Assembly: GCA_035946735.1 (NCBI GenBank)
Contig: DASYYZ010000024.1
Location: 13,475-77,474 of the forward strand
Length of the DNA stretch: 64,000 bases
Direction: 5' to 3'
Source of the DNA: Terriglobia bacterium
GTDB taxonomy: Bacteria > Acidobacteriota > Terriglobia > UBA7540
A model generated the notes under the pieces. The model made no database searches. It was not told where the DNA came from and saw only the letters and a list, made by a program, of their open reading frames with translations. Below, piece by piece: positions 1 through 64,000 of the stretch (positions within the stretch are counted from its first letter, which is position 1; each line of letters opens with the position of its first letter). The position numbers and the translations under genes were made by a program.

Positions 1-249
1 CTTGCCGTGCTGGGCGCGCTCGTGGTCTTCAGCCTGGCTGGGATCGGGACCCGTAGGCGCCGAGCCTGGGTGCTTCTCGCCCTGACTGCTCTGGTGGTCT
101 GCCTCTGGGCGTCGTGCGGGGGCGGGGGTAGCAGTGCCGGGGGCGGTCCGACCAGCGGGGGAACGCCCGCTGGAACTTACACTGTGATGGTAACGGGTAC
201 GGCAGGCAGCCTGACGCAGTCCGCGGCATTGACTCTCAAGGTGCAATAA
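1..249 (+). CDS. 3' end of a surface/secreted protein gene entering from upstream
   Basis: Frame 1 is open from base 1 (track ORF 7..249). The tail ...TRRRRAWVLLALTALVVCLWASCGGGGSS...GTPAGTYTVMVTGTAGSL..LKVQ is colinear with the last ~95 aa of the next gene. Confidence 0.6.
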   Translation, partial: LAVLGALVVFSLAGIGTRRRRAWVLLALTALVVCLWASCGGGGSSAGGGPTSGGTPAGTYTVMVTGTAGSLTQSAALTLKVQ

Positions 250-448
250 GGGATCGGGTTCCCTCATCACAATGAGCAGCTTTCTCTCCCCGGAGAGGGA
301 GACCTGTGCGGCTGGCGGGGTTGCTCAAGCTTGTGTTATGCGGCTTTGCGAAACGATTCAGATTGACTGCAAAGCGTAACTAGTGATATAACATGCACTT
401 AATCTTATACATCGGGATGTCCCGGGAAGTTCATCTGGAGGACTATTT

Positions 449-3400
449 ATGCAAGTGGTAAGCGCCCAGCGGCTTCGCCGTCTGGTTCAAGGGGGGACCC
501 TAGCCCTCTTCATGGCCTTTTCCGTTATTTCCTTTACGGCACTTCGTGCGCAGGAAAAAAGCAGCGTTGGTGCGCGAAAGGGTGCTTCCTTAATCGCAGC
601 CGCGGCCGCCCAGGCTGGCGCTTCGTCACCGGTGCGACTGGCTGATACTTATGCGCGCCTTCCTTTGAGCTTCGAAGCGAATCAGGGCCAGGCGCAGAAA
701 CCGGTGCAATTTGTGTCACGGGGCCAGGGCTATACCCTCGCGCTGAGCGCCGGCGAAGCGGTATTGGCCTTAAAGGGTCGTCAGTTGTCAGTTGTCAGTC
801 GCCAGTCGCAGCCGTCAGGATCAATCGAAAACCGGGCAGCCGACTCTCTCCTGGCCATGCGACTACTGGGGTCGAGTCCGAAAGCCGCCGTGACGGCTAG
901 TGATCAATTGCCGGGGAGAGCCAACTATTTTATCGGCAACGATCCGCGCAACTGGCACGCCAACATCCCGACGTACGCCAAAGTGAAGTATGAGAACGTC
1001 TACCCGGGCGTGGATCTCGTCTATTACGGCAATCAGGGCCAATTAGAGTACGATTTCGTTGTCGCGCCTGGCGCCGATCCCGGCGTGATTCAGCTCGCGC
1101 TTGGCAGCGGACCAGCGCTAAGCAGTGCGCTCCGTCTCGCGGTCAATGGCGACCTCCTCGTGCAGCTTCCAGGCGGCGAAGTCCGCTTCCAACAGCCGGT
1201 CGTCTATCAGCCAGCGGCAACGGACGGGTACCGGACAACCGCGCGAAAGTTGGTCGTCGGCCATTACCGAGTCGTCAACGATCAGGTCAGGTTCGAGATT
1301 CCCTCGTATGATAAGACTCGCCCCCTGGTCATCGATCCGACGCTGACCTACTCCACCTATCTGGGCGGCACTGGCGCTGACACAGCCGGCGGCATCGCGG
1401 TGGATGGAAGCGGCGATGTCTATATCACGGGCGCGACCGCTTCGGCAAACTTTCCGGTGTCGAGCGCTCCTCTCCAAAAGGCCAACGACGGTGGACACGA
1501 TGTTTTTGTTTCCGAGATCAGTTCGGACGGCACCACGCTCGTTTTCTCCACCTATATCGGTGGCAGCGGCGACGACTATGGCGCCGCCATCGCACTCGAC
1601 AGCACGGGCGCAGCTTACGTCACCGGTAACACGGATTCTGCCAACTTCCCTGTGACCTCGAACGTGAAGCAGACGGCCAATTCCGGGAAGATTGACGCCT
1701 TCATCACCAAGCTGAGTCCCGGGGGAGCGACGCTGGCCTACTCCACTTACCTGGGCGGCAAGCAGAACGATTATGGGACAGCGATTGCGGTCGACTCAAA
1801 AGGTGACGTGTACGTTGCGGGCTATACGGATTCCATCGACTTTCCCCTTACCAAGAGCAACTTTCAGGGATCGCTTTTGGGCGCCACCAACGCGTTCTTT
1901 ACTGAGCTCAATGCCACCGGAGGCGCTCCCGCGCTCTACTCCACGTACTTTGGCGGTGCAGGGACGGACATGGCGAGCGGCATCGCGCTCGATGCTTCGG
2001 TCAAGGCTTACATCGTGGGATCCAGCACCTCGCTCAATCTGCCTACCGGCGGCACCACCGCCTATCAAAAAGCCAACGCCGGAGCCTCAGACGCTTTTGT
2101 GGCCGAGTTCGATTCCACCCAGTCTGGTGCCTCCTCGCTGCTCTTTGCTACGTATCTCGGCGGCTCCGGAAACGACAATGCAAATGCGATCGCGCTGGAC
2201 GCCTCAGAAAATATCTACGTGACCGGCAGCACCGCATCCTCGAACTTCCCGGTGAGCACCGGAGTTCTGCAGGCCGCGCTCAAGGGGAGCTCCGACGTGT
2301 TTGTGACCAAGTTTAATCCGGGCGCGGCTACCCTGTCCTATTCCACCTACCTGGGTGGTACCGGCCCCGATTCAGCCGCGGCCATTGCGATTGACGCAGA
2401 CGGCAACGCGCTCCTGACCGGAAATACGCAGTCCTCGAACTTTCCCACTCAGGGTCCGCTGCAAGCGACCTGTGCCACTACCACCGCCGTGACCTGCAAT
2501 GACGCCTTTGTGGCCAGTTTGAGCAGCGATGCGACCGGTCTCAATTACTCCACCTACCTCGGCGGTGGACAGCCGGACTCAGGCGTCGGTATCGCGCTTG
2601 ATAATGGGACCCCTCAGAACGCATACGTCATCGGCTCGACGACTTCCGGCGATTTCCCAACTACGCCGAAACCGTTTCAAGCCACCTGTGGGGCAGCGCC
2701 CGTCAGCTCGACATGCGCCGGAAACGCCTTCGTAGCGAAGATTGAAGCGGCGGCTCCCAACCTTGACGTCGCCCCGGTGGTTTTGCCCTTTGGAGTAGTG
2801 CCCACGTCGATTACGAGTTCGCCGCAGACAACCACCGTAACCAACAACACGGGCGCGGCGGTTACTTTCTCGAGCATTGCGGCCAGCGCCGGCTTTGTGG
2901 TGAGTCCAGCGGGCACCACGTGCCTCACCAGCGCAGCCCTCGCGAGCGGCGCCAGTTGCGCCGTTGCGGTTACCTTTACGCCCAGCGTCTCGGGCGTCCA
3001 GACGGGAACTCTAACCCTTACTGACAGCGCTCCCAGCGGCTCGCAAGTGGTGGACCTCGCAGGAACCGGAGTAGCTTCGGTGGTGAGCCTGGCTCCCGCC
3101 AGCCTGGTGTTTTCCGGCGAGTCGGTAGGCGCCCAAAGCGCGCCTCAAACGGTCACGCTTACCAACTCGGGTTCCGGTCCTCTGACGATTTCCGCCATCG
3201 CGGTCACGGGCGCCGGATTCGCCGAGACCAATACTTGCGGATCGAGCGTCGCCGCGGGCTCGACGTGCTCCATCAGCGTCACCTATACGCCCGCAGTCAG
3301 CGGCGCCGCCAGCGGCACTTTGACGGTCTCCGACAATGCGACGGGGAGCCCGCAGACGGTGAGCCTGAGCGGAACCGGAATCAGTCCTGGCGCGAGCTTA

Positions 3401-4243
3401 TCTACTACCACCCTCAACTTCGGCAGCCAGGTGGTGAACACCAGGAGTTCGACGCCGCAGAGCGTGACCCTGACCAACACAGGCAGTTCCAATCTGAGCG
3501 TCAACAGCGTCACCGTGTCAGGGCCCAATGCCACCGACTTCACGCTGCTGCAAAAGGCTCCCTGCGGATCCAGTATCGCCGTAGGCTCTTCGTGCGCGAT
3601 TCAGCTGAATTTCAAACCCATGGTCTCGGGCTCGCGCTCCGCCACTCTCTCCATTGCGGACAGTGCGCCCGGAAGCCCTCAGACGGTCGCTCTTTCCGGG
3701 ACGGGGGCCGACTTTTCGGTCACGGCGACGCCTGCTACCGCTACTGTCAATCCGGGCGGATCCACCTCGTACACGGTGACGGTGGCGCCCATCGGCGGGT
3801 TCGCCGGTACCGTGACCCTCACCTGCACGGGCCAGCCAACCTATGGCACCTGCACGATCCCTTCGCCGGGCACGGTGACGCTCGACGGTACTTCGAATAC
3901 GCAGATGAAGTTCACGGTCACCACGCTGGCTCCGGCTGCGGCGCCACACGGCTTTGGCCGATTCCTGCCGCCGACTTCCAGGATGCCTTGGGTAATCGCC
4001 CTCCTGGCGGGGATGCTCTCCCTGCTGGTACTGGCGCGTGCGCGAGGGCGGCGCGCTTTAATCCTATTCGCGGCTACCTTGCTCATGGCGGCGTTCTGGG
4101 CCTCTTGCAGCGGCGGCCCCGCGAGCGGCAATCAGAATAATCCTGCTAACAACGGCACGCCGCCGGGCACCTACACCATGACCATCACCGGCGCTGCTCA
4201 GGGACTCGGTAACAGCACTACTGTGGCAGTCAAGGTGAACTAG
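449..4243 (+). CDS. Large secreted beta-propeller-repeat (SBBP-type) protein with tandem Ig-like 'choice-of-anchor D/HYDIN-like' modules
   Basis: GGAGGA 7 nt upstream of the ATG and an N-terminal signal-like helix. About 8 repeats of YSTYLGG.G.D.a.aIAvD..Gn.YvTG.T.S.nFP (aa ~300-740). Then three ~100-aa modules of the form V.LTN.G...L.I..i...G..F....C......G..C.i.v.F.P...G..sgtLt..D. Confidence 0.85.
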   Translation: MQVVSAQRLRRLVQGGTLALFMAFSVISFTALRAQEKSSVGARKGASLIAAAAAQAGASSPVRLADTYARLPLSFEANQGQAQKPVQFVSRGQGYTLALSAGEAVLALKGRQLSVVSRQSQPSGSIENRAADSLLAMRLLGSSPKAAVTASDQLPGRANYFIGNDPRNWHANIPTYAKVKYENVYPGVDLVYYGNQGQLEYDFVVAPGADPGVIQLALGSGPALSSALRLAVNGDLLVQLPGGEVRFQQPVVYQPAATDGYRTTARKLVVGHYRVVNDQVRFEIPSYDKTRPLVIDPTLTYSTYLGGTGADTAGGIAVDGSGDVYITGATASANFPVSSAPLQKANDGGHDVFVSEISSDGTTLVFSTYIGGSGDDYGAAIALDSTGAAYVTGNTDSANFPVTSNVKQTANSGKIDAFITKLSPGGATLAYSTYLGGKQNDYGTAIAVDSKGDVYVAGYTDSIDFPLTKSNFQGSLLGATNAFFTELNATGGAPALYSTYFGGAGTDMASGIALDASVKAYIVGSSTSLNLPTGGTTAYQKANAGASDAFVAEFDSTQSGASSLLFATYLGGSGNDNANAIALDASENIYVTGSTASSNFPVSTGVLQAALKGSSDVFVTKFNPGAATLSYSTYLGGTGPDSAAAIAIDADGNALLTGNTQSSNFPTQGPLQATCATTTAVTCNDAFVASLSSDATGLNYSTYLGGGQPDSGVGIALDNGTPQNAYVIGSTTSGDFPTTPKPFQATCGAAPVSSTCAGNAFVAKIEAAAPNLDVAPVVLPFGVVPTSITSSPQTTTVTNNTGAAVTFSSIAASAGFVVSPAGTTCLTSAALASGASCAVAVTFTPSVSGVQTGTLTLTDSAPSGSQVVDLAGTGVASVVSLAPASLVFSGESVGAQSAPQTVTLTNSGSGPLTISAIAVTGAGFAETNTCGSSVAAGSTCSISVTYTPAVSGAASGTLTVSDNATGSPQTVSLSGTGISPGASLSTTTLNFGSQVVNTRSSTPQSVTLTNTGSSNLSVNSVTVSGPNATDFTLLQKAPCGSSIAVGSSCAIQLNFKPMVSGSRSATLSIADSAPGSPQTVALSGTGADFSVTATPATATVNPGGSTSYTVTVAPIGGFAGTVTLTCTGQPTYGTCTIPSPGTVTLDGTSNTQMKFTVTTLAPAAAPHGFGRFLPPTSRMPWVIALLAGMLSLLVLARARGRRALILFAATLLMAAFWASCSGGPASGNQNNPANNGTPPGTYTMTITGAAQGLGNSTTVAVKVN

Positions 4244-4428
4244 GAAATTAGCGATTCGAGAGATTGAAGGAATGCGCGGTCTTCTTTCAGTCTCTCTTTC
4301 TTTTTCAGTTTGATTTTGCTGCATCGACGCCTCCATCTACTTTCGCATCCCATCCTCCATACGGGCCACGATCCTTCAAATCCTCTCGGCCCTTTTGCGC
4401 TAACATAAAGGAATCGAGGTGAACGGTC

Positions 4429-5601
4429 ATGCGGGGAACAGGCGGGAACGATTCCGGGAAGACTTGGGCAATGAGGTCGCCGCAGGAACACCGCCCGCGC
4501 CTGAACCGAGGCCGCTCGGCCTTGATCGTCACGGCGTGCGCCGGCCTTCTTATCGCCGGCGTCCACTCTCAGGCGCAGAACGCGGCGCCACCGCAATCCC
4601 CGAATCCGGCCGTGCAGACCAAGTCCGCGGGGCCGGGCTCGGCGCAGAATCCAGGTAACATTCGGGTAAGCGTGCAGCTTGTGAACGTGCCTGTCACGGT
4701 GCTCGACAAGCGCGGCGTGCCGGTGATCGACCTCACGCAGAACGATTTTAAGGTTTACGAAAACGGCGTCCAGCAATCCATCAACTACTTTCGCCAGGAG
4801 CCCGCGCCTCCCTTGCGGATCGGCTTGATCATCGACACCAGCAACAGCGCCCGGCCGCTGCTCGCCTACGAGAAAGACGCTGCCGCCGAGTTCATCTACC
4901 AGATGCTGCAGGGCCGCAACACCAAGAATGAAGTGTTCCTCGAGACCTTCGATTCGGAGAGCTCCATTCTGCACGATTTTTCGGCCGATCCCGATGAGTT
5001 GAACGAGAAAATCCGCGATCTCAAGGCCGGCGGCGGCAAGGCGCTATACGACGCCATCTACGCGGCCTGTCGCGAGAAAATGCTGAATTCCGGCGACCCC
5101 GAGTCTACGCGGCGCGTGGTGGTGGTGATGAGCGACGGGTTGGACGTCCAGAGCACCCATACCTTGGATGAGGTTATCTCCATGGCGCACCGGGCCGAAA
5201 CTGTCGTTTACACCATCCTGAACTCGCCTTATGGATTTGGCTCCGACTCCAACAAGATCCTGCAGCGCCTGGCCGAGCAGACTGGAGGCGCCTACCTCTT
5301 CCCCCAGGAGAATCCGGCGGGCTCGGATCTGGGCAGCGGTTATCTCGCGCATGGGCAAATCGGATGCACGTCGCAAAACGAGGGTCTGGACGCCAAGACC
5401 GGGATCTATACGGCCGAGCGCCTAGCACACCTGTCAGACTCAGTGGAAGCGATCGGTCGCGAGCTGAACGACCAGTACTTCATCGGATATAAGCCCTCCA
5501 ATCCGGCCCTGGACGGCACCTATCGCGCCATCAAGGTGGTGGCCTCGCGGCGGGAAGTTCGAGTCCGTTTTAAGCCGGGATACTTCGCGACATCTGAGTA
5601 A
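4429..5601 (+). CDS. VWA domain protein (Acidobacterial VWFA-related, TIGR03436-like)
   Basis: Motif VNVPVTVLDKRGVPV.DLTQNDFKVYENGVQQ.I.YF followed by a VWA-like core (IGLIIDTSNS ... VVVVMSDGLD). The start codon is uncertain because several in-frame starts exist. Confidence 0.8.
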   Translation: MRGTGGNDSGKTWAMRSPQEHRPRLNRGRSALIVTACAGLLIAGVHSQAQNAAPPQSPNPAVQTKSAGPGSAQNPGNIRVSVQLVNVPVTVLDKRGVPVIDLTQNDFKVYENGVQQSINYFRQEPAPPLRIGLIIDTSNSARPLLAYEKDAAAEFIYQMLQGRNTKNEVFLETFDSESSILHDFSADPDELNEKIRDLKAGGGKALYDAIYAACREKMLNSGDPESTRRVVVVMSDGLDVQSTHTLDEVISMAHRAETVVYTILNSPYGFGSDSNKILQRLAEQTGGAYLFPQENPAGSDLGSGYLAHGQIGCTSQNEGLDAKTGIYTAERLAHLSDSVEAIGRELNDQYFIGYKPSNPALDGTYRAIKVVASRREVRVRFKPGYFATSE

Positions 5602-5779
5602 GATATCTCTCTCCCTTTGGATTTATGACATGTAACATACTGATTGTGCGGGACTTATATATTATTGATAACATTACACTAAAATATCTTTATAAACTGA
5701 AACTAATGTCTGATTCTGCGCATCTACTTAATGTGTCTGAAGTTCAAGACAAAACACTGATTTAAGAGGAGTGTATAAC

Positions 5780-6277
5780 ATGGCGATTGTTCGTTGGGAA
5801 CCATTTCGTGAGCTGCTGTCAACTCAGGACCGTTTCAACCAGCTTTTCAACCAGACCTTTAGCCAAGCCTTTGGCAAGGAGGGTCAGGAGCTGGCGAGCC
5901 GAAACTGGGCTCCTGCAGTGGATATCTACGAGACCGACCATAACCTTGTGATCAAGACGGAGCTGCCTGGGATCGATCCCAAGGACGTGGAAGTTCGCGT
6001 CGAAAACAACACCCTTGTCTTGCAAGGTGAGCGTAAGTTCGAGAAGAACACCAGTGAGGAGAATTATCACCGCGTCGAACGTAGTTATGGTACATTCTCG
6101 CGCTCGTTTACGCTGCCAAGCACCGTCAACACTGAAAACGCGCAGGCGGAATACAAGGACGGCATTCTGACCTTGACCCTCGCGAAGCGCGAAGAGGCGA
6201 AGCCCAAGACCATCAAGATCCAGGTGGCGGATTCTGAGCCCAAGGCTCAGGCTGCAGCCGCGGCCGCCAGGAAGTAA
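5780..6277 (+). CDS. Hsp20/alpha-crystallin small heat-shock protein
   Basis: MAIVRWEPFRELLSTQDRFNQLF..., then an alpha-crystallin core (AVDIYETDHNLVIKTELPGIDPKDVEVRVENNTLVLQGERK...SYGTFSRSFTLP). AAGAGGAG lies 8 nt upstream of the ATG at 5780; the track start at 5771 is less likely. Confidence 0.9.
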   Translation: MAIVRWEPFRELLSTQDRFNQLFNQTFSQAFGKEGQELASRNWAPAVDIYETDHNLVIKTELPGIDPKDVEVRVENNTLVLQGERKFEKNTSEENYHRVERSYGTFSRSFTLPSTVNTENAQAEYKDGILTLTLAKREEAKPKTIKIQVADSEPKAQAAAAAARK

Positions 6278-6375
6278 CTGCGGCGGCTCGGGCCGGATGA
6301 GACAACAAAGAGGTATGTATCGGGCGTTCGCTGGTGCGACTTACCGTGCGAAATCCGCCGCAGCACCGGTGAATG

Positions 6376-6423
6376 AAGGCCGCGTTCGAGGCGCACAGAC
6401 CTCGGGCGCGGCCTTTTTTTTTT
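6376..6423 (+). terminator. Rho-independent terminator after hsp20
   Basis: AAGGCCGCG ... CGCGGCCTT stem with an inner CGAGG/CCTCG stem, followed by a run of ~10 T. Confidence 0.6.
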
Positions 6424-6463
6424 GACCCTTGTGTTTTTGAATTCTTGAGATCAGGTTTAAACT

Positions 6464-9115
6464 ATGGCTACTCGATTTGACAAGTTTACCGTAAAGGCCC
6501 AGGAGGCTCTGCAGAGCACCCAGGATATCGCTGGACGTTTTGGCAATCAGCAGCTCGAGCCGGTACATCTGTTGCTTGCTTTGGCTGAGCAGCCGGAGGG
6601 CATCGTTCCGGCGATCCTCAGCCGGCTAGGCGTCGCACTCGGAACTCTGGCAGCCGAGGCCGAGAGGGAGATCGAGAAGCTGCCCAAGGTGGGCGGCACT
6701 TCGGACCACCATCTCTCCGTCGCCCTGAAAGAAGCGCTCGACCAGGCGCCGCGCGAGGCCGAACCCTTCCACGACGAATTCGTGTCCACCGAGCACATGC
6801 TGCTGGCGCTTGCCCGCAAACCCAGGGAAGCGGCGGGGCGAATCCTTTCACAACTCGGGATCACGCACGATTCAATCTTGAAGGCGCTGGTGGCAGTGCG
6901 GGGTACGCAGCGCATCACCGATCCGAATCCGGAGGCCAAGTATCAGGCGCTCGAGCGCTACGCGCGCGACCTGACCGACCTGGCCCGTCGCGGCAAGCTG
7001 GACCCTGTCATCGGCCGGGACGATGAGGTCCGGCGCGTGATCCAAGTGCTTTCGCGCCGCACTAAGAACAATCCTGTGCTGATCGGCGAGCCGGGCGTTG
7101 GCAAGACGGCAATCGTGGAGGGCATCGCGCAGCGAATCGTCTCCGGCGACGTGCCCGAGTCGTTGCGCTCGAAGCGTCTGGTCGCGCTCGATCTGGGCGC
7201 GCTGATTGCCGGATCCAAGTATCGGGGCGAGTTTGAAGACCGGCTCAAGGCCGTCCTCAAGGAGATCGAGGAATCGAGCGGGCAGGTGATCCTGTTCATC
7301 GACGAGCTGCATACCCTGGTGGGCGCCGGAGCCGCTGAAGGCGCCATCGACGCCTCGAACATGCTGAAGCCGGCGCTGGCGCGCGGAGAGCTGCGCTGTA
7401 TTGGCGCCACCACGCTCAACGAGTTCAAGAAGCACATCGAGAAGGACGCGGCTTTGGAGCGGCGCTTTCAGCCCGTCTACGTTGGCGAGCCTACCGTGGA
7501 AGACACCATCGCTATTCTGCGCGGACTCAAAGAGCGCTACGAAGAACATCACGAGGTGCGGATTAAGGACTCGGCGATCGTGGCTGCCGCCGTGCTCTCG
7601 AACCGCTATATTACTGACCGTTTCCTGCCTGACAAGGCCATCGACTTGATCGACGAGGCGGCCTCCAGCCTGCGGATCGAGATCGACTCCAAGCCGGTCG
7701 AGATCGACCGGATCGAGAGGTGCGTCACCCAGCTTGAAATCGAGCGTCATGCGCTGGGCAAGGAGGATGATCCCGCCTCAAAGGAGCGTCTTAAGGCGAT
7801 CGAGCAGGAGCTCGGCGAGCTGCGCGAGAAGTCCGATGCGTTGAAGCTGCGCTGGAGGGCAGAAAAGGAAGTGATCACCCGCATCAGCACTTTGAAGAGC
7901 CAGATCGAGCAGGCCAAGGCCGAGGAGCAGCGCGTCACTGCCGAGGGCAACCTCAACAAGGCGTCCGAGATTTTGTACGGGACACTCCCGTCTCTCGAGA
8001 AGCAACTGGCAGCCGCTGAAGGTGACTTGGAAAAGAAGCAGCAGGCCGGGCGCATGCTTAAGTCCGAGGTCGATGAAGAGGACGTGGCGCGCGTGGTCTC
8101 GAAGTGGACCGGCATCCCGGGCTCGAAGCTGCTCGAAGGCGAGGTCGTCAAGCTTGTTGGGATGGAAAACCGCCTGCGCCTGCGGGTGGTGGGCCAGGAC
8201 GACGCTTTAAAGCTGGTCGCGAACGCCGTGCGTCGCAGCCGTGCCGGTCTCTCCGACCCGAACCGTCCCATCGGCTCGTTTCTGTTTCTGGGGCCGACGG
8301 GCGTCGGCAAGACCGAGCTTGCTCGCGCTCTCGCTGAATTTCTGTTCGACGACGAACACGCCATGCTGCGCATCGATATGTCGGAATACATGGAGAAACA
8401 CTCGGTGGCCCGGCTCATCGGCGCGCCTCCGGGCTACGTCGGCTACGAGGAAGGCGGCCAGTTGACCGAGCCCGTCCGGCGCCGGCCTTATGCCGTGCTG
8501 CTGTTCGATGAAATCGAGAAGGGGCACACCGACGTCTTCAACATCTTTCTGCAGGTTCTCGATGAGGGCCGGCTCACCGATGGCCAGGGCCGCACCGTAA
8601 GCTTCCAGAACACGGTGATCATCATGACTTCTAACATCGCGAGCCATGAAATTCATGCTGCGATGGGGCCCGAGGGCGGGCACGACAAGCGCTCCGGTGA
8701 GTCACACGAGATTTCCGAGGGGCTGCGGCGGAACATCCAGGCCACTCTGCTGCAACATTTCCGGCCGGAATTTATCAACCGGATCGACGAGATCGTGATC
8801 TTCAATCCGCTTGGCAAGCGGGAAATCGAGAAGATCGTCGATCTGCAGCTCGACCACGTGCGCCGCCTGCTGTCCGAACGCAAGGTGGAATTGGATCTCA
8901 CGGACAAGGCTCGCGAGCTGCTGTTCCGCGAAGGCTACGACCCGCAATTCGGCGCCCGTCCCCTGAAGCGGGCCATCCAGCGGCTCATCCAGGACCCGCT
9001 CGCCATGAAGCTGCTCGAAGGCGACGTCCGTCCCGGCGACAAAGTGCTGCTGGATGGCGATTTGCGCAAAGGCGAGATGAAGTTCGAGCGGGAAACAGCG
9101 AAAGCCGCGCCTTGA
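6464..9115 (+). CDS. clpB: ClpB disaggregase (AAA+ chaperone)
   Basis: Clp N-domain, two Walker A motifs ([16 protein letters not shown]), a long coiled-coil middle domain, 883 aa. Confidence 0.97.
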
Positions 9116-9236
9116 GACTCTGCTCCTCACTGAGTCTGCTCCTCCTCTGAGGATGTTCGGGGTGAACGCGCCTCGTCGGCTTTTCCCGAATGTCCTCGGC
9201 CACTCGATCGAAAAATCGGCAATCCGAAGAGGTCGA

Positions 9237-12050
9237 TTATTCATAGCGCAGCGCCACCATGGGATCGACTCGAGACGCGCGGCGAGCCGGTACGTAGCCG
9301 GCAAATGCCGCCGCAGCCACCAGCAGCAACGCCGCGCCGGCGATGGTCAACGGATCGTTCGGCTTCAGCCCGAACAGCAGGCTTGAGATCAGGCGCGTCG
9401 CTTCGAGTGCCCCGAACACACCCAGGGTGATTCCAATCGCCACCAGCACCAGAGTCTCGCGCAGGACCATGCCAAGAATCTCAGCGCGGTTCGCGCCCAG
9501 CGCCATACGGATGCCGATCTCGCGGGTACGTTGCGAGGTGGCGAAGGCCATGATGCCGTAAACGCCCAGGCAGCCGAGCAGCGCAGCCAGCAAGCCGAAG
9601 AAACTGGTGAGGCGCGCGAAGAGGCGCTCCTGAAACAAGGTTTGATTGATCTGCTCAACCTGGCTCTTGACGTCGAAGAGCGCCAGGTTCGGGTCCGTGC
9701 CCTGAGAGACGCGACGCACGGCCGGCGCCAGCGCCATGGGATCGCCTGCGGTACGCACCTCGAAGTGCATGCCACCCAGCAACTTCACTTCCTGCAGGTA
9801 TGGAGTGTAAACGGTGGGAGGGACCTCTTGCCGAAGATCGCTGTATTTGGCGTCGCCCGCCACACCCACAATCTCGATATCGGCTTTGGTCTTTTGATCG
9901 CCAAAACCGAATCGCCTACCGATGGGGCTTCCGCTGCCCAGGTATTTGCGAACGAACTTTTGGTTCACCACTGCCACCTTGGGTGCTGCGGCCGCGTCGC
10001 CTTCGCCGATGCCGCGCCCGAGAATGATCGGCATGCCGAGGGTTTCAAAAAAAACCGGACCTACCCGGTTCCACCAGGCCTCGAGGCCGTCTCTCTTCTC
10101 ACCCGCCTTTGGCGTGTAGCCGAGAATACCGACCGAGTTGATGGCCTCGCCGTTGCCGATCAGCGTCAAGGCCGACAGAGTCACTGAGCGCACACCGGGC
10201 AACGCCTGGAGGCGCCGGGTAAACTCCTGGTAAAAATCCGCCAGACGCTGTTCCTTGTAGCCATCCTGAGTGGGGTCAACGCCGAAGAGGAGGAGGTTTC
10301 GTTCATTGAACCCCGCATCGACATTTTGGAGATTGGCCAGCGTGCGGACAAACAAGCCCGCGCCGACCAGCAGCAGAAGAGAGAGTCCCACTTGCGTGAC
10401 CACCAGCGTCTTGCCGAGCCCCAAACGCAAGCCGCGACGGCGCTCCTGCGCACCCGGCATTTTTCCTGCGCTTTCTTTAAGCGCGGGAGTGAGATCGACG
10501 CGGGTGCTTCGCAGTGCCGGCGAAAGCCCAAACAGAATGCCTGTAAGCAGCGAAACCGCCGCGGTGAAACCGAGCACCCCTGGATCAGGTGTCACGCTCA
10601 AGCTCACGGGATTGCGGCCGCTCGACATAAAGGCAACCAGAAGGTGCGTTCCCCAGAAGGCCAGGAGCAGCCCCAAAATACCGCCCATGGCGGCCAGCAG
10701 CACGCTCTCCGTCAGCAATTGCCGGACGAGCCGCGATCTTTTGCCGCCAATGGCCAGCCGTACGGCAATCTCCTTCTGGCGCGAAGTGCCGCGCGCCAGG
10801 AGAAGATTGGCAACGTTCGCGCACGCGATCAGCAGCACCAGTCCCACCACCGTCATCAGGACATACAGTGGCTTGGAGAATTCCCCGCGCAGCTCATCGA
10901 GGCCCTTGCTCCCGGGTTCCACTTCCAGGTGGGGAATGGTTTCCGGCTTAATGGTGGGTTTTACGTCCGGCGACATACTTTGCTGAAGCAATACGTCGAG
11001 TTGAGCGCGCGCCTGTTGTTCGCTCACGCCCGGCTTTAGGCGGCCCATGATGAGCAGCCACCACTGGTTGCGCGCCGCGAAGAGCGTTCCCGCAGGTTTT
11101 GCGGCGCCGCCCGGCGCGGGCTCGGGAGGCTCAGGTGACCACCGCGGCTCCACCTGTGGCTGGCTGTGAAGCGGCAGCCAGACTTCAACGGCGCGTCCGG
11201 GCTGCACGCCATAGAACTCGGGCGGGCTCACACCGACAATCGTTACGGGGACGCTGTTCACCGTGATCGTCCGCCCCAAAACGCCAGGGTCGCGCCCGAA
11301 ACGCCGCTCCCAGTAGCCATAACTGATAACCGCCGCGGGACCTGCGCCAATGCGGTCGTCATCGGGAGTGAGGGCACGGCCCAGGATGGGCTCAACGCCC
11401 AGCGTCGAGAAAAAAGTTCCCGAGACGAGTTCGCCCTCGGCGCGGCCCGGCACTCCTTTATAACCCACGTTCAAGTCGCTGCTGTTACCGGCCAGTGCCA
11501 ACACGTCCGAAAATACGTGATTGTGCACGCGGATCTGCTCATAGCCGAGATAAGCAAAGGACGTGCTGGTGTTGCGTCCGCCTTTATCTAAACCCCAATT
11601 GCCCGTGAGGCCGCTGATGATGCCGTTTGGCCACCCATGCGAGGCCCACTTCAGCAGCAGAAGCTGCTGCGGACTCTGAACGGGCAGCATCTTGAGCAGC
11701 ACCGCGTCAATCAAGCTGAAGATGGCCGTATTAGCGCCGATTCCGAGCGCGAGCGAGAGCACCGCAACGGCCGTGAATCCGGGACTGCGCCGCATGGCGC
11801 GTAGACCATAGCGCACGTCTTGACTCAGACGTTCCAGCAGGATCGATCCCCACATGGCTCGTGTCTCCTCCCGTTTCAGGCCCGGGTTGCCGAAGGCGCG
11901 CAGCGCGGCGTAACGAGCCTCGCTGGGCTGCATGCCGGCGGCGATGTTCTCGTTCGTCTTCATGTCGAGGTGGAAGCGCAGCTCGTCGTCGAGATCGTGC
12001 TCCTGGGTGGACCGTCCGAACAGTGAGCGTAATCGTTTCGTCAGTCGCAT
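9237..12050 (-). CDS. Duplicated MacB-like/FtsX ABC permease (ADOP family)
   Basis: Permease-prefix N-terminus (LDDELRFHLDMKTNENIAAGM.P.EARY.ALRAFGN). Two MacB-periplasmic plus FtsX halves. C-terminus ...YVPARRASRVDPMVALRYE. Confidence 0.9.
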   Translation of the reverse strand: MRLTKRLRSLFGRSTQEHDLDDELRFHLDMKTNENIAAGMQPSEARYAALRAFGNPGLKREETRAMWGSILLERLSQDVRYGLRAMRRSPGFTAVAVLSLALGIGANTAIFSLIDAVLLKMLPVQSPQQLLLLKWASHGWPNGIISGLTGNWGLDKGGRNTSTSFAYLGYEQIRVHNHVFSDVLALAGNSSDLNVGYKGVPGRAEGELVSGTFFSTLGVEPILGRALTPDDDRIGAGPAAVISYGYWERRFGRDPGVLGRTITVNSVPVTIVGVSPPEFYGVQPGRAVEVWLPLHSQPQVEPRWSPEPPEPAPGGAAKPAGTLFAARNQWWLLIMGRLKPGVSEQQARAQLDVLLQQSMSPDVKPTIKPETIPHLEVEPGSKGLDELRGEFSKPLYVLMTVVGLVLLIACANVANLLLARGTSRQKEIAVRLAIGGKRSRLVRQLLTESVLLAAMGGILGLLLAFWGTHLLVAFMSSGRNPVSLSVTPDPGVLGFTAAVSLLTGILFGLSPALRSTRVDLTPALKESAGKMPGAQERRRGLRLGLGKTLVVTQVGLSLLLLVGAGLFVRTLANLQNVDAGFNERNLLLFGVDPTQDGYKEQRLADFYQEFTRRLQALPGVRSVTLSALTLIGNGEAINSVGILGYTPKAGEKRDGLEAWWNRVGPVFFETLGMPIILGRGIGEGDAAAAPKVAVVNQKFVRKYLGSGSPIGRRFGFGDQKTKADIEIVGVAGDAKYSDLRQEVPPTVYTPYLQEVKLLGGMHFEVRTAGDPMALAPAVRRVSQGTDPNLALFDVKSQVEQINQTLFQERLFARLTSFFGLLAALLGCLGVYGIMAFATSQRTREIGIRMALGANRAEILGMVLRETLVLVAIGITLGVFGALEATRLISSLLFGLKPNDPLTIAGAALLLVAAAAFAGYVPARRASRVDPMVALRYE

Positions 12051-12097
12051 CGAATTTCCCTCGTGTCTCCAGGTAAATCCTGTAACTTCGATTGGCT

Positions 12098-12233
12098 GTC
12101 ATTTCGAGCCCGTTCGCTTCTCCGCTGTGAACGGTCCTGAGCGCAGTGAAGGAGCTCAGGGTAAACTTCGCGAGAAATCTCGTAGGCCCTCTTATTGTCC
12201 AGAGCGAGATTCCTCGCTGCGCCCGGAATGAAA
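12098..12233. repeat. MITE/REP-like structured intergenic element with imperfect terminal inverted repeats
   Basis: Left end GTCATTTCGAGCCCGTTCGC. The right end read in reverse complement is TTCATTCCGGGCGCAGCGAGGAATCTCGC. Internal hairpin CCTGAGC-N11-GCTCAGG. It translates as ..SFRAQRGISL.., a string I recall from repeat-derived ORFs in many genomes. Confidence 0.45.
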
Positions 12234-12256
12234 AGTCTTCGAAAGAGGTTCTCCTG

Positions 12257-12580
12257 CTATGCAAATCGGAGCACCTTGGCCACGGCTCCGGCCACGCGGC
12301 CCCAGGCCGCTTCTTCCTGAGCTAGCCGCTTGCGGCCGGTCGCGGTCAACCGGTAGAACTTGGCGCGGCGGCCGGTGCTCGTGACTCGCCAGTCCGCGGT
12401 GATCCAGTCCGCGTGCTCCATGCGGTGCAGTGCCGGATAGAGCGAGCCTTCCTCTACGCGCAGAACCTCCTCGGAAATCTGCTGGATGCGCTGCGCCACC
12501 GCGTAGCCATGCATCGGCCCGCGCGCCAGTGTTTTCAGAATCAAAAGATCGAGAGCGCCTTGCAGTTGGTCTTTCGCCAT
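12257..12580 (-). CDS. PadR family transcriptional regulator
   Basis: LDLLILKTLARGPMHGYAVAQRI...EGSLYPALHRME..W....W.......RAKFYRLT..G. Confidence 0.9.
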   Translation of the reverse strand: MAKDQLQGALDLLILKTLARGPMHGYAVAQRIQQISEEVLRVEEGSLYPALHRMEHADWITADWRVTSTGRRAKFYRLTATGRKRLAQEEAAWGRVAGAVAKVLRFA

Positions 12581-12712
12581 AGGTCGAACCCTAGAGTTCT
12601 ATGCCTAGAGTGCTCTGCTTTGTTGGGATTGTCAAGCGGCTAAAGCGCTACGCTGGCGATCATGGTCTGGGCCACGCGTCGCATGACCGCTGGAGGAAGA
12701 AAGCCCGATGAA

Positions 12713-13309
12713 TCAAGGTGTGGCCAGTTTCTGTTCCAAAGCCGCCTTCACCTCCGGCCATTCCTCCCGAGTCACGCTGAAGTAGACGCTGTGCCGCAGA
12801 CGGCCGCTGGCGGTGACCATGTGGTTGCGCAGGGTACCCTCTTCCTTGGCGCCGATGCGAGCGATGGCGCGGCGCGAGCGCTCATTGAGCGAATCGGTCT
12901 TGAGCCCCACCCGGTTGCAGCCCCAGCTATCGAACGCGCAACCAAGCATCAGGTACTTGGCTTCAGTGTTGATAATTGTGCGCTGCCAAGGCGGAGCGAT
13001 CCAGGTGTAACCAATCTCGAGGCTGCGATTCGGGCGGTCAATGGTCATGAAGCGCGTGGATCCAACTGCGAGTCCCGTGCTGCGCGCGATGGTGGCAAGG
13101 GGCAGTGATTTGCCGGCCTTCTGCTCCTCGAGCGCAGTGACAATGAGCGCCTTCATGTCTTCCGGCGTCCGGATAGGCTGCGCATACCAGCGAAAAATAT
13201 CGTCCTGGAGTCCGATTTCGACCAGGCGCGGCAAGTGCGCCATCGTGAGCGGCTCCAAACGAACGTGCTCTCCCTCCAGTACCGCAGGCTCGAACGAGAT
13301 TTCCGGCAT
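12713..13309 (-). CDS. GNAT family N-acetyltransferase (RimJ/RimL-like)
   Basis: ~200 aa with LEIGYTWIAP.WQRT.INTEAKYLML..AF....C.RV.LKTD..N.RSR.AI.RIGA..EG.LRNH. Confidence 0.85.
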   Translation of the reverse strand: MPEISFEPAVLEGEHVRLEPLTMAHLPRLVEIGLQDDIFRWYAQPIRTPEDMKALIVTALEEQKAGKSLPLATIARSTGLAVGSTRFMTIDRPNRSLEIGYTWIAPPWQRTIINTEAKYLMLGCAFDSWGCNRVGLKTDSLNERSRRAIARIGAKEEGTLRNHMVTASGRLRHSVYFSVTREEWPEVKAALEQKLATP

Positions 13310-13435
13310 GGTTGGTCCCCTTTCGAAAGCAGTAGGCGCTGGGCAGCCGGCCCATCGGCAAGGAGCCGGCTCTGCCGCTCGTCTGCCCGCAACATTCAGT
13401 GTAGGGGAAATGCGATCCCCGGGGGCGTCCGTGAT

Positions 13436-13492
13436 CTCCTATTGACATTCGATAGGAACCGGAGATACTCTCATATCGGCTTCCTATAGGAG
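13436..13492 (+). promoter_or_regulatory. Candidate promoter plus operator of the PadR-permease operon
   Basis: TTGACA (13442-13447), 17-18 nt spacer, ATACTC/TACTCT. Four CCTAT/ATAGG half-sites (CTCCTAT, ATAGGAA, TTCCTAT, ATAGGAG) bracket it directly upstream of the TTG start at 13500. Confidence 0.3.
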
Positions 13493-13499
13493 GACGGAT

Positions 13500-13832
13500 T
13501 TGGATCGGAACCAGGTCGAACTGCTGCAGGGCACGCTGGACCTGCTCATCTTGAAAACCCTCGGTCTCGAGCCGCTTCACGGCCTCGGGATCGCGCGCCG
13601 GATTGAGCAGGTCACACGCGGGACCTTTCAAGTGAAGCCGGGATCGCTCTTTCCAGCCTTGCACCGGATGGAGGAGCAAGGCTGGTTGTCGTCATCGTGG
13701 GGGGTGTCCGAAAACCGCCGCCGCGCCAAGTATTACCAATTGACCCGCGCCGGCCGGCGGCAGCTTGAAACCGAGACCGAGCGCTGGGGCCGGATTTCGC
13801 TCGCCATCGCTCGAGCATTAGAGGCGACATAA
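13500..13832 (+). CDS. PadR family transcriptional regulator
   Basis: LDLLILKTLGLEPLHGLGIARRI...PGSLFPALHRMEEQGWL...W.....RRAKYYQLT.AG. TAGGAGGA lies upstream of the TTG start. Confidence 0.9.
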   Translation: MDRNQVELLQGTLDLLILKTLGLEPLHGLGIARRIEQVTRGTFQVKPGSLFPALHRMEEQGWLSSSWGVSENRRRAKYYQLTRAGRRQLETETERWGRISLAIARALEAT

Positions 13833-13864
13833 AGGCACTCAGGCCCGCGATAGGAACCGAGTCT

Positions 13865-16576
13865 ATGCGGATACTGCTTTGCATTTCGAACCTTTGGCGC
13901 AACTTGTTTCGCCGCGTGCAACTGGAGCAGCAACTCGACGACGAAGTTCGTTCCTACGTCGATCTGTTGGCGGAAGAGAAGATCAGGACCGGAATGAGCG
14001 CGCAGACGGCTCATCGGGAGGCGGTGATGGAACTCGGCGGCATGGAACAGGTCAAGGAAGAGGTGCGCGGAATCCGAGCCGGCTCGCAGATCGAAATCCT
14101 GATGCAGGATTTTCGCTACGGTTTGCGGATGCTGGCGAAGAACCCGGGCTTCACGGCTGTGGCCGTGCTGACGCTGGCTCTCGGCATCGGAGTGAACAGC
14201 ACTATTTTCAGCGTGATCAGCACTATGGTGCTGCGGAAGCCGCCCGTCCATGATCCCGACCGGTTGATGATGCTCTTCAGCAGGAACGCCGGCGCCGGGG
14301 GGACGGGCGATGACGCCAACCGCTCGCCGGTGTCGCCTCCTGACTTCGTCGACTGGCGCGCGCAGGCGGCCTCGTTTACAGGAATTGCAGCCGCCTCGTC
14401 TTTTGAGAACGACAGCCACGTTACGCTGAGCGGCGGCAGCGAACCGGAGCGCGTGCCGAGCGCGCAGGTGTCAGCGAATTACTTTGAGGTGCTGGGCGTC
14501 TCTCCGATACTGGGACGCGGCTTCCTACCGGGCGAAGACCAGGTTGGCCGCGGCCAGGTGGTGCTGCTGCGCGCCGACCTGTGGAAGCGCCGTTTCGGCG
14601 CCGATCCGGGCGTTCTGGGCCGCACGGTGAAGGTGAACGGAGAGGTCTATACCGCAATCGGCGTCATGCCGGACTCGTTCCGTCAGCTCTGGATGTTTCC
14701 CGAGCAGCTCTGGACTCCGCTGGCCTTCGCGCCCGCGCAACTGGCGCCCGCGGCGCGCGCCCAGCGGAGCCTCAGCGTGTTCGGACGGCTGAAGCCCGGC
14801 GTGAGCGAGACACAGGCGCGATCCGAACTCGAAACCATCTCGCAACGGATCGCCGCGAGCAACCCTGAAAGCAACAAAGACTGGGGTGCGAACGTCTTGA
14901 CCCTTCAGGAGTACGCGATCCAGGAAAGCAACGCCGCCACGGCGCTGGCGTTTCTGATGGCGGCGGTGGGATTCGTCCTGCTGATCGCTTGCGCCAATCT
15001 CGCCAATCTGCTGCTGGCCCGCAACGCCAACCGCCAGCGCGAATTCGCGGTTCGAGCGGCACTCGGCGCCGGCCGGCTCCGTCTGGCGCGCCAGCTCCTT
15101 TCCGAGTGCCTTCTCCTGGCTCTGCTCGGCGGCGGCATGGGTCTGCTCTTTGCTGCCTGGGGCCTGCACCTGCTTCGCGCCGCATTCAACTGGAATGAGT
15201 GGTCGGTGATGATTGCCGAACAACTTTCCATCGATGGCAACGTGCTGCTGTTCACGTTCGGGGTCTCGGCGGCCACGGCAATTATCTTTGGCCTTGCTCC
15301 CGCCTTTCAGATTTCCCGACGCGACCCGAACGCCGGTCTCAAGGAAAGCTCGAGATCGACGACCACAGGGCGCGAGCATCATCGTTTGCAAGACCTGCTG
15401 GTGATCGCCCAGCTTGCATTGTCTCTGATCCTGCTGGTGGGTGCGGGAATCTTCGCCGAGAGCTTTATCGAAGAGATGCGGGCAAGACCTGGGATGAATC
15501 CGCACAATCTTCTCACGGCGTCGATCTCGCTGGCAGGCACGGCCTATAAAGACCCCTCGCGCCAGAGCGCCTTCTTTCAAAGCGTTTTGCGCCAGCTTGC
15601 GGGCCTCCCGGAGGTTCAGTCGGCGGCGGTCACGAGCGACCTGCCCTACACCTTTCCGGGTTATGCGCACATCGCCCTCGAGGGCCGCCCGGTGCCGAAG
15701 ACGGAGAAACAGGCGCAGTCCGCATACTTCGCCGTAAGCCCCGGTTATCTCGCCGCCACGGGAATTCCGCTGCATGAGGGGCGCGAATTCACTCTTGCTG
15801 ACAACGCCGGCTCGGTTCCGGTGGCGATCGTCAACGAGGCTTTCGCGCAAAAGTTCTTCCCGAACGAGAACCCGTTGGGACGCCACGTCAGAATCAGTCA
15901 CCCGGAGAGCGCAGAGAGTGAGGCGGCTGCCGCGAAGTGGAGCGAGATCATCGGTGTGGCCGGCAACGTGGACGAGCTTGTGGGGCAGCAAGCCCCGCGG
16001 CCTCAAATTTTCGAACCGTTCCTGCAGCGGCCTGACGGCTCAATGAGCGTGATCATACGGCTCAGGACCGAACCGGGCGCCTTTGCAGCCTCGCTGCGGC
16101 GCGCCGTCTTGAAGGTGGACAAAGACCAGCCGGTGACCAACATAAGAACCATGGACCGCGTCTTGCTGGACTCCGCGCAAGGCGACGATGCCATGGCCGG
16201 CCTGATGGGCGCGTTCGCTATCATCGCCCTCATGATGGCGGCGGTCGGCATCTACGGTCTCATCGGCTATCTGGTCGGCCGGCGGACTCACGAGCTGGGC
16301 GTGCGCATGGCCCTTGGCGCGCGCCGCCGGGAGGTCCTGACGCTGGTGCTGCGCCAGTCGATGGGAATGGTGTTGGCAGGTGTAGGCATTGGTTTCCTGG
16401 TCTCGCTCACGATGCCGCGCCTGGTGACTGCAAGCTTTCAGGGATTCCACGCGCACAGCGGATGGATCCTGGCCGGCACGCCCCTCGCCGTGATTCTGGT
16501 CGCCACTGCTTCAAGCTATCTCCCGGCGCGGAAGGCCTCAAATCTCGATCCTATGGCAGCCCTGAGACACGAGTGA
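13865..16576 (+). CDS. Duplicated MacB-like/FtsX ABC permease (ADOP family)
   Basis: Same architecture as 9237..12050. It lies 32 nt downstream of the PadR gene. Confidence 0.9.
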   Translation: MRILLCISNLWRNLFRRVQLEQQLDDEVRSYVDLLAEEKIRTGMSAQTAHREAVMELGGMEQVKEEVRGIRAGSQIEILMQDFRYGLRMLAKNPGFTAVAVLTLALGIGVNSTIFSVISTMVLRKPPVHDPDRLMMLFSRNAGAGGTGDDANRSPVSPPDFVDWRAQAASFTGIAAASSFENDSHVTLSGGSEPERVPSAQVSANYFEVLGVSPILGRGFLPGEDQVGRGQVVLLRADLWKRRFGADPGVLGRTVKVNGEVYTAIGVMPDSFRQLWMFPEQLWTPLAFAPAQLAPAARAQRSLSVFGRLKPGVSETQARSELETISQRIAASNPESNKDWGANVLTLQEYAIQESNAATALAFLMAAVGFVLLIACANLANLLLARNANRQREFAVRAALGAGRLRLARQLLSECLLLALLGGGMGLLFAAWGLHLLRAAFNWNEWSVMIAEQLSIDGNVLLFTFGVSAATAIIFGLAPAFQISRRDPNAGLKESSRSTTTGREHHRLQDLLVIAQLALSLILLVGAGIFAESFIEEMRARPGMNPHNLLTASISLAGTAYKDPSRQSAFFQSVLRQLAGLPEVQSAAVTSDLPYTFPGYAHIALEGRPVPKTEKQAQSAYFAVSPGYLAATGIPLHEGREFTLADNAGSVPVAIVNEAFAQKFFPNENPLGRHVRISHPESAESEAAAAKWSEIIGVAGNVDELVGQQAPRPQIFEPFLQRPDGSMSVIIRLRTEPGAFAASLRRAVLKVDKDQPVTNIRTMDRVLLDSAQGDDAMAGLMGAFAIIALMMAAVGIYGLIGYLVGRRTHELGVRMALGARRREVLTLVLRQSMGMVLAGVGIGFLVSLTMPRLVTASFQGFHAHSGWILAGTPLAVILVATASSYLPARKASNLDPMAALRHE

Positions 16577-16706
16577 AACTTTCGATCGATCGGCTGCGTA
16601 TATTTGTGGGCTGGCTTGTGTGTTCTCAACACGTACGCGCAGGCGCTATAGGCGCAGAATCAGCCGGTGTACGCAAGTGGAAGGAAATTTCAAAAGGAGA
16701 TTGCTG

Positions 16707-17117
16707 ATGAAGAATGCCAAGACTTTAATTACCGGAGCTTGCCTGCTCGTGCTGGCCGCGGCCTGTCTGGTTTTGGGTGAAGACAAGAAATCCGCCAAGG
16801 ACTCCCTGGCCGGTACCTGGGACTGCGTTGCCCATCTGAGCGGCGAGGATGACATCCCGTTTACGATGACTCTCGATCAGAGGGGCGAGGTCATCACTGG
16901 TTCCGTCGCTACTCACGAAGGAGATCTGGAGGTCAAGTCCGGAACCTATAAGACCGGCACGCTGGAACTCCATCTGGAGACGCCGGACGCCAAGTACGCG
17001 GTCACCGGGAAGCTGGATGGAGACCAATTCAAGGGACAATGGTCGAAGGATCCGGATGGAATCGGGGGCGATTGGGAAGGGAAGAGATCGGGCCCGGCCA
17101 AGTCCTCCGGCCAATGA
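16707..17117 (+). CDS. Small secreted protein of unknown function
   Basis: AAGGAGA lies 7 nt before the ATG at 16707. Signal peptide MKNAKTLITGACLLVLAAACLVLG. No family recognised. Confidence 0.65.
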   Translation: MKNAKTLITGACLLVLAAACLVLGEDKKSAKDSLAGTWDCVAHLSGEDDIPFTMTLDQRGEVITGSVATHEGDLEVKSGTYKTGTLELHLETPDAKYAVTGKLDGDQFKGQWSKDPDGIGGDWEGKRSGPAKSSGQ

Positions 17118-17160
17118 ACGGAGCGACGTTGATCCTCTTCGCAAGGAAGAATGTTCTTCG

Positions 17161-17322
17161 CCGCGCCTGGTGACTGCAAGCTTTCAGGGACTCCACGCGC
17201 ACAGCGCATGGATCCTGGCCGGCACGCCACTGGCCGTGATTCTGGTCGCCATTGCTTCAAGCTATCTCCCCGCGCGGAAGGCCTCAAATCTCGATCCTAT
17301 GGTAGCCCTGAGATACGAGTGA
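17161..17322 (+). pseudogene. Orphan 3' fragment (last 53 codons) of an ADOP/FtsX permease gene
   Basis: PRLVTASFQGLHAHSAWILAGTPLAVILVAIASSYLPARKASNLDPMVALRYE* matches the C-terminus of 13865..16576 almost residue for residue. There is no permease body upstream of it. Confidence 0.75.
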
Positions 17323-17491
17323 AACTTAAATCGACCGGCGCGTATATTTCGCGTATATTTGTGGGTCGGCTGTGCGTTTTCAAGGATGCATGCGGGGGCT
17401 ACGAGTGCAGAATCAACCGGTGTACGTAATAAGAAGATAAATTCCAAAGGAGATTGCTGATGAAGGGTGCAAGGCTTTGATTACTGGGGCC
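17161..17491 (+). repeat. Second, decayed copy of the segment 16415..16738
   Basis: Offset is 746-753 nt. It covers the permease 3' end, the intergenic region (with an extra GCGTATATTT unit), the SD and the first codons of the small secreted-protein gene. The copy reads ATGAAGGGTGCAAGGCTTTGA, i.e. MKGARL*. Confidence 0.7.
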
Positions 17492-17550
17492 CCGCTGAAC
17501 TCGACAAGGTGCCGATCGGCACCTATCTTCGACTGGAAGGCAACTAATCG

Positions 17551-17808
17551 ATGGATTTGAATGGAATTTTGCAAGAGCTGAAGACCAGGCGCGAATCAGT
17601 AAGACGAGCCATCGAGATCCTCGAAAAACAGCCCCGCGATTCGGCCAAGTCCGGCCGGCGATCTCGAAGTCTCAGCAACATTGAGAAAATGCGAACCATC
17701 ATGCTCCAGACACGGTTCAAGTGGGCCGTGCCGCGCATCGCCAAGAGCCTGCAGCGTCCGGTCCCGGTCGTCCGCGCCTATCTGCGGACGCGGAAATCAT
17801 CCGGATAG
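17551..17808 (+). CDS. Hypothetical small protein (weak call)
   Basis: Only an 85-aa ORF in an otherwise gene-poor stretch. No motif recognised and only a weak SD. Confidence 0.2.
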   Translation: MDLNGILQELKTRRESVRRAIEILEKQPRDSAKSGRRSRSLSNIEKMRTIMLQTRFKWAVPRIAKSLQRPVPVVRAYLRTRKSSG

Positions 17809-18331
17809 CTAAAACTCCTCTCTTGCAAGCTTGCAAGATTCACGGCGCAATCACAGCGCGGTCTAATTGTAAGGTTCGCCCGAGTCGCTCAGCGTCGGTT
17901 CGCTGCCGATTTGATCGATATACTGTCACGCCTGTATCAAGCCTAGAATCAGAAGCTTAAGTGTTGGGGCTAAGCATGGTCCCGTCGAGCGCCTTGGACG
18001 CTGCGTACGACCAGCGCGATATGCATTTGGCGGCGAAAACGGGGGCGACTCCGGTATTCGCCGGCGGTTAGACGGCTTGCTGAGCACCGCCGCAACGGTC
18101 CGCGCCGCGTGATAAGCAGCCTCCTGGGCCGCGCCCTGTCAACAAGGCGCGGCGTATTGACTTCGTGAGCCTCGGACTGTTCGCACATCCTTCATCCAGG
18201 GATTGCAAATCAGTCCGGGCGGTGTGAAAATAGGGCTTCGTGGGCGTTGATTCTCGTCGGTTCCCGATCGAAGTTCTGACGAGGCTGATCAAGCGAAGGC
18301 AGACAAAGCCAGACCAACGAGGAAACGAGTC

Positions 18332-18994
18332 ATGGCCCGCAAACCAACCGAGCGCGTCCTTCAGGACGGCTTCCTTCCAAAGCTTCAGAATGGAAAATCG
18401 ATTCAGGAATTCCGGAACCGGCAACCCATTTTCTCCCAGGGGGACGCGGCTGATGCGGTGTTTTACCTTCAAAAGGGCAAAGTCAAAATAACGGTCATAT
18501 CGAAGCAGGGCAAAGAAGCTGTTATCGGCATGGTTGAGCCGGGCCAGTTCTTCGGCGAAAGCAGCTTGGTTGCGGGGCACCCGCTTCGTATGGCGAGCGC
18601 CACCACGATGGGACACTGCACAGTATCTCGCTTTGACAGAGAGACGATCGTGTACCTGCTTCACGAGGACGCCGAATTTGCGGACCGCTTCGTGTCATAT
18701 ACGCTGGCTCGCACCGTTCGAGTGGAAGAAGACCTGGTGGATCAGCTTTTCAATTCGACCGAGAAGCGGCTCGCCCGCGTTCTCCTGCTCCTGGCCAACT
18801 TCGGCCAAGATGGCAAACCTCAGCCGGTGATTCCCAGGATCAGCCAGGAGACTTTGTCGCAGATTGTTGGCGCCAGCCGCCCTCGCGTGAGTTCCTTCAT
18901 GAACAAATTCAGGCAGCTGGGTTTCATCGACTACAACAACGGCGGCGGCTTGCAGGTTAACGGTTCTCTCCTCAGAATGGCTCTGCGGGACTAA
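18332..18994 (+). CDS. Crp/Fnr family transcriptional regulator
   Basis: cNMP-binding fold (IFSQGDAADAVFYLQKGKVKI...GQFFGESSL) plus a C-terminal HTH (SQETLSQIVGASRPRVSSFMNKFRQLGFI). Confidence 0.85.
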   Translation: MARKPTERVLQDGFLPKLQNGKSIQEFRNRQPIFSQGDAADAVFYLQKGKVKITVISKQGKEAVIGMVEPGQFFGESSLVAGHPLRMASATTMGHCTVSRFDRETIVYLLHEDAEFADRFVSYTLARTVRVEEDLVDQLFNSTEKRLARVLLLLANFGQDGKPQPVIPRISQETLSQIVGASRPRVSSFMNKFRQLGFIDYNNGGGLQVNGSLLRMALRD

Positions 18995-19128
18995 CACCAG
19001 CCTCAAGATTTGATTGTAGACCTTCATCTAATCGGCCACGCGGACGCAGACCGAAGGCGTGGTATGAACGGACGTCTGGCTACAGGATGCCGAGCCAAAA
19101 GGGCCGGATGCCAAGCCCAAGTGCTTGT

Positions 19129-19311
19129 TCAGGTCAGGCGCTTCTTCTTGGGCGCCTCGCCGCCGACCGCAACGAAGGTTGCAGAATCGGCCCGAAGCTT
19201 CTTGATGCCGATTCTGCGAAAGAATACCAGCGTCTGGTCCCGGTCGTGATCCATGATCGTGCCCCATCCGTATTTGGAATGGCGCACGTACTGCCCGGTC
19301 TTCAGCGTCAT
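19129..19311 (-). CDS. Small Tudor-like (DUF3553 / UvrD-PcrA C-terminal-like) protein
   Basis: 60 aa with G.YVRHSKYGWGTI......Q.LVFF...G.KKL, resembling the G..V.H..fG.G.V...F..-G.K.L pattern. Confidence 0.5.
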   Translation of the reverse strand: MTLKTGQYVRHSKYGWGTIMDHDRDQTLVFFRRIGIKKLRADSATFVAVGGEAPKKKRLT

Positions 19312-19332
19312 GGGGTAACTCCTCCTTCTCTG

Positions 19333-19647
19333 TTAATCGCGCCCGTAACCGCCGCTTTCCCGGCCGTTACCATTGCGTTTTGCGGAGAAACCGCCCGTAC
19401 GCGCTGGGCGCGCTTCGTTTACCGTCAGCGCCCGGCCTTCGAGCGATTGGCCGTTCAGCCCGGTCACGGCCCGCTGCAGATCTTCATCTTCTGACAGCTC
19501 CACAAAACCGAAACCTCTCGCCGCGCCCGTCAGCTTGTCTTTGATCACCGATGCCGAAGCCACCTTGAAGCCGGCATTGGTGACGAAATCGCTCAGACTG
19601 CTGTCGGTGGCGCTGTGAGGCAGATTTCCTACGTAAAGTTTAGTCAT
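19333..19647 (-). CDS. RRM-type RNA-binding protein
   Basis: RNP motifs MTKLYVGNL (RNP2) and RGFGFVEL (RNP1), with a Gly/Arg tail. GGAGGA lies upstream of the ATG at 19647. The longer track ORF start is rejected. Confidence 0.9.
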   Translation of the reverse strand: MTKLYVGNLPHSATDSSLSDFVTNAGFKVASASVIKDKLTGAARGFGFVELSEDEDLQRAVTGLNGQSLEGRALTVNEARPARTGGFSAKRNGNGRESGGYGRD

Positions 19648-19792
19648 TGAATCCTCCAAAGTTGGGTCGGCCTCTTGCGAGCCGCCCGGGTTAGCTACGG
19701 TTACAGTTTGAGCCGCCGGCGCCCTCAAGTGAGCAAGTGCAACGCGGCAGCGTGCACGAAGACGATTCCTGAAATATGGACGTGCTACCCGG

Positions 19793-20599
19793 CTAGGGAC
19801 GAAAGGCAGCCTGGTTCTCCAGCTTAGTCTTCGCCCTCGCATCGCGCTCGTCGTCATCCTGCTGCTTCAGGCGCGCAATCTCTTTTTGAGGAGCCTCGCG
19901 CTCCTCAATGCGGGTGGCGTCGGCGGCCGCAGTTCGGGCCTTCGAATTCAGCTCCTTCGAAAGAAGCAGCATTGCGAAACTGGCGTCGCCGGAGGAACGC
20001 ACCAGGCTGACGGAGTACTGTGGGGTCTCCCAGCGCGCGATGAGTCTGTCGCTGGCGGCCTCGGCGAGAGACAACGCGACCAGCGTCGTCTTCCCGGCCG
20101 GTCGCGCTGCCGTGCCGTAGGTGGCCGAGATCACCTTGATGAGGTCCGGTTCGCTCAAGCCCTCAGTCCTCTCCGGGGCGTAATTGACCACCATGCGAAA
20201 GAGCTCGCTGTTGTAAAAGCTGAAGACGATGCTCTCCACCGGGTCCGCGGCAGACGAAGAATCGAGCGCGGGCGGGAGGCGCCAGTTCATCTCCTGAATC
20301 AGTGCCGGACGCTCATGGACGACGGTGATCTCCGACGATCCCGTATCGGTCTGTTTCGCGACCGCGGCCAGAGGCGTCCCAAAGCTAAACTCCCGGTACC
20401 GGGAAAGGTCTGGTGTTTGAGCTGACGGAGCGATCAAATCCGCCGGGAATGAAAGGCTGGCGAGCGAAGGCCGGGGTCGGAGTGCCAATTCTTGAATCAC
20501 TGCAGGCCCGGACGGCTTTGCATCTTGAGCACAAGCCCAAGGCGCCAGCGATAGGGCGGCACCAACAACTGAAACCAAGACACTGCGGGCATTAATCAT
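19793..20599 (-). CDS. Secreted hypothetical protein
   Basis: GGAGGAG SD. Signal peptide MINARSVLVSVVGAALSLAPWACAQD. Confidence 0.65.
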   Translation of the reverse strand: MINARSVLVSVVGAALSLAPWACAQDAKPSGPAVIQELALRPRPSLASLSFPADLIAPSAQTPDLSRYREFSFGTPLAAVAKQTDTGSSEITVVHERPALIQEMNWRLPPALDSSSAADPVESIVFSFYNSELFRMVVNYAPERTEGLSEPDLIKVISATYGTAARPAGKTTLVALSLAEAASDRLIARWETPQYSVSLVRSSGDASFAMLLLSKELNSKARTAAADATRIEEREAPQKEIARLKQQDDDERDARAKTKLENQAAFRP

Positions 20600-20653
20600 T
20601 GAAATCTCCTCCTATGGGAGTTGACGCTCCGGCGGTTCAGGCGCGTTCGACCC

Positions 20654-20992
20654 CTACCGGTCCAGTGAAGCATCCGGAACACCGAGGCTTTCGCCTCTTC
20701 CTCTTCCCGGCTTTTTGGTCGAACGATGGGCTTCCAGGTACGCCCGGACGTCCTGGTCAGTGATATTGAGGTGGGCTTCCGCTCGAACGGCTTGGGTTTC
20801 TTCGAGCAGTCCCTTCTTCAGACGCATGAAGCAGATGTCCGGCCCATCCTGGAATCTCAACCCGGACGGTGCAAACGCCTCCGCCTGAATTTTCACGGTG
20901 AATTCGCGGGGTTCGCGGGGCGCGTCGATTAAGTGAAAACCATAGAGCCGAGAACCCGCCGTGCCATCGAAGCCTACGTATTGAATATACAT
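20654..20992 (-). CDS. Hypothetical protein
   Basis: An internal ATG at 20992 is preceded by GAGAGGAAAGG. No family recognised. Confidence 0.5.
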   Translation of the reverse strand: MYIQYVGFDGTAGSRLYGFHLIDAPREPREFTVKIQAEAFAPSGLRFQDGPDICFMRLKKGLLEETQAVRAEAHLNITDQDVRAYLEAHRSTKKPGRGRGESLGVPDASLDR

Positions 20993-21165
20993 GGCAGAAT
21001 CCTTTCCTCTCAGGCTTGGGACGACGCCGGCAACGCCGCCACCGCAAGCAACTTCATAATTTTCGGAAATCATTGCTACCACCATCTCCCTGTTGGGTCT
21101 TTTGACCCCTTCGCGGGCTGCCCGAAAGGCCTGAAAGCCCGGGAACAGTCAATGCTCTGTCAGAC

Positions 21166-21486
21166 TTAGGCGGCTGCCTGGCGCACGATCTTGTGGAAGG
21201 TCGAGTTGGAGACCTGGTGGTTTTGAACCTGCGGGCTGCCCTCGATGACGTTTGCCAAGGCCCGGAGCGTTTCCCCGTACCCACGCCGGCTGTAACTTTC
21301 GGCGTCCTCGCGGCGATCCCACAAAGTGATCGAAACCGCTTCCGTTCCGTTCGGGGCGATGAACGCAATTTCGTCTTGGAAGCCTTCTTGCCTTCGAAGC
21401 ATGGGGATGATCTTCTCATCGATTGTTTGCGTGAACTCCTCAACACACTTGGACTTGAGATGCAGGTAGACAGTTCGAGCGAACAT
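21166..21486 (-). CDS. Small ABM/Dabb-like (ferredoxin-fold monooxygenase-like) protein, paralog of 41485..41805
   Basis: 106 aa. ...GF.DEIAF...NGTEAVSITLWD..EDA..Y.... matches an ABM-type beta-alpha-beta pattern. AAGGAGG SD. Confidence 0.7.
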   Translation of the reverse strand: MFARTVYLHLKSKCVEEFTQTIDEKIIPMLRRQEGFQDEIAFIAPNGTEAVSITLWDRREDAESYSRRGYGETLRALANVIEGSPQVQNHQVSNSTFHKIVRQAAA

Positions 21487-21584
21487 GGCAACCTCCTTGG
21501 TTGTCTCTAAGAGGCGCGATTCAGATAACCCGACTTAGTTCAGGAGATCCGCAAAGGCGGGGCTAGGGCTCCGTCTGCCTAACC

Positions 21585-21613
21585 AGCATAAGTAAATTAA
21601 CTGGACATGTCAA
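21585..21613 (-). promoter_or_regulatory. Candidate sigma70-type promoter for the ABM-like gene
   Basis: On the minus strand: TTGACA, 17 nt spacer, TATGCT. The TTGACA and flanking GTTAAT are conserved upstream of the paralog (near 41929-41934). Confidence 0.35.
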
Positions 21614-21670
21614 GTTAAATCTGGAAAAATCATTGTGTACTTAATCAAATCGAGTTAACCCGGAAAAACC

Positions 21671-22579
21671 ATGGATTTCGCCTCGATGATCAAACACCGG
21701 CTGGAAGTCCTCGGTTTGGAGCAACGCGAGTTGGCCCGCGCCGCCGAGGTCACGGAATCCTATATCTCGCAGTTGCTGACTCGAAAGAAGGCGCCCCCGG
21801 CTCCGGGCCGAACCGACATTTACGACAAAATGAGCAGGTTCCTGAAGCTCCCCAATCGCGAGTTGGCACAGCTGGCAGAGTCTGAGCAGCAGGCGGAACT
21901 GAGAAAAAATCTGGCGGACCCGCCCGCGCCCCTGTTTGCGGGAGTGCGAGAGCTTGTTCTCCGTAAATGCAAGCCGCTCAGGCAGAAGGAGATCCGAGCG
22001 ATCTTCGAAAAGCAGCCCTTCGGGGAGTTGGAGCGAGTGGTGACCGGGAAGCTCCTCGAGGTGACCAAGAGAGTGGCTAAGGAGGAGTTGGAGAGTGAGA
22101 ACTGGCTGCATCTGGTGGCCAGACTCAGCAATCGAAGCTACGAAGAAATGCGCGTGGCTATTCTCGAGTTCCTGGACACGGACATCTTTGACATCTCTGT
22201 TGCCAACTGCCTCTCGTTCTTGGACCCGCTGATCGAATCCTGGGACATTGACCTCAGAACTTTCGGCATGGAGATCGTACTGAACCGGAGAGTGGCTCCG
22301 GGTCGGCCGAGAAGGTTTGAGTACGTCGAACGGGAATCCGATCGGCCTGCTGAAGACGAACCGGGCCTCAAACAGTTTCTTCGTAATACTTCCCTCAGCG
22401 GCGATGCCACGGACGAGGAAATCGCATTTCTCAAAGCGTTGAGGTTCAAAGACAAACGACCCACCGCCCTCTACTACTACCGCGAACTGCAGAATTTGAG
22501 AGACCCCGTCCACTTTCGACGCCCGCCTGCCCGTACCCCCGCCGCCGGGAAGGGATCCACACGCAGGAACCTGCCGTAG
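21671..22579 (+). CDS. XRE-type HTH domain protein with an unknown ~230-aa C-terminal region
   Basis: N-terminus IKHRLEVLGLEQRELARAAEVTESYISQLLTRKK is an XRE/Cro-like HTH. The last ~18 codons and the stop lie inside a dispersed repeat. Confidence 0.7.
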   Translation: MDFASMIKHRLEVLGLEQRELARAAEVTESYISQLLTRKKAPPAPGRTDIYDKMSRFLKLPNRELAQLAESEQQAELRKNLADPPAPLFAGVRELVLRKCKPLRQKEIRAIFEKQPFGELERVVTGKLLEVTKRVAKEELESENWLHLVARLSNRSYEEMRVAILEFLDTDIFDISVANCLSFLDPLIESWDIDLRTFGMEIVLNRRVAPGRPRRFEYVERESDRPAEDEPGLKQFLRNTSLSGDATDEEIAFLKALRFKDKRPTALYYYRELQNLRDPVHFRRPPARTPAAGKGSTRRNLP

Positions 22580-22613
22580 CAGCGCTCGCAGTCTGCCCCG
22601 ACAGGGACGCGGC
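22520..22613. repeat. Dispersed ~95-bp repeat, copy A
   Basis: CGCCCGCCTGCCCGTACCCCCGCCGCCGG.AAG.GATCC.CACGCAGGAACCTGCCGTAGC... recurs at 33326..33420 with few mismatches. Confidence 0.5.
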
Positions 22614-22906
22614 TGAAACTCGCTTTCTCCGATTCGGCGCCACAAAGGTTTCCAAGGTCGATAACATGACCCGCTTCGGCATTGACGCTGGGCGCCCGGT
22701 GTGATAAACACGTTGCCGGTTGAGGTAGCGTCACCCAAACCTGTCCTAAGGGGGGACTGATGTCACGCCGGCTCGGAGCGCTTTTTTGGCTGTGCTCGTG
22801 GTCCACCCAGCCTCCAACTTCAACGAAAGTCGCGTGATGATTGCGACGGTGGCGAGAGTGAAGATTCAGGCATCCCAATCATTCTGTCCCACAAGAGGAG
22901 GTCGCG

Positions 22907-23104
22907 ATGTCGCTAAACAGCTTTCGCCCTCGTAAGTTTGAGGACTTCGAGATCGTAGACGATGAGAGCAGGGTCGTGGGCCACATTCGAGTAAAACCCA
23001 GCGGTGTGCTGTGGGCTCCTTCCAGCGCGAAAGCGTGGTATGGCGTTTCACTCAAAGAGTTCGCGGAATACATGGAGCAGCACGGCAAGAAGCAAGGCAA
23101 GTAA
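22907..23104 (+). CDS. Small hypothetical protein (65 aa)
   Basis: AAGAGGAGG SD 7 nt before the ATG. It lies about 100 nt (103 nt) upstream of, and on the same strand as, the helicase gene. Confidence 0.5.
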   Translation: MSLNSFRPRKFEDFEIVDDESRVVGHIRVKPSGVLWAPSSAKAWYGVSLKEFAEYMEQHGKKQGK

Positions 23105-23207
23105 CCCCAGACCAGACGCTGGCCCGAGGCTACTCGCTTGATGGGAGTCGGTGTGGAACGAACGGGATCGTTTGCCGCCTTGGCTGGGTTTAGTCGGAGG
23201 AGTCACC

Positions 23208-25118
23208 GTGCCTTTTGCGCCCACACCGGAGCAGCAAACCATTCTTGCCCACGACCTTGGTCGCCACGCCAGGGTGCTTGCCGGTCCGGGGACCGGAAAG
23301 AGCGCCACCTTAGTTGCGCTCGTCACTCAGCTATTGGAAGGAAGGCCGAGGCCGAGGATTAGGCTGCTCACTTTCACGCGCGCGGCCACCAGCGAACTGG
23401 CCCAAAAAGTCTCGGAGCACCCGGCAGCAGCCGCGGAGCGGCCGAGTACGATTCACTCCTTTGCCATCTCCGCACTGCTCCAGAATCCAGGTTCCGCTGA
23501 CTTCCCTGGGCCGCTGCGAATCGCTGACAAATGGGAGTACAAGAACATCGTTCGACCTACGCTCGCCAGACTCGTCGGCGTCGGAGTAACTGATCTCGAC
23601 GAACTCGTCACTGAAATGGCCGCGAATTGGCAATCACTTCGGAATGACGAGCGCCCCGACATTGACCCTGAGACCCGAGCCCGCTTTCTAGGGGCTTGGC
23701 AAGAGCACCGTGGAATCTACGGCTACACTCTGCTTGACGAGCTTCCCTATCGATTTAGGAGTGCTCTGCGGGATCACCCGAATCTCGAAGGAATTGACTA
23801 CGACCTTCTCATCATTGACGAGTATCAAGATCTAAATGCTTGCGACCTGGAACTTCTTAAGTTCATTGCTGCACGCGGTTGCTCGCTGATCGCTGCTGGC
23901 GATGACGATCAGTCAATCTACTCGTTCCGAAAAGCCGCGCCCGACGGGATTCGCAATTTCCCAGACCGATACCCAGAATCTGACGACTACCCACTCTCGG
24001 TTACTCAGCGCTGTGGCCGCAGGATCATTCATTGGGCAGCCCATGTCATTGAGGGTGATCCCGGCAGACCCGCCCGGCCGCGCCTTAGGGTGGCTCCTGC
24101 CTCTCCTGACGGCGAGGCCGCTCTACTCGCCTTCGACAACGACGCTCACGAGGCTTGGGGAGTTGCGGCACTAATCGACAAGTTGGTTAGCCGCGAGCAC
24201 GTCGAGCCGGCTGACATCCTCGTTTTGCTCCGCACTGACCACAATGGGCAGTTTAGCCGGCCGATCAAGGAGCATTTACAGAGAAAGGGTATTTCTTTCT
24301 TCGACCCCGACGTGATCGAAAGAATTCTGGCTGATCGGTCCAACAGGTTCCTCCTTGAGGTCTGTCGTCTCCTTATTCACCCTATCGATTCAATTTCATG
24401 GGCTGCGCTACTTCTCTTGACACCACGAATCGGGGACGCTTTCCTCGACTACGTTTATGGCCGAGGACGACGTGATGGCAGCCGATTTGGAGCTACGTTG
24501 CTTGCCCTAAACAACGAAGGTTTTCCTGACGGTCCGCGAGGGTCCACAACGGCCGCTCGTGACCTGATAGCGAGGATGCAGCCTTGGCTGAACGAGCACG
24601 AACCTCCCGAGAATGTGCCCGATGGCCGCTGGGGACGGTGGATAACAGACAGCTTGGGCCAAGGAGATGATATGGTCCCTGCCCCTACCCCGGATCTCGT
24701 TCACCTCCTTAGTCAGCTCGACGAGCACGCTGAAGAGGGCGAGGGATTAGACCGTTATCTCTCCCAGATTGGACCCCTCGGCAAGGACCTTGCCCTCGCC
24801 CAGCGAGAGGGCGTCCGGATCATGAGCATGGCGGGTTCTAAAGGCTTAACGGTTCGCGCCACCATCGTAGCGGCGGTGGAGGACGGGTTAATTCCAAGGC
24901 CCGACCAGGATCTTGCCGAGGAACGGCGCTTGCTCTACGTTGCGATGACAAGGGCTCGGGAATTTCTTTTTTGCACTTGGGCTCGCGTTCGACGAGGTCC
25001 TACCGCCCGAGCGGGGGAGGCGCAAGTCAATCGCCTAAGACGGCATTCTCCTTTTCTAGATGGCGGCCCTATCGAATCCGAGGATGGGCGACGATATATT
25101 GAAGCTCGCTGGCCGTAA
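23208..25118 (+). CDS. UvrD/Rep-family (SF1) helicase
   Basis: Motifs LAGPGTGKSATL (Walker A), TFTRAAT, TIHSFA, IIDEYQDLN, AGDDDQSIYSFR, SVTQRCG, MAGSKGLT, LLYVAMTRARE. GGAGGA lies 6 nt before the GTG at 23208; the track start at 23151 is also possible. Confidence 0.85.
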   Translation: MPFAPTPEQQTILAHDLGRHARVLAGPGTGKSATLVALVTQLLEGRPRPRIRLLTFTRAATSELAQKVSEHPAAAAERPSTIHSFAISALLQNPGSADFPGPLRIADKWEYKNIVRPTLARLVGVGVTDLDELVTEMAANWQSLRNDERPDIDPETRARFLGAWQEHRGIYGYTLLDELPYRFRSALRDHPNLEGIDYDLLIIDEYQDLNACDLELLKFIAARGCSLIAAGDDDQSIYSFRKAAPDGIRNFPDRYPESDDYPLSVTQRCGRRIIHWAAHVIEGDPGRPARPRLRVAPASPDGEAALLAFDNDAHEAWGVAALIDKLVSREHVEPADILVLLRTDHNGQFSRPIKEHLQRKGISFFDPDVIERILADRSNRFLLEVCRLLIHPIDSISWAALLLLTPRIGDAFLDYVYGRGRRDGSRFGATLLALNNEGFPDGPRGSTTAARDLIARMQPWLNEHEPPENVPDGRWGRWITDSLGQGDDMVPAPTPDLVHLLSQLDEHAEEGEGLDRYLSQIGPLGKDLALAQREGVRIMSMAGSKGLTVRATIVAAVEDGLIPRPDQDLAEERRLLYVAMTRAREFLFCTWARVRRGPTARAGEAQVNRLRRHSPFLDGGPIESEDGRRYIEARWP

Positions 25119-25227
25119 GCGAGTAGCTACGGTCGGCGCGTCCTGACCGCGCGGGCTCTTGCGCCCGTCGGAAAGGCCCACGGAGGGGTGGCGTAGACGG
25201 TGAACTCAATACCCCGAGGGTCAAGTC

Positions 25228-26931
25228 GTGACGGACGGTACATTGAGGGCCGGCAAAGCCTGCCCTGAAGCTCTGGAGGAAATGGCTGAGCGGAGGACGC
25301 TGGCGGCCGGCGGAGGCCATTCCAGGTTTAGAGCCGCCTACTTCGTGGTCGCGATGCTGTTGGTGCTGGGGCGCGCCCTGCCCGTGCTCAGCAACTTTCC
25401 GGGGCGCGACCAGGGTACGTATCTCACCATTGGCCGGAGCCTGCTTCAGGGCCGCGTCCTTTACCGCGACCTTTGGGAGAACAAGCCGCCCGGCATCTTT
25501 TATATCTACGGGCTAATCGGCAAGGCTTTTGGCACGCGCCTGTGGTGCGTGGCCGCCGTGGATTTGGCGCTACTCCTGGTGGTGTCCTGGTGCATCTTCC
25601 ACTTCGCGGAGCGATACCTGGGGCCGGCGGGAGCAGCCGTGGCCGTAATCGTACACGGCGTGTGGCATGTCGAAGCGGGCTACATCTTCACCGCTCAGCC
25701 TGAGTTTTTCCAGCTTCCGCTGATTTTCGGCGCCTATTTCTCGGTGGCCGGTGCTAGCCTCCGAGGGCAATCGAGACTCCGGGCCAGGCACCTTGCCGCC
25801 GGCATGCTGCTGGGGACTGCATTCTGGCTCAAGTATAACGCGGTCGTATTTCTGCCCTGGTTGTTGGTTCCATATCTCGACGGTAGGGCCCTCAACGACC
25901 ATCCCTCACGCCTTGGTCTTACCGTGGGTCTCGGCGACCTGTTGGAGCGGATGGCCTGGATCATACTGGGATTTGGGTCACTCGTTCTCGGCGTGATCGC
26001 TTACTTCGGGCTGGAAGGAGCGCTTCCAGCGCTTCGCGAGGTGCAATTTCAGGTGCTGCCTCGCTACGCGGCCATGGCTGTAGAAGCCCGGCCCCTGCCG
26101 CTCGGGCAGTGGATCGCCGTGCGCTCCGAGATTTGCTTGGGTGCGGCCACCCTCGTGGCTACGGCGGTAGCGTTAGTGGTAGCGAGGTGGCGGCGCGATC
26201 TTGCCCGCACCGCGCCGCTCTTCACCGGAGCGGCCGCAGCCTACGCCGCTACTGCCATCCAGATGCGTTTCCACGGCTATTACTTCGCCACTTGTTACCC
26301 GTTCTTCGCCTTAATATGGGCCTACTTGGCCCTGACCCTCTGGGAATTGTGCCGCGGCGCTGCTCACGCTTGCGCCTGCCGGTATTGGAGGCTCGGCCAG
26401 GTCCTGGTCTGGCTGTTGTTCGCGAGTATCCTTTGCTGGCCGGTGCTGGCAGACTCCGGAAGGACCCAGGTGGACTACGAGAATCTTCGCGAGTGGCGGT
26501 CCGATCCGGAGAACTTCTACCGTCACCACCATTGGATGTATCTTGAGCACATAGACGGCCAGCTCCAAGTGATTCACTACCTGAAGGCAAATGCAGCGCC
26601 CGCAGACCAAATCTTCCTCTGGGGCGGACACACGCTCATTTGTTATCTTGCCGAGCGCCCTTGCGTCACGCGCTTCGTTTCGAATCTGGGGCTGATGTCG
26701 CTCTGGGCTCCGCAGGCTTGGCGTGACGAGGCGGCCCGGCAACTCCGCGTCCAGCACCCCACGTGGATTGTGGTGGCGCGCGCAGATGCGCTTCCGAGCA
26801 TCACCTTTTTGACTCTTTCCTCGGACCGGTATCTCGCCAAGAGATATCCCGATCTCGCCACTCTCGTCAGGGAGGAATACACTCCAGTGGCGGACTTCTC
26901 GACCTTTGTGGTGTACCGGCACATTCGCTGA
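25228..26931 (+). CDS. Polytopic membrane glycosyltransferase, GT39/ArnT-like
   Basis: GRDQGTYLTIGRSLLQGRVLYRDLWENKPPGIFYIY loop motif and more than 10 predicted TM helices. Start uncertain. Confidence 0.7.
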   Translation: MTDGTLRAGKACPEALEEMAERRTLAAGGGHSRFRAAYFVVAMLLVLGRALPVLSNFPGRDQGTYLTIGRSLLQGRVLYRDLWENKPPGIFYIYGLIGKAFGTRLWCVAAVDLALLLVVSWCIFHFAERYLGPAGAAVAVIVHGVWHVEAGYIFTAQPEFFQLPLIFGAYFSVAGASLRGQSRLRARHLAAGMLLGTAFWLKYNAVVFLPWLLVPYLDGRALNDHPSRLGLTVGLGDLLERMAWIILGFGSLVLGVIAYFGLEGALPALREVQFQVLPRYAAMAVEARPLPLGQWIAVRSEICLGAATLVATAVALVVARWRRDLARTAPLFTGAAAAYAATAIQMRFHGYYFATCYPFFALIWAYLALTLWELCRGAAHACACRYWRLGQVLVWLLFASILCWPVLADSGRTQVDYENLREWRSDPENFYRHHHWMYLEHIDGQLQVIHYLKANAAPADQIFLWGGHTLICYLAERPCVTRFVSNLGLMSLWAPQAWRDEAARQLRVQHPTWIVVARADALPSITFLTLSSDRYLAKRYPDLATLVREEYTPVADFSTFVVYRHIR

Positions 26932-27098
26932 CTGGAAAAAGCTGCCGCAAACCGCTGCGAGGGTCATGCACGCGGCAAACAGATCACCGTCAGCCGCCCG
27001 AACTGCGGCGCTCCCAGCGTCAGCACAGTCGCTATCTTTCACCAAAAGAGCCTCGGCGTGGCCCAGGGCCACGCCGAGGCTGAGGCGGACCTGGGGGC

Positions 27099-28571
27099 TC
27101 AGTGCACGATTCTCACGAGAACCGGATTCGACTCGATGCCGTTGGCAACCGCATACATCTTGTACTGTCCGGCGGGAATGCCTGCTGGCACATCGAACAG
27201 GGTCGAGTTGAACGTGTGGGGAGCGATCGAATGTGTGCTCTCATCGTGAGTGGTGGCGTAATAGACATGGTTAGGGCTGGCGAGCTGTACGAAGCGAACC
27301 AGTGGATAGTTGGTGGCCGCCTGATAGTCGTCACCGTAGGCGTTGTTCTCCGACAAACCATTGAGCTGCCTGCCAACCAAAATGTTATTGGTGGAGGGAC
27401 TGTTGATGAGAGTGCGCGTGCCCTGGCCAGGGGCGATGGTCGGCGCGACGCCCGGAACGACACCGGGTGCCGGCGTATAAACTTCAACGAGACCGCTAAA
27501 GTCGGTGAACATGATCTGACCGGTAGGAAGGATCATCAGGTGTCCAACGAACGATGAGTCACCCGGGCAGTTCGTCGGATTCGCAGTGTCCGTCAGGGTC
27601 CCGGCGACTGGGTCGTACTCGACAAATTGGCAACCAGGTTGGAAGATACCAGGGCTCAGCATGGCGAGCACTTTGCCGTTCGGCTCAAGCGCCGCCGGAC
27701 CATCAGCCTGATCCAAGCCGTTTGCGGGAGTCGGACCGGCCGACCAGGTGTTGGTAGCAACGTCGTACAAAGCCGTTGCCACCACGTTCCCTCCAAACTG
27801 CAACATCTTGTTGTTATACATCAGGACCGCGGCGCCCAATTCGTCGTCGGAGGGGTTATAGAGCTGGACGGGGGTCGTTGGCCCGCAGGACCAGAGGCCG
27901 GTGTCCTGATCGTAAAGCTCCGAACCTTGACTGGTACCACAATTGGGATCGCCTTTCGAATCCACGCTGAAAACTTTGTTGTTGGTCAGCAGCGTAAACC
28001 CTGACTCATCGTTACTGAACTGGTTTACCGAGCCGGTCTCCGTCCAGGAATTCGGGCCGCTAAACAGCGCATTCTGAGACGAACAGCAGTTCGCTTGCAT
28101 GTCGGTTCCGTCGGCCAGCATCACGCTCTCCGCGTCGCCGATCGAGCCCCAGCCAACAGGCGGAGAGTTAAGCGTCCAGGTTAGCGTGCCTCCGGAGATG
28201 GTTCCAATCGCGCCCAGGGTTGTCCAGATCGGTGGACCTTCGTTATACTCTCCGCCTTCGATAATGACTTTTCCGTCCAGCAACACTTGGGAACTGAAGT
28301 ATAAGGGTGCGTAGCCGGAAGGTAGACGTCCGCCAAAACTCCATGTGCCATTGACGTAACTACCGCTGGAATCGGGGGTGAGAATATGCCACTCGCCGAG
28401 ATCTCCGTCGGATTCCTCGTGCACCAGGATCCTGCCGTCTCTGAGCTGCAGCATAACGCCGAGGTTAAACCCGGGTTGGTTGTTTAGAGGTGTCCATGTT
28501 TGAGCACCGGCGATTCCCGCCAATGCTAACAGCACTACTGACGTGATCGCGATCCTTCGAGGTAGTTTCAT
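27099..28571 (-). CDS. Secreted Kelch/galactose-oxidase-like beta-propeller protein with a C-terminal Ig-like domain
   Basis: Signal peptide MKLPRRIAITSVVLLALAGIAGAQ. Repeated hydrophobic-GG..W... blades. Tail ..FDVPAGIPAGQYKMYAVANGIESNPVLVRIV. Function not assignable. Confidence 0.65.
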   Translation of the reverse strand: MKLPRRIAITSVVLLALAGIAGAQTWTPLNNQPGFNLGVMLQLRDGRILVHEESDGDLGEWHILTPDSSGSYVNGTWSFGGRLPSGYAPLYFSSQVLLDGKVIIEGGEYNEGPPIWTTLGAIGTISGGTLTWTLNSPPVGWGSIGDAESVMLADGTDMQANCCSSQNALFSGPNSWTETGSVNQFSNDESGFTLLTNNKVFSVDSKGDPNCGTSQGSELYDQDTGLWSCGPTTPVQLYNPSDDELGAAVLMYNNKMLQFGGNVVATALYDVATNTWSAGPTPANGLDQADGPAALEPNGKVLAMLSPGIFQPGCQFVEYDPVAGTLTDTANPTNCPGDSSFVGHLMILPTGQIMFTDFSGLVEVYTPAPGVVPGVAPTIAPGQGTRTLINSPSTNNILVGRQLNGLSENNAYGDDYQAATNYPLVRFVQLASPNHVYYATTHDESTHSIAPHTFNSTLFDVPAGIPAGQYKMYAVANGIESNPVLVRIVH

Positions 28572-28623
28572 TTATTTCCCCTCCTTTTAAGGGCTGGGCT
28601 ATCGGCTGGCGTACTCCTATGCC

Positions 28624-28910
28624 CTAGCTGATTGGCGCCGCCACCATCCCGTCGCCATTGCCCAGGAAAATGCTGACGCTGTTACTCAACTCATTGACCA
28701 CAACGGCGTCCAACTTGCCATCAGCGTTGAAGTCGCCCACCGCGAGTCGATTACATTGGCTGCGCCGTCGAGTTACCTACCGATTGGAGCGTCCCATTGT
28801 CATTGCCGAGCAGCACAGTCAGATATTGCTGCCGTTGTCGGACGCCACCAATTCTGTTTCCCGTCTCCATTGAAGTCATCGACCGCTACCGAGGTCGGCC
28901 ACTGCCACAG
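28624..28910 (-). pseudogene. Frameshifted remnant of an FG-GAP/VCBS repeat protein gene
   Basis: Minus strand reads VGDFNADGKLDAVVVNELSNSVSIFLGNGDGMVAAPIS* in one frame. Upstream is VAVDDFNGDGKQN(frameshift)VASDNGSNIS(frameshift)VLLGNDNGTLQS. No long ORF in the track covers it. Confidence 0.6.
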
Positions 28911-28912
28911 AT

Positions 28913-29206
28913 TCACCTCTGCGATGCGAAGCGGCTGCGCCGACTCGGCACAATGGCACCGGGCGGCGGTCGCGTGAACGTGGCCTCCTTCCCCCTTACC
29001 AGCCGGTTGATTTCGCCGAGTTTGCGCAGTATCTCGTCCCCAGTGCCCCGCAGCTGATCAACGACGTCTTGCGGCGGCATGGGAAAGTCGCGGCAGTGGT
29101 CGATCACTTGTTTCCGGAGATCGAGGCTCTGGCGCAGGGCGGCAAACTCCTGCTCAATGAGCTCGGCAACTACAGCCATCTCGAAGTACGGCTCCCCTTC
29201 TCGCAT
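28913..29206 (-). CDS. Hypothetical small helical protein
   Basis: GGGAGGA SD 6 nt upstream. The first ~75 aa look protein-like, but the tail runs into the FG-GAP remnant. Confidence 0.35.
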   Translation of the reverse strand: MREGEPYFEMAVVAELIEQEFAALRQSLDLRKQVIDHCRDFPMPPQDVVDQLRGTGDEILRKLGEINRLVRGKEATFTRPPPGAIVPSRRSRFASQR

Positions 29207-29596
29207 GGCGATCCTCCCGTGAACTTGCGTGAACCGCTTCCCCCCTTTGTTGGCGGGTTATCCTGCGCTAAGTGTCTCGAGAAGCGCTGTCGGACAGACG
29301 CTGCTGCTTCAGCCACCCTCTACCTTGCTGCCCAGATCGTTTTTGAGGAGGGTCAGATCGGAAATCGGGCGTGGAACCGACCGACCGACCTCCTACACTG
29401 GTTAAAGCGAAACCCGCAGAAGGATTGGCTCACGCAGAAAAAAATCTTTTCGGCAGGAGCCTGACTGGGGCGGGCAACGGTTAGCAGCCGGCATCGCCTG
29501 TTTTTTCCGTTTCTCTTGCGCGCGCATTGACTTCCGGGAATCCCCGGATTAGACTTCCGGTCGATATCCTGATCTGCGCCATGGGGAGGGGAAGCC

Positions 29597-30172
29597 GTGT
29601 CGCGACTCTCATCGGCGTCTGTCAGCCAACTGCTGGCAAAGTGGAGAGCCGGCGATGAGGAGGCACTGCGCGATCTCGTGCCTCTGATCTACGAGGAACT
29701 GCACCGCCTGGCACACCGCTACTTGCAAAGAGAACGTCCGGATCACACGTTGCAGAGCACGGCGCTGGTACACGAAGCATATCTTCGATTCAGCAAGCAG
29801 AAGCAGGTTGGATTTCAGAACCGTGCTCACTTCTTCGCGGCTTCGGCTCAGCTGATGCGGCAGATTCTGGTTGATTACGCCAGATCGCATCACGCCGGCA
29901 AGCGTGGTGGCGGGTACAAGCTAAGCATCGAGGATGCGCCATGGCTGTGTGAAGAACGCGGGGCGGATCTGGTGCTGCTGGACGACGCATTGAACGGACT
30001 GGCAAGACTCGATCCCCAGCAGAGCCGGATCGTGGAGCTTCGTTTCTTCGGCGGCCTTTCGATCGAGGAAACGGCGGAGATATTGAGCATTTCACCGGCT
30101 ACCGTCAAGCGCGATTGGGTCACGGCACGTCTGTGGCTCAGCCGGGAGATGAAGAGGGCCGCGCAAACATGA
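29597..30172 (+). CDS. ECF-type sigma-70 factor (TIGR02999-like, kinase-associated group)
   Basis: LLAKWRAGDEEALRDLVPLIYEELHRLAHRYLQRERPDHTLQSTALVHEAYLRF, plus the region-4 HTH LSIEETAEILSISPATVKRDW. Confidence 0.9.
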   Translation: MSRLSSASVSQLLAKWRAGDEEALRDLVPLIYEELHRLAHRYLQRERPDHTLQSTALVHEAYLRFSKQKQVGFQNRAHFFAASAQLMRQILVDYARSHHAGKRGGGYKLSIEDAPWLCEERGADLVLLDDALNGLARLDPQQSRIVELRFFGGLSIEETAEILSISPATVKRDWVTARLWLSREMKRAAQT

Positions 30173-33100
30173 CTGCTGAGCGTTGGCAACAGGTTCGAGA
30201 GGTGCTCCACCAGGCCTTGGAGCGGCCGCCCGAGGAGCGGTCTGCCTTTCTCGATGCAGCCTGTGCGGAGGATTCTTCGCTCCGCCAGGAAGTGCAATCG
30301 CTGCTGGAATCCAGTGACGAAGCGCGCGCTACTCTTCCTCGGTCTACTCCTGCGCAACGGCCCACGCTTCGTAAGGGAACGGCGTTTGATGATTACGAGA
30401 TCCAGACGCTGCTGGGCGCGGGCGGGATGGGAGAGGTCTATCGGGCGCGGGATCTGCGCCTGGGGAAAGACGTGGCGATCAAGGTTTTGCCGTCTTCCTT
30501 TTCTGCCGATGGCGATCGCCTGCGGCGGTTCGAGCAGGAGGCGCAGGCAGCAGCGGCCTTGGACCATCCGAACATTCTGACGGTGTACCGGCTGGGGACG
30601 TACGAAGGGTCTCCCTACATGGTTTCGGAACTGCTGGAAGGCGAAACGCTGCGGGAGCGGCTGAGGAGCGGAGCCTTGCCAGTACGCAAGGCGCTGGATT
30701 ACGCAGTGCAGGTAGCGCGCGGCTTGGCGGCGGCTCACCGGAAAGGCATCACTCATCGCGACCTGAAGCCGGAGAATTTGTTTCTGACCGAGGGGGGGCG
30801 GGTGAAGATATTGGATTTCGGGCTGGCGAAGCTCATGCACTCCCCGTCAGAAGGTGGGACGACGGAGACGGCCAGAGATGGGACGGAGCCGGGCACGATC
30901 TTGGGGACGGCAGGGTACATGTCCCCGGAGCAGGTGAGGGGGCAGGCGACCGATCATCGCTCAGACGTGTTTGCTTTCGGCGCCATCTTGTACGAAATGC
31001 TGTCCGGGAAACGTGCGTTTCACGGGGCGACGTCGGCGGACACCATGAGCGCAGTGCTGAACCAGGACCCGCCTAGTCTTTCTCAGGCAGTCCCGAGCAT
31101 CTCACCAGGTCTGGAGCGGGTAGTGTACCGCTGCTTGGAGAAGAACGCGGACGAACGGTTCCAGGCAGCCTCAGACCTGGGCTTCGCGCTGGAGGCACTG
31201 AGTGACGCACCAAGCGCTTCGCAGACAGCGCACGTCGCAAATTACCGAACGACCGCAGCTCCGAATGAGGGCGTCCGGACGATCTGGAAGATTGGCGCTC
31301 TGGCCGCAGTCCTCGCGATAGCCGCTCTGATCGGCGGCGAGTTTTACTGGCCCTCGCATCAGTCGACCAAGCTCACCGAAAAGGACACTATCGTCCTCGC
31401 CGACTTCACTGACGCCACCGGCGATACCGTTTTCGACGCCGCACTGCGCCTGGGACTCTCGGTTCAACTGGAGCAGTCGCCATTTCTGAGCTTGCTTTCC
31501 GATAACCGCATTGCGCAGACGCTCGTGATGATGTCGCAGCCGAAGGACGCGCGGCTCACCCGTGATCTGGCGCGTGAGGTCTGCCAGCGGACGGGCAGCG
31601 CGGCCACCATCGAAGGCTCAATCGCGAGCATCGGCAGCCTCTACGTGCTGGGTCTCAGGGCCGTCGACTGCCACAACGGCGACCTGCTGGCCGAAGAGCA
31701 GGCGCAGGCAACCAGTAAGGAACAGGTATTGAAGGCGCTGGGGGATGCAGCCACGAGGATGCGCCGGAAATTGGGCGAGTCGCTGGTCTCGATCGAGAAA
31801 TATAACGCGCCGCCGGAGGAGGTCACTACCCCGTCATTCGAAGCGTGGCAAGCCTACACTGTCGGCTACCAGGAGCAGGTCGTAAACGACGATTCTCTTG
31901 CCGCCATCTCGTCCTTCGAGCGGGCCGTCAGACTGGACCCGAAGTTCGCCATGGCCTATGCGCGGCTGGGAACTACCTACAGCAATTTGGACGAAAGCGC
32001 CCGTGCCGTCGAGAATAGCCGCAGAGGGTATGAGCTGAGCGACCGCGGAAGCGAGCGCGAAAGGTTCTTCATCGACTCACACTACGAGCAATTCGCCACC
32101 GGGGACCTGGAGGCAGCCCGGAAGGTCTATGAGTTGTGGGCTCAGACTTACCCGCGCGACCGCCTTCCGCCTAACAACCTCGGTGCCATCGACCGTATTC
32201 TGGGCGAATACAAAAATGCCCTTGATGCGATTAAGGAGAGCCTCCGGCGTGATCCCGAGAATGGGAGAACCTACGCGAATCTCGTCCTCACATTTCTGGA
32301 GCTGAACCGCAAGGACGAGGCCAAAGCCACGGCGCAGGAGGCGCAGGATCACCATCTTGACTCTGCACAAATCCGGTTCTCTATCTACGACATCGATTTC
32401 CTGCAGCGTGATGAGGCGGGCATGCAGCGGCAAGTGGCATTCTTTAAGGACAAGGCAGGTCAGGAAGATGTGATGCTCTACATGCAATCTGATACTGCTG
32501 CGTATGCCGGACAGTTTGGCAGGGCGCGAGAGCTGACGCGACTTGCGGCTGACTCTGCCTGGCGTGCCGGTCAGAAGGAGAAGACGGCAGTTTACCGGGC
32601 TGAAGCGGCGGTGCGGGAAGCGCTGGTTGGCAACACCGGTATGGCAAAGCAGCAGGCGAAAGCCGCGGTCGCGCTCTCAAACGGCCTGAATGCCGAGGCG
32701 ATCTCGGCCCTGGCGCTGGGGCTGGCCGGCGATTCCGCCGAAGCCATGCGCCTCGCCAAGGATCTCGATAAGCGATCCCCGAGAGACACGCTGGTGCGGT
32801 GCGAGTACGTACCCACGATCACGGCAGCCAGCATCCTCGGCATTGGCCACACCTCCAAAGATGGTCGCAAGGCAGTTGAGGCGCTGGCGGCCGCTGCTCC
32901 TTACGAGCTTGGAGATCCTCCCAAGACTCTCAATGTCGCCCTTTACCCCGTGTACCTGCGGGGCCAGGCGTACTTGGCAGCGCACAAGGGCGCTGCGGCA
33001 GCCGCCGAATTCCAGAAAATTCTCGACCACCCCGGCGTCGTCGTGAACGAGCCTATCGGCGCCCTGGCGCACCTTGGCTTGGGCCGCGGCGAGGCCCTCG

Positions 33101-33303
33101 AAGCCGGGGTAGGGGCAGGCCTGGTGCCTGCCCGCCGATTGAGTGGTGCTGCGGGAGGGCACCCGCAAGAGGCGCCCCTACAGTCCTATGCCCTCGGTCA
33201 GGCTCGTATCGCCTACCAAGACTTCCTCGCGCTCTGGAAAGATGCCGACCCAGACATTCCCATTCTGAAGCAGGCCAAGGCGGAATACGCGAAACTGAAG
33301 TGA
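30169..33303 (+). CDS. Ser/Thr protein kinase with TM segment and long TPR region
   Basis: Its ATG overlaps the sigma-factor stop (ATGA). Kinase motifs GAGGMGEVY, VAIK, HRDLKPEN, DFGLA, GTAGYMSPE. TPR-like repeats and the conserved tail AYQDFLALWKDADPDIPILKQAKAEYAKL. Confidence 0.9.
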   Translation: MTAERWQQVREVLHQALERPPEERSAFLDAACAEDSSLRQEVQSLLESSDEARATLPRSTPAQRPTLRKGTAFDDYEIQTLLGAGGMGEVYRARDLRLGKDVAIKVLPSSFSADGDRLRRFEQEAQAAAALDHPNILTVYRLGTYEGSPYMVSELLEGETLRERLRSGALPVRKALDYAVQVARGLAAAHRKGITHRDLKPENLFLTEGGRVKILDFGLAKLMHSPSEGGTTETARDGTEPGTILGTAGYMSPEQVRGQATDHRSDVFAFGAILYEMLSGKRAFHGATSADTMSAVLNQDPPSLSQAVPSISPGLERVVYRCLEKNADERFQAASDLGFALEALSDAPSASQTAHVANYRTTAAPNEGVRTIWKIGALAAVLAIAALIGGEFYWPSHQSTKLTEKDTIVLADFTDATGDTVFDAALRLGLSVQLEQSPFLSLLSDNRIAQTLVMMSQPKDARLTRDLAREVCQRTGSAATIEGSIASIGSLYVLGLRAVDCHNGDLLAEEQAQATSKEQVLKALGDAATRMRRKLGESLVSIEKYNAPPEEVTTPSFEAWQAYTVGYQEQVVNDDSLAAISSFERAVRLDPKFAMAYARLGTTYSNLDESARAVENSRRGYELSDRGSERERFFIDSHYEQFATGDLEAARKVYELWAQTYPRDRLPPNNLGAIDRILGEYKNALDAIKESLRRDPENGRTYANLVLTFLELNRKDEAKATAQEAQDHHLDSAQIRFSIYDIDFLQRDEAGMQRQVAFFKDKAGQEDVMLYMQSDTAAYAGQFGRARELTRLAADSAWRAGQKEKTAVYRAEAAVREALVGNTGMAKQQAKAAVALSNGLNAEAISALALGLAGDSAEAMRLAKDLDKRSPRDTLVRCEYVPTITAASILGIGHTSKDGRKAVEALAAAAPYELGDPPKTLNVALYPVYLRGQAYLAAHKGAAAAAEFQKILDHPGVVVNEPIGALAHLGLGRGEALEAGVGAGLVPARRLSGAAGGHPQEAPLQSYALGQARIAYQDFLALWKDADPDIPILKQAKAEYAKLK
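33109..33181. repeat. Palindromic REP-like element lying in frame inside the kinase gene
   Basis: GTAGGGGC...GCCCCTAC ends. Left arm GGGCAGGC-CTGGT-GCCTGCCC is a perfect hairpin. It translates as GVGAGLVPARRLSGAAGGHPQEAPLQ. Confidence 0.5.
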
Positions 33304-33325
33304 CGGAATGACCCGGTAACGCGGG

Positions 33326-33420
33326 CGCCCGCCTGCCCGTACCCCCGCCGCCGGAAAGAGATCCCCACGCAGGAACCTGCCGTAGCGGCAGTCGGAGCTT
33401 GCCCTGGCAGGGAACCGCCG
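33326..33420. repeat. Dispersed ~95-bp repeat, copy B
   Basis: Matches 22520..22613. It sits ~20 nt after the kinase stop codon. Confidence 0.5.
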
Positions 33421-33473
33421 GGTAGGGTGGGTGGATTCTTCAACGGCCTGGTATGGTCTCCTTCTGGCGCTCT

Positions 33474-35012
33474 CTAGCCGTGGTGGCCCATGCCGGGCAT
33501 GTTCGGCAAAGGTTGACCTTTGCGAACCCGTTCCATGACTTGGTCGTATTTGTCGGGGGGTAGGACGCGGACAAAAGTCATCATACCTTGCATGAAGCCG
33601 CTCCATCCCGGTCGCAATCCGTAGTTCTGCGGCTTCTGGACCATGTCGTCCATCGCCATCCTGGGGCCTTCCATATAGGCGTCCTGCGGGAAACCCGGCA
33701 CACTGTTTGCATTCGGGCTGACATCGGCCTTCATGTTCATTCCGGACATCTGATGCGTCTCGCCACGCTGCATTGCCGGCATATCGCGCGGCATCGCAGC
33801 CTCGGCCTTTTCCGGGGAGAGAGGAATGTCGCCAACTGGTTGGTCGTTCGTCGATCCCACTCCCAGACCACGACCCAGGCTTGGACCGTAGTCCTCTCCC
33901 ATCGGCGCGCCCGGCGTCCCCGTCAGCATCCCCATGCCGTTTTCCATGGAGACTCCCGCCGGCATACCGCTCTCGAGCCGGGTTATAGGACCGACGCTCG
34001 AAGACATCTGGTTCATCATGTGGTGCGGCAAGTGGCAGTGCAGCATCCAGTCGCCGGGATTGTTGGCGACGAACTCGAGGTCCCGCGCCTGGGCGACGCC
34101 GACCAGCACTGTGTTGCCCGGATACCACGTTTCCTTTGGACTTCTGCCGCCCTCGGTGCCGGTGATGACGAAGGTGTGTCCATGCAAGTGAACGGGGTGA
34201 TGATCCATTCCCAGGTTAATCAGCCGGACGCGCACGCGGTCTCCGAGCCGTACAATTAGCGGCGTGGTGGCGGGACCCGTCTTGCCATTTAGCAGCAGCC
34301 AGTTGAACTCCATGTTCATGGTGTTGGGCACGGTGTTATTCGGAAGCACGGCGTATTCCTGCAGCAGGATGACAAAGTCCTGGTCGACCCGAGGCTCGTA
34401 GGGCGTCTTGGGATGCATAATGAACGCCCCCAACATCCCCAGCATTTCCTGCATGGCCATGTGGGAGTGATAGAAATAGGTGCCTTCCTGGTGCAGAGTG
34501 AACTCGTAGACGAACCGGCCGCCGGGCTTTATGGGGTCCTGGCTGATACCGGGCCCGCCGTCCATATTGTGGGGAATCTCGAAGCCGTGCCAGTGCATCG
34601 AGGTGGGTTCGGGCAAGTGGTTGTCGACGACGATGCGCACACGATCTCCCTCGGTGATCTGAATGGTTGGGCCCGGAGAGGTTCCGTTGTAGCCCCAAAC
34701 ATCAATCGTCTTGCCTGGAAGGATTTGTTGCTTCACGGGTTCTGCCACGAGATGAAAAACCTTGACACCGTTGTCTATTTGCCAAGGCAGGTCAGGAATA
34801 TCCGGCGTCTGAAGGGGGACGAAGGCTCGTCCGGAGGGCTGGTTCCGGATCAGTGTCGCCCGGGTCATCTTCGCGTGTGTCGGGTCATGCTGCATGTTCA
34901 TGTGATCCTGCTCGATGGCTTGGGCCTTGGGACCGGCCCAAGCCGGAGTGCTGGCGAAGGCGCCAGCTCCTACTAAAGCCTTGCGGAAGAAATTTCTTCG
35001 GCTCTCGATCAT
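33474..35012 (-). CDS. Multicopper oxidase (CopA/CueO-like copper-resistance type)
   Basis: Tat signal SRRNFFRKALVGAGAFA. Copper ligand motifs HWHG, HSH, HPVHLHGH, HCHLPHHM. Met-rich segment (MPAGVSMENGMGM...MPRDMPAMQRGETHQMSGMNM). Confidence 0.9.
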   Translation of the reverse strand: MIESRRNFFRKALVGAGAFASTPAWAGPKAQAIEQDHMNMQHDPTHAKMTRATLIRNQPSGRAFVPLQTPDIPDLPWQIDNGVKVFHLVAEPVKQQILPGKTIDVWGYNGTSPGPTIQITEGDRVRIVVDNHLPEPTSMHWHGFEIPHNMDGGPGISQDPIKPGGRFVYEFTLHQEGTYFYHSHMAMQEMLGMLGAFIMHPKTPYEPRVDQDFVILLQEYAVLPNNTVPNTMNMEFNWLLLNGKTGPATTPLIVRLGDRVRVRLINLGMDHHPVHLHGHTFVITGTEGGRSPKETWYPGNTVLVGVAQARDLEFVANNPGDWMLHCHLPHHMMNQMSSSVGPITRLESGMPAGVSMENGMGMLTGTPGAPMGEDYGPSLGRGLGVGSTNDQPVGDIPLSPEKAEAAMPRDMPAMQRGETHQMSGMNMKADVSPNANSVPGFPQDAYMEGPRMAMDDMVQKPQNYGLRPGWSGFMQGMMTFVRVLPPDKYDQVMERVRKGQPLPNMPGMGHHG

Positions 35013-35093
35013 GGTATTTGCTCCTTATCAAACGTCCCGGCGGACGACGCGCCTTCCGCCCGGCAGTTCCCCGACTTTCAGGCGAAAGAAAAG

Positions 35094-35110
35094 TGTGCAA
35101 TATTTGCACA
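35094..35110. promoter_or_regulatory. Perfect palindrome upstream of the multicopper oxidase gene
   Basis: TGTGCAA-TAT-TTGCACA lies ~80 nt upstream of the start. It is followed by direct repeats GCGTTCACAGGGAC (35114-35127) and GCGTTCATAGGGAC (35159-35172). Confidence 0.25.
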
Positions 35111-35419
35111 AAAGCGTTCACAGGGACACTATAAACCCGGCAATTGTCACGGCCAAACGCGTTCATAGGGACGCAAGAACCCGGGCCGGGGAACACATCT
35201 CCGACCGTTTCTAGCTCTTAGCGGGGTACCCCTACTTGGGTCGAGCGCGCGATGAAGATTTGCGCCCAGGTCGAGGGCCTGACGCTGGCAACGCTCGATA
35301 AGCGGCCGCGCGCCGCCGCCGGACGCGCTGGGGTGGAGCTGTTCCGGCCTGGTCAGGCCCGAGGCGAAGCTAGAGAGGGCGGACTGGCGCACAGCCTGAG
35401 CACAAGCAGTTGGCAGTTT

Positions 35420-35434
35420 GCCTCAGACTGAGGC
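35420..35434. promoter_or_regulatory. Palindrome immediately upstream of the RHH gene (candidate autoregulatory operator)
   Basis: GCCTCAG-A-CTGAGGC lies 13 nt before the ATG at 35448. A GCCTCA half-site recurs at the start codon. Confidence 0.3.
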
Positions 35435-35447
35435 ATAGTGGTGACAT

Positions 35448-35756
35448 ATGCCTCACTCTCAAGTGACAGCTACAAAACGGGACCGGCGCGGGGCCAAGAC
35501 CGGCAGGCGTAAGCTCGAGTTGCGATATACGGTGAGCCTGCCGCCCGGACTCGCCCATCGTGTCGAGCGGTATGCCGAGACAGTTGACACGAGTAGGAGC
35601 AAGGCGATCGCTGCGCTCGTGCGCTTTGGCCTGGACGGCCAGGAGAACCGAAAACGGGAGTTCTTCAAGAGGCTGAGGCAAAACCTTGCCGGCGGCGATC
35701 CGCAGAACGAAGATCAGCTCGTTGATGAGTTCCGGGCCCTGATCCTCGGCTGTTGA
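35448..35756 (+). CDS. Ribbon-helix-helix (CopG/Arc-like) protein
   Basis: LRYTVSLPPGLAHRVERYAETVDTSRSKAIAALVRFGL matches a beta-strand/helix/helix RHH pattern. Confidence 0.7.
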   Translation: MPHSQVTATKRDRRGAKTGRRKLELRYTVSLPPGLAHRVERYAETVDTSRSKAIAALVRFGLDGQENRKREFFKRLRQNLAGGDPQNEDQLVDEFRALILGC

Positions 35757-35759
35757 CGC

Positions 35760-36002
35760 ATGCCAAAGATTCAGTGGGAACGACTCCCCAGAGAAAGGTG
35801 GGCTCACCTTCGCGACCGCGCCCAGCAGCGGGAGATCTCCGAGGAAGACCTGTTTGAACTTGCGGAGTGGAAAGCTCAAGACCCCGACGTGCCCGACGCG
35901 GACTGGTACAAGGATTTCGGAACTTTTAAACTGTGTGGTACGGGGAGATATCCGAGCACGTTCCTTCTGGCGGGTCAGGCCGCGCGCGGCAAGCGCTTGT
36001 GA
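35760..36002 (+). CDS. Small hypothetical protein, possible partner of the RHH protein
   Basis: It starts 4 nt after the RHH stop. 80 aa, no family recognised. Confidence 0.5.
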   Translation: MPKIQWERLPRERWAHLRDRAQQREISEEDLFELAEWKAQDPDVPDADWYKDFGTFKLCGTGRYPSTFLLAGQAARGKRL

Positions 36003-36173
36003 GGGCACGTCAGTCAGGTTTGGCGTGATGCAGGCGGATGATGCACATCGAATCCTGATTTCGCGTCCAAAACTCGCCTCCCGGCGGTCCGGTGACTCGC
36101 ACACGCGGCAGCTCGAGGGGAGACGTAGGCGCCACCCGCATGACGCTAGCGGTAGTTGCCGACATTTCCCTTG

Positions 36174-36202
36174 TTTACAAGCGGCCAAATTTGTTCTACT
36201 GT
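36174..36202 (+). promoter_or_regulatory. Candidate sigma70-like promoter for the small-HTH gene array
   Basis: TTTACA, 17 nt spacer, TACTGT, about 12 nt upstream of the first possible start at 36214 (or 24 nt from the alternative ATG at 36226). Confidence 0.25.
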
Positions 36203-36213
36203 GCCCATGCTGG

Positions 36214-36471
36214 ATGTCGATCACTATGGAAAACGAGCTATTGGAGAACATCAACAGAAACCTTGAGGTGATTATTGGCTTGCTGCTCCGCAGCCTGCCC
36301 GATTCAGACGCCGCACACCTTCGCGGGCGCATTGTCATGCTGAATGACATGGGCATGCGGCCGAAGGATATCGCAAGAGTGTTGGGTAAATCAACGAATC
36401 ACATTAACGTTGAATTGTCGCGGAGCCGCAAGCCAAAGAGGAAGAGAGGGGTAGAGCGTGAAGAAGGCTAG
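36214..36471 (+). CDS. Small HTH protein, paralog 1 of 3
   Basis: LENINRNLEVIIGLLLRSL ... RIVMLNDMGMRPKDIARVLGKSTNHINVELSRSRKPKRK. The start may instead be the ATG at 36226. Confidence 0.6.
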   Translation: MSITMENELLENINRNLEVIIGLLLRSLPDSDAAHLRGRIVMLNDMGMRPKDIARVLGKSTNHINVELSRSRKPKRKRGVEREEG

Positions 36472-36655
36472 CAGCACTGAAGAGCTTCTTGTGGCCCAAT
36501 CAGAACTCATTCGAGACATGTTTATTACCGAGTTAACGATCGCGGGCGTACCGCAACGAGAGATCGCGAAAGTCGTGCGGGTCAACCTGAACCGCGTAAA
36601 TCGCATCGCCAAGTCCTTGCGCAAACGAAACAAAAATAGTAACGGAGAGAACTAA
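36458..36655 (+). CDS. Small HTH protein, paralog 2 of 3 (shorter)
   Basis: GTG start with a GAGAGGGG SD, overlapping the previous gene by 14 nt. ...ELTIAGVPQREIAKVVRVNLNRVNRIAKSLRKRNK. Confidence 0.55.
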   Translation: MKKASSTEELLVAQSELIRDMFITELTIAGVPQREIAKVVRVNLNRVNRIAKSLRKRNKNSNGEN

Positions 36656-36899
36656 ATGGCCGAAGCGGACGTGCTCGAAAAACAGTCGCGCAAGTTGAAC
36701 GTCGTCATCGGACTCCTACTGCGCGTACTGTTAAAGGACGAGGATTTCACACAAAGGAAGAGGAAAGGGACCGGTGAGTTGGCCGTGTACTTGAAGCGAC
36801 ACGGTCTTGAGTACCCAAGACATTGCGGCTATACTCGATTCCCCAGTCGCAAGCGTGCGCGAGTTGGTCGGCCGGAGCAGCCGAAGAAAGAAGCCGTGA
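36656..36899 (+). pseudogene. Small HTH protein, paralog 3 of 3, interrupted by a 1-nt frame change near 36809
   Basis: Frame 0 gives LEKQSRKLNVVIGLLLRVL...ELAVYLKRHGL. The +1 frame from 36810 gives STQDIAAILDSPVASVRELVGRSSRRKKP*. Joined, they align colinearly with paralog 1 (80 vs 81 aa). The track ORF 36656..36940 continues in the wrong frame. Confidence 0.55.
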
Positions 36900-36943
36900 T
36901 CGTACGCGTGCTGGTGAACCCCTTGCGCCTAAAACCTTAGAGC

Positions 36944-37468
36944 ATGATAGGCGACCGGAAGCCACAATCATATGACTTCCACGCGGACATTCGCCTGCAT
37001 AAGGCAGAGAGCGAAGGACGGCAGCAAATGAGGGCACGGAATGGCAAGGAAGAACCCTACCAGCAAATATTGCACCGGCTCGCGCATATCGAACATAAGG
37101 TGGATTCGATAGATGAGACGAACGCGTTTGCGCTGCGGGCGGAGGCAGAAAAGCATCAGGGGACAGTCAAGAAGATTTTCAAGAAGAGTAAGCGGAGGGC
37201 GCAGGTCTATCTGGCTGCCGATGGTACTTGGGGCGTGGCTGAGATCGCCAAGCATCTCAGAATGAAACAACCAAATGTGAGCCCAGACCTAAGAATCCTG
37301 AAAGAGGAAGGGCTTCTGGAGCTTATAGACGCCTCTGGTAGGCAGGATTTCTGGGCGAAAAAGACAATCGACAAAACGCTCCGCATCTCCAAGTATCTCT
37401 GTGAGGAATACAGCCTAAAGCCTGACGGGCGCCCTAACAGTGAAGGCAAAGACAAGAGGAGGAAATAG
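36944..37468 (+). CDS. Winged-HTH (ArsR/MarR-like) protein
   Basis: RAQVYLAADGTWGVAEIAKHLRMKQPNVSPDLRILKEEGLLELIDASGRQDFWAKK. The start may be the ATG at 37028 (MRARNG). Confidence 0.6.
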   Translation: MIGDRKPQSYDFHADIRLHKAESEGRQQMRARNGKEEPYQQILHRLAHIEHKVDSIDETNAFALRAEAEKHQGTVKKIFKKSKRRAQVYLAADGTWGVAEIAKHLRMKQPNVSPDLRILKEEGLLELIDASGRQDFWAKKTIDKTLRISKYLCEEYSLKPDGRPNSEGKDKRRK

Positions 37469-37489
37469 CTGGATGGCGCACAAATCGGA

Positions 37490-38277
37490 ATGATCTTCTC
37501 AATCCAAACTTACCTAGAAGACTATTTCAATCGACGTGGGCTTGGCGATCCCGACCAGTACGCCGTCGCGCTGGCGAGGTTGTATGACCGCGAGCGTCAC
37601 GGCACGACTGCGCCCGTCTTTCTGGCCGCGATGAAGCGCATTAGGACGATTTTTTATAAGCGCAACAATCATATCGAGCGTGACAAGTTTGACCGGAAGA
37701 TGCTGACCCTCTTAGACAGTAAGTTTAAAAAAAAAGACTATTCTTCGTGTCAAAGGCAGTCGCCAAAAGAGTTGAAGCCTCCGGCAGCAGCCTAGCGAAA
37801 TGTCCTCGCGTTACCATCCGCAAATTCCTTGAAGAGTTCAAGAGCACAATCGAGGCCGAGGCAGTAAATTCGTTTTGGGAATCGCGAACCGAGGGAAAGC
37901 TGAAGAAACGTCCGGAGAAGCACGGGCAGGAACTTCTCGGTGTGTTCGCTCGTGCAAAACTGGCAGCAAGGGGATCCGCAATCCGAGAGGCGGTGTCTGG
38001 CATTGGATTCGTGGATGTGCTTGTGACGTTCTCATCTGGACTGCTTCACGTGATCGAATTGAAAATGTTGAAGGGCAAGGATATCCCGGGGCCAGCACAA
38101 CTGGCGATATACATGAACCACAAGCGGCGACCGGAGGGCTGGCTTGTCTTCTTTGATGCACGTAAACCGAATGGGAGGCCGGCCGTCCCAACCGTGTTCA
38201 AGAAACCGTCTGGAACGATAAGAGCTGTTCTGATTGACATCAATCCGTTAGCGCCGAGTAGACAGAGCGAGGCATGA
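37490..38277 (+). CDS. PD-(D/E)xK (RecB-like, QxxxY) nuclease-fold protein encoded in two frames joined at an A9 tract
   Basis: ORF 37490..37795 and the downstream frame, which opens exactly at 37729 inside AAAAAAAAA (37727-37735). The downstream part carries GFVDVLV...LLHVIELKMLKG...PAQLAIYM (D, ExK, QxxxY). Confidence 0.55.
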
Positions 38278-38371
38278 TCTCTTTTTAAGCAAGGTAGCGG
38301 AGACCGCGCTTGCCGGTCTGCGGCATTTCAAACCGCAAACAGCCGCAGATCCAAGGGTCCAGCCAGAGCGC

Positions 38372-38824
38372 TCACTCCACGGGCACTTCCTTCAGGACGT
38401 CGTCCCAATGCTTTTCGGTCAGTTCCCAGCGTCGCTTTTCCTCGCGGTCGTGTGACGCTTTATCGGGATAAAGCGAGCGCATAATGTCCGGCTGGCGCTT
38501 ATCGGCTTCATCGAGTGCCGCCCAGTCACGCCACACCATTACCACTTTGTAGTCCCAGGCGGGGCTCTCCGCGTGAAACCTTCGCTCATAAATCTTATCG
38601 CTCAGGATCAAGCCCTCTTTCTTCAGTTGTTGCAGGATGGGGCGGTGGTTCTTCAGGTAGAGCGACAACCACTCCGACGGGCCACCCGGCGTCATGCCGC
38701 CGGGCACGATTTTGTAATAGTACTCAATCGTGACGGGGGCGCCAGCTGCTTGGCCGGCGCTCCTCGAGGCAAACGCTCCCAAGCTGAGAATGAGGATCGT
38801 CGATACGAGCAGGGCCTTCTTCAT
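38372..38824 (-). CDS. Secreted hypothetical protein
   Basis: Internal ATG at 38824 gives the signal peptide MKKALLVSTILILSLGAFASRSAGQ. No family recognised. Confidence 0.65.
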   Translation of the reverse strand: MKKALLVSTILILSLGAFASRSAGQAAGAPVTIEYYYKIVPGGMTPGGPSEWLSLYLKNHRPILQQLKKEGLILSDKIYERRFHAESPAWDYKVVMVWRDWAALDEADKRQPDIMRSLYPDKASHDREEKRRWELTEKHWDDVLKEVPVE

Positions 38825-39003
38825 AGTCTCTCTCCGAGCGCGCTGCTTGAGGGCGCGCTCTTTGGGACAGAGGCGGCCCTGGAACGGGAATGGCGCATCC
38901 ACGCGATACAACGGCACGTCTGCGCCACCCGCGAAAATCTGAAAGGGAAAAGCCGCAGACCCCGCAGTGGTAGAGTCTGCGTTTACGCTTGATCAGGCTC
39001 GTT

Positions 39004-40713
<1,710 letters not shown>

Positions 40714-40807
40714 CTATTCCATTGCCTGCAGCCCGCTGCGGCTGTCGTCGGCTGGTCGCGGCCGGGACGCGCTAGGCGTCGAGGGCCGCTGACGGCCGAC
40801 CGCCGAT

Positions 40808-41125
40808 CTACTTCTTCCCTCCGGCCGCCGCTGCCTTACCCTCAATGATCCCCAGCACCTCGTCCTCGCGCAGGATCAGATACTCTTGCTCGTCCATCTT
40901 GATCTCAGCGCCGGAAAACTTGCCGAAGAGGATGCGATCGCCCGCCTTCACGTCCAGCGTCACGATCTTCCCGTCCTTTTCTCTTTTGCCGCTGCCCGCC
41001 GCCACAACGATGCCTTCTTGCGGTTTCTCTTTGGCTGTGTCGGGAACGATGATTCCGCCCTTCACAGTCTGCTTGTCGTCAACTCGTTTGACCAGGATTC
41101 GATCATGGAGAGGTCTAAAGTTCAT
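40808..41125 (-). CDS. groES: Co-chaperonin GroES
   Basis: [17 protein letters not shown]...[21 protein letters not shown]. Confidence 0.97.
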
Positions 41126-41484
41126 TTTGAATCTCCTTTAAGGTGTAACGTTTCGATGCCTCGGATTGAAGCCTGCCCCGGGTAGCTTGCGAGTGCCTGG
41201 CCTCGAGGCGTTCCGGCTCCTCAGCCAACTCGTACTGAGCCCGGCTCGGACAGCTCTGTCAGGTCTTCCCAGGTGGAGACCGCCGCAAGCTGCAGGGCCT
41301 TGTCTGGTTCCGCGTTGAACCGGCCCACGAACGAATCGCGTCGATGATGATGGCCTCGATGGTGCCGGCGAGACCGGTCCATGCAACGAGCTCGACGAAT
41401 CTGAAATCTCATCTCTCACCTCGCGCGAAATCGACGATAGCGAGGGCGGGTCTATCCGCCCCAGAACAAGAGGATCGCTGCGCT

Positions 41485-41805
41485 TCAGGCTGCGGCGTGA
41501 GCGGCGATCTTGTGAAAGGTTGAGTTGGAAACCTCAAAGCTTTCGACGTGAGGTGTACCGTCAACCACGTTCGCCAGGTTCTTGAGAACGCTGGGATAAG
41601 CGCCGCGGTTGTAAGCCGCCGCATCCTCTTTCTGATCCCACAACGTGATGGAAACCGCCTCTGTTCCGTTGGCGGTGACGAATGCAATCTCGTCCTGGAA
41701 ACCCTTCTGCTTCCGAAGTACGGGAATGATTTTCTCGTCCACCACCCGGGTAAACTCGGCGACGCTACTCGGCTTCAGGTGTACGGAGACGTTTCGAGCA
41801 AACAT
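41485..41805 (-). CDS. Small ABM/Dabb-like protein, paralog of 21166..21486
   Basis: 106 aa, colinear with the 21-kb copy. It is on the same strand as groES-groEL and 360 nt upstream of them. Confidence 0.7.
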   Translation of the reverse strand: MFARNVSVHLKPSSVAEFTRVVDEKIIPVLRKQKGFQDEIAFVTANGTEAVSITLWDQKEDAAAYNRGAYPSVLKNLANVVDGTPHVESFEVSNSTFHKIAAHAAA

Positions 41806-42116
41806 GGCAACCTCCTTGGTTGTCTCTAAGGGGTGCGATTCAGATAACCTGACTTAGTTCAGGCAACCCGGAGAGTGTCAGGAGGAAGGTTCATCTCACT
41901 CTCCATGTTGAGGCAGATTAACCGATCTTGTCAAGCACAATCGTCGACGGTTAAAGTTAATTAATCTAAACCGGTTAAGTAAGACGGACTCCCTCCCCGA
42001 AACCCGATGGAGTTGCTCGCCACGGATGTTGCAGCCAGGTGCGGCGGCCGCAAAATGCCGGTCGGGTGCTGATAAACTGGCAGACTGAGAAACGAACAGA
42101 CTGATAGACTGGACTC

Positions 42117-43073
42117 ATGACCGTTCCGAAGAAGCTACTCCTTGCGCGCCCCCGAGGTTTCTGCGCCGGTGTGGATCGCGCCGTGGACGTGGTTGACATG
42201 GCCCTGCGGCTCTTCGACGGTCCCATCTACGTGCGCAAGCAGATCGTGCACAACCTGCACGTGATCGAGTCTTTCCGCGACCGCGGCGTCGTTTTTGTGG
42301 AAGAGATCAGCGAGGTGCCGGACCGGGCGCTGGTGATCTTCAGCGCCCACGGGGTTTCACCGGAGGTGCGCCGCGCTGCGCAGGAGCGGCAACTCGAAGT
42401 GATCGATGCCACCTGCCCCTTGGTCACCAAGGTACACCTGGAGGCGTTGCGGTTCCATCGCGAGGGCCGCTCGATCATTCTGGTGGGCCACCACGGACAC
42501 GAGGAAGTGGTTGGAACCATGGGCGAGGTTCCCGGGAGCATTCAACTTGTGGGAAGCCGCGAGGAAGCGGAGCGGGTAGAAGTGCCCGATCCCGCGCGCG
42601 TGGCCGTGCTCACCCAGACCACGCTCGGCGTGGACGACGCGAACGCGATCATCGAAGTGTTGCGGCGGCGCTTTCCGGAGCTCGTGACGCCTGCGAGCGA
42701 CGACATCTGCTATGCCACCCAGAACCGGCAGGTTTCGGTCAAACAGATAGCCCAGATAGCTCGGCTAGTGCTGGTGCTCGGCTCGGACAACAGCTCCAAC
42801 TCCCAGCGCCTGCGCGAAGTGGCCCAAGACTCGGGCGCGCGCGCCTACCTGATCGACGACGCGCGCCAGATCGATCCTGCCTGGCTCGAGGGCGTGGAGT
42901 GCGTGGGCGTGACCGCCGGCGCTTCGGCGCCCGAGCGACTTGTGGAAGGCGTGGTCCGCTACTTCCATAATTTGGGCGTGACGGTTGTGGAAGAGGTTGA
43001 CGCCGTGGACGAGCGCGTGACGTTCGCGCCGCCAGCCGAACTGGTGCGGGTGCGAAAAAGAGTCGAAAGTTAG
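42117..43073 (+). CDS. ispH: 4-hydroxy-3-methylbut-2-enyl diphosphate reductase
   Basis: ARPRGFCAGVDRAV..V......P.YV...IVHN..V; SAHGV.P; ATCPLVTKVH; SSNS.RL. Confidence 0.95.
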   Translation: MTVPKKLLLARPRGFCAGVDRAVDVVDMALRLFDGPIYVRKQIVHNLHVIESFRDRGVVFVEEISEVPDRALVIFSAHGVSPEVRRAAQERQLEVIDATCPLVTKVHLEALRFHREGRSIILVGHHGHEEVVGTMGEVPGSIQLVGSREEAERVEVPDPARVAVLTQTTLGVDDANAIIEVLRRRFPELVTPASDDICYATQNRQVSVKQIAQIARLVLVLGSDNSSNSQRLREVAQDSGARAYLIDDARQIDPAWLEGVECVGVTAGASAPERLVEGVVRYFHNLGVTVVEEVDAVDERVTFAPPAELVRVRKRVES

Positions 43074-43171
43074 TTGGCAATGTTCATTTGCCGGTCGCCA
43101 GTTCCCCGGTCGGCGCTCCGGCTGGGCAATGGACACGTCAGGAAGGCGAATCGACGGAATAGTGGGCGGCC

Positions 43172-44209
43172 ATGTGGCGGAATCAGCCGGCGCTCGGAAG
43201 ACCATGGCGTGTAGCGCTCAGGAGACTGCTGCATGCTGCCGGGTTCGTACTCCTTTTCAGCCCTTCGGTGCTCGCGCAGGGTGATATCGGGGTGATCTAC
43301 GGGAGTGTGACGGACGCTCGTGGACAGGCCCAACGCGTGCGCGTGCAACTGCTTGCTGCGGGCGACATTTTGGCCGGCGATGTCTACACCGGTGCTGAAG
43401 GTGAATACACCTTCCAAGCTCTTCCCAGCGGAGAATATTGGGTAGTGGTGGAGGCCGAGGGGTTCGACGCCGTGCGGCAGCCCGTGATGCTCGATACGCA
43501 CATCAACGCCAAGATGCAAGTCAACCTTGGCCTCGAGGCGTCGGCTGCTTCCGCCCGTCAGCCGAATCCGGTGATTTCCGGCAGTGCGTCGAGCCACACC
43601 GTAGACATCAAGCGACCAACCGCTCGCCTTAATCCGCAAGCGCTGCGCGAATATGATAAAGGTAAAACTCAGGAGCTTCAGGGGGATCTCGAAGGCGCCA
43701 TCGATCATTACCGCAAGGCCCTTCGCGCCGATCCCGGCTACTATCCGGCGCTCAACAACCTGGGCGCCTTATACGAGCGTCGGGGCCGTCACACCCAGGC
43801 CGAGGAAGTCCTGGTCAAGGCGATCGCGCGCAACCCCGATGATGGGGAGGCGTACGTCAACCTCGGTCATTCCTTTTACGAAGAGGGCCGCTATCGCGAC
43901 GCCTCAACGCAACTCCTGGAGGGGCTGAAGCGATCGCCGAATTCCGCCACCGGCCGCTTCCTTCTCGGTTCGGCGCAGCTCAAGCTCGGTGACGTTGACG
44001 AAGCCAAATCGAACCTGAAGCAGGCCTGCGCTCTGGACCCGCAAGGTCTGCCCGCTGCGCATTTGCAGCTTGCGAACGCCTATCTGAAGGCTCGCGACCT
44101 GCAGCAGGCGGCCACCGAGCTCGAAACCTACCTCCAGGCGAATCCCTCCGATCCTCAGGCGCCGGCCATTCGCAGACTTCTTGCCAGCGTCAAACCACCG
44201 AACCCCTGA
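43172..44209 (+). CDS. Carboxypeptidase-regulatory-like domain plus TPR repeat protein
   Basis: Signal-like N-terminus. GSVTDARGQ...GEYTFQALPSGEYWVVVEAEGF beta-sandwich motif, then 4-5 TPR units. Confidence 0.75.
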   Translation: MWRNQPALGRPWRVALRRLLHAAGFVLLFSPSVLAQGDIGVIYGSVTDARGQAQRVRVQLLAAGDILAGDVYTGAEGEYTFQALPSGEYWVVVEAEGFDAVRQPVMLDTHINAKMQVNLGLEASAASARQPNPVISGSASSHTVDIKRPTARLNPQALREYDKGKTQELQGDLEGAIDHYRKALRADPGYYPALNNLGALYERRGRHTQAEEVLVKAIARNPDDGEAYVNLGHSFYEEGRYRDASTQLLEGLKRSPNSATGRFLLGSAQLKLGDVDEAKSNLKQACALDPQGLPAAHLQLANAYLKARDLQQAATELETYLQANPSDPQAPAIRRLLASVKPPNP

Positions 44210-46332
44210 TGGCCGCCCGAACACTCACACGCGTGCTGTCAGTTACATTTCTAGCCCTGTTGGTCCCGGGAGCCACCACGGGCGCGCCGCCGGACCGGAA
44301 ATCGCTTCCGCCCTCGATTGTCCTGATCACTCTTGACACTGTCCGCGCCGATCACATCGGTTGTTACGGGTACCGGACGGCGGAAACACCGGCTCTGGAC
44401 AGCCTGGCGCGCGACGGGACGCGATTCGCCGATGCTTATACCGTGGTACCCATCACGCTGCCTTCCCACGCCGCCATCCTCACCGGCACCTACCCCATGT
44501 GGAACGGCGTTCGTGACTTCACCTCGCCCGGTCTGCCCGGCAGCGTTCCCGCTCTTGCTGAAATCCTCAAGCAGCGGGGACTCTCTACGGCGGCGTTCAT
44601 CAGCTCCTATGCGCTGAATTCGATGTGGGGACTCAATCGTGGCTTCGACATTTACGACGACCAGATGAACTTGGGTGCAGGATCTTCCCGTGATCTGTTT
44701 CTGGCCACGCGCCCCGGCGATGCCACCACGACCAGGATGCTTGACTGGCTCGACCGTTATCGGGACAAGCCCGTCTTTGTCTGGCTTCATCTCTACGACG
44801 CCCACAGTCCTTATCGTTCGCCGGAGCCCTACGCCAGCCGGCACGCCGCGCTCCCCTATGACGGCGCCATCGCCTTTGATGACGCCCAGGTGGGGCGCGT
44901 GATGGCAGCGCTTCGCCGCGACGGTCTCTATGATTCCAGCCTCATCATCGTAACCAGCGACCACGGCGAGTCGCTCGGCGAACACGGCGAGGCTCAGCAT
45001 GGCTTTTTCATCTACAACTCGACGCTGCTCGTTCCCCTGATCGTGAAGTGGCCCGGTGGCCGGGACAGCGGCCGTGTTGTGACGCAGCCGGTCTCGACCA
45101 TCGACATTGCTTCGACGATCGCCCAGGCTGCAGGCGTTCCAGCCTCGGACCAACACAGCTTTCAGGGTGAATCGCTCGCGCGCTGGACAGGACCAGGCGT
45201 AGCCTCGCCCGTCTCACGGGCGCTCGTCTACGCTGAGTCCTACTACGCGCGCGACTCCTTCGGCTGGCACGAATTGCGCGCCCTGTTGGACCGGCAGTAC
45301 AAATACATCGACGCCCCGGAACCGGAACTCTACGAGGTCGAGCACGATGCCAGAGAACAATCGAACATCATCGCGAATCACGAAGCGGTGGCGGGGTCCA
45401 TGCGAATCAAGCTTAAGGAACTCGAACGCCAGCACACTAACGAAACCGCGTCAGGCGGCGCCCGCGCTCTTGACTCCGAAACCCTGGAGGCGCTTAGATC
45501 CTTAGGCTATGTCGCCTACCAGGCAGCGTCCTCCCCGCTCCCAGGCGCAACGGCCCTCGATGATCCCAAACAAAAGATCGCCATTTTTAATGACATCTTG
45601 CGGGCGGGCGATCTGAGACGAGCCGGCCAACACGCGGAGGCAGCGAAGTTGCTCGATGAGTTGAAGTCGCGCGAGCCGGCGCTCTACGTTCTGCCCTTCG
45701 AAGCCGGCGAAAACGACCTGGCCTGGGGGAAGCCGCAGGACGCCGTCAGCGAATTCCGGGCCACCGTGCAGATGAACCCGCGCTTCGATCAGGCCCTGCT
45801 AGGCCTGGGCCGCGCCTGCTTCGAATTGAAACAGGACGCGGAGGCGGCAACGGCTCTCGAACTCGCGCTCCGGCTGAGTCCCCACAATTTTTTGGCGAGA
45901 CTTGCGCTGGCGAGCGTCTATCTGCGCGAAGGTTCTAGGGACAAGGCGGAAACCGAACTGGCGCGTGTCGTCGCGGAGCAGCCGCATTTCGCCGAAGGAC
46001 ATGCCGAATACGGCGTGGTGCTGGCCAGAAGGAAGGCTTACGCCGACGCTGTACGGGAGATCGAACGGGGTCTGGAGCTCGGTTACCGCGACGCAGGTAG
46101 TTTCAATGCGCTCGGCATCTCTCGCGCGCAACTCGGCCAACACGAGGCGGCACTGGAAGCCTACCAGCAGGCTCTCCAACTGGATCCGCGGTCGGCGGCT
46201 GCCTGCCTGAACCTGGCCATCGAACACCGCCGTGCCGGCGAGGCTGCCGAGGCGCAGCGCTACTACCGCAAGACCTGCGAACTAAGCGACCAGCTTTGCC
46301 GGCAATACGCCTCGCAATTCGCCCCGAACTAG
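44209..46332 (+). CDS. Sulfatase-like hydrolase/transferase fused to TPR repeats
   Basis: IVLITLDTVRADHIGCYGY...TP.LDSLA..G..F..A......TLPSHA.ILTG; SDHGE.LGEHG. C-terminal TPRs. Its ATG overlaps the previous stop (TGATG). Confidence 0.85.
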   Translation: MAARTLTRVLSVTFLALLVPGATTGAPPDRKSLPPSIVLITLDTVRADHIGCYGYRTAETPALDSLARDGTRFADAYTVVPITLPSHAAILTGTYPMWNGVRDFTSPGLPGSVPALAEILKQRGLSTAAFISSYALNSMWGLNRGFDIYDDQMNLGAGSSRDLFLATRPGDATTTRMLDWLDRYRDKPVFVWLHLYDAHSPYRSPEPYASRHAALPYDGAIAFDDAQVGRVMAALRRDGLYDSSLIIVTSDHGESLGEHGEAQHGFFIYNSTLLVPLIVKWPGGRDSGRVVTQPVSTIDIASTIAQAAGVPASDQHSFQGESLARWTGPGVASPVSRALVYAESYYARDSFGWHELRALLDRQYKYIDAPEPELYEVEHDAREQSNIIANHEAVAGSMRIKLKELERQHTNETASGGARALDSETLEALRSLGYVAYQAASSPLPGATALDDPKQKIAIFNDILRAGDLRRAGQHAEAAKLLDELKSREPALYVLPFEAGENDLAWGKPQDAVSEFRATVQMNPRFDQALLGLGRACFELKQDAEAATALELALRLSPHNFLARLALASVYLREGSRDKAETELARVVAEQPHFAEGHAEYGVVLARRKAYADAVREIERGLELGYRDAGSFNALGISRAQLGQHEAALEAYQQALQLDPRSAAACLNLAIEHRRAGEAAEAQRYYRKTCELSDQLCRQYASQFAPN

Positions 46333-46522
46333 CGCAACTCCTGACGAAGCAGGCAGCCGGTCTCCCGCTTTGCCTGTTACATCACTGTGTATGGGTCCGT
46401 ACGCGGCGGGAAAACTGGCCGCTACCGGAAGAATTGTTGCGAGAGCCTTCCGTCCGGCCTCGGAAGTCAAAACCTCAAGCAGGAGCAATTCGTGGGCTTC
46501 ATGTGATCCGCCCGGTTGAGCC

Positions 46523-47968
46523 TTGACGGACACCTCGCAAAGGATGCAACTTTGGATGTACTGCTTTGTCCGGCCTAACGACCGTTCGTGTCCGATTGGT
46601 TCTTCGACGATGCGCACAATGCCCAAAAATCGCGCCAGCGGCAGGGAGAGAGCTCCGGCTGAATTCCTCATTGAGCCTGCGCGCCGGCTCTACTCCACGA
46701 CGTCCCGGTTCACAGGCCGGTTCCGTTGGGTCATCTGCGCGCTCCTGCTGTTCGGTGTCACCAAGAACTATATGGATCGCCAGGTGCTCGGGGTCCTGAA
46801 GACCACTCTGCAACACGATCTCGGATGGAACGAGATTGACTACGGCAATCTGGTGTTTGCCTTTCAGGCTGCATACGCCGCTGGACTGGTGGTGATCGGC
46901 CGGGTCGCTGATCGTCTGGGAACCCGCCGCTCCTATTCGCTGATCATGGTGGTTTGGAGCGTGGCCTCGATGGCTCACGCCCTGGCTCATTCCCTGGGCC
47001 AATTCGTCGTGGCCCGCTCGGCGTTGGGATTGGGAGAAGGCGGGGTCTTCCCCGTCAGCATGAAGGCGGTGGCCGAATGGTTTCCGCGAAGGGAGCGCGC
47101 CCTCGCCACAGGGATTTTCAACGCCGGAAGCAGCGTGGGCGCGATTGTCACGCCGCTGATTGTGCCTTGGATCACAGTGCATTTTGGCTGGCGCCCGGCC
47201 TTTCTGCTGACCGGCTCGCTGGGGTTTGCATGGCTCGTGCTCTGGCTCGCGATCTATCGAAAGCCGGAAGAACATCCTCGTTGCTCCCAGGCCGAGCTTG
47301 AATATATCGGCGGCGGCCTGCCCGAGAATGTCGAAAAGATCCCCTGGCTCCGGCTGCTGCCCCACCGTCAGACGTGGGCGTTCGTGCTCGGCAAGTTCCT
47401 GACCGATCCGATCTGGTGGTTCTATCTCTTCTGGGTCCCCGACTTTCTGCAGCGCAAGCACGGCCTGCAACTGATCCAGATTGGCATACCTATCGTTGTG
47501 ATCTACGTCATCTCCGATGCCGGCAGCGTCGCGGGAGGCTGGATCTCGTCGCGGCTGGTCAAGCGGGGGGCTAGCGTCAATTTGGCCCGCAAGACGGCGA
47601 TGCTGACCTGCGCGGTCAGTGTAGTGCCGATGATCTTCGCGTACAGGGTGGCAAGCCTCTGGGGAGCGGTTTTCTTGATCGGATTGGCAACGGCAGCGCA
47701 TCAAGGATTTTCCGCCAATCTTTTTACGCTTCCTTCGGATATGTTTCCCAAGCGTGCCGTGGGATCGATCGTGGGCATCGGCGGCATGTCGGGCGCGGTA
47801 GGCGGGATGCTGATCGCAAAGATCGTGGGTTACGCGCTCGAGTGGACGGGCAGCTACCGGATTCCTTTTCTGATGGCCGGCACGGCCTATCTGGTGGCGC
47901 TGGCTGCGATTCAGATTCTGGCGCCGCGCCTCGAACCGGCAACCATCCGGCTCGAATCCGGGGTATGA
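46523..47968 (+). CDS. MFS transporter (hexuronate/ExuT-like)
   Basis: 12-TM pattern with ...NYMDRQVLGVLK..L...LGW.E.DYG..V.AFQ.AY...... The start is probably downstream, e.g. 46610. Confidence 0.85.
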   Translation: MTDTSQRMQLWMYCFVRPNDRSCPIGSSTMRTMPKNRASGRERAPAEFLIEPARRLYSTTSRFTGRFRWVICALLLFGVTKNYMDRQVLGVLKTTLQHDLGWNEIDYGNLVFAFQAAYAAGLVVIGRVADRLGTRRSYSLIMVVWSVASMAHALAHSLGQFVVARSALGLGEGGVFPVSMKAVAEWFPRRERALATGIFNAGSSVGAIVTPLIVPWITVHFGWRPAFLLTGSLGFAWLVLWLAIYRKPEEHPRCSQAELEYIGGGLPENVEKIPWLRLLPHRQTWAFVLGKFLTDPIWWFYLFWVPDFLQRKHGLQLIQIGIPIVVIYVISDAGSVAGGWISSRLVKRGASVNLARKTAMLTCAVSVVPMIFAYRVASLWGAVFLIGLATAAHQGFSANLFTLPSDMFPKRAVGSIVGIGGMSGAVGGMLIAKIVGYALEWTGSYRIPFLMAGTAYLVALAAIQILAPRLEPATIRLESGV

Positions 47969-48044
47969 TTCAGGGCTGCAAAGACTGCGGCCTCGCCGCC
48001 CTGAGACAGCGAGTGGAGGCCGCTTGAGAGGGAGGGTGACAAGG

Positions 48045-49292
48045 ATGGACGAGCGAAACATCGGTTTGACACGAAGAGAGTTCCTCAAGGACACGGCCGC
48101 GGTGAGCGCCGGAGTGGCGGCGTTTGGCGGCCTGGCGCCGGCCAGAATCCTGGGCGCCAACGATCGAATCCGCCTCGGGCTGCTCGGCGCGGGTGAGCGG
48201 GGCGATTACGTCATGACCGTTTTTGCGGGCAACCCGGACGTGGAAGTGGTAGCGATCTGCGACGTCTACGAACCGCACCGCCTTAAAGCGCAGCTCGATT
48301 CCAAAGCGCAGCCGCAGCTTCACACCGACTATCGCGAGGTTCTCGACCGCAAAGACGTTGACGCGGTCCTGATCGCAAGCCCGGATCATTGGCACAAGCA
48401 GATGCTGATCGATGCCGTGAAGGCCGGCAAAGACGCCTACTGCGAAAAGCCGATCATGCACTCCATTCCCGAAGGGGTGGAGATGGTGAATGCCGTGAAA
48501 GAGAGCAACCGGGTGGTGCAGTGCGGGATGCAGCAGCGAAGCTGGCCGCACTGGGTCCTGGCCAAGCAGATCGTGGATGACGGGATGCTCGGCCAGATAT
48601 GCTTCGTGCACACTTACTGGTATCAGAACTACTATGCCGATCGCGGTTGGATGTCCCGGCATCACGTGGATACAAACGCGCTCGACTGGAAAAAGTGGTT
48701 GGGCAGCGCTCCGGATCAGCCTTACAGCGATGAAAAGTTCGCACACTGGCGGTTCTTCTGGGACTTTGGCGGCGGCATCCTCACGGACCTGCTCACTCAT
48801 TGGATTGACATGATCCAGTGGTATCTGGGCCAGCCAGCGCCCCAAACCGCCACCACCACGGGCGATCTTTACCTGATGAAGTGGCAGTGCCCCGACACTA
48901 TCACCGCTGTCTACGAGTACCCCGGCAATACCATGGTGACGTTCACCGGAGCGCTCGGAGGTAGCATTGATGACGGAGGCGTGGAACTTCGCGGCACCAA
49001 GGCGACCCTGAAGGTTGACCGCTCGCGCTTGGCCGTGTACCCGGAGGGCGTCGAGTGGGACCGGAGCGACGCGATCCAAGAACCGCCCGCCCAGGTCTTC
49101 GTTCGCTCCGAACACGACGGCACCATCGAACACGTGAGGAATTTTCTGGACTGCGTGCGGTCGCGCAAGACACCGAACGCCGGTATCGAGGTTGGATTCG
49201 AGGCCGCAAGGACCTCGTGGCTTGGGAATATCGCCTTGCAGCGCGGGTTGAAGACGGTGTGGAATGCCAGCGAAGGGAAGGTGGGCTCTTGA
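48045..49292 (+). CDS. Gfo/Idh/MocA family oxidoreductase with Tat signal
   Basis: LTRREFLKDTAAVSAGVAAF, then the Rossmann motif IRLGLLGAGERG and EKP. Confidence 0.9.
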   Translation: MDERNIGLTRREFLKDTAAVSAGVAAFGGLAPARILGANDRIRLGLLGAGERGDYVMTVFAGNPDVEVVAICDVYEPHRLKAQLDSKAQPQLHTDYREVLDRKDVDAVLIASPDHWHKQMLIDAVKAGKDAYCEKPIMHSIPEGVEMVNAVKESNRVVQCGMQQRSWPHWVLAKQIVDDGMLGQICFVHTYWYQNYYADRGWMSRHHVDTNALDWKKWLGSAPDQPYSDEKFAHWRFFWDFGGGILTDLLTHWIDMIQWYLGQPAPQTATTTGDLYLMKWQCPDTITAVYEYPGNTMVTFTGALGGSIDDGGVELRGTKATLKVDRSRLAVYPEGVEWDRSDAIQEPPAQVFVRSEHDGTIEHVRNFLDCVRSRKTPNAGIEVGFEAARTSWLGNIALQRGLKTVWNASEGKVGS

Positions 49293-49394
49293 AGATCGTT
49301 TTCCCCGCACGCCGTTGAATGACCCGATTCCTCCGCTTTGCGCCTTGGCGACCCGAAATTAGAGTGGTAGGATATTCCTACAAGGAATCATACT

Positions 49395-49748
49395 ATGGCC
49401 GCGGATACGCACGACACATCCGTTGAATACCTCGCCGTCACCAGAATTGGCGAGAAGGGACAGATCACTGTGCCCAAGAGTTTTCGTCAGGCCTTTCAAC
49501 TGGAAACCGGCGCACCGTTCGCCGTCTTAAGACTTGGCGCCGGGCTGATTCTGTTGCCGGAGCAACGCCACTTTGACGAGCTCTGTGGAAGGATCAGCTC
49601 CGTCTTGGCAGGTTCGGGGATTCAGCTCGAGGACCTCTTGGCAACCCTGCCGAAAGCGCGTCGCCGCCTATACAAGCACAGATATGCTACGGAAGCTGCG
49701 AATCGAGAGGCTACATCTAAACGGCCTCGAAGCCACGGCGTGAAGTGA
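49395..49748 (+). CDS. AbrB/MazE/SpoVT-type antitoxin
   Basis: GEKGQITVPKSFRQAFQLETGAPFAVLRLG.GLILLP swapped-hairpin motif. Confidence 0.8.
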   Translation: MAADTHDTSVEYLAVTRIGEKGQITVPKSFRQAFQLETGAPFAVLRLGAGLILLPEQRHFDELCGRISSVLAGSGIQLEDLLATLPKARRRLYKHRYATEAANREATSKRPRSHGVK

Positions 49749-50215
49749 GTCGCGGGCGAAGAATCCGCCTCTTCCTGGACTCAAACGTCATCACCGGCGG
49801 TGTGGTTTCTGCATGGGGCCTTGACAAAGCCGGGTTATCGTTGTGCGCTGCTGGAGTATGCAAGCTGGTGCTGGCCGACGTTGTTGGCGACGAGGTGGAG
49901 GAGAATTTGATCCTTCACGGACGGAAGCTTCCGGCCGCCGTCGCCGACCAACTCGTAGAGCACTACCGTAAGCTCATGGCACTGACTGATCCTGACCGGG
50001 TTCCCTACCCATCGAATGAACAGGTCGGAGCGAGTCGCCATTTGATTCGGCACGCGGCCGATGTTCCGGTGCTGCTCTCCGCTGTGGCAAGCCGTCCAGA
50101 TTGGGTACTGACTCACAATATCAAACATTTCACACCAAGTGTTGGCTTGCGCACCGGCCTGAGAATCGCCACTCCCAAGGAGTTTTTTCAAACCTTGTCC
50201 TCGCTATTCCCGTAA
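49745..50215 (+). CDS. PIN-domain toxin (VapC-like)
   Basis: 4-nt GTGA overlap with the antitoxin gene. LFLDSNVI... with distal acidic residues and ...THNIKHF. Confidence 0.8.
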   Translation: MSRGRRIRLFLDSNVITGGVVSAWGLDKAGLSLCAAGVCKLVLADVVGDEVEENLILHGRKLPAAVADQLVEHYRKLMALTDPDRVPYPSNEQVGASRHLIRHAADVPVLLSAVASRPDWVLTHNIKHFTPSVGLRTGLRIATPKEFFQTLSSLFP

Positions 50216-50337
50216 TCGAGCGCACCTCGCTCCATTCCGAGCGGTCCTCCGGGCTCTACTGGACTTCGTGCAGAAGCCGGTCATTAGGTGCCTGGGTCTA
50301 TCGGCAAACGGCGCTTCTCATGAGCATGATATCGGGG

Positions 50338-52098
50338 TTAGGTCGTTAGCGCAGGAAGGCCCATGCGGCGCACCAAAGCCTTGAACCTGGGATCGGGGCG
50401 CAAATGCTCGAACATGGGATGAACGTTGAGGAAAATAAGCCACAGGGATCGGTTCTCGTAGGCCTTCTCCAGCCACTCGAAGGTTAGGTCTCGTTCGCCC
50501 AGCCCGGCATAGACCATGGCGATGTTGAAGGGAGGGGCGAAACGCTCTCCTCCGCGCTCGCCTAATTCGCTGATCAGCTCGCGGGCCTCCCGGGTTCGAC
50601 CTGAGGCAGCCAGCGTGTGGCCGAGCGCCGCCACCATGTGGGGGTTGCGGTTGGAAAGCATGACCGCGGTTTGGAGCGATCGCAGCGCTTCATCCACCAT
50701 TCCCTTGGCGGCATAAGAGGCGCCCAGAACGAAGTGGGTCTGATAGAAGCCCGCTGCGTCCATTTCCAGGGTCTTGAGGCACTGTTGAATGGCCTCATCG
50801 TGCTGACCAGCCAGGCTGAGGACCAGGCCGGCGCTGGCGCCGATGGCGAGCGAGAACGGGTCGAGTTGCAAGGCGCGACGGACCTCGCCGCTCGCCTCCC
50901 CGTGACGCCCGAGGGCCGACAGCTCGAACGCGTACCACGGCCGCGCCACCGGGTAACTGGGGTTGAGCTCGAAAGCGCGGTGGAATTCACGCTCCGCTCC
51001 GGCCCAGTCCCACTCGTGGAACATCTTGCAAAAGGCGAGGGAGGCATGGGCCTCGGCGAGCGCGTCATTCAGCTCGAGCGCCCGGGTGGCCGCCGCCTGC
51101 GCTTTCGGTAATGCGGCGCCCGGGGGGAGCATGGAGTTCCATCCCAACATGGCATAGCAGTCCGCAAGACCAGCGTAAGCCTGAGCGTAGCCAGGCTCGA
51201 GGCCGATGGCGCGATTGAAATAGTCCGCGCCCTTGTTAAGAGCCTCCTCCGTTCGCTTGTTCCAGAAGTAGCGTCCCTTGAGATAATGCTCGTAGGCCTC
51301 GGCGCTTGGAGTAACAGAGCGCTGGTTTTGGTTGGGCAGCAGCTCGACCTCCAGGGAATCGGCAATGCTCTTCGCCACCTCCGTCTGCACAGCAAAAACA
51401 TCCGTCAGTGAGCGCTCATAACCCTTGGCCCAGAGATGGGTCTGATCGCTCACCTGAATCAGCCGGGCATTGATGCGAATGCGGTCGCCGGCGCGCCGTA
51501 CGCTGCCTTCCAGGACGTAATTCACCCCGAGTTCATGGCCAATCTCGGCCACGCCTTTGTCGGCGTTGCGGTACTTCATCACCGAGGTGCGGGCGATCAC
51601 CCCCAGCCTTCGCGGTGAAATCATCCCCAGGTGGCCGATCATTTCCTCTGTCATGCCATCGCTGAAGAATTCCTGCTCCGGATCGGCGCTGAGATTGTTG
51701 AAAGGAAGCACAGCCAGCATCACTTTCTCGGGCTTCTCGCCCGAACGAGCAATGCCGGCAGGCGGCTGCACCGGCAAAATGAACCGGTAACCGCGGCGCG
51801 GCAAGGTCTCGATGAATCGCGGGTGCTCCGCCGAATCACCCAGCGCCATGCGAATCTTCTTGATCGTGGTGTTCAACCCGTCCTCAAAGTCGACAAAGGT
51901 ATCCGCCGCCCAGAGACGCTTGCGCAGCTCCTCTCGAGTTACGACCTCGCCGGCGTGTTGCACGAGCAACGCCAAAACCTGGAAGGGCTGATCCTGAAGG
52001 CTGACCTTGACGCCGCTCTTGCGCAGCTCGCCCGAGCGCAGGTCCAGTTCGAACGCGGCAAAGCGCACCGGGCGCAAACCAGCAGTAAGTTCCGTCAT
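50338..52098 (-). CDS. CadC/OmpR-type winged-helix DNA-binding domain protein with TPR region
   Basis: FAAFELDLRSGELRK.G..V.LQ.QPF.VL..LV...G.VVTREEL...LW........GLN..I.K.R.ALGD.......IETLPRRGYRF. Confidence 0.85.
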   Translation of the reverse strand: MTELTAGLRPVRFAAFELDLRSGELRKSGVKVSLQDQPFQVLALLVQHAGEVVTREELRKRLWAADTFVDFEDGLNTTIKKIRMALGDSAEHPRFIETLPRRGYRFILPVQPPAGIARSGEKPEKVMLAVLPFNNLSADPEQEFFSDGMTEEMIGHLGMISPRRLGVIARTSVMKYRNADKGVAEIGHELGVNYVLEGSVRRAGDRIRINARLIQVSDQTHLWAKGYERSLTDVFAVQTEVAKSIADSLEVELLPNQNQRSVTPSAEAYEHYLKGRYFWNKRTEEALNKGADYFNRAIGLEPGYAQAYAGLADCYAMLGWNSMLPPGAALPKAQAAATRALELNDALAEAHASLAFCKMFHEWDWAGAEREFHRAFELNPSYPVARPWYAFELSALGRHGEASGEVRRALQLDPFSLAIGASAGLVLSLAGQHDEAIQQCLKTLEMDAAGFYQTHFVLGASYAAKGMVDEALRSLQTAVMLSNRNPHMVAALGHTLAASGRTREARELISELGERGGERFAPPFNIAMVYAGLGERDLTFEWLEKAYENRSLWLIFLNVHPMFEHLRPDPRFKALVRRMGLPALTT

Positions 52099-52262
52099 CG
52101 CCGACGCCCTCTAAGTGCGCACGAGTCTATCACTGAACTTGATGTCCGGCAATGAGTCGATTCAAGAGTTATTGTCTATATTTTCAAAACACGCAATGCC
52201 TGAACTGTGCCTCCTCTTCGCTTTCCTCCAGCGCCTCCCTGCCTCAGCTACAATTAGGCTCT

Positions 52263-53243
52263 ATGGCCTTCAGCTTGTTCCGCAAGGATGAGAAAAAGAC
52301 AGGCTTCTTCGACCGGCTTAAGCAAGCGGTGTCTTCGACCAAGGCGCAGATTGTCGAGAAGATCGAGGCCATCACCGAAGGCCGCGAGATCATCGACGAA
52401 TCGGTCCTGGACTCGCTCGAGGTGGTGCTCATCCAGGCGGACCTGGGCGTGAAGACGGCCAGCGAGATCATCGAGCGGCTGCGTAAACGGCTGCGTAAGC
52501 GCGAACTTCGCGCCAGTGCCGACGTAAGGCCTGCCCTCGAGCAGGAGATCTTCAATGTCCTCGAGAATACAAATGGAACCGGGTCCGCAGCGGGCCGCAG
52601 GCCGGCACCACAGAAGCCTCCCACCGGCCTCCCGGAAGTGATCTTCATGGTGGGTGTCAACGGCGTGGGCAAGACCACCACTATTGCCAAGCTGGCCCGG
52701 CATTACCTTGACCGGAGCGCGAATCCTCTGCTCGCGGCCGCGGATACCTTTCGAGCCGCCGCTGGAGAGCAACTGGAGGTGTGGGCTGCCCGCCTCGGCA
52801 TTGAGATGGTTGGCTTGAAGTCCGGGGCCGATCCCGCCGCCGTGCTCTTCGACGCTTTGGCCAAGGCCAGGAAGGGCAAAGAGTCACCGGTGATCGTCGA
52901 TACCGCCGGCCGCCTTCACACCAAATACAACCTGATGGCGGAACTCGAAAAGATGTGCCGCATCGCCGGCCGCGAGGTTCCGGGCGCGCCGCATCAAGTG
53001 CTGCTCGTGATCGACGCCACCACCGGCCAGAACGGATTGCAGCAGGCCCGCATCTTCGCTGAGAAGGCCGGCGTCACCGGGATCATTCTGACCAAGCTGG
53101 ACGGGACTGCCAAAGGCGGCATCGTGGTGGCTATCGCTCATGAACTCGGCCTACCCATACAGTTCGTCGGCGTAGGCGAGAAGCTGGAGGACCTGCTACC
53201 CTTCAATGCGCGCGAGTTCGTGGCGTCGATCTTCGAAGCCTGA
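52263..53243 (+). CDS. ftsY: Signal recognition particle receptor FtsY
   Basis: [42 protein letters not shown]. The ATG at 52263 gives a typical N-terminus MAFSLFRK....GFFDRLK. Confidence 0.93.
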
Positions 53244-53283
53244 TGGGATTTGTTGCAGGCCAATTCTTCAATGAGCAACCGCC

Positions 53284-53820
53284 GTGGCCGTCTACATTGC
53301 CTTACTTCGTGGCGTGAATGTAGGACAGAACATCCTCAAGATGGATCGTCTTCGCGATTTGTGCGCGGAGCTCGCCTTCAGGAACGTAACCACGTACGTG
53401 CAAAGCGGCAATATCGTCTTCGAGGCTGACGGTTCACCGCCGGAGTGCCGCGAGGCGATCGAGAAGCGGCTGGCGGGCCAGACCCGTTTGCCAGTTACGG
53501 TGATCGTCCGGACACCGGCTGAACTCGGCTCGATCATCCGCCTTAATCCGTTCCTGCAGGACAAAGCCGTCGATCGCTCGAAGCTGCACGTGACCTTTCT
53601 CGCGGGCGCTCCGGCGAAAGGGAGCCGGTCAAAGCTCAGCGCGATCGCGGCTGGCGCCGACCAATTCCGTCTCTCCGGCAAAGACGTCTACTTGTACTGC
53701 CCCGGCGGCTATGGTGAATCCAAGCTGTCCAACAGCGCGCTCGAGAAGTCGCTAGGGGTCAGAGCTACCACGCGAAACTGGAATACGGTAAACAGACTCT
53801 ACGAGATGGCGGCCACCTGA
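53284..53820 (+). CDS. DUF1697 family protein
   Basis: YIALLRGVNVGQNILKMDRLRDLCAELAFRNVTTYVQSGNIVF. Confidence 0.8.
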   Translation: MAVYIALLRGVNVGQNILKMDRLRDLCAELAFRNVTTYVQSGNIVFEADGSPPECREAIEKRLAGQTRLPVTVIVRTPAELGSIIRLNPFLQDKAVDRSKLHVTFLAGAPAKGSRSKLSAIAAGADQFRLSGKDVYLYCPGGYGESKLSNSALEKSLGVRATTRNWNTVNRLYEMAAT

Positions 53821-53993
53821 TTTCAGCCACCCGCTTGAAAGTTGTCACCATCGCAGCCCTTGAGAGTTGTCGCGCCGCCGGGAAGCGCGCAAAAAACTGA
53901 CCCGCTGATTGGTCCATGTTCGCCCCTCTTTGGTCCCGCTAAAATTCGTGACCTGGAAAAACCAGCACGAGAAAACTGACTCCCAGTCCTCAC

Positions 53994-57951
<3,958 letters not shown>

Positions 57952-57965
<14 letters not shown>

Positions 57966-58308
57966 CCGGGCTAGTCACTGACGTCTCGACGTAGCGCAGC
58001 ACGGTGTGATTCACCACCGAGCTGAACCACCGTTGCCGAAAATCCTTGCCCTCCGGCGACATCAGCCACTGACGAAAGCGGTCGGCATGCTCCTGGTCAG
58101 GCCAGAAAGCCTCGTTCAGATACTTGGGGCGGCGCTCCGGCTTGCCCCGATCATAGTCGCCGCGAATGCCGTCCACAAAAAGCCACGTCTTACGCTCCAT
58201 ACAGCCGAATCGTCTGGTGGCCTCGTCGAGGCCGCTATCCAACCATTCGATGAAAGAGCTCTCGACGATTCCGGGCTTCACATCAAAAGCGTGAATCACT
58301 CGCAGCAT
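57952..58308 (-). CDS. Hypothetical protein
   Basis: The ATG at 58308 is preceded by GAGGAG. 118 aa, no family recognised. Its 3' end overlaps the kinase gene end by 14 nt (convergent). Confidence 0.5.
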
Positions 58309-58424
58309 CTGAAGGCTCCTCGCACTCGCCGCGTCCCTGAATCGTAGCGCAGCGGGCAAGGGATTTCAACCGCCTTCGGCCACAACGCCGGCATCTTTTT
58401 CGCCGTGCGGCCTACTGTCCGCCA

Positions 58425-60062
58425 CTACTCTGCCGCGGATTCCTGCCGGCGGCTGGCGAGGATCTGTTTGGCATGGACGAGAAGGGCCGCGGCTTGAGGC
58501 ATCGAATCGACGGCCTTGGCCACCAGCGGATCGTTCTGGGCCTCGAGCTTCAACTCCTGATCGCGCCCGTAGACGTCCTCGACGAGCTGGTCGCGGACTT
58601 GGGCTTTGATGTAATCGATATTGTCCTGGACGTCGTCCGGGGTCACGTGAAAATGGTGGTCCGTCAGGTACTGATTGAAATCGTTGACCACCTCTGGCGT
58701 CACCTCGAAGTCGCGCGCAATGGTCTTATGAACGCCCAGATAGTGCTGAGTGAAGCCGTAAATGGCGTCGTGGTCCGCAAGGTCCTGCTGGACCGCGGTC
58801 AGGGCGGTTGGCGCCACCTCAATATCGGGTGTGATTCCGCCACCGCCATATACTTCGCGGCCACCGTCGGTGCGACGCACTTCGATACGAGGCGACTGGC
58901 CGCCTTCGGCGTGGTAGAAGTAGTCGTAGGGCGAGACCTCCGAATAGTCGCGCTGGATCAAGCGTCCGCTGGGGGTGTAGTAATGCGCCGTGGTCAACGC
59001 AAGGCCGGCATGCTCGCTGAGCGCGTACACGGACTGCACCAGGCCCTTGCCAAAACTCGGTTCGCCGATCACCAGCGCCCGGTCATGATCCTGCAGGGCT
59101 CCGGTCACGATCTCGGCGGCGCTGGCGGTGTAACGATTTACCAGCACCACCATGGGATACTCTTGGCCGCGGTTGCCGTGCATGGCGTTGTAGCGTTGCT
59201 CCGGCATCACTCGCCCGTTCTGATAAACAATCAACTGGCCTTTGGCGAGGAAGTGATCGGAAACCGCCACCGCCTGATCGAGCAAGCCTCCCGGATTGCC
59301 GCGCAGATCCAGGATGAGGCCCTTGATCTCCCCCAGGTTCATATTTTTGAGCGCCGCGCTGAGCTCGTCGTCAGTGGTCTCAAAAAAATTGTTGATGTGG
59401 AGGTAGGCGATTCCCGGTTTCACTATCAAGGCGTTGTCGACAGTGGGATTCTTGATCTCGTCGCGCGTGATGGTGAATTCAAGCGGCTGGTCATAGCCTT
59501 CGCGCTCCACAAACACATGGACTACCGTTCCCTTCGGACCCCGCAGCATGCTGCTAACGCGATTGCCGTCGAGCCCCTCGGTGGCGGTTTCATCCACCTT
59601 GCGGATGGTGTCTCCAGGGCGAACCCCGGCCTTGAATGCCGGTGATCCCGGCACCAGGGCCGGAACATAGGTGGAGAGCTTATTCGTCCGGTCGAGGCGC
59701 GTCACAATGCTCATGCCCACGCCGTAATACTTCACTTGCTCCTGTTCCCGGATTTGATTGAATGCGTGCGGGCCAAAAAAATCCGAGTGCGGGTCGAGCG
59801 GACGCAGCATTCCCGGAATCGCGCCTACCGGGCTCGCCGGAACGTCAAGGCCGTAGATGGCTTTGTCAGGGTCGATTTTCTCGGCGTACTCGGTTTCTAC
59901 GATTTGATAAACGCGGGTGAAATTCCGCAGCATGGCCTGCACGTCCGCATCTCCACTGTCGCCACTCCCGGCCTGGACGCGCGGACCGTAGAACCCTCCG
60001 GCCAACGCCCCAATCAAAACGGCGACGGCGACGAACCCTAGCGAGCGTGAGGCGCTGGGCAT
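58425..60062 (-). CDS. S41 family C-terminal processing peptidase with PDZ domain
   Basis: GLILDLRGNPGGLLDQAV; TASAAEI..GALQD; PSFGKG; PDZ-like GSPAFKAGVRPGD.I..VD. Confidence 0.9.
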   Translation of the reverse strand: MPSASRSLGFVAVAVLIGALAGGFYGPRVQAGSGDSGDADVQAMLRNFTRVYQIVETEYAEKIDPDKAIYGLDVPASPVGAIPGMLRPLDPHSDFFGPHAFNQIREQEQVKYYGVGMSIVTRLDRTNKLSTYVPALVPGSPAFKAGVRPGDTIRKVDETATEGLDGNRVSSMLRGPKGTVVHVFVEREGYDQPLEFTITRDEIKNPTVDNALIVKPGIAYLHINNFFETTDDELSAALKNMNLGEIKGLILDLRGNPGGLLDQAVAVSDHFLAKGQLIVYQNGRVMPEQRYNAMHGNRGQEYPMVVLVNRYTASAAEIVTGALQDHDRALVIGEPSFGKGLVQSVYALSEHAGLALTTAHYYTPSGRLIQRDYSEVSPYDYFYHAEGGQSPRIEVRRTDGGREVYGGGGITPDIEVAPTALTAVQQDLADHDAIYGFTQHYLGVHKTIARDFEVTPEVVNDFNQYLTDHHFHVTPDDVQDNIDYIKAQVRDQLVEDVYGRDQELKLEAQNDPLVAKAVDSMPQAAALLVHAKQILASRRQESAAE

Positions 60063-60350
60063 TCGGCTTCCCTCCTGGCGCGACTAGTATTCGGATGTTC
60101 CGGTGCGCCTTCTTGTTGCCTGATGCCCCCGGCGCCATCCCGACCCCGTCGCCAGAAAACTCATATTATAGACGCTCACGCGCCGCGGTCAGAGTTTGTT
60201 GAAAAGCGCTTTGACACCTCGCGTCAAGGCACCGCTTCGGCCGGGCATCGCCCGGCGGGGGACGCCGCCGTCCGCAAGGCGTACGAGAAAGCCGTGCGCA
60301 TGCGATAGACGGTTGACGGCGTGGCGCAGAGCGCCGTTTTCGAGGAGGCG

Positions 60351-62396
60351 CTACTTTAAGGTGAACTTCACGTCCACTTCCGTTTCGACCTGAACAGGCA
60401 CGCCGTTTCGCACGGTGGGCCGATAACGCCACGTTGAAACCGCATCCATTGCCGCCTTCACTAACAGTGGCGGCCCGCTGATGAGCTTCAGGTCCTGGAT
60501 GGTTCCGTCTTCGTTCAGGGTTGCGGCCAGCCGAACGAGGCCCTCGACGCGGGCTCCCGCGGCGATTTGAGGATAGGCAGGCGCCGGCCCGTATAGGATG
60601 TTGCGTGTTGCAATCTGCCCGCTGATACGGATGTGCTTCGGAGTTGCCGGCTTCGGATGAGGAGGAGGAGCGCCGGATGTTTCGCCGCTAACGGCTCCAG
60701 AGGTTAAAGGCTGGCTTGACTGATCAGCCTGAGTGCTCGCGCCCGGCCCGGCTTGTTGCCGAGCCGCCGGGGCGCCTGCGATGGCGCCGCCAGCCAGGGG
60801 GTGAGGGGTTGCCGATTTTGAAGAAGGCGACGAAGCGCCGCTACCAACACTGGCGGTGCCGCTTCCTGGAGTCGGGCGCTCACCTGCCTGCGATGCTTCA
60901 CTGCTCGACGGGCTGACGCCTTGGCCTGAGGCAGGGCTGCCTTGTGTCCGCATTCCAGGGTTTTTCCCATCGCTTGCGCCCGGAGACCTCAGACCCAGGT
61001 ACAGAGCGAGAACCGCGCCCGCAAGCACGCCAGCGATCGCGGCGGGCACCTTCCACCGAACCGGAGTACCAGAAGAGACTCTCTTTGCGCGAAGCGATGG
61101 AGAACTCCCGCCGGGTGCTGGTTCCGTGGTTCCACTGGGTATCTCAACGCCTTGGGTCAAAGGGCCCGTCGACCGCGACGTCTCCGAGCTTCGTCCCAGG
61201 ACGGTGGCGCCCACGCCTTCTCTTGCCCGCGCCTCCCGTTCAGGCCGCAGCGTTGAGGCAACTCGCGCTTCGGCGATCTGTTGCTTCTGCTCGAGCCATT
61301 CCTTCTCAACCGGGGCGTGAGGGACACGTTCGGCCCCTCTTGCCTCCGGCTCAGCCGCCCCCAGCGGGCCAGGCTGCCTCTCCCAGAGTTCGATCTCGTA
61401 AATCAAGGCTCCGGCGTTGGCGGGCCGCCTGTCCGGAGGCTTTTCAAGACACTGCATCACGAGCTTCGCGATCGCCTCGGGTACGTCCGCGCGGTGAGTA
61501 CGGATGTCGCGGGGAACGCTCTGGATGTGCGCGATCAGCATGCCCATTTCAGAGTCGCCTTTGAGCGGCAATTCGCCCGCCAGCATCTGGTACATCATCA
61601 CCCCGAGCGAGTACAAATCCGACCGGCCGTCGAGGTCGTCACCCTTTTTGCCCACCGCTTGCTCGGGCGACATGTAGGCCGGAGTTCCAATCAACATGCC
61701 GGTTCCGGTCAGCGTTCCGTGGGTGACGCCGCTGTCTTCAAGGTGACCTTCCTTGATCTTGGCGATGCCGAAATCCAGCACTTTAGCCTGCTCTTGGGGC
61801 ACAAGGTCCACGTTCCGGCCGTGGGGCTTTCCGAGGCCCCATACCCCCGCAGGGCCGTGAGACGACCCCGGCGCTACAAGGGCGACATTGGCCGGCTTGA
61901 TGTCGCGGTGCACGATGCCGAGTTCGTGCGCAGCAGCCAGTGCCGAAGCCACCTGCTTAACGGTGGAGCAGACCCGCGCTACCGGCATGGGACCTTCGGA
62001 CTGCATAACCTCTTTGAGGCTGCGCCCACCGATGAACTCCATCACGATGAAGGGAAGGCCGTCTTCGGCCTGATCAATATCATCCACGCGTACGGCGTTG
62101 GGGTGCTGCAGGCGGCGCGTTAAGACGGCTTCTTGCGTGAAACGCTGTACGAAATTAGCATCCGCGGCAAGATCGGGGTTGATGGCTTTTAAGGCGCGCA
62201 ACTCGTGGAAGTGTATGTGCTCGGCTTTGTAGACCGTGGCCATCCCGCCGGCTCCGACTCGCGCTAAGATCCGGTAGCGTCCGCGCACCACCGCGCCTTC
62301 TTGCCACAATCCCAGTTCCTTCAGCAAAGTCAGGTCGCGCGGGCAATGCGTGTAGTCCCTGGGATAGTTGGCGTGGCAGGTGGGACAGTTCTTCAT
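60351..62396 (-). CDS. Ser/Thr protein kinase with N-terminal zinc-ribbon-like CxxC...C motif and C-terminal TonB_C domain
   Basis: MKNCPTCHANYPRDYTHCPRD. Kinase motifs GAGGMATVYKA, HRDIKPAN, DFGIAK, GTPAYMSPEQ. One TM, a long Pro/Ser/Gly linker, and a TonB_C-like end (YP..A....VEG.V.L.A.....G.I.D.K.ISG.P.L..AA..AV..W.Y.P). The track start 62684 is rejected in favour of the ATG at 62396. Confidence 0.85.
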   Translation of the reverse strand: MKNCPTCHANYPRDYTHCPRDLTLLKELGLWQEGAVVRGRYRILARVGAGGMATVYKAEHIHFHELRALKAINPDLAADANFVQRFTQEAVLTRRLQHPNAVRVDDIDQAEDGLPFIVMEFIGGRSLKEVMQSEGPMPVARVCSTVKQVASALAAAHELGIVHRDIKPANVALVAPGSSHGPAGVWGLGKPHGRNVDLVPQEQAKVLDFGIAKIKEGHLEDSGVTHGTLTGTGMLIGTPAYMSPEQAVGKKGDDLDGRSDLYSLGVMMYQMLAGELPLKGDSEMGMLIAHIQSVPRDIRTHRADVPEAIAKLVMQCLEKPPDRRPANAGALIYEIELWERQPGPLGAAEPEARGAERVPHAPVEKEWLEQKQQIAEARVASTLRPEREARAREGVGATVLGRSSETSRSTGPLTQGVEIPSGTTEPAPGGSSPSLRAKRVSSGTPVRWKVPAAIAGVLAGAVLALYLGLRSPGASDGKNPGMRTQGSPASGQGVSPSSSEASQAGERPTPGSGTASVGSGASSPSSKSATPHPLAGGAIAGAPAARQQAGPGASTQADQSSQPLTSGAVSGETSGAPPPHPKPATPKHIRISGQIATRNILYGPAPAYPQIAAGARVEGLVRLAATLNEDGTIQDLKLISGPPLLVKAAMDAVSTWRYRPTVRNGVPVQVETEVDVKFTLK

Positions 62397-62641
62397 GACG
62401 CGGGTCCGGACTTCGGGGTGAGGGATACTATAGCACAAGGTTAACTTTCGAGCCGTGTTGGGCCGGGCTGGCGCGCTTACCAGGGGGCGGGGCTGGCGCA
62501 GATCGAAGATCTGCGATTGAGATGTCGCCGCGCAATCGTACAGACCATAGAATCGCATGGCTGCGCTATGCCCCATCCCCGGCCCCTGCAACTCAATACC
62601 ACTTGTCAACCCAGCCTGGAGGCTGATAATAACATTAGCTA

Positions 62642-64000
62642 ATGTCCGAATCGAAGCCGGCGGGCCCGTTCGAGCAAACGGCAAACGCGTCTCTGATAGC
62701 GGTCCGCGGTCAACTCATTTCTCAACATTACTTGACCCACCAGCTTGTGAACCGCGACGACTGGAAGACCCTCGCGGGCGATCCTCGTGTTGCTCAAATC
62801 GAGCAGCTCTTCGAACGAGCCAAGCCCAGCCTGGCGAGAAACCAGCCCGGCGGCAAGGGGAGCAACGAAAGCGCCGTACGCGATTTCTTGCTGAACCCGG
62901 CTCTTGGGATCCTGGGCCTGCGCTGGTCGCCCGGTGTGAGCTACTTGGGCACCGAGCCAGACTACGCGCTGTATCAGGACCGGAGCACCTTCGAAAAGGC
63001 TCAATCTTTAATCAACGATGGCAAGGAATTCGACGCCCTGAAGTTGAGCTGCGGCGTCGTGGAGGCTGAACGTTGGGGGAAAGAGTTCGGCGAAAGGCCT
63101 GCCAGATCGGACCTAAGTGATCCAATTTTTCAGATTGAGTTCTATCTGGGGAACGCACGGCGCAGTGGGGGTCCCCGCTGGGGCCTATTGACCAACGGCC
63201 ACACATGGCGACTCTACTGCGGCGACTCCGATCCTTCCCGCCACCACTATCTTGAGGTCGAACTGCCCACGGGGCCCTCGCTCTTCGTGCAGCAGGAGCG
63301 TGCCGCGTTCCAGTGGCTCGTTTACCTCTTTAGCGCGGAGGCTCTTGAGCCCGGTGGTCGACTGGATTCGATTTACGAGCAAGCCACTCGCCGCGCGGCG
63401 GCCATTACCGCCGAGTTGAGACGTCAGGCGTTCGGCGCTGTCGAGCTTATCGCCTCGGCGATCATGCGCGCCAGCCCGTCTGCCTCGCCTCAGCTCGCTT
63501 ACGAGGCCGCACTCATTCAACTCTTCCGGTTGCTCTTCATCCTCAAAGCCGAGGCGGACGGGTTACTGAAGAGCCGGATCGTCTCTCGGGAAATGGCAGA
63601 GCGGATCATTAATCGGAACAGCGACTCGGTCGGCGGAGGGGACTGGCAGGGAACGGGCCTCTGGCACGAACTGCACGACCTCTTCGCCGCCATCGCGCAA
63701 GACTACAACGGCCACCTCTTCGAAAGCAGGCCTCCTACATCAAGCCCGGCGGCGGACGATTCAACCGATTACTTTGCCCCGGCTCGCGCTCTGCTTGAAA
63801 GCGTGACCCTGCCCAACCAAGCCACCGCTAACGCGCTCGATCGTCTCCTGCGGGTCTATCAGCAGGACGCCCAGCAGCGGGTTCGGCCGATCCGGGTGGA
63901 TTATTCCACATTGCGGGTCCGTGAGCTCGGAACCATATACGAGGGTCTGCTGGAGTGGCGTCTCGAACCGGTCTCGCCCGCCCAGATCAAGGCCGGGTCA
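62642..64000 (+). CDS. 5' part (453 codons, open at window end) of a type IIG restriction-modification / BREX PglX-like enzyme
   Basis: I translated from the ATG at 62642 to base 64000 without a stop; it is absent from the ORF track because no stop falls in the window. HsdR_N-like PD-(D/E)xK region: EPDYALY...CGVVEAERWGKEF...GLLTNGHTWRLY. Later VDYSTLRVRELGTIYEGLLEW, a motif typical of the helical domain preceding the methyltransferase in such enzymes. Confidence 0.75.
   Translation, partial: MSESKPAGPFEQTANASLIAVRGQLISQHYLTHQLVNRDDWKTLAGDPRVAQIEQLFERAKPSLARNQPGGKGSNESAVRDFLLNPALGILGLRWSPGVSYLGTEPDYALYQDRSTFEKAQSLINDGKEFDALKLSCGVVEAERWGKEFGERPARSDLSDPIFQIEFYLGNARRSGGPRWGLLTNGHTWRLYCGDSDPSRHHYLEVELPTGPSLFVQQERAAFQWLVYLFSAEALEPGGRLDSIYEQATRRAAAITAELRRQAFGAVELIASAIMRASPSASPQLAYEAALIQLFRLLFILKAEADGLLKSRIVSREMAERIINRNSDSVGGGDWQGTGLWHELHDLFAAIAQDYNGHLFESRPPTSSPAADDSTDYFAPARALLESVTLPNQATANALDRLLRVYQQDAQQRVRPIRVDYSTLRVRELGTIYEGLLEWRLEPVSPAQIKAGS

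Follow-up and report, generated by a model that had tools for sequence, protein, structure and literature searches.

Small HTH genes directly 5' of a potentially toxic nuclease gene, and probably co-transcribed with it, are the layout of C-protein restriction endonucleases and of type II toxin-antitoxin systems. In the IS1 and IS3 elements, a short ORF with a small helical domain (OrfA) is fused to a catalytic domain (OrfAB) by a -1 shift at an A-run, and a zero-frame stop soon after the site gives two products in a set ratio. Transcriptional slippage on nine identical bases (A9/T9) within a coding region, at a domain boundary, is used by Thermus thermophilus dnaX and Shigella mxiE, which need no RNA stimulator (PMC3711429); the long dnaX product is read in frame and slippage truncates it, whereas the long mxiE product depends on slippage. 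A runs above 7 are documented sites of transcriptional realignment, and -1 PRF has been documented at the heptamer A_AAA_AAA (PMC3711429). With regard to the nuclease itself, PDDEXK_9 (PF08011), the C-terminal domain of EndoMS/NucS, McrC and Mrr have in common an alpha-beta-beta-beta-alpha-beta core with D...ExK and a QxxxY helix. Defence catalogues also contain PDC systems, which are candidates lacking tests (PMC11811056).

The locus described here resembles each of these systems in part. It lies at 35448-38285 of the window, the stretch of 64,000 nucleotides analysed as a whole, and this region consists of two unrelated modules: a pair formed by an RHH gene and an 80-aa gene, and a cassette (36159-38285) of three small HTH genes, an ArsR-type wHTH gene and a single PD-(D/E)xK nuclease gene (DUF8371). 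The features are as follows.

35448-35756, + strand: RHH-like gene, 102 aa (phrog_24852, E 6.8e-6)
35760-36002, + strand: 80-aa gene (p80), partner of the RHH gene, assigned by homology
36159-38285, + strand: conserved AT-richer cassette, delimited by DNA homology to related loci
36214-36471, + strand: small HTH gene A, ~81-85 aa, weak Sigma70_r4_2/HTH_23 matches
36458-36655, + strand: small HTH gene B, 65 aa, GTG start, 14-nt overlap with gene A
36656-36898, + strand: small HTH gene C, carrying a 1-nt insertion, from DNA alignment with relatives
37028-37468, + strand: ArsR/HTH_5-type winged-helix regulator, 146 aa (PF01022, E 3.6e-6)
37490-37795, + strand: zero-frame ORF of the DUF8371 gene, 101-aa product with a five-helix N-domain
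37724-37736, + strand: putative recoding site TTT AAA AAA AAA G, tract invariant among relatives
37735-38277, + strand: -1-frame continuation with the PD-(D/E)xK core, from in-frame homologs, invariant residues and fold

The ORFs of the initial annotation were all recovered on the + strand (35448-35756, 35760-36002, and a start at 36458 overlapping the ORF that ends at 36471), as were its junctions at 36655/36656, 36940/36944 and 37468/37490 and the overlap of 37490-37795 with 37747-38277. Its grouping of seven ORFs into a single cassette had to be given up; the last two (37490-37795 and 37747-38277) are one gene. The impression that the region is richer in AT than its flanks was confirmed by computed GC, which is 0.52-0.54 at 36-38.5 kb compared with ~0.60, and the segment 36159-38285 (GC 0.522) is lower in GC than any other stretch of 2127 nt in the 64 kb. 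In blastn comparisons with L014 and other related loci, matches were confined to 36159-36983 and 37049-38285, and the flanks matched nothing.

The RHH pair had been counted as part of the cassette. We place it outside, because its GC (0.605 over 35448-36002) is that of the flanks, it was found in 0 of the 93 loci related to the cassette, and it occurs alone elsewhere: in loci L094 and L095 the gene immediately preceding a p80 homolog encodes a protein 62-69% identical to the RHH protein. No Pfam family covers p80, which has 421 homolog clusters (76-90% identity among the 120 matches listed), and its homologs are always preceded by a partner of 95-105 aa, in differing neighbourhoods. The two genes form a highly conserved unit of their own, which other loci carry without the cassette.

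The order of the cassette genes, with 2-6 small HTH genes, the wHTH gene and the nuclease gene, recurs in about 70 non-redundant Acidobacteriota loci; co-occurrence in the same order was a check that the initial annotation had proposed. The wHTH gene lies directly upstream of DUF8371 in 13/13 of the loci first fetched (L001-L013), and almost every locus with upstream sequence has it directly 5' of the nuclease gene; the 2-6 small HTH paralogs stand upstream and/or downstream. In 37 of 38 loci the cassette has a lower GC than its flanks. Even a cassette 87% identical to this one lies between unrelated flanks, and flank gene families are almost all restricted to a single locus. Many flanks consist of housekeeping genes (FtsK, MnmE, GroEL); hand-picked flank genes encode Mrr, T5orf172, Gp49/HigB-like proteins, an integrase, IS200, IS481, and phage capsid and protease proteins. 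On this comparison of sequences, segment 36159-38285 can be regarded as one copy of a predicted compact operon that is conserved in soil Acidobacteriota and sits in unrelated contexts.

Such a distribution, together with the foreign GC, would also suit a selfish element in which the DUF8371 protein is an endonuclease or transposase, an OrfA/OrfAB-type shift regulates mobility and the HTH proteins are accessory factors. IS1 and IS3 typically follow this logic, with an A-rich -1 site (PMC3711429), and the small HTH proteins faintly match HTH_23, HTH_Tnp_ISL3, TnsD and IS1 InsA. All of these transposase-type matches are far below threshold, however. We found no terminal inverted or direct repeats bracketing the cassette and no recombinase to explain mobility; homology to related loci ends within ~10 nt of the stop codon without a shared end motif, and the window holds a single copy. 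Integrase and transposase genes are absent near the region within the window, as noted before, and tRNA and Rfam searches there gave no match either. The cassette differs further from IS1 and IS3 in that its catalytic domain is of the PD-(D/E)xK type and not DDE, its N-domain is not a recognisable HTH, and no downstream stimulator was found. Overall, with neither flanking repeats nor a transposase family match above threshold, an insertion sequence appears unlikely. Nor does the cassette correspond to a well-known prophage or plasmid module: there was no match in 50,697 phage records and no confirmed IMG/VR locus, and the one weak plasmid match was to a Vibrio plasmid (29.7% identity over 56% of the query, E 2e-7).

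As first supposed, the products of small HTH genes A, B and C are paralogs; A and C share 32% identity (E 3e-5), and all three fit one HMM. Gene A probably starts at an ATG (36226) that L014 also has, and its orthologs in L001 and L010 are 70-72% identical. Those of gene B in the same two loci are 64-66% identical, and its orthogroup is present in 53 loci. Gene C reads CCC at 36814-36816 where L014, L010, L020 and L030 have CC, and the extra C is unique to the window. Once repaired, its product is 70-75% identical to intact orthologs of 79-84 aa, and the true end of the gene is 36898, not 36940. The wHTH protein was rightly recognised as such: it belongs to HTH_5 (PF01022, 27.2 bits against a Pfam gathering cutoff of 22) and matches NCBIfam HTH_metalloreg (E 1.5e-8), with a subfamily score under the NCBIfam cutoff. 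It carries a helical N-terminal extension. Its start was moved from 36944 to 37028, giving 146 aa, the length at which P0101 is 100% identical.

The nuclease, for which no family could be named from the sequence at first, belongs to Pfam PF28130 (DUF8371). This annotation is precomputed on P0009, a protein 99% identical that corresponds to the 176-aa ORF of the window, and the majority of the 100 listed homologs carry it too. Full-length in-frame homologs are 255-267 aa long, and one of them (P0001) is 84% identical over 100% of the query. The proposed D...ExK...QxxxY motif is real: D177, E191, K193, Q205 and Y209 are invariant in the homologs. D177, E191 and K193, present in all 22 sequences, and a predicted alpha-beta-beta-beta-alpha-beta core place the protein in the PD-(D/E)xK superfamily. 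AlphaFold predicted a single two-domain protein with a linker at residues 81-90, an N-domain with pLDDT ~90 and a nuclease core of the order H143-159, E164-171, E174-181, E187-195, H203-212 and E217-224. The label RecB-like stands in so far as Q205 and Y209 of QxxxY are invariant; at the level of sequence, no match to a named RecB/Cas4 family was found. Foldseek returned McrC and the C-domain of EndoMS/NucS with probability 0.96-1.0 and E values of only 2e-3 to 1e-2; EndoMS/NucS and Hjc, both repair nucleases, are among the nearest folds. From PDDEXK_9, EndoMS/NucS, McrC and Mrr the DUF8371 protein differs by its unique N-terminal helical domain and by the lack of a significant sequence match. 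The N-domain has no structural relative in the PDB and is not a recognisable HTH. No model of PADLOC, PHROG, NCBIfam or a Pfam copy without PF28130 matched the nuclease, and the matches to NucS_C (E 0.031) and to a PDB profile (E 0.9) were non-significant. Distant DUF8371-like domains co-match PDDEXK_9 and REase_DpnII-MboI, and elsewhere the nuclease domain is fused to TIR and to TPR arrays.

In the window this gene is split. The N-domain occupies frame 0 and the nuclease frame -1, and as read from the DNA the two meet only inside an invariant U3-A9 stretch at the linker. The A9 run occupies 37727-37735, and the -1 frame is closed by a TAA at 37725-37727, so that it opens inside the run. In the 101-aa zero-frame product, the N-domain (aa 1-80) is followed by KKK and by 19 out-of-frame codons. 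The -1-frame part holds two linker helices and the nuclease core (GFVD177, E191-L-K193, Q205xxxY209). The predicted trans-frame product is 263 aa long, with the junction peptide ...DSKFKKKKRLFF...

This architecture is not particular to the window. TTT-A9-G at the domain linker, with the nuclease domain in the -1 frame, was found in 57/67 non-redundant genes, and in 54 of these 57 a zero-frame stop follows 19-20 codons past the run. Among 49 non-redundant A9 genes, dN/dS is 0.10 for the N part and 0.12 for the C part at dS 1.6-1.8, the C part read in frame 0 meets 5-14 stops, and the C frame has no conserved start codon. Elsewhere in the same genes Lys is encoded by AAA in just 40% and Phe by TTT in just 43% of cases; the synonymous AAG and TTC codons are common there and never occur at the slip site. 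Within the clade we counted 57 A9, 1 A8, 0 A11, 3 A10 and 1 A7 tracts. The clade as a whole descends from an A9/-1 state; its in-frame variants (A10 x3, A7 x1) are four single nested tips, and an outgroup clade of the DUF8371 family has a dnaX-like arrangement. As in mxiE, and in contrast to Thermus dnaX, DUF8371 in most lineages would need slippage for the long product.

Because the run of nine A's is conserved, the apparently broken nuclease gene is better read as a conserved recoding signal than as decay. The initial annotation had considered a decaying remnant, in which the disruptions would be inactivating mutations in the cargo of a lost mobile element. Both of its frame disruptions exist, although only that of gene C is specific to the window; this 1-nt insertion would fit decay, as would the absence here of two small HTH genes that several close relatives carry additionally on the upstream side. 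The nuclease frameshift, on the other hand, falls at a TTT-A9 site that purifying selection has kept invariant throughout a deep clade: the same site occurs in 57 diverged genes with both halves intact and dN/dS ~0.1, and the other four genes are intact and 65-87% identical to their orthologs. We therefore consider decay highly improbable. A homopolymer error, with a true A10 read as A9, is hardly credible; such tracts are error-prone and two of the loci come from long-read MAGs (MFD isolates), yet dozens of independent assemblies from JGI, ENA and NCBI show the same A9, and A10 and A7 were recovered correctly in others.

Two further alternatives concern how the halves are expressed. That the N-domain ORF and the nuclease ORF merely overlap as two proteins, the second with its own start or by reinitiation, is very unlikely: gene callers do give a 176-aa product from a GTG at 37747 (P0009), with similar calls in ~60 clusters, but most A9 genes offer no possible start until 55-92 codons of the conserved region have passed, homologs fuse both parts in frame, and the model is that of one folded protein. 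As a start of the C frame, the called GTG at 37747 was rejected; called starts vary in position and codon between loci. The A tract might also be a DNA-level slipped-strand switch, with A9 OFF and A10 or A7 ON and no recoding. Homopolymer tracts are classic switches of phase variation, GeneTack lists poly-A near frameshifts as a signal (PMC3711429), ON (A10, A7) and OFF lengths both exist among relatives, and periodic selection of the ON state would likewise hold dN/dS low. Against this, tract length is near-fixed (57 A9 vs 0 A11 and 1 A8) at a saturated dS of ~1.7, the ON alleles are four isolated tips where a fast switch should yield mixed OFF lengths, and a simple switch needs neither the fixed TTT, which makes the -1-frame TAA, nor the conserved zero-frame stop. 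The clade thus lacks the varying tract length and several OFF lengths of a phase-variable gene, and we judge this alternative quite improbable.

We infer that the split is a conserved programmed frameshift, brought about by transcriptional slippage or by weak PRF. The site TTT AAA AAA AAA G contains A_AAA_AAA in frame 0, a slippery heptamer of the form X_XXY_YYZ, and its homopolymer lies at the frame junction and is longer than the ~7-8 nt of A/T that mark programmed transcriptional realignment. A classical high-efficiency ribosomal PRF is not supported, because RNAalifold on 49 sequences gave an energy of 0 for a downstream stimulatory structure (median z -0.07 for the downstream 70 nt) and an upstream SD-like stimulator is present in just 2/49 genes. 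On one route, RNA polymerase would slip on A9, and some of the transcripts would gain one A; on the other, ribosomes would slip -1 on A_AAA_AAA. Most translation would then halt 19 codons past the site and yield the 101-aa N-domain protein, and a minority would yield the 263-aa N-domain-nuclease fusion. The slip would fix a low ratio of nuclease to N-domain, as in IS-element OrfA/OrfAB or dnaX tau/gamma.

As for function, PADLOC returned no match for the nuclease or the small HTH proteins, and only generic Csa3/CasR wHTH models for the wHTH protein. The suggestion of an undescribed, regulator-heavy nuclease cassette is supported by this lack of a PADLOC system found via the nuclease and by the same-order co-localisation. 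About 30 loci add a protein of ~170 aa just downstream of the nuclease, which matches PDC-M34B (E 9e-18 to 3e-8) and weakly Abi_2. The PADLOC candidate PDC-M34 shares this PDC-M34B-like gene with the ~30 related loci; the gene is absent from the window, and PDC-M34A models matched none of the scanned cassette proteins (three small HTH, wHTH, nuclease). PDC-M34 is reportedly an unpublished candidate of Payne et al. 2021. From C-protein restriction-modification and type II toxin-antitoxin systems the cassette differs by having several distinct HTH genes, no family-level match and no methyltransferase, which both the window's copy of the cassette and the mapped loci lack, and by a nuclease dose that would be set by recoding.

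Like the hand-picked flank genes, the fusions to TIR and TPR and the association with the Abi_2/PDC-M34B-like gene may point to a conflict-module function. The fusions and the latter association, as well as the patchy, context-independent distribution and the foreign GC, speak against a lineage-specific housekeeping operon in which a regulatory or DNA-repair nuclease stands under HTH control. Some copies do lie among core genes (FtsK, MnmE, GroEL), and EndoMS/NucS and Hjc, among the closest folds, are repair nucleases; a role outside conflict nevertheless seems quite unlikely. The best explanation, and in our opinion a probable one, is a mobile compact operon with a split, slippage-dosed nuclease gene, whose product may act as a defence- or addiction-type effector. 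In such a module the nuclease would be the effector, repressed or targeted by the wHTH and small HTH proteins, and the free N-domain would restrain its activity as an inbuilt partner or competitor.

To our knowledge, almost no defence or addiction systems of Acidobacteriota have been tested so far. The cassette offers a concrete candidate, because it joins many small DNA-binding proteins to a nuclease domain that is fused elsewhere to TIR and TPR. A more far-reaching proposal, possible although on balance doubtful, is an unrecognised conflict system in which several small HTH proteins and an ArsR-like regulator gate a nuclease dosed by RNA-polymerase slippage on A9, the default N-domain product is its own inhibitor or assembly partner, and slippage is the sensor. 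If this is true, anything that changes slippage or the stability of the N-domain, such as phage takeover of transcription, would release the nuclease. With 57 independent lineages, saturated synonymous sites and an invariant slip site, the DUF8371 gene adds a well-supported, deeply conserved case of probable recoding on the chromosome, outside transposases, dnaX and prfB. Roughly 60% of the family's database entries are mis-annotated C-terminal halves ("176-aa hypothetical proteins").

The plus-strand ORFs and junctions listed in the initial annotation were all present by ORF listing and three-frame translation, and the AT-richer composition that it had described was confirmed, GC dropping from ~0.60 to 0.52–0.54 across 36.0–38.5 kb of the window. 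In comparison with related loci, DNA homology extended from ~36159 to ~38285, i.e., 8 nt past the stop codon of the nuclease gene. This segment (36159–38285) has a GC content of 0.522, below every other 2127-nt window of the 64 kb. The deviation from the flanks was also found elsewhere, as GC of the cassette was lower than that of its flanks in 37 of 38 loci (medians 0.51 vs. 0.55). The feature is real and of interest; the boundaries originally drawn (35448–38277) were too wide. It comprises the following genes:

36214 or 36226 to 36471, + strand, small HTH gene A (the start MENELL is conserved in the related locus L014)
36458–36655, + strand, small HTH gene B
36656–36898, + strand, small HTH gene C, frame-disrupted in the window
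37028–37468, + strand, wHTH gene (146 aa; database entry P0101 is identical)
37490–38277, + strand, nuclease gene, one gene in two frames

Around the cassette neither att-like, terminal or flanking repeats nor tRNA or Rfam RNA genes were found, and promoter and terminator scans performed no better than on shuffled sequence. As stated initially, the region has no associated integrase. GC is otherwise low only at 5.5–6.5 kb of the window (0.51–0.54), where an ordinary-looking Hsp20-type small heat-shock gene (5771–6277) lies upstream of ClpB (6464–9115). Within 25000–27000, AT skew is strongly negative over ~1.5 kb, reaching -0.30.

The 102-aa RHH-like gene and the 80-aa gene (35448–36002) had been included in the cassette, from which we now separate them. 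Their GC content is 0.605, like the flanks, and neither gene occurred in any of 93 loci with relatives of the nuclease. For the 80-aa protein 421 homolog clusters were found; the 120 listed are 76–90% identical, none of them carrying a Pfam family. In five further loci (L094, 3679–4243; L095–L098, 3710–4243) the 80-aa homolog is preceded 3–4 nt upstream by a 95–105-aa protein 62–69% identical to the RHH protein of the window, in wholly different neighborhoods lacking HTH or nuclease genes. Absence from the 93 loci together with this separate occurrence indicates that the pair is an independent conserved unit merely abutting the cassette. It is very highly conserved, occurs in unrelated neighborhoods in Acidobacteriota, and is possibly toxin-antitoxin-like or regulatory.

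To the small HTH proteins A, B, and C, Pfam and NCBIfam gave only sub-threshold matches, to sigma-70 region 4 and HTH_23-type helix-turn-helix families. A single HMM built from the small HTH family fits all three alike, and A and C share 32% identity (E 3e-5). The wHTH protein matches PF01022 (27.2 bits, cutoff 22); a sequence search against PDB gave a best E of only 0.08. We do not claim that the small HTH and wHTH proteins are paralogs, as similarity in hhalign covered only the 27-residue HTH at a probability of 6.5%. In gene C the window reads CCC at 36814–36816, where the related loci L014, L010, L020, and L030 read CC, and removal of one C yields a 79–80-aa protein that aligns end-to-end with the intact orthologs. 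This disruption is a real lesion specific to the window; the extra C may have arisen through mutation or erroneous assembly. Of the two frame disruptions initially taken as possible decay, the one in gene C thus stands, while the one in the nuclease gene lies at a conserved site.

When 37490–37735 is joined to the -1 frame, a protein of 263 aa is obtained, which matches full-length proteins across 98–100% of its length (P0001 at 84% identity, P0003 at 75%, others down to 40%); the nuclease ORFs therefore constitute one gene. Nearly all of these full-length homologs carry the precomputed Pfam family PF28130 (DUF8371). Searches of the nuclease against local Pfam, PHROGs, PADLOC, and NCBIfam revealed nothing significant, the family profile reached only E 0.3–0.9 against PDB sequences, and no paper on DUF8371, PF28130, or PDC-M34 was found. 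In an alignment of 22 full-length members, D177 (GFVD), E191 and K193 (ELK), Q205, and Y209 are invariant. The AlphaFold model (mean pLDDT 86) predicts three parts: a five-helix N-domain (residues 1–80), a low-confidence linker (81–90) lying exactly where the frames meet, and two more helices ahead of an alpha-beta-beta-beta-alpha-beta core. Foldseek neighbors of the core are McrC, the EndoMS/NucS C-domain, SfsA, Hjc, and Mrr-like viral proteins, with probabilities up to 1.0, yet E-values of 2e-3 or worse; the full model gave only generic PD-(D/E)xK or Mrr-like matches in PDB and BFVD (E above 1e-3). Residues 1–128 modeled alone (pLDDT 81, ~90 for the five-helix domain) had no PDB neighbor (Foldseek best E 2.8). 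A weak AbiU2 match (E 0.068) prompted us to consider the N-domain as HEPN, which was rejected as the alignment holds no conserved Rx4-6H motif. An exhaustive profile search retrieved 759 cluster representatives at E <= 1e-3, among them a Zn-ribbon and TIR protein (P0300, 497 aa) and three proteins with TPR arrays (P0351, P0357, and P0362, 700–800 aa) that all carry the nuclease domain at the C-terminus; P0357 and P0362 also match PDDEXK_9 weakly, and P0362 additionally REase_DpnII-MboI.

The two frames meet at TTT AAA AAA AAA G (37724–37736). We fetched 6 genome and 80 metagenome loci, the latter with the C-terminal domain as bait to avoid bias toward either frame state, and counted the tract in 67 non-redundant genes with both halves. 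In 57 of them the tract was exactly TTT-A9 and the -1 frame encoded the nuclease domain, while A10 in frame (four genes), A7 in frame (one), and A9 in frame (two, both of a distant clade) were rare; the singletons were an A8 in the wrong frame, an A10 with -1 offset in L013, and a gene with no run. All A9/-1 genes have the TAA of TT|TAA as a stop in the -1 frame, which hence opens only inside the run; in 54 of the 57, frame 0 ends 19–20 codons downstream of the run. Across 49 non-redundant complete A9 genes, the N and C parts gave pairwise dN/dS values of 0.10 and 0.12, respectively (median dS 1.6–1.8), and the C part holds 5–14 stops in frame 0. Outside the tract, these genes use AAA for only 40% of Lys and TTT for only 43% of Phe codons, so the invariance of TTT-AAA-AAA-AAA reflects selection at the nucleotide level.

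In a neighbor-joining tree A9/-1 is the state of the whole large clade, within which three A10 alleles and the A7 allele form isolated tips, implying that the frame was repaired four times independently. Genes of the outgroup clade are mostly in frame, with runs of A9 or A10 kept at the KKK position there as well. One outgroup member (L013, 8001–8770, a Pyrinomonadaceae MAG) carries TTC-A10, its nuclease domain lying in the -1 frame; this is a pseudogene or else an independent second case of a -1 arrangement, with another run length. The first possible start in the C frame varies in position (codons 55, 92, and 67, for example), and a separate translation start for the C part is thus not conserved. 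In agreement, ~60 of the 100 best database entries (among P0009–P0096) are C-terminal-only proteins of 144–228 aa with arbitrary start codons and heterogeneous gene-caller N-termini; they are annotation artifacts of the conserved frameshift. An assembly error as the origin of A9 is disfavored by its occurrence in many independent assemblies, with A10 and A7 alleles correctly recovered, and phase variation at the tract by a length that is near-fixed (57 A9, no A11, one A8). Split nuclease ORFs had first been read as possible decay; the TTT-A9 site shared by 57 of 67 genes and dN/dS of ~0.1 on both sides contradict this. Judged by sequence conservation, the frameshift is programmed, and the split gene is the most informative and novel aspect of the cassette.

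Runs of more than seven A are established transcriptional realignment sites, e.g., the A9 of Thermus dnaX, and A_AAA_AAA is an established heptamer for -1 programmed ribosomal frameshifting (PMC3711429). The sequence fits both mechanisms; since neither a conserved RNA structure downstream nor a conserved SD-like motif upstream of the tract was found, we lean toward transcriptional slippage. Either route would yield mostly the 101-aa N-domain product and, in smaller amount, the 263-aa nuclease with the predicted junction peptide KFKKKKRLFFVSK. We infer with good support that two products are made at a fixed ratio, the nuclease being the minor one.

That the genes co-occur in the same order elsewhere, as the initial annotation proposed to check, was found among the related loci. 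In nearly all loci whose upstream sequence was available, 10–40 nt separate the wHTH gene from the nuclease gene that follows it. The solo exception is L023 (2629–3416), an A9/-1 DUF8371 gene without wHTH or small HTH genes upstream, whose homology to the window begins only ~30 nt 5′ of the start codon. Loci with at least 2.5 kb on both sides mostly have 3–5 small HTH genes (maximum 6), which belong to few orthogroups at conserved positions, mostly upstream on the same strand; often 1–3 more follow just downstream of the nuclease gene, and the array is sometimes inverted. No remnants of two extra upstream small HTH genes were found in window 35400–36300. In ~30 loci the downstream HTH genes are followed by an extra gene (L066, 6856–7464; L009, 9320–9832; L002, 8791–9303, - strand; ~27 others) that is absent from the window. 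Its product of ~170–200 aa scores against PDC-M34B, a PADLOC candidate, at E 9e-18 to 3e-8, gives a weak match to Abi_2, and has an RNxxxH-like motif (IKRVRNMYSH). PDC systems are unpublished, untested candidates (PMC11811056).

Flanking genes were almost never common to two loci, and in L014 the cassette DNA is 81–87% identical to that of the window with nothing shared outside it. Among 18 flank proteins hand-picked from ~150, so that any enrichment is qualitative, were IS200 and IS481 transposases, a tyrosine integrase, Mrr, T5orf172, a Gp49/HigB-like toxin, and phage capsid and prohead-protease genes; other flank genes were housekeeping. In four loci the cassette has prohead protease and collagen-repeat fiber-like genes no more than a few kb away (phage-like neighbors: L066, 263–1885; L074, 184–1526; L086, 9632–10240), which suggests prophage remnants nearby; the Caudovirus prohead protease PF04586 was scanned in L066 only (E 4.5e-29). 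The setting in the distant clade (L005–L007, 699–5951) is defense-island-like: the genes ahead of the cassette encode a GIY-YIG protein, an N6/N4 DNA methyltransferase, and a 303-aa product whose SduA_C/YhcG PD-(D/E)xK matches are weak. All six genome matches are Acidobacteriota MAGs (Terriglobales, Terracidiphilus, Pyrinomonadaceae). No homologs were found in the phage collection or IMG/VR contigs, and the plasmid collection gave only one match (29.7% identity, in a Vibrio plasmid).

The cassette is a compact, compositionally foreign operon with conserved gene order. In its nuclease gene, a novel helical domain and a PD-(D/E)xK domain meet at a -1 recoding site that is deeply conserved. We rate the cassette as joining two kinds already known, recoding at an A run and a nuclease module under HTH control. 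Rival readings are a mobile-element endonuclease under OrfA/OrfAB control, the phase-variable gene disfavored above, and a lineage-specific housekeeping nuclease. A role in a conflict system (defense, abortive infection, or addiction) is inferred with modest support. It draws on the mobility of the cassette and its foreign GC, on the occurrence of the domain in fusions with TIR and TPR modules, on the associated gene resembling Abi_2/PDC-M34B, and on the general principle of keeping a toxic nuclease scarce. In such a conflict system the HTH proteins would be repressors or targeting factors of the nuclease, and the free N-domain would compete or partner with it.

Follow-up and report, generated by a model that had tools for sequence, protein, structure and literature searches.

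The DNA analyzed here (hereafter the window; a 64,000-nt stretch of a contig from a Terriglobia bacterium) contains on its + strand a run of nine adenines (A9, 37727–37735), directly preceded by TTT (37724–37726), at which two overlapping reading frames meet. Frame 0 starts at an ATG (37490), continues through the run as ...SKF KKK D and ends at a TAG (37793–37795), giving a product of 101 a.a. The −1 frame is closed by TAA codons at 37720–37722 and 37726–37728 and is then open from 37729 to a TGA at 38275–38277 (182 a.a). This layout, including the 101-a.a zero-frame product, was first set out in a preliminary description of the locus, and we re-read all of it in the window. A conceptual fusion, read in frame 0 through the last A of the run and then back one base, is 262 a.a long rather than the ~265 a.a first estimated, with the junction FKKK-RLFFVSK, and an A_AAA_AAA heptamer sits at 37729–37735 in the frame-0 register (codons AAA AAA). 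Homopolymers of at least 8 bases are found at only three places in the window, and the A9 run is the only one inside coding sequence; the other two, T10 at 6414 and A8 at 10047, both lie 3′ of GC-rich hairpins and look like terminators. At the DNA level, the frames can be fused only by the gain of one A (A10) or the loss of two (A7). The earlier suggestion that any one-nucleotide change would fuse them holds for A10 and fails for A8, as follows from both arithmetic and the relatives described below, in which A10 and A7 are in frame and, with A8, the C-terminal part falls into the +1 frame.

The N-terminal part of the gene (frame 0, MIFSIQ...SKFKKK, 37490..37735) has a conserved ATG-ATC start. 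Its end overlaps the putative slip site, TTT AAA AAA AAA (37724..37735), which itself contains the second of the −1-frame TAA codons, and is followed by the −1-frame, C-terminal part (RLFFVSK... to the TGA, 37735..38277), comprising the second half of a helical domain and a PD-(D/E)xK core with the motifs GFVD, VIELK, and QLAIY. Past the run, frame 0 continues into the last residues of the short product (DYSSCQRQSPKELKPPAAA) and the TAG stop (37736..37795), and the third (+1) frame is closed by a TGA at 37773..37775, 40 nt past the tract. All of these features lie on the + strand, as does a six-codon mini-ORF at 37473..37493, for which translational coupling to the nuclease gene had been proposed. 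The mini-ORF is present in the window but not conserved, most relatives having no start codon there, and we judged it to be a chance occurrence; the ‘ATGA overlap’ taken as a sign of coupling is just the conserved Met-Ile start (ATG ATC/T).

Upstream on the same strand lies an ArsR-like winged-helix gene (37028..37468; Pfam HTH_5, E = 3.6e-6), the ORF of which can be extended to 36944, with relatives starting at the equivalent of 37028. Three small helix-turn-helix (HTH) genes (about 36226–36471, 36458–36655, and 36656–36940, all +) belong to the same operon, the third being frameshifted by an extra C near 36814. The winged-helix gene is a constant partner, being always found 5′ of the nuclease gene (89 related loci), usually together with two to five small HTH genes. 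This HTH-nuclease block has a GC content of 52%, compared to 60–63% in its surroundings, homology to relatives stops 8 nt past the nuclease stop codon, and the neighboring genes differ from genome to genome. A search for terminal repeats or att-like sites around the island found nothing convincing. By its appearance, the regulator-plus-nuclease block looks like a small, horizontally moving cassette, and it could possibly be a restriction-like or addiction-like module.

Precomputed Pfam hits in the protein collections assign nearly all relatives of the nuclease, as well as the 176-a.a ORF of the window itself, to DUF8371 (PF28130), a family that no paper in the literature mentions under either name. 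Locally, no significant family match for the nuclease was found in Pfam, NCBIfam, PADLOC, or PHROGs (PF28130 lies outside the local Pfam copy); the Pfam family NucS_C gave E = 0.06, below threshold, and a sequence profile search of the PDB returned no match. An AF2 model of an in-frame relative (P0001, 84% identical; pLDDT 89.8) forms one continuous chain in which helix 64–82 is followed by a short loop, three helices, and then the nuclease core. Using Foldseek, the C-domain of this model matched the nuclease domain of NucS/EndoMS (2vld, 5gke) with a probability of 0.99–1.0 over about 90 residues, and also matched McrC, the Cas4-like ACE1, and viral Mrr-like restriction nucleases; for the helical N-domain (1–129), Foldseek found no structural match. 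The catalytic-motif positions are D176 (38014–38016), E190 (38056–38058), and K192 (38062–38064), and these, with Q204 and Y208, are invariant in 54 sequences. The nuclease-core residues (D, ExK, Q, and Y) noted earlier in the −1 frame are therefore not only present but invariant in the family. Judged from the model and these residues, the product is a predicted nuclease of the NucS/Mrr-like PD-(D/E)xK type joined to a helical N-domain. In an exhaustive search of 1.84 billion cluster representatives, we identified 322 relatives (103 at E below 1e-10), most of them 250–270 a.a in length, while more distant ones have the domain at the end of roughly 800-a.a proteins.

Using the conceptual fusion as the query against 5.8 billion proteins, we separately obtained 129 relatives, a mix of single proteins of 255–267 a.a and C-terminal pieces of 144–228 a.a as called by gene finders. 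DNA was taken for 80 metagenome and 25 genome loci, in which the N- and C-terminal parts were located by tblastn; this left 97 sequences with both halves (96 related loci and the window). The preliminary description had proposed counting the tract in related strains. In 73 of the 97 sequences (64 distinct), the tract is exactly TTT-AAAAAAAAA and the C-terminal part is read in the −1 frame, at DNA identities to the window of 65–87%. An in-frame minority consists of loci with A10 (12), A9 (4), A8 (2), A7 (2), or no run (2), and two further loci differ from both groups, one having A8 and continuing in the +1 frame, the other having A10 and continuing in the −1 frame with the C-terminal part. The full-length proteins of the close clade (P0002, P0003, and P0006) are all encoded with a pure A10; the identical P0006 protein is encoded on 24 contigs from different samples, and its A10 tract was directly read in four of them. 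Going by protein matches, ~10–15% of clade members are in frame with A10.

Across 51 distinct A9 sequences, pairwise dN/dS was 0.10 for the N-terminal part in frame 0 and 0.12 for the C-terminal part in frame −1, with a median dS of 1.6–1.8, so that synonymous sites are saturated. Ratios this low place both parts under strong purifying selection. In every A9/−1 sequence the −1 ORF is open, and column conservation shows the reading phase changing at the run: the least conserved codon position follows the frame-0 phase up to the run and the frame −1 phase from the first nucleotide past it. The site itself, TTT AAA AAA AAA, is invariant in all 64 distinct sequences. Elsewhere in the same genes, lysine is encoded by AAA only 40% of the time and phenylalanine by TTT 43% of the time; that the four site codons never vary despite this usage points to selection on the nucleotide run and not just on the lysines. 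The occurrence of the A9 tract is far beyond chance.

Homopolymers are error-prone, above all in Nanopore-based metagenome-assembled genomes (MAGs), some of the relatives are such MAGs, and another gene of the same operon has a one-base insertion in the window's assembly. The split could be explained in this way by a mistake in sequencing or assembly, or else by recent inactivation to a pseudogene, and error had been listed among the original options. However, A9 was read in six independent assemblies of the window's organism (soil metagenome runs X1, X3, X4, X5, X6, and X9, from three studies), with no difference from the window at the run, and independent Illumina assemblies are concordant. 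The one-base insertion serves as an internal control: the extra C near 36814, 900 nt upstream of the tract in the third small HTH gene, is present in the window and X1 and missing from X3 and X5, which represent near-identical strains. Given that this sporadic indel is polymorphic among the same runs while the A9 is constant, the A9 is stable in the window's organism. In addition, A10 (L026/L027) and A9 (L041, L053) were both resolved in contigs that, judged from contig names, are apparently of the same JGI project series, and the A9 state is common to 73 of 97 sequences with intact ORFs and a dN/dS of 0.1. As far as sequence data can show, the A9 split is neither an error nor a pseudogene, and we give that explanation practically no weight.

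It could also be supposed that the locus holds two genes, one of 101 a.a and then a separately initiated or re-initiated one of about 176 a.a beginning at a GTG (37747). Such a GTG is indeed present in the window, and gene finders call C-terminal proteins of 144–228 a.a in many relatives. This GTG is not conserved, however, and is a GTC in most relatives. In the −1 frame, the distance from the tract to the first ATG, GTG, or TTG varies from 3 to 282 nt (the commonest, 165 nt, is seen in 13 sequences), and starting there would often remove invariant residues; the C-terminal part thus lacks a start of its own. The residues encoded between the tract and 37747, RLFFVSK, are conserved, with −1-frame periodicity from the tract on, the in-frame relatives are single proteins of 255–267 a.a, and in the AF2 model the chain is unbroken at the site, helix 64–82 ending in the KKK residues. 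Separate initiation is accordingly very improbable, and the A9 is far better read as the programmed recoding site of one gene than as the gap between two, a reading that we hold with good confidence.

The stops of the frames that do not lead to the nuclease are also held in place. The frame-0 stop lies 60 or 63 nt past the run in 61/64 distinct A9 sequences, and the third-frame TGA ends 40 nt past the run in 60/64. Codon 12 of the −1 frame, which makes the +1-frame TGA, is GTT or ATT in 51/51 sequences, with usage elsewhere of 25% and 43%, respectively. Codon 19, which makes the frame-0 stop, is CTA, TTA, or GTA in 39/51, compared to a combined share for CTA and TTA of 15% of leucine codons elsewhere; in the other 12, the frame-0 stop is given by the next codon. 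Both stops are formed by disfavored synonymous codons, that of frame 0 by rare leucine codons (CTA/TTA). Over this stretch of 20 codons, synonymous divergence is 0.79, versus 1.76 in the rest of the gene, and the 19-a.a frame-0 tail is partly conserved, with 51% identity versus 36% for off-frame translations further downstream. These patterns are suggestive of ribosomes traveling the non-productive frames and of a real short product, and the +1-frame constraint would be in keeping with a mixture of mRNAs of different tract length (A8, A9, A10, and A11). As the nucleotide behind the +1-frame stop argument also encodes a frame-0 leucine, this frame-policing argument is suggestive only.

A maximum-likelihood tree of 79 distinct conceptual proteins resolved two clades (support 100/100). 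Clade I (61 rows) includes Acidobacteriota and a Udaeobacter, and 56 of its rows are A9/−1; the three A10, one A7, and one A8 are isolated tips, indicating that the A9/−1 split is ancestral in this clade and has persisted across deep divergence. The 18 rows of Clade II, which come from Acidobacteriota, Binatota, Verrucomicrobiota, Chloroflexota, and Proteobacteria, are in frame and still have a pure run of 8–10 A's, in varying registers (TTT AAA AAA AAA GCC; CCA AAA AAA AAA GGC; CAA AAA AAA AAT). With six further loci added, 19 in-frame genes with a run were available, and in 17 of them a −1-frame stop lies 3–17 nt past the run (binomial p about 6e-9 against a generous expectation of 25%). The first stop past the run in in-frame genes is at a median of 8 nt in the −1 frame versus 81 nt in the +1 frame (Wilcoxon p = 5e-4), and in three in-frame genes without a run (L014, L103, and L115) the first −1 stop is 46–77 nt away. 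The sister clade would therefore make the long product by default and a truncated one by a −1 event on the run, which is the arrangement known from dnaX, and the family appears to make the same two products under either default.

The scattered length variants bear on phase variation, in which the A-run would be a contingency tract and replication slippage would switch the nuclease OFF (A9) or ON (A10 or A7) in subpopulations, with no slippage by RNA polymerase or the ribosome. Homopolymers of 9–10 are hypermutable, and restriction-type nucleases are, as is generally known and also mentioned in PMC3711429, typical phase-variable genes. Genes with in-frame A10 (L001, L026/27, L028, P0002, P0003, and P0006), one A7, and one A8 are found as singletons inside the A9 clade, and the ~10–15% of members with an in-frame A10 show that DNA-level length changes happen and are tolerated, as phase variation likewise predicts. 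Such variant tips make up 5/61 Clade I rows. Nevertheless, length is constant within lineages across samples, with A9 in the six assemblies of the window's strain and A10 in the 24 P0006-strain contigs, although contigs report the majority state and minority variants could be hidden. A mutational switch should scatter tract lengths, yet exactly A9 is found in 64 distinct sequences in which synonymous sites are saturated, and random slippage predicts that A8 should be as common as A10, whereas A8 was seen once in the clade. Furthermore, purifying selection on the C-terminal part equals that on the N-terminal part although nearly all sampled lineages would be ‘OFF’, and the stops of both non-productive frames are kept by selection, from which it would follow that those frames are translated. 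The constant A9 and the selection on both parts argue against the decayed gene raised in the preliminary description and, for its phase-variable gene, against fast variation, and we consider phase variation unlikely. Its remaining option, a programmed event setting the ratio of short to long product, is instead supported by the conservation of the site, the selection, and the frame switch.

From this conservation and selection, together with the frame switch, the lack of an internal start, and the held stops, we infer slippage on the run, and the A9 is probably a programmed recoding site yielding products of 101 and 262 a.a. Faithful copying and decoding of the A9 would give the 101-a.a protein, consisting of the first four helices of the N-domain and the 19-a.a tail. 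A one-base slip on the A9 would instead give the 262-a.a full-length DUF8371 protein, joined at FKKK-RLFFVSK and carrying the PD-(D/E)xK nuclease domain. This slip would most likely be the insertion by RNA polymerase of one non-templated A, giving an A10 mRNA, with a ribosomal −1 slide on A_AAA_AAA as a contributor or an alternative; the same protein would result by either route, and the gene would in this way set the ratio of the short protein to the nuclease.

The two mechanisms are inseparable on sequence alone, but several features bear on the choice. A classic −1 ribosomal frameshift, as originally proposed, is in keeping with the heptamer, which is in register, but the stimulatory hairpin expected with it was not found by RNAalifold. 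Across 51 distinct sequences, no conserved RNA structure was detected in the 120 nt 5′ of the tract or in the ~120 nt 3′ of it, the downstream consensus being empty over 132 nt from the TTT onward. Neither was a conserved GGAGG-like or Shine–Dalgarno-like stimulator found in the 60 nt upstream, where variation tracks the frame-0 codons. With no conserved structure on either side, the run alone would be the signal, and this lack of structure and of a Shine–Dalgarno-like element favors slippage by RNA polymerase. The lack of stimulators lowers the claim of ribosomal frameshifting, though some known sites work without them. Given that all nine A's and the TTT are invariant and a heptamer needs only seven nucleotides, transcriptional slippage, which was absent from the options first considered, seems at least as likely as ribosomal frameshifting, and the preservation of the run in Clade II whatever its codon register also favors RNA polymerase slippage. 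That the sister clade has close stops in the −1 frame only would also be explained by a −1 shift made by ribosomes alone. On balance, we lean toward transcriptional slippage, and the two may act together.

Published measurements indicate what a run of this length can do. An A9 cassette in E. coli gave 40% frameshift product, compared to 10% for A7 and 63% for A11 (PMC3711429), and slippage on the A9 of Thermus thermophilus dnaX yields the shorter form as about 50% of the product (PMC1088944). Poly-A runs (A10 in most cases) are also known from two-ORF dnaX genes, which have been attributed to transcriptional realignment (PMC3711429). In a large proportion of bacterial genomes, selection against slippery runs starts to be evident at nine nucleotides (PMC1088944).

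The closest parallels to the nuclease gene are the T. thermophilus dnaX (A9) and the two-ORF poly-A dnaX genes of Antonov et al. 2013 (PMC1088944; PMC3711429), which similarly have a sense-strand run of 9–10 A's within the coding region, a short and a long product with a common N-terminus, stops of the alternative frames close behind the run, and homologues of both polarities (in frame and truncated by slippage, or split and made long by slippage). The genes differ in what they encode, an uncharacterized nuclease here and a clamp-loader subunit there, and in the partly conserved frame-0 tail of the present family. E. coli dnaX and the IS3/IS1 elements (A_AAA_AAG or A_AAA_AAA) share with it a heptamer in register and an ORF continuing in the −1 frame, and E. 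coli dnaX further resembles the sister clade in having a −1 stop immediately past the run. Unlike these, the present site has no conserved downstream hairpin or pseudoknot and no upstream Shine–Dalgarno-like stimulator, and its conservation extends to nine A's and the TTT, more than the heptamer would need. In mxiE and spa13 of Shigella and in the ‘magnesium chelatase’ poly-A frameshift genes (PMC1088944; PMC5009743; PMC3711429), as here, the longer, functional product needs homopolymer slippage to join overlapping ORFs, and fused single-ORF homologues exist in other genomes; the proteins are different. In comparison to both the dnaX and the mxiE-type genes, slippage in the nuclease gene is deduced from sequence. 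This type of device is thus well known, and its occurrence in DUF8371, in both polarities, appears to be unreported.

In assembled RNA data from soil and peat, transcription of the operon and of the C-terminal part of the nuclease gene is evident. These are low-depth contigs, most of which do not span the tract and in which minority tract lengths are hidden. One contig (X22) spans the junction between the winged-helix and nuclease genes and is 100% identical to L041, and X29 and X30 document transcription of the C-terminal part in peat (depth 20). Transcription through the run is seen in a relative of 95% identity (X24), which reads A9, as do X25/X26 (n = 3 RNA-run contigs in total). A further contig from a true metatranscriptome (X23; 251 nt, 98% identical to L041) has A7, two A's fewer, with the frames fused. 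Given that 51 nt at one of its ends are unrelated sequence and that the A7 may be the strain's own DNA state, this contig counts neither way.

Annotation pipelines call this locus as two genes or as a truncated 176-a.a nuclease, where probably one recoded gene is read two ways, and the same two-way reading is likely in dozens of Acidobacteria and other soil bacteria. For curation of DUF8371 genes, the ORFs should be joined across the A-run. To the known examples of poly-A recoding the locus adds a well-supported one of great evolutionary depth, from a family of no known function, and the family has its own natural ‘controls’: split genes with A9, in-frame genes with A10 and an immediate −1 stop, and tract-less genes without that stop. 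With such controls of both polarities, it would be a good system for relating slippage efficiency to run length and context in non-model bacteria.

These observations raise the question of why a nuclease would need a fixed proportion of its own nuclease-less N-terminal fragment. More speculatively, the DUF8371 family as a whole could have the poly-A run at its core as a device for setting this ratio, employed in both polarities, with the short protein as a functional partner of the nuclease (e.g., an inhibitor or assembly subunit) in a one-gene ‘toxin plus antidote’ or defense module; we consider this improbable. If it were true, and the ratio were set by RNA polymerase slippage, disturbed transcription (changes in nucleotide pools or phage takeover of the polymerase) could shift the ratio and release nuclease activity. 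Hints toward such a reading are the conservation of the frame-0 tail, partly beyond what the −1 frame imposes, and the selected stops of the non-productive frames. Another is the constant association of the gene with HTH regulators on a low-GC island, which is seen in several phyla.

The phenylalanine codon immediately ahead of the A9 run (37727–37735) in the nuclease gene is TTT in all 64 distinct sequences that carry TTT-A9 with the C-terminal nuclease part in the −1 frame (nt. 37724–37726 in the window), while in relatives with an in-frame A10 run this codon is either TTT or TTC. With TTT in this place, a TAA arises in the −1 frame where the run begins.

Across the 60 nt following the run (nt. 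37736–37795), synonymous variation is reduced to half, and codon 8 of the −1 frame ([GA]TC) has the same third base in 50 of the 51 sequences used for codon comparisons. This fixed base creates no stop codon in any frame, its sole effect being the retention of a serine in frame 0. Such a pattern may point to dual coding in this stretch, or to some other constraint acting on the nucleotides themselves. A metatranscriptome contig from RNA run X23 shares 98% identity with the related locus L041 (nt. 4181–4382) and carries A7 in place of A9, such that the two frames are fused. At one end of this contig, 51 nt are unrelated sequence. The contig could derive from an RNA that had slipped, from a variant strain, or from a chimeric assembly or molecule.

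The nuclease gene lies in a cassette with small HTH genes and an ArsR-like wHTH gene (nt. 36000–38400), which has a GC content of 52% compared to 60–63% in its flanks. Homology between the window and its relatives ends at nt. 38285, and neither an integrase nor terminal repeats were found at the cassette. In the third small HTH gene (nt. 36656–36940), the window reads CCC at about nt. 36814, where the related loci L031, L110, and L111 read CC, and this one extra C places the HTH half of the gene out of frame. The extra C is present in run X1, whereas runs X3 and X5 contain near-identical strains without it; the frameshift is specific to the strain or assembly. The adjacent ArsR-like wHTH gene (ORF nt. 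36944–37468) probably begins at the ATG at nt. 37028, which gives 146 a.a and agrees with its relatives of 147–148 a.a, and the 174-a.a ORF starting at nt. 36944 is likely over-extended.

Distant relatives of the nuclease domain (P0203–P0267) place it C-terminally in proteins of ~700–900 a.a, an architecture that differs from that of the window's nuclease protein. Elsewhere in the window, a T10 run (nt. 6414–6423) and an A8 run (nt. 10047–10054) each lie immediately after a GC-rich hairpin, outside coding sequence, and are probably intrinsic terminators, the A8 run on the minus strand.

Follow-up and report, generated by a model that had tools for sequence, protein, structure and literature searches.

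The last open reading frame (ORF) of the DNA analysed here, a stretch of 64,000 nucleotides from a Terriglobia bacterium (hereafter the window), raises the question of what kind of enzyme it encodes and whether a nuclease domain that carries glutamate in place of the catalytic lysine can still cleave DNA. The ORF starts with an ATG at position 62642 of the + strand and contains no stop codon over 453 codons up to the window end (62642..64000), as the initial annotation had claimed. It is the 5' part of a gene for a single-chain nuclease-methyltransferase and covers 453 of its 1486 codons, the gene end being at window-equivalent position 67102. All parts of the gene described below are on the + strand. 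A homologue search retrieved the window's own full protein (P0177, 1486 aa), whose first 453 residues are identical to the window ORF. Positions 1-1497 of Logan contig L005 correspond to window positions 62504-64000 with 0 mismatches, and the 4461-bp gene occupies L005 139-4599. Because the ORF has 1305 homologous cluster representatives (E<=1e-3, among 1.84 billion proteins) and orthologues with 69-73% identity in four Terriglobia/Acidobacteriota MAGs, it is not a chance frame. The initial annotation had named an early stop after position 64000 and the lack of a methyltransferase domain as grounds for giving up its reading; the ORF continues well past 64000 and a methyltransferase domain follows. 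We judge it rather likely that the ORF begins a gene for a solitary 1486-aa single-chain restriction-modification (R-M) enzyme of type IIG/IIL with a BamHI-like ExE site. From the N- to the C-terminus, the enzyme comprises a PD-(D/E)xK nuclease domain, a connector made of helices, an N6-adenine methyltransferase of the gamma class, a region for target recognition and DUF7008.

The N-terminal domain is modelled confidently as a PD-(D/E)xK nuclease fold. The two AlphaFold2 models covering the nuclease have pLDDT values of 88.3 and 89.5, and residues about 60-210 (62819..63271) form an alpha-beta-beta-beta-alpha-beta core. When the nuclease-only model was compared with known structures by Foldseek, the best matches were DrdV 7lo5/7lvv (prob 1.00, E 9e-4), and BpuSI 3s1s came third (prob 0.96). 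The 453-aa two-domain model matched BpuSI best (prob 0.94) with poor TM-scores, and Foldseek TM-scores were modest (0.35-0.46). An HsdR_N-type PD-(D/E)xK domain had been suggested originally; the PD-(D/E)xK fold stands, as judged from the model and Foldseek, but the nearest structures are of the MmeI/DrdV/BpuSI kind and not specifically HsdR_N. The Pfam family MmeI_N (PF20464) matches the window fragment with 17.9 bits (E 0.004), under the gathering threshold of 27 bits, and among the homologues listed only P0198 has a precomputed PF20464 match. A sequence-only search of the PDB returned methyltransferase matches alone and none for the N-terminus. The peptides cited in the initial annotation are all found in the translated ORF: PD at 62957-62962, E-A-E at 63062-63070 inside VVEAERWGKEF, WGLLTNGHTWRLY at 63179-63217 and VDYSTLRVRELGTIYEGLLEW at 63896-63958.

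The nuclease is followed by a connector that is all-helical according to DSSP of the model and extends from residue 211 to about 468, the window edge being at residue 453 (63272..64000). This connector holds the nearly invariant stretch VDYxTLxVRxLGxIYEGLLE (63896-63958), in which the columns G430, Y433, E434, L436 and L437 are invariant in 111 sequences. PADLOC profiles for type IIG and DrmMI span the connector part of the window fragment. The methyltransferase domains are located at about 470-960 of P0177, where Pfam finds Eco57I (595-883, 93 bits), MmeI_Mtase and N6_Mtase above the cut-offs, and DUF7008 lies at 1329-1446. TaqI_C matches weakly in the homologue P0002, and a literature search found no mention of DUF7008. 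The methyltransferase motifs of P0177 are DPAMGSGHFL and NPPF; an NPPY/F-type motif and a recognition domain had been proposed as checks, and both NPPF and a hypervariable recognition region are present.

The layout resembles those of characterised single-chain enzymes. DrdV and MmeI (type IIL; PDB 7LO5/7LVV and 5HR4) have the same order of N-terminal nuclease, connector, gamma-class N6-adenine methyltransferase and recognition region, and each is likewise encoded by one gene that has no partners. In structure, the nuclease domain is closest to that of DrdV, and the MmeI_Mtase family matches in P0177. However, the protein described here is longer (1486 aa compared with 1029 aa for DrdV and 919 aa for MmeI), Glu replaces the catalytic Lys, and in its recognition region and C-terminus it belongs to the BREX-2-PglX/DUF7008 type instead of the MmeI type. 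The spacing from the Asp to the ExE motif is 33 residues; the corresponding spacing in MmeI is presumably about 9 residues. BpuSI (type IIG; PDB 3S1S) shares the nuclease-connector-methyltransferase-recognition layout, but the aligned part is only 12-18% identical, BpuSI has no DUF7008, and its nuclease has what we take to be the canonical Lys. Because the global TM-score is low (0.22), the domain packing differs from that of BpuSI.

The similarity to BREX proteins raises the question of whether the protein instead serves a BREX type 2 (Pgl) system as PglX subunit, with its partners pglW, pglY, pglZ, brxD and brxHI encoded elsewhere. The equivalog model of BREX type 2 PglX (NF033451, BREX_2_MTaseX) gives P0177 428.7 bits and P0002 462.3 bits against a cut-off of 400, PglX is the best match of P0177 in the PADLOC defence library (8.6e-142, compared with 2e-78 for DrmMI and 4e-71 for type IIG), and a Ser/Thr kinase gene adjoins the ORF in the window. 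Together with the methyltransferase domains of P0177, the score above the cut-off bears out the earlier identification of the ORF as the N-terminus of a type IIG/PglX-like nuclease-methyltransferase. However, the best-scoring stretch covers only positions 358-770 (P0177) or 354-1009 (P0002) of the 1185 positions of the model, and it starts at 354-358. The parts that match above the curated cut-off are the second methyltransferase half, the recognition region and the DUF7008 C-terminus, whereas the N-terminal 460 residues are the nuclease and connector of another family. The nuclease-free N-terminus of the PglX type is absent: residues 1-460 match 75/75 proteins of the TaqI_C-type IIG family and 0/72 DUF7008 (PglX-like) proteins. 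In the BREX methyltransferase for which a structure has been described, BrxX/PglX of type 1, the N-terminus consists of helices alone and a nuclease is lacking (PMC12839542).

The genomic context also argues against a BREX subunit. Seven contexts of full-length members of the Terriglobia clade to which the window's protein belongs were analysed with DNA of up to 10 kb on each side (the window joined with L005, L001-L004, L009 and L010). None of these seven contexts contains pglW/Y/Z, brxC, brxD or brxHI, none contains drmA, drmB, drmC or drmD, and none contains a PLD-SNF2 gene. BREX, DISARM and PLD-SNF2 partners are likewise absent beside P0185 (L006), a relative that lacks the connector. The gene stands alone, with unrelated neighbours in the seven contexts and no separate M, S or motor subunits there, and two relatives sit in defence or conflict islands. 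The expectation that partner genes of a defence locus might lie beyond the window is not upheld, as BREX and DISARM genes are absent from all seven contexts, including the window joined with L005. The kinase gene upstream of the ORF was considered as a candidate for PglW and rejected: its product has 681 aa and a TonB_C domain, and the gene is divergent and missing from orthologous loci, whereas PglW is a protein of 1400-1600 aa with a NERD nuclease and tandem kinases (PMC12839542). A PglX subunit with distant partners is therefore extremely unlikely and already largely refuted. Because the BREX-2 PglX model scores the protein above its cut-off, annotation pipelines will nevertheless label this solitary nuclease-methyltransferase fusion a BREX subunit.

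Two other multi-gene systems were compared. DrmMI profiles of DISARM class 1 match the connector and the first methyltransferase half (2e-13 with the window fragment and 2e-78 with the complete protein), but this match is partial and weaker than that to PglX, and drmA (helicase), drmB (DUF1998), drmC (PLD) and drmD (SNF2) are absent from the loci examined. BR/MANTIS systems are defined by a DUF499 or AAA+ ATPase, a DUF1156-type methyltransferase and a helicase-nuclease (PMC12839542; 10.64898/2026.09.23.753747). MANTIS (Gao_RL) and the DUF499-centred BR systems were rejected, as the methyltransferase here is of the Eco57I/DUF7008 type, not of the DUF1156 type, and the required ATPase and helicase partners are absent among the neighbouring genes.

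The active site was analysed in an alignment of 141 homologues, and motif counts within the clade were taken from 28 full-length Terriglobia-clade members. Helix alpha-1 carries E76 and R80 (62867..62881); position 76 is acidic in 139/141 homologues, and position 80 is Glu in 109/141 but Arg in the clade. The Asp of the PD motif, P106-D107 (62957..62962), is invariant (141/141). The stretch E141-A-E143-R144-W-G-K147 (63062..63082) is identified by the alignment as a variant (D/E)xK motif with Glu for the catalytic Lys. The helix after strand 3 contains Q164-x3-Y168 (63131..63145), which we take to be the RecB-like QxxxY motif; the Gln is found in 137/141 and the Tyr in 141/141 homologues, and both are present here. 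Thus, instead of the canonical D...(D/E)xK triad with Lys, the protein has D107...E141-A-E143. Position 143 is Lys in 133/141 homologues, as part of the motif (E/D)-A-K, and Glu in 8. Five of these eight belong to the window's clade, two (P0046 and P0091) represent independent lineages, and one is a misaligned fragment. In P0046 and P0091 the ExE is of independent origin and the remaining catalytic residues are retained. All 28 full-length clade members have E-[A/S]-E-R-W-[G/D]-K, and E76, D107, E141, Q164 and Y168 are invariant among them at 63-82% identity. The comparison shows Lys in 133/141 homologues and Glu in the clade, so the lack of Lys in the ExK position (VEAER), as originally read, is genuine, and the alignment indicates that the K-to-E change at position 143 is a true, lineage-specific replacement.

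The initial annotation proposed that the nuclease is inactive or uses the adjacent Arg. The Lys is indeed absent, but this pair of options omits the best precedent, the active enzyme BamHI with its E..D..ExE site (PMC8845596). BamHI cleaves DNA with the catalytic residues E77, D94, E111 and E113, and the E113K substitution abolishes cleavage (PMC8845596). The catalytic centre reads E76...D107...E141-x-E143 instead of E...D...ExK, in the BamHI arrangement. Because this arrangement matches E77, D94, E111 and E113 of BamHI, E143 probably takes part in metal or water activation, and the nuclease domain is probably still catalytic. BamHI is a type IIP enzyme that shares the order E(alpha-1)...D...E-x-E, a Glu occupying the place of the Lys found in other PD-(D/E)xK enzymes. 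However, it is an unrelated small homodimer with a separate methylase, and the likeness is one of active-site chemistry and does not imply homology. Because BamHI is not a close relative, the analogy is limited to chemistry.

Loss of the catalytic Lys by replacement is the commonest route to a dead PD-(D/E)xK nuclease. K143E may have inactivated cleavage, leaving the N-terminal domain with a role in structure, oligomerisation or DNA sensing and the protein as a solitary adenine methyltransferase without restriction, used for epigenetic marking or left over from a defence system. The missing Lys throughout the clade and the intact methyltransferase motifs agree with such a loss, and inactive REase domains are recurrently retained in BREX-related proteins (PMC12839542). 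However, the published inactive REase domains have fully degenerate motifs (PMC12839542), while E76, D107, E141, Q164 and Y168 do not vary in the 28 members, and BamHI demonstrates that ExE can be catalytic (PMC8845596). Sequence conservation bears on both sides. Pairs of clade members share a mean identity of 0.78 in the nuclease, 0.80 in the connector and 0.77 in the N-terminal methyltransferase half, but of 0.47 in the recognition region (residues 961-1260), the least conserved part. The dN value is 0.15 for the nuclease and 0.54 for the recognition region. The dN/dS ratio is about 0.05 where dS was computable, but many pairs are saturated in dS, so that these values are rough and give no more than an indication. 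A nuclease domain with a task other than catalysis, for example in oligomerisation or DNA sensing, could also be strongly conserved: the authors of the DrdV study argued that protein-protein contacts constrain type IIL nuclease domains (10.1101/2021.01.06.425610), and such contacts could explain the conservation here. The hypervariable recognition region, together with patchy contexts that include some defence islands, is as expected of a gene in an arms race but not of a regulatory methylase. We therefore regard a dead nuclease as unlikely, though it deserves serious weight, and favour an active BamHI-like site.

The clade is unusual in a second respect. Residues 961-1486 match 72/72 DUF7008 proteins and only 5/75 proteins of the IIG family, the reverse of the result for residues 1-460, and among 91 long representatives that share the clade N-terminus the DUF7008 end is confined to the clade. 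By these sequence matches, the clade is a mosaic, with residues 1-460 from the type IIG family and the recognition region and C-terminus from the BREX-2-PglX-like family. The lineage originated by fusion of a nuclease-plus-connector module of the former family to a methyltransferase/recognition/DUF7008 body of the latter. Outside the clade, the proteins most closely related to residues 480-1486 are nuclease-less DUF7008 methyltransferases with 35-47% identity, a family whose homologues number more than 4460. These proteins have about 1500 aa and begin with some 380 residues of unrelated sequence, in which the nuclease profile finds no match. P0185 was considered as a nuclease-less variant of the clade and ruled out; BLAST shows a retained nuclease with ExE, and the missing part is the helical connector.

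In both loci sampled for the nuclease-less relatives (P0304 and P0316), a gene encoding a PLDc_2 and SNF2 helicase of about 1020-1057 aa lies directly upstream of the methyltransferase gene, and this PLD-SNF2 helicase is likely to be their nuclease in trans. By extension, the enzyme described here might mark self DNA and recruit an effector whose gene lies elsewhere in the genome, a PLD-SNF2 helicase-nuclease or another, with its N-terminal domain being auxiliary. This is very unlikely, as defence partners are usually adjacent and no PLD-SNF2 gene was found within the seven clade contexts or at the P0185 locus; moreover, the clade has swapped the family's usual N-terminus for a nuclease module, as expected after loss of a trans partner. 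A tentative possibility is that a methyltransferase/specificity body whose usual partner is a separate PLD-SNF2 helicase-nuclease acquired, in cis, the nuclease and connector of a type IIG enzyme, and that the same step brought the ExE switch and the change of E80 to Arg on the neighbouring helix. If the ExE site is catalytic, the clade would be a worked example of a multi-gene methylation-based defence collapsing to a one-gene R-M enzyme, and metal dependence or nicking behaviour might differ.

DrdV and MmeI suggest by analogy how a solitary enzyme with an active BamHI-like site would operate. It would bind to a short asymmetric site through its recognition region and methyltransferase. In the host chromosome it would methylate one adenine, and on incoming DNA with several unmodified sites, the site-bound molecules would assemble, following the type IIL cleavage model of the DrdV cryo-EM study (10.1101/2021.01.06.425610). 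Cleavage, its switching by the sites and the part assigned to E143 are inferred by analogy.

The gene is of an ordinary phage-defence kind, from a soil acidobacterium, and what is unusual about its lineage is the combination of Glu for the catalytic Lys with a two-family mosaic. It is a modest, well-defined variant that does not overturn current understanding. If the ExE is catalytic, the clade would provide the first example known to us of a BamHI-type active site among single-chain type IIG/IIL enzymes. The clade thus offers a natural test of whether Glu can replace the catalytic Lys of a type IIG/IIL nuclease, as in BamHI, and this question bears on calls of dead nucleases made from motifs alone. 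The mosaic shows that R-M enzymes encoded by one gene and methylation-based defences of several genes swap effector modules. The recognition regions of the roughly 30 clade members have diverged strongly, so that these enzymes also constitute a panel of probable new specificities.

Upstream of the gene, a divergent intergenic region separates it from the Ser/Thr-kinase gene on the minus strand (62397..62641, from reading of the sequence, with the kinase boundary taken from the Pfam-positive frame 60351-62396). Both promoters are presumably located in this region. The sequence GGAGG occurs at 62618-62622, 19 nt upstream of the ATG, a large distance for a Shine-Dalgarno site.

The reading frame is open for 453 codons from the ATG at 62642 to the window edge (+), as the initial annotation held and as the ORF list and direct translation agree. 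The peptides quoted there are all found at their positions in the window sequence: the PD motif at 62957-62962 (+), E-A-E at 63062-63070 (+), WGLLTNGHTWRLY at 63179-63217 (+) and VDYSTLRVRELGTIYEGLLEW at 63896-63958 (+). The exact start of the gene is not certain because the sole GGAGG upstream of the ATG, within 62618-62641, sits 19 nt off, too distant for a classical Shine-Dalgarno sequence, and because the first ~15 residues are poorly conserved between orthologues. A scan of species-representative genomes has identified four orthologues with 69-73% identity in Terriglobia/Acidobacteriota MAGs, whose intact genes code for 1459-1488 aa. A protein-collection search that used one orthologue's N-terminal region has found P0177, a protein of 1486 aa whose residues 1-453 are identical to the window ORF. 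The Logan contig L005 encodes exactly P0177, and its positions 1-1497 match window positions 62504-64000 over 1497 bases with 0 mismatches. Therefore, the gene does not stop soon after 64000 and extends to window-equivalent position 67102. The downstream methyltransferase proposed in the initial annotation is also present: Pfam detects MmeI_Mtase (P0177 519-617), Eco57I (595-883) and N6_Mtase, followed by DUF7008 (1329-1446), and the protein carries the SAM motif DPAMGSGHFL and the catalytic NPPF. An extra stretch with CDRRTATDEIRRSQSAATAPER is located beyond the window at residues ~751-800, just N-terminal to NPPF; this block is a variable insertion within the methyltransferase domain, and some of its residues are missing from about one-third of the clade members (gap fraction 0.34).

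Sequence libraries scarcely detect the N-terminal domain, and its match to Pfam MmeI_N (E 0.004) is under the cut-off. The 453-aa module is nevertheless common, with 1305 cluster representatives at E<=1e-3 in an exhaustive HMMER search, most of them 1200-1500 aa long. An AlphaFold2 model of the module based on 111 homologues (pLDDT 88.3, pTM 0.85) consists of a helix at 76-90, strands at 94-97, 108-111 and 138-142, a helix at 161-174 and more strands, a predicted PD-(D/E)xK core that is followed by an all-helical domain. The best Foldseek match of this two-domain model is the type IIG enzyme BpuSI. When the nuclease domain is modelled on its own (pLDDT 89.5), the corresponding domain of DrdV, a type IIL enzyme, becomes the best match (prob 1.00, E 9e-4); BpuSI follows (prob 0.96), and HsdR fragments rank below both. 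These matches to the DrdV and BpuSI nuclease domains support the modelled PD-(D/E)xK fold despite modest Foldseek TM-scores of 0.35-0.46.

In an alignment of 141 homologues, D107 and Y168 are invariant, and position 76 is E in 138 and D in 1, position 106 P in 130, position 141 E in 77 and D in 64, position 142 A in 118, position 145 W in 126 and position 164 Q in 137. Position 143 is Lys in 133 and Glu in 8. Five of these eight belong to the window's clade, two are P0046 (VVEVET) and P0091 (GEAEAW), unrelated family members that keep the other catalytic positions, and the last is a fragment that was misaligned. E-[A/S]-E-R-W-[G/D]-K is found in each of the 28 full-length clade members, which all retain E76, D107, E141, Q164 and Y168. 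The clade also departs from the family consensus at positions 78, 160, 187 and 80, where E is replaced by R one helical turn past E76; because R80 occurs together with K143 in 14 other homologues, the link between the R80 and E143 changes is not a strict one. An active enzyme, BamHI, has the catalytic residues E77, D94, E111 and E113 and fails to cleave as the E113K mutant, so that E...D...ExE is a known working variant (PMC8845596). By analogy with BamHI, E143 may stand in for Lys, activating water or metal.

The nuclease domain is strongly constrained, and the recognition region diversifies. Within the clade, mean pairwise identity is 0.78 for the nuclease (60-200), 0.80 for the connector (201-460), 0.77, 0.66 and 0.59 for the N-terminal part (461-640), the insertion (641-860) and the C-terminal part (861-960) of the methyltransferase, 0.47 for the recognition region (961-1260) and 0.71 for the DUF7008 end (1261-1486). 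Mean dN is 0.15, 0.125, 0.22 for the whole methyltransferase domain (461-960), 0.54 and 0.13, respectively, and for five genes with DNA the dN/dS of the nuclease is ~0.05 where dS is computable, dS being saturated in many pairs. Such a pattern is what a family of functional restriction enzymes should show, but it is by itself no proof of catalysis. That the nuclease, with Glu in place of the usual Lys, is dead and P0177 a solitary methylase is rather unlikely; P0177 is probably a self-contained, active enzyme.

P0177 shares with type IIL/IIG enzymes every structural feature that could be tested except the canonical Lys, and probably works like them. By analogy with DrdV and MmeI, the recognition/methyltransferase body would bind an asymmetric site and methylate one strand. 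Binding to several unmodified sites would bring molecules together via their connector and nuclease domains, and the paired nuclease domains would then cleave at a fixed offset. Among PADLOC profiles, PglX is the best match to P0177 (8.6e-142), ahead of DrmMI and of several type IIG profiles derived from REBASE. The NCBIfam BREX-2 PglX equivalog NF033451 reaches 428.7 bits (cut-off 400), so that automatic annotation would call P0177 a BREX subunit despite no BREX gene nearby; the best-scoring stretch covers model positions 358-770 of 1185 (354-1009 in the orthologue P0002). However, neither the genomic context nor the N-terminus is that of BREX-2. P0177 should thus not be filed as a BREX-2 PglX, and true membership is very improbable.

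The 20 kb of the window upstream of the gene encode housekeeping functions (IspH, sulfatase, MFS transporter, oxidoreductase, FtsY, hybrid histidine kinase, S41 peptidase and kinase-TonB_C), and an HlyD-type adaptor and a MacB/FtsX permease lie downstream. Neighbourhoods of full-length clade members differ from one another throughout: TonB-dependent receptor, amidase, GGT and ModABC in L001, ferritin-like protein and histidine kinase in L002, epimerase in L003, aminotransferase, glycosyltransferase and GNAT in L004, glycosidase in L009, and TIR protein, STAND-like ATPase and Rhs toxin in L010. No BREX, DISARM or helicase-nuclease partner is found in the window or in the L005, L001-L004, L009 and L010 contexts, and dependence of P0177 on an effector encoded elsewhere is improbable. 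L010 is a conflict-system island, with a TIR_2 protein, a 1278-aa AAA_16 (STAND-like) protein and a Dam-like methylase (398-9774) on one flank of the clade member and an SpvB/Rhs/YD-shell polymorphic toxin (15209-21289) on the other. In the window, the divergent neighbour at 60351-62396 (-) encodes a Ser/Thr protein kinase that carries TonB_C at its C-terminus (Pkinase 6.5e-40, TonB_C 1.5e-17). It has no relation to the R-M gene and is missing at the orthologous R-M loci. An over-extension of this kinase gene accounts for the 777-aa minus-strand TTG frame that overlaps the R-M start by 43 nt; the Pfam-positive part is 60351-62396.

The clade is a fusion of two lineages, because the two ends of P0177 match different families and the DUF7008 end is confined to the clade among 91 long representatives with the window's N-terminus. 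Residues 1-460 match 75/75 members of a TaqI_C-type IIG-like family and 0/72 of the DUF7008 family, residues 961-1486 match 5/75 and 72/72, respectively, and the methyltransferase core matches both. Outside the clade, DUF7008 proteins of ~1500 aa have an unrelated N-terminus of ~380 residues. Neither the fusion nor the lineage's K-to-E change extends beyond the clade; ExE as such also occurs in P0046 and P0091. The clade is mainly of interest as an annotation trap, a natural ExE test case and a clean module exchange among methylation-based defences. At both loci sampled, L007 3-7109 and L008 5999-14635, a PLDc_2 and SNF2 helicase gene (1020-1057 aa) lies directly 5' of a ~1500-aa nuclease-less DUF7008 methyltransferase (P0304 and P0316). 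The pair resembles a methylation-based defence module of two genes. It could be matched to no named system: DUF499 is absent, and the methyltransferase is of another type than in BR/MANTIS.

In a clade relative that occurs on 21 contigs, P0185 (L006 8001-11651), the ExE nuclease is retained, with 68% identity to residues 21-223, but the entire helical connector (residues 224-468) is absent and the nuclease is joined directly to the methyltransferase. P0185 adjoins a phage-type integrase and a PDC-M23A/B pair (PADLOC candidate system; Hachiman-like helicase), and its neighbourhood looks like a defence island.
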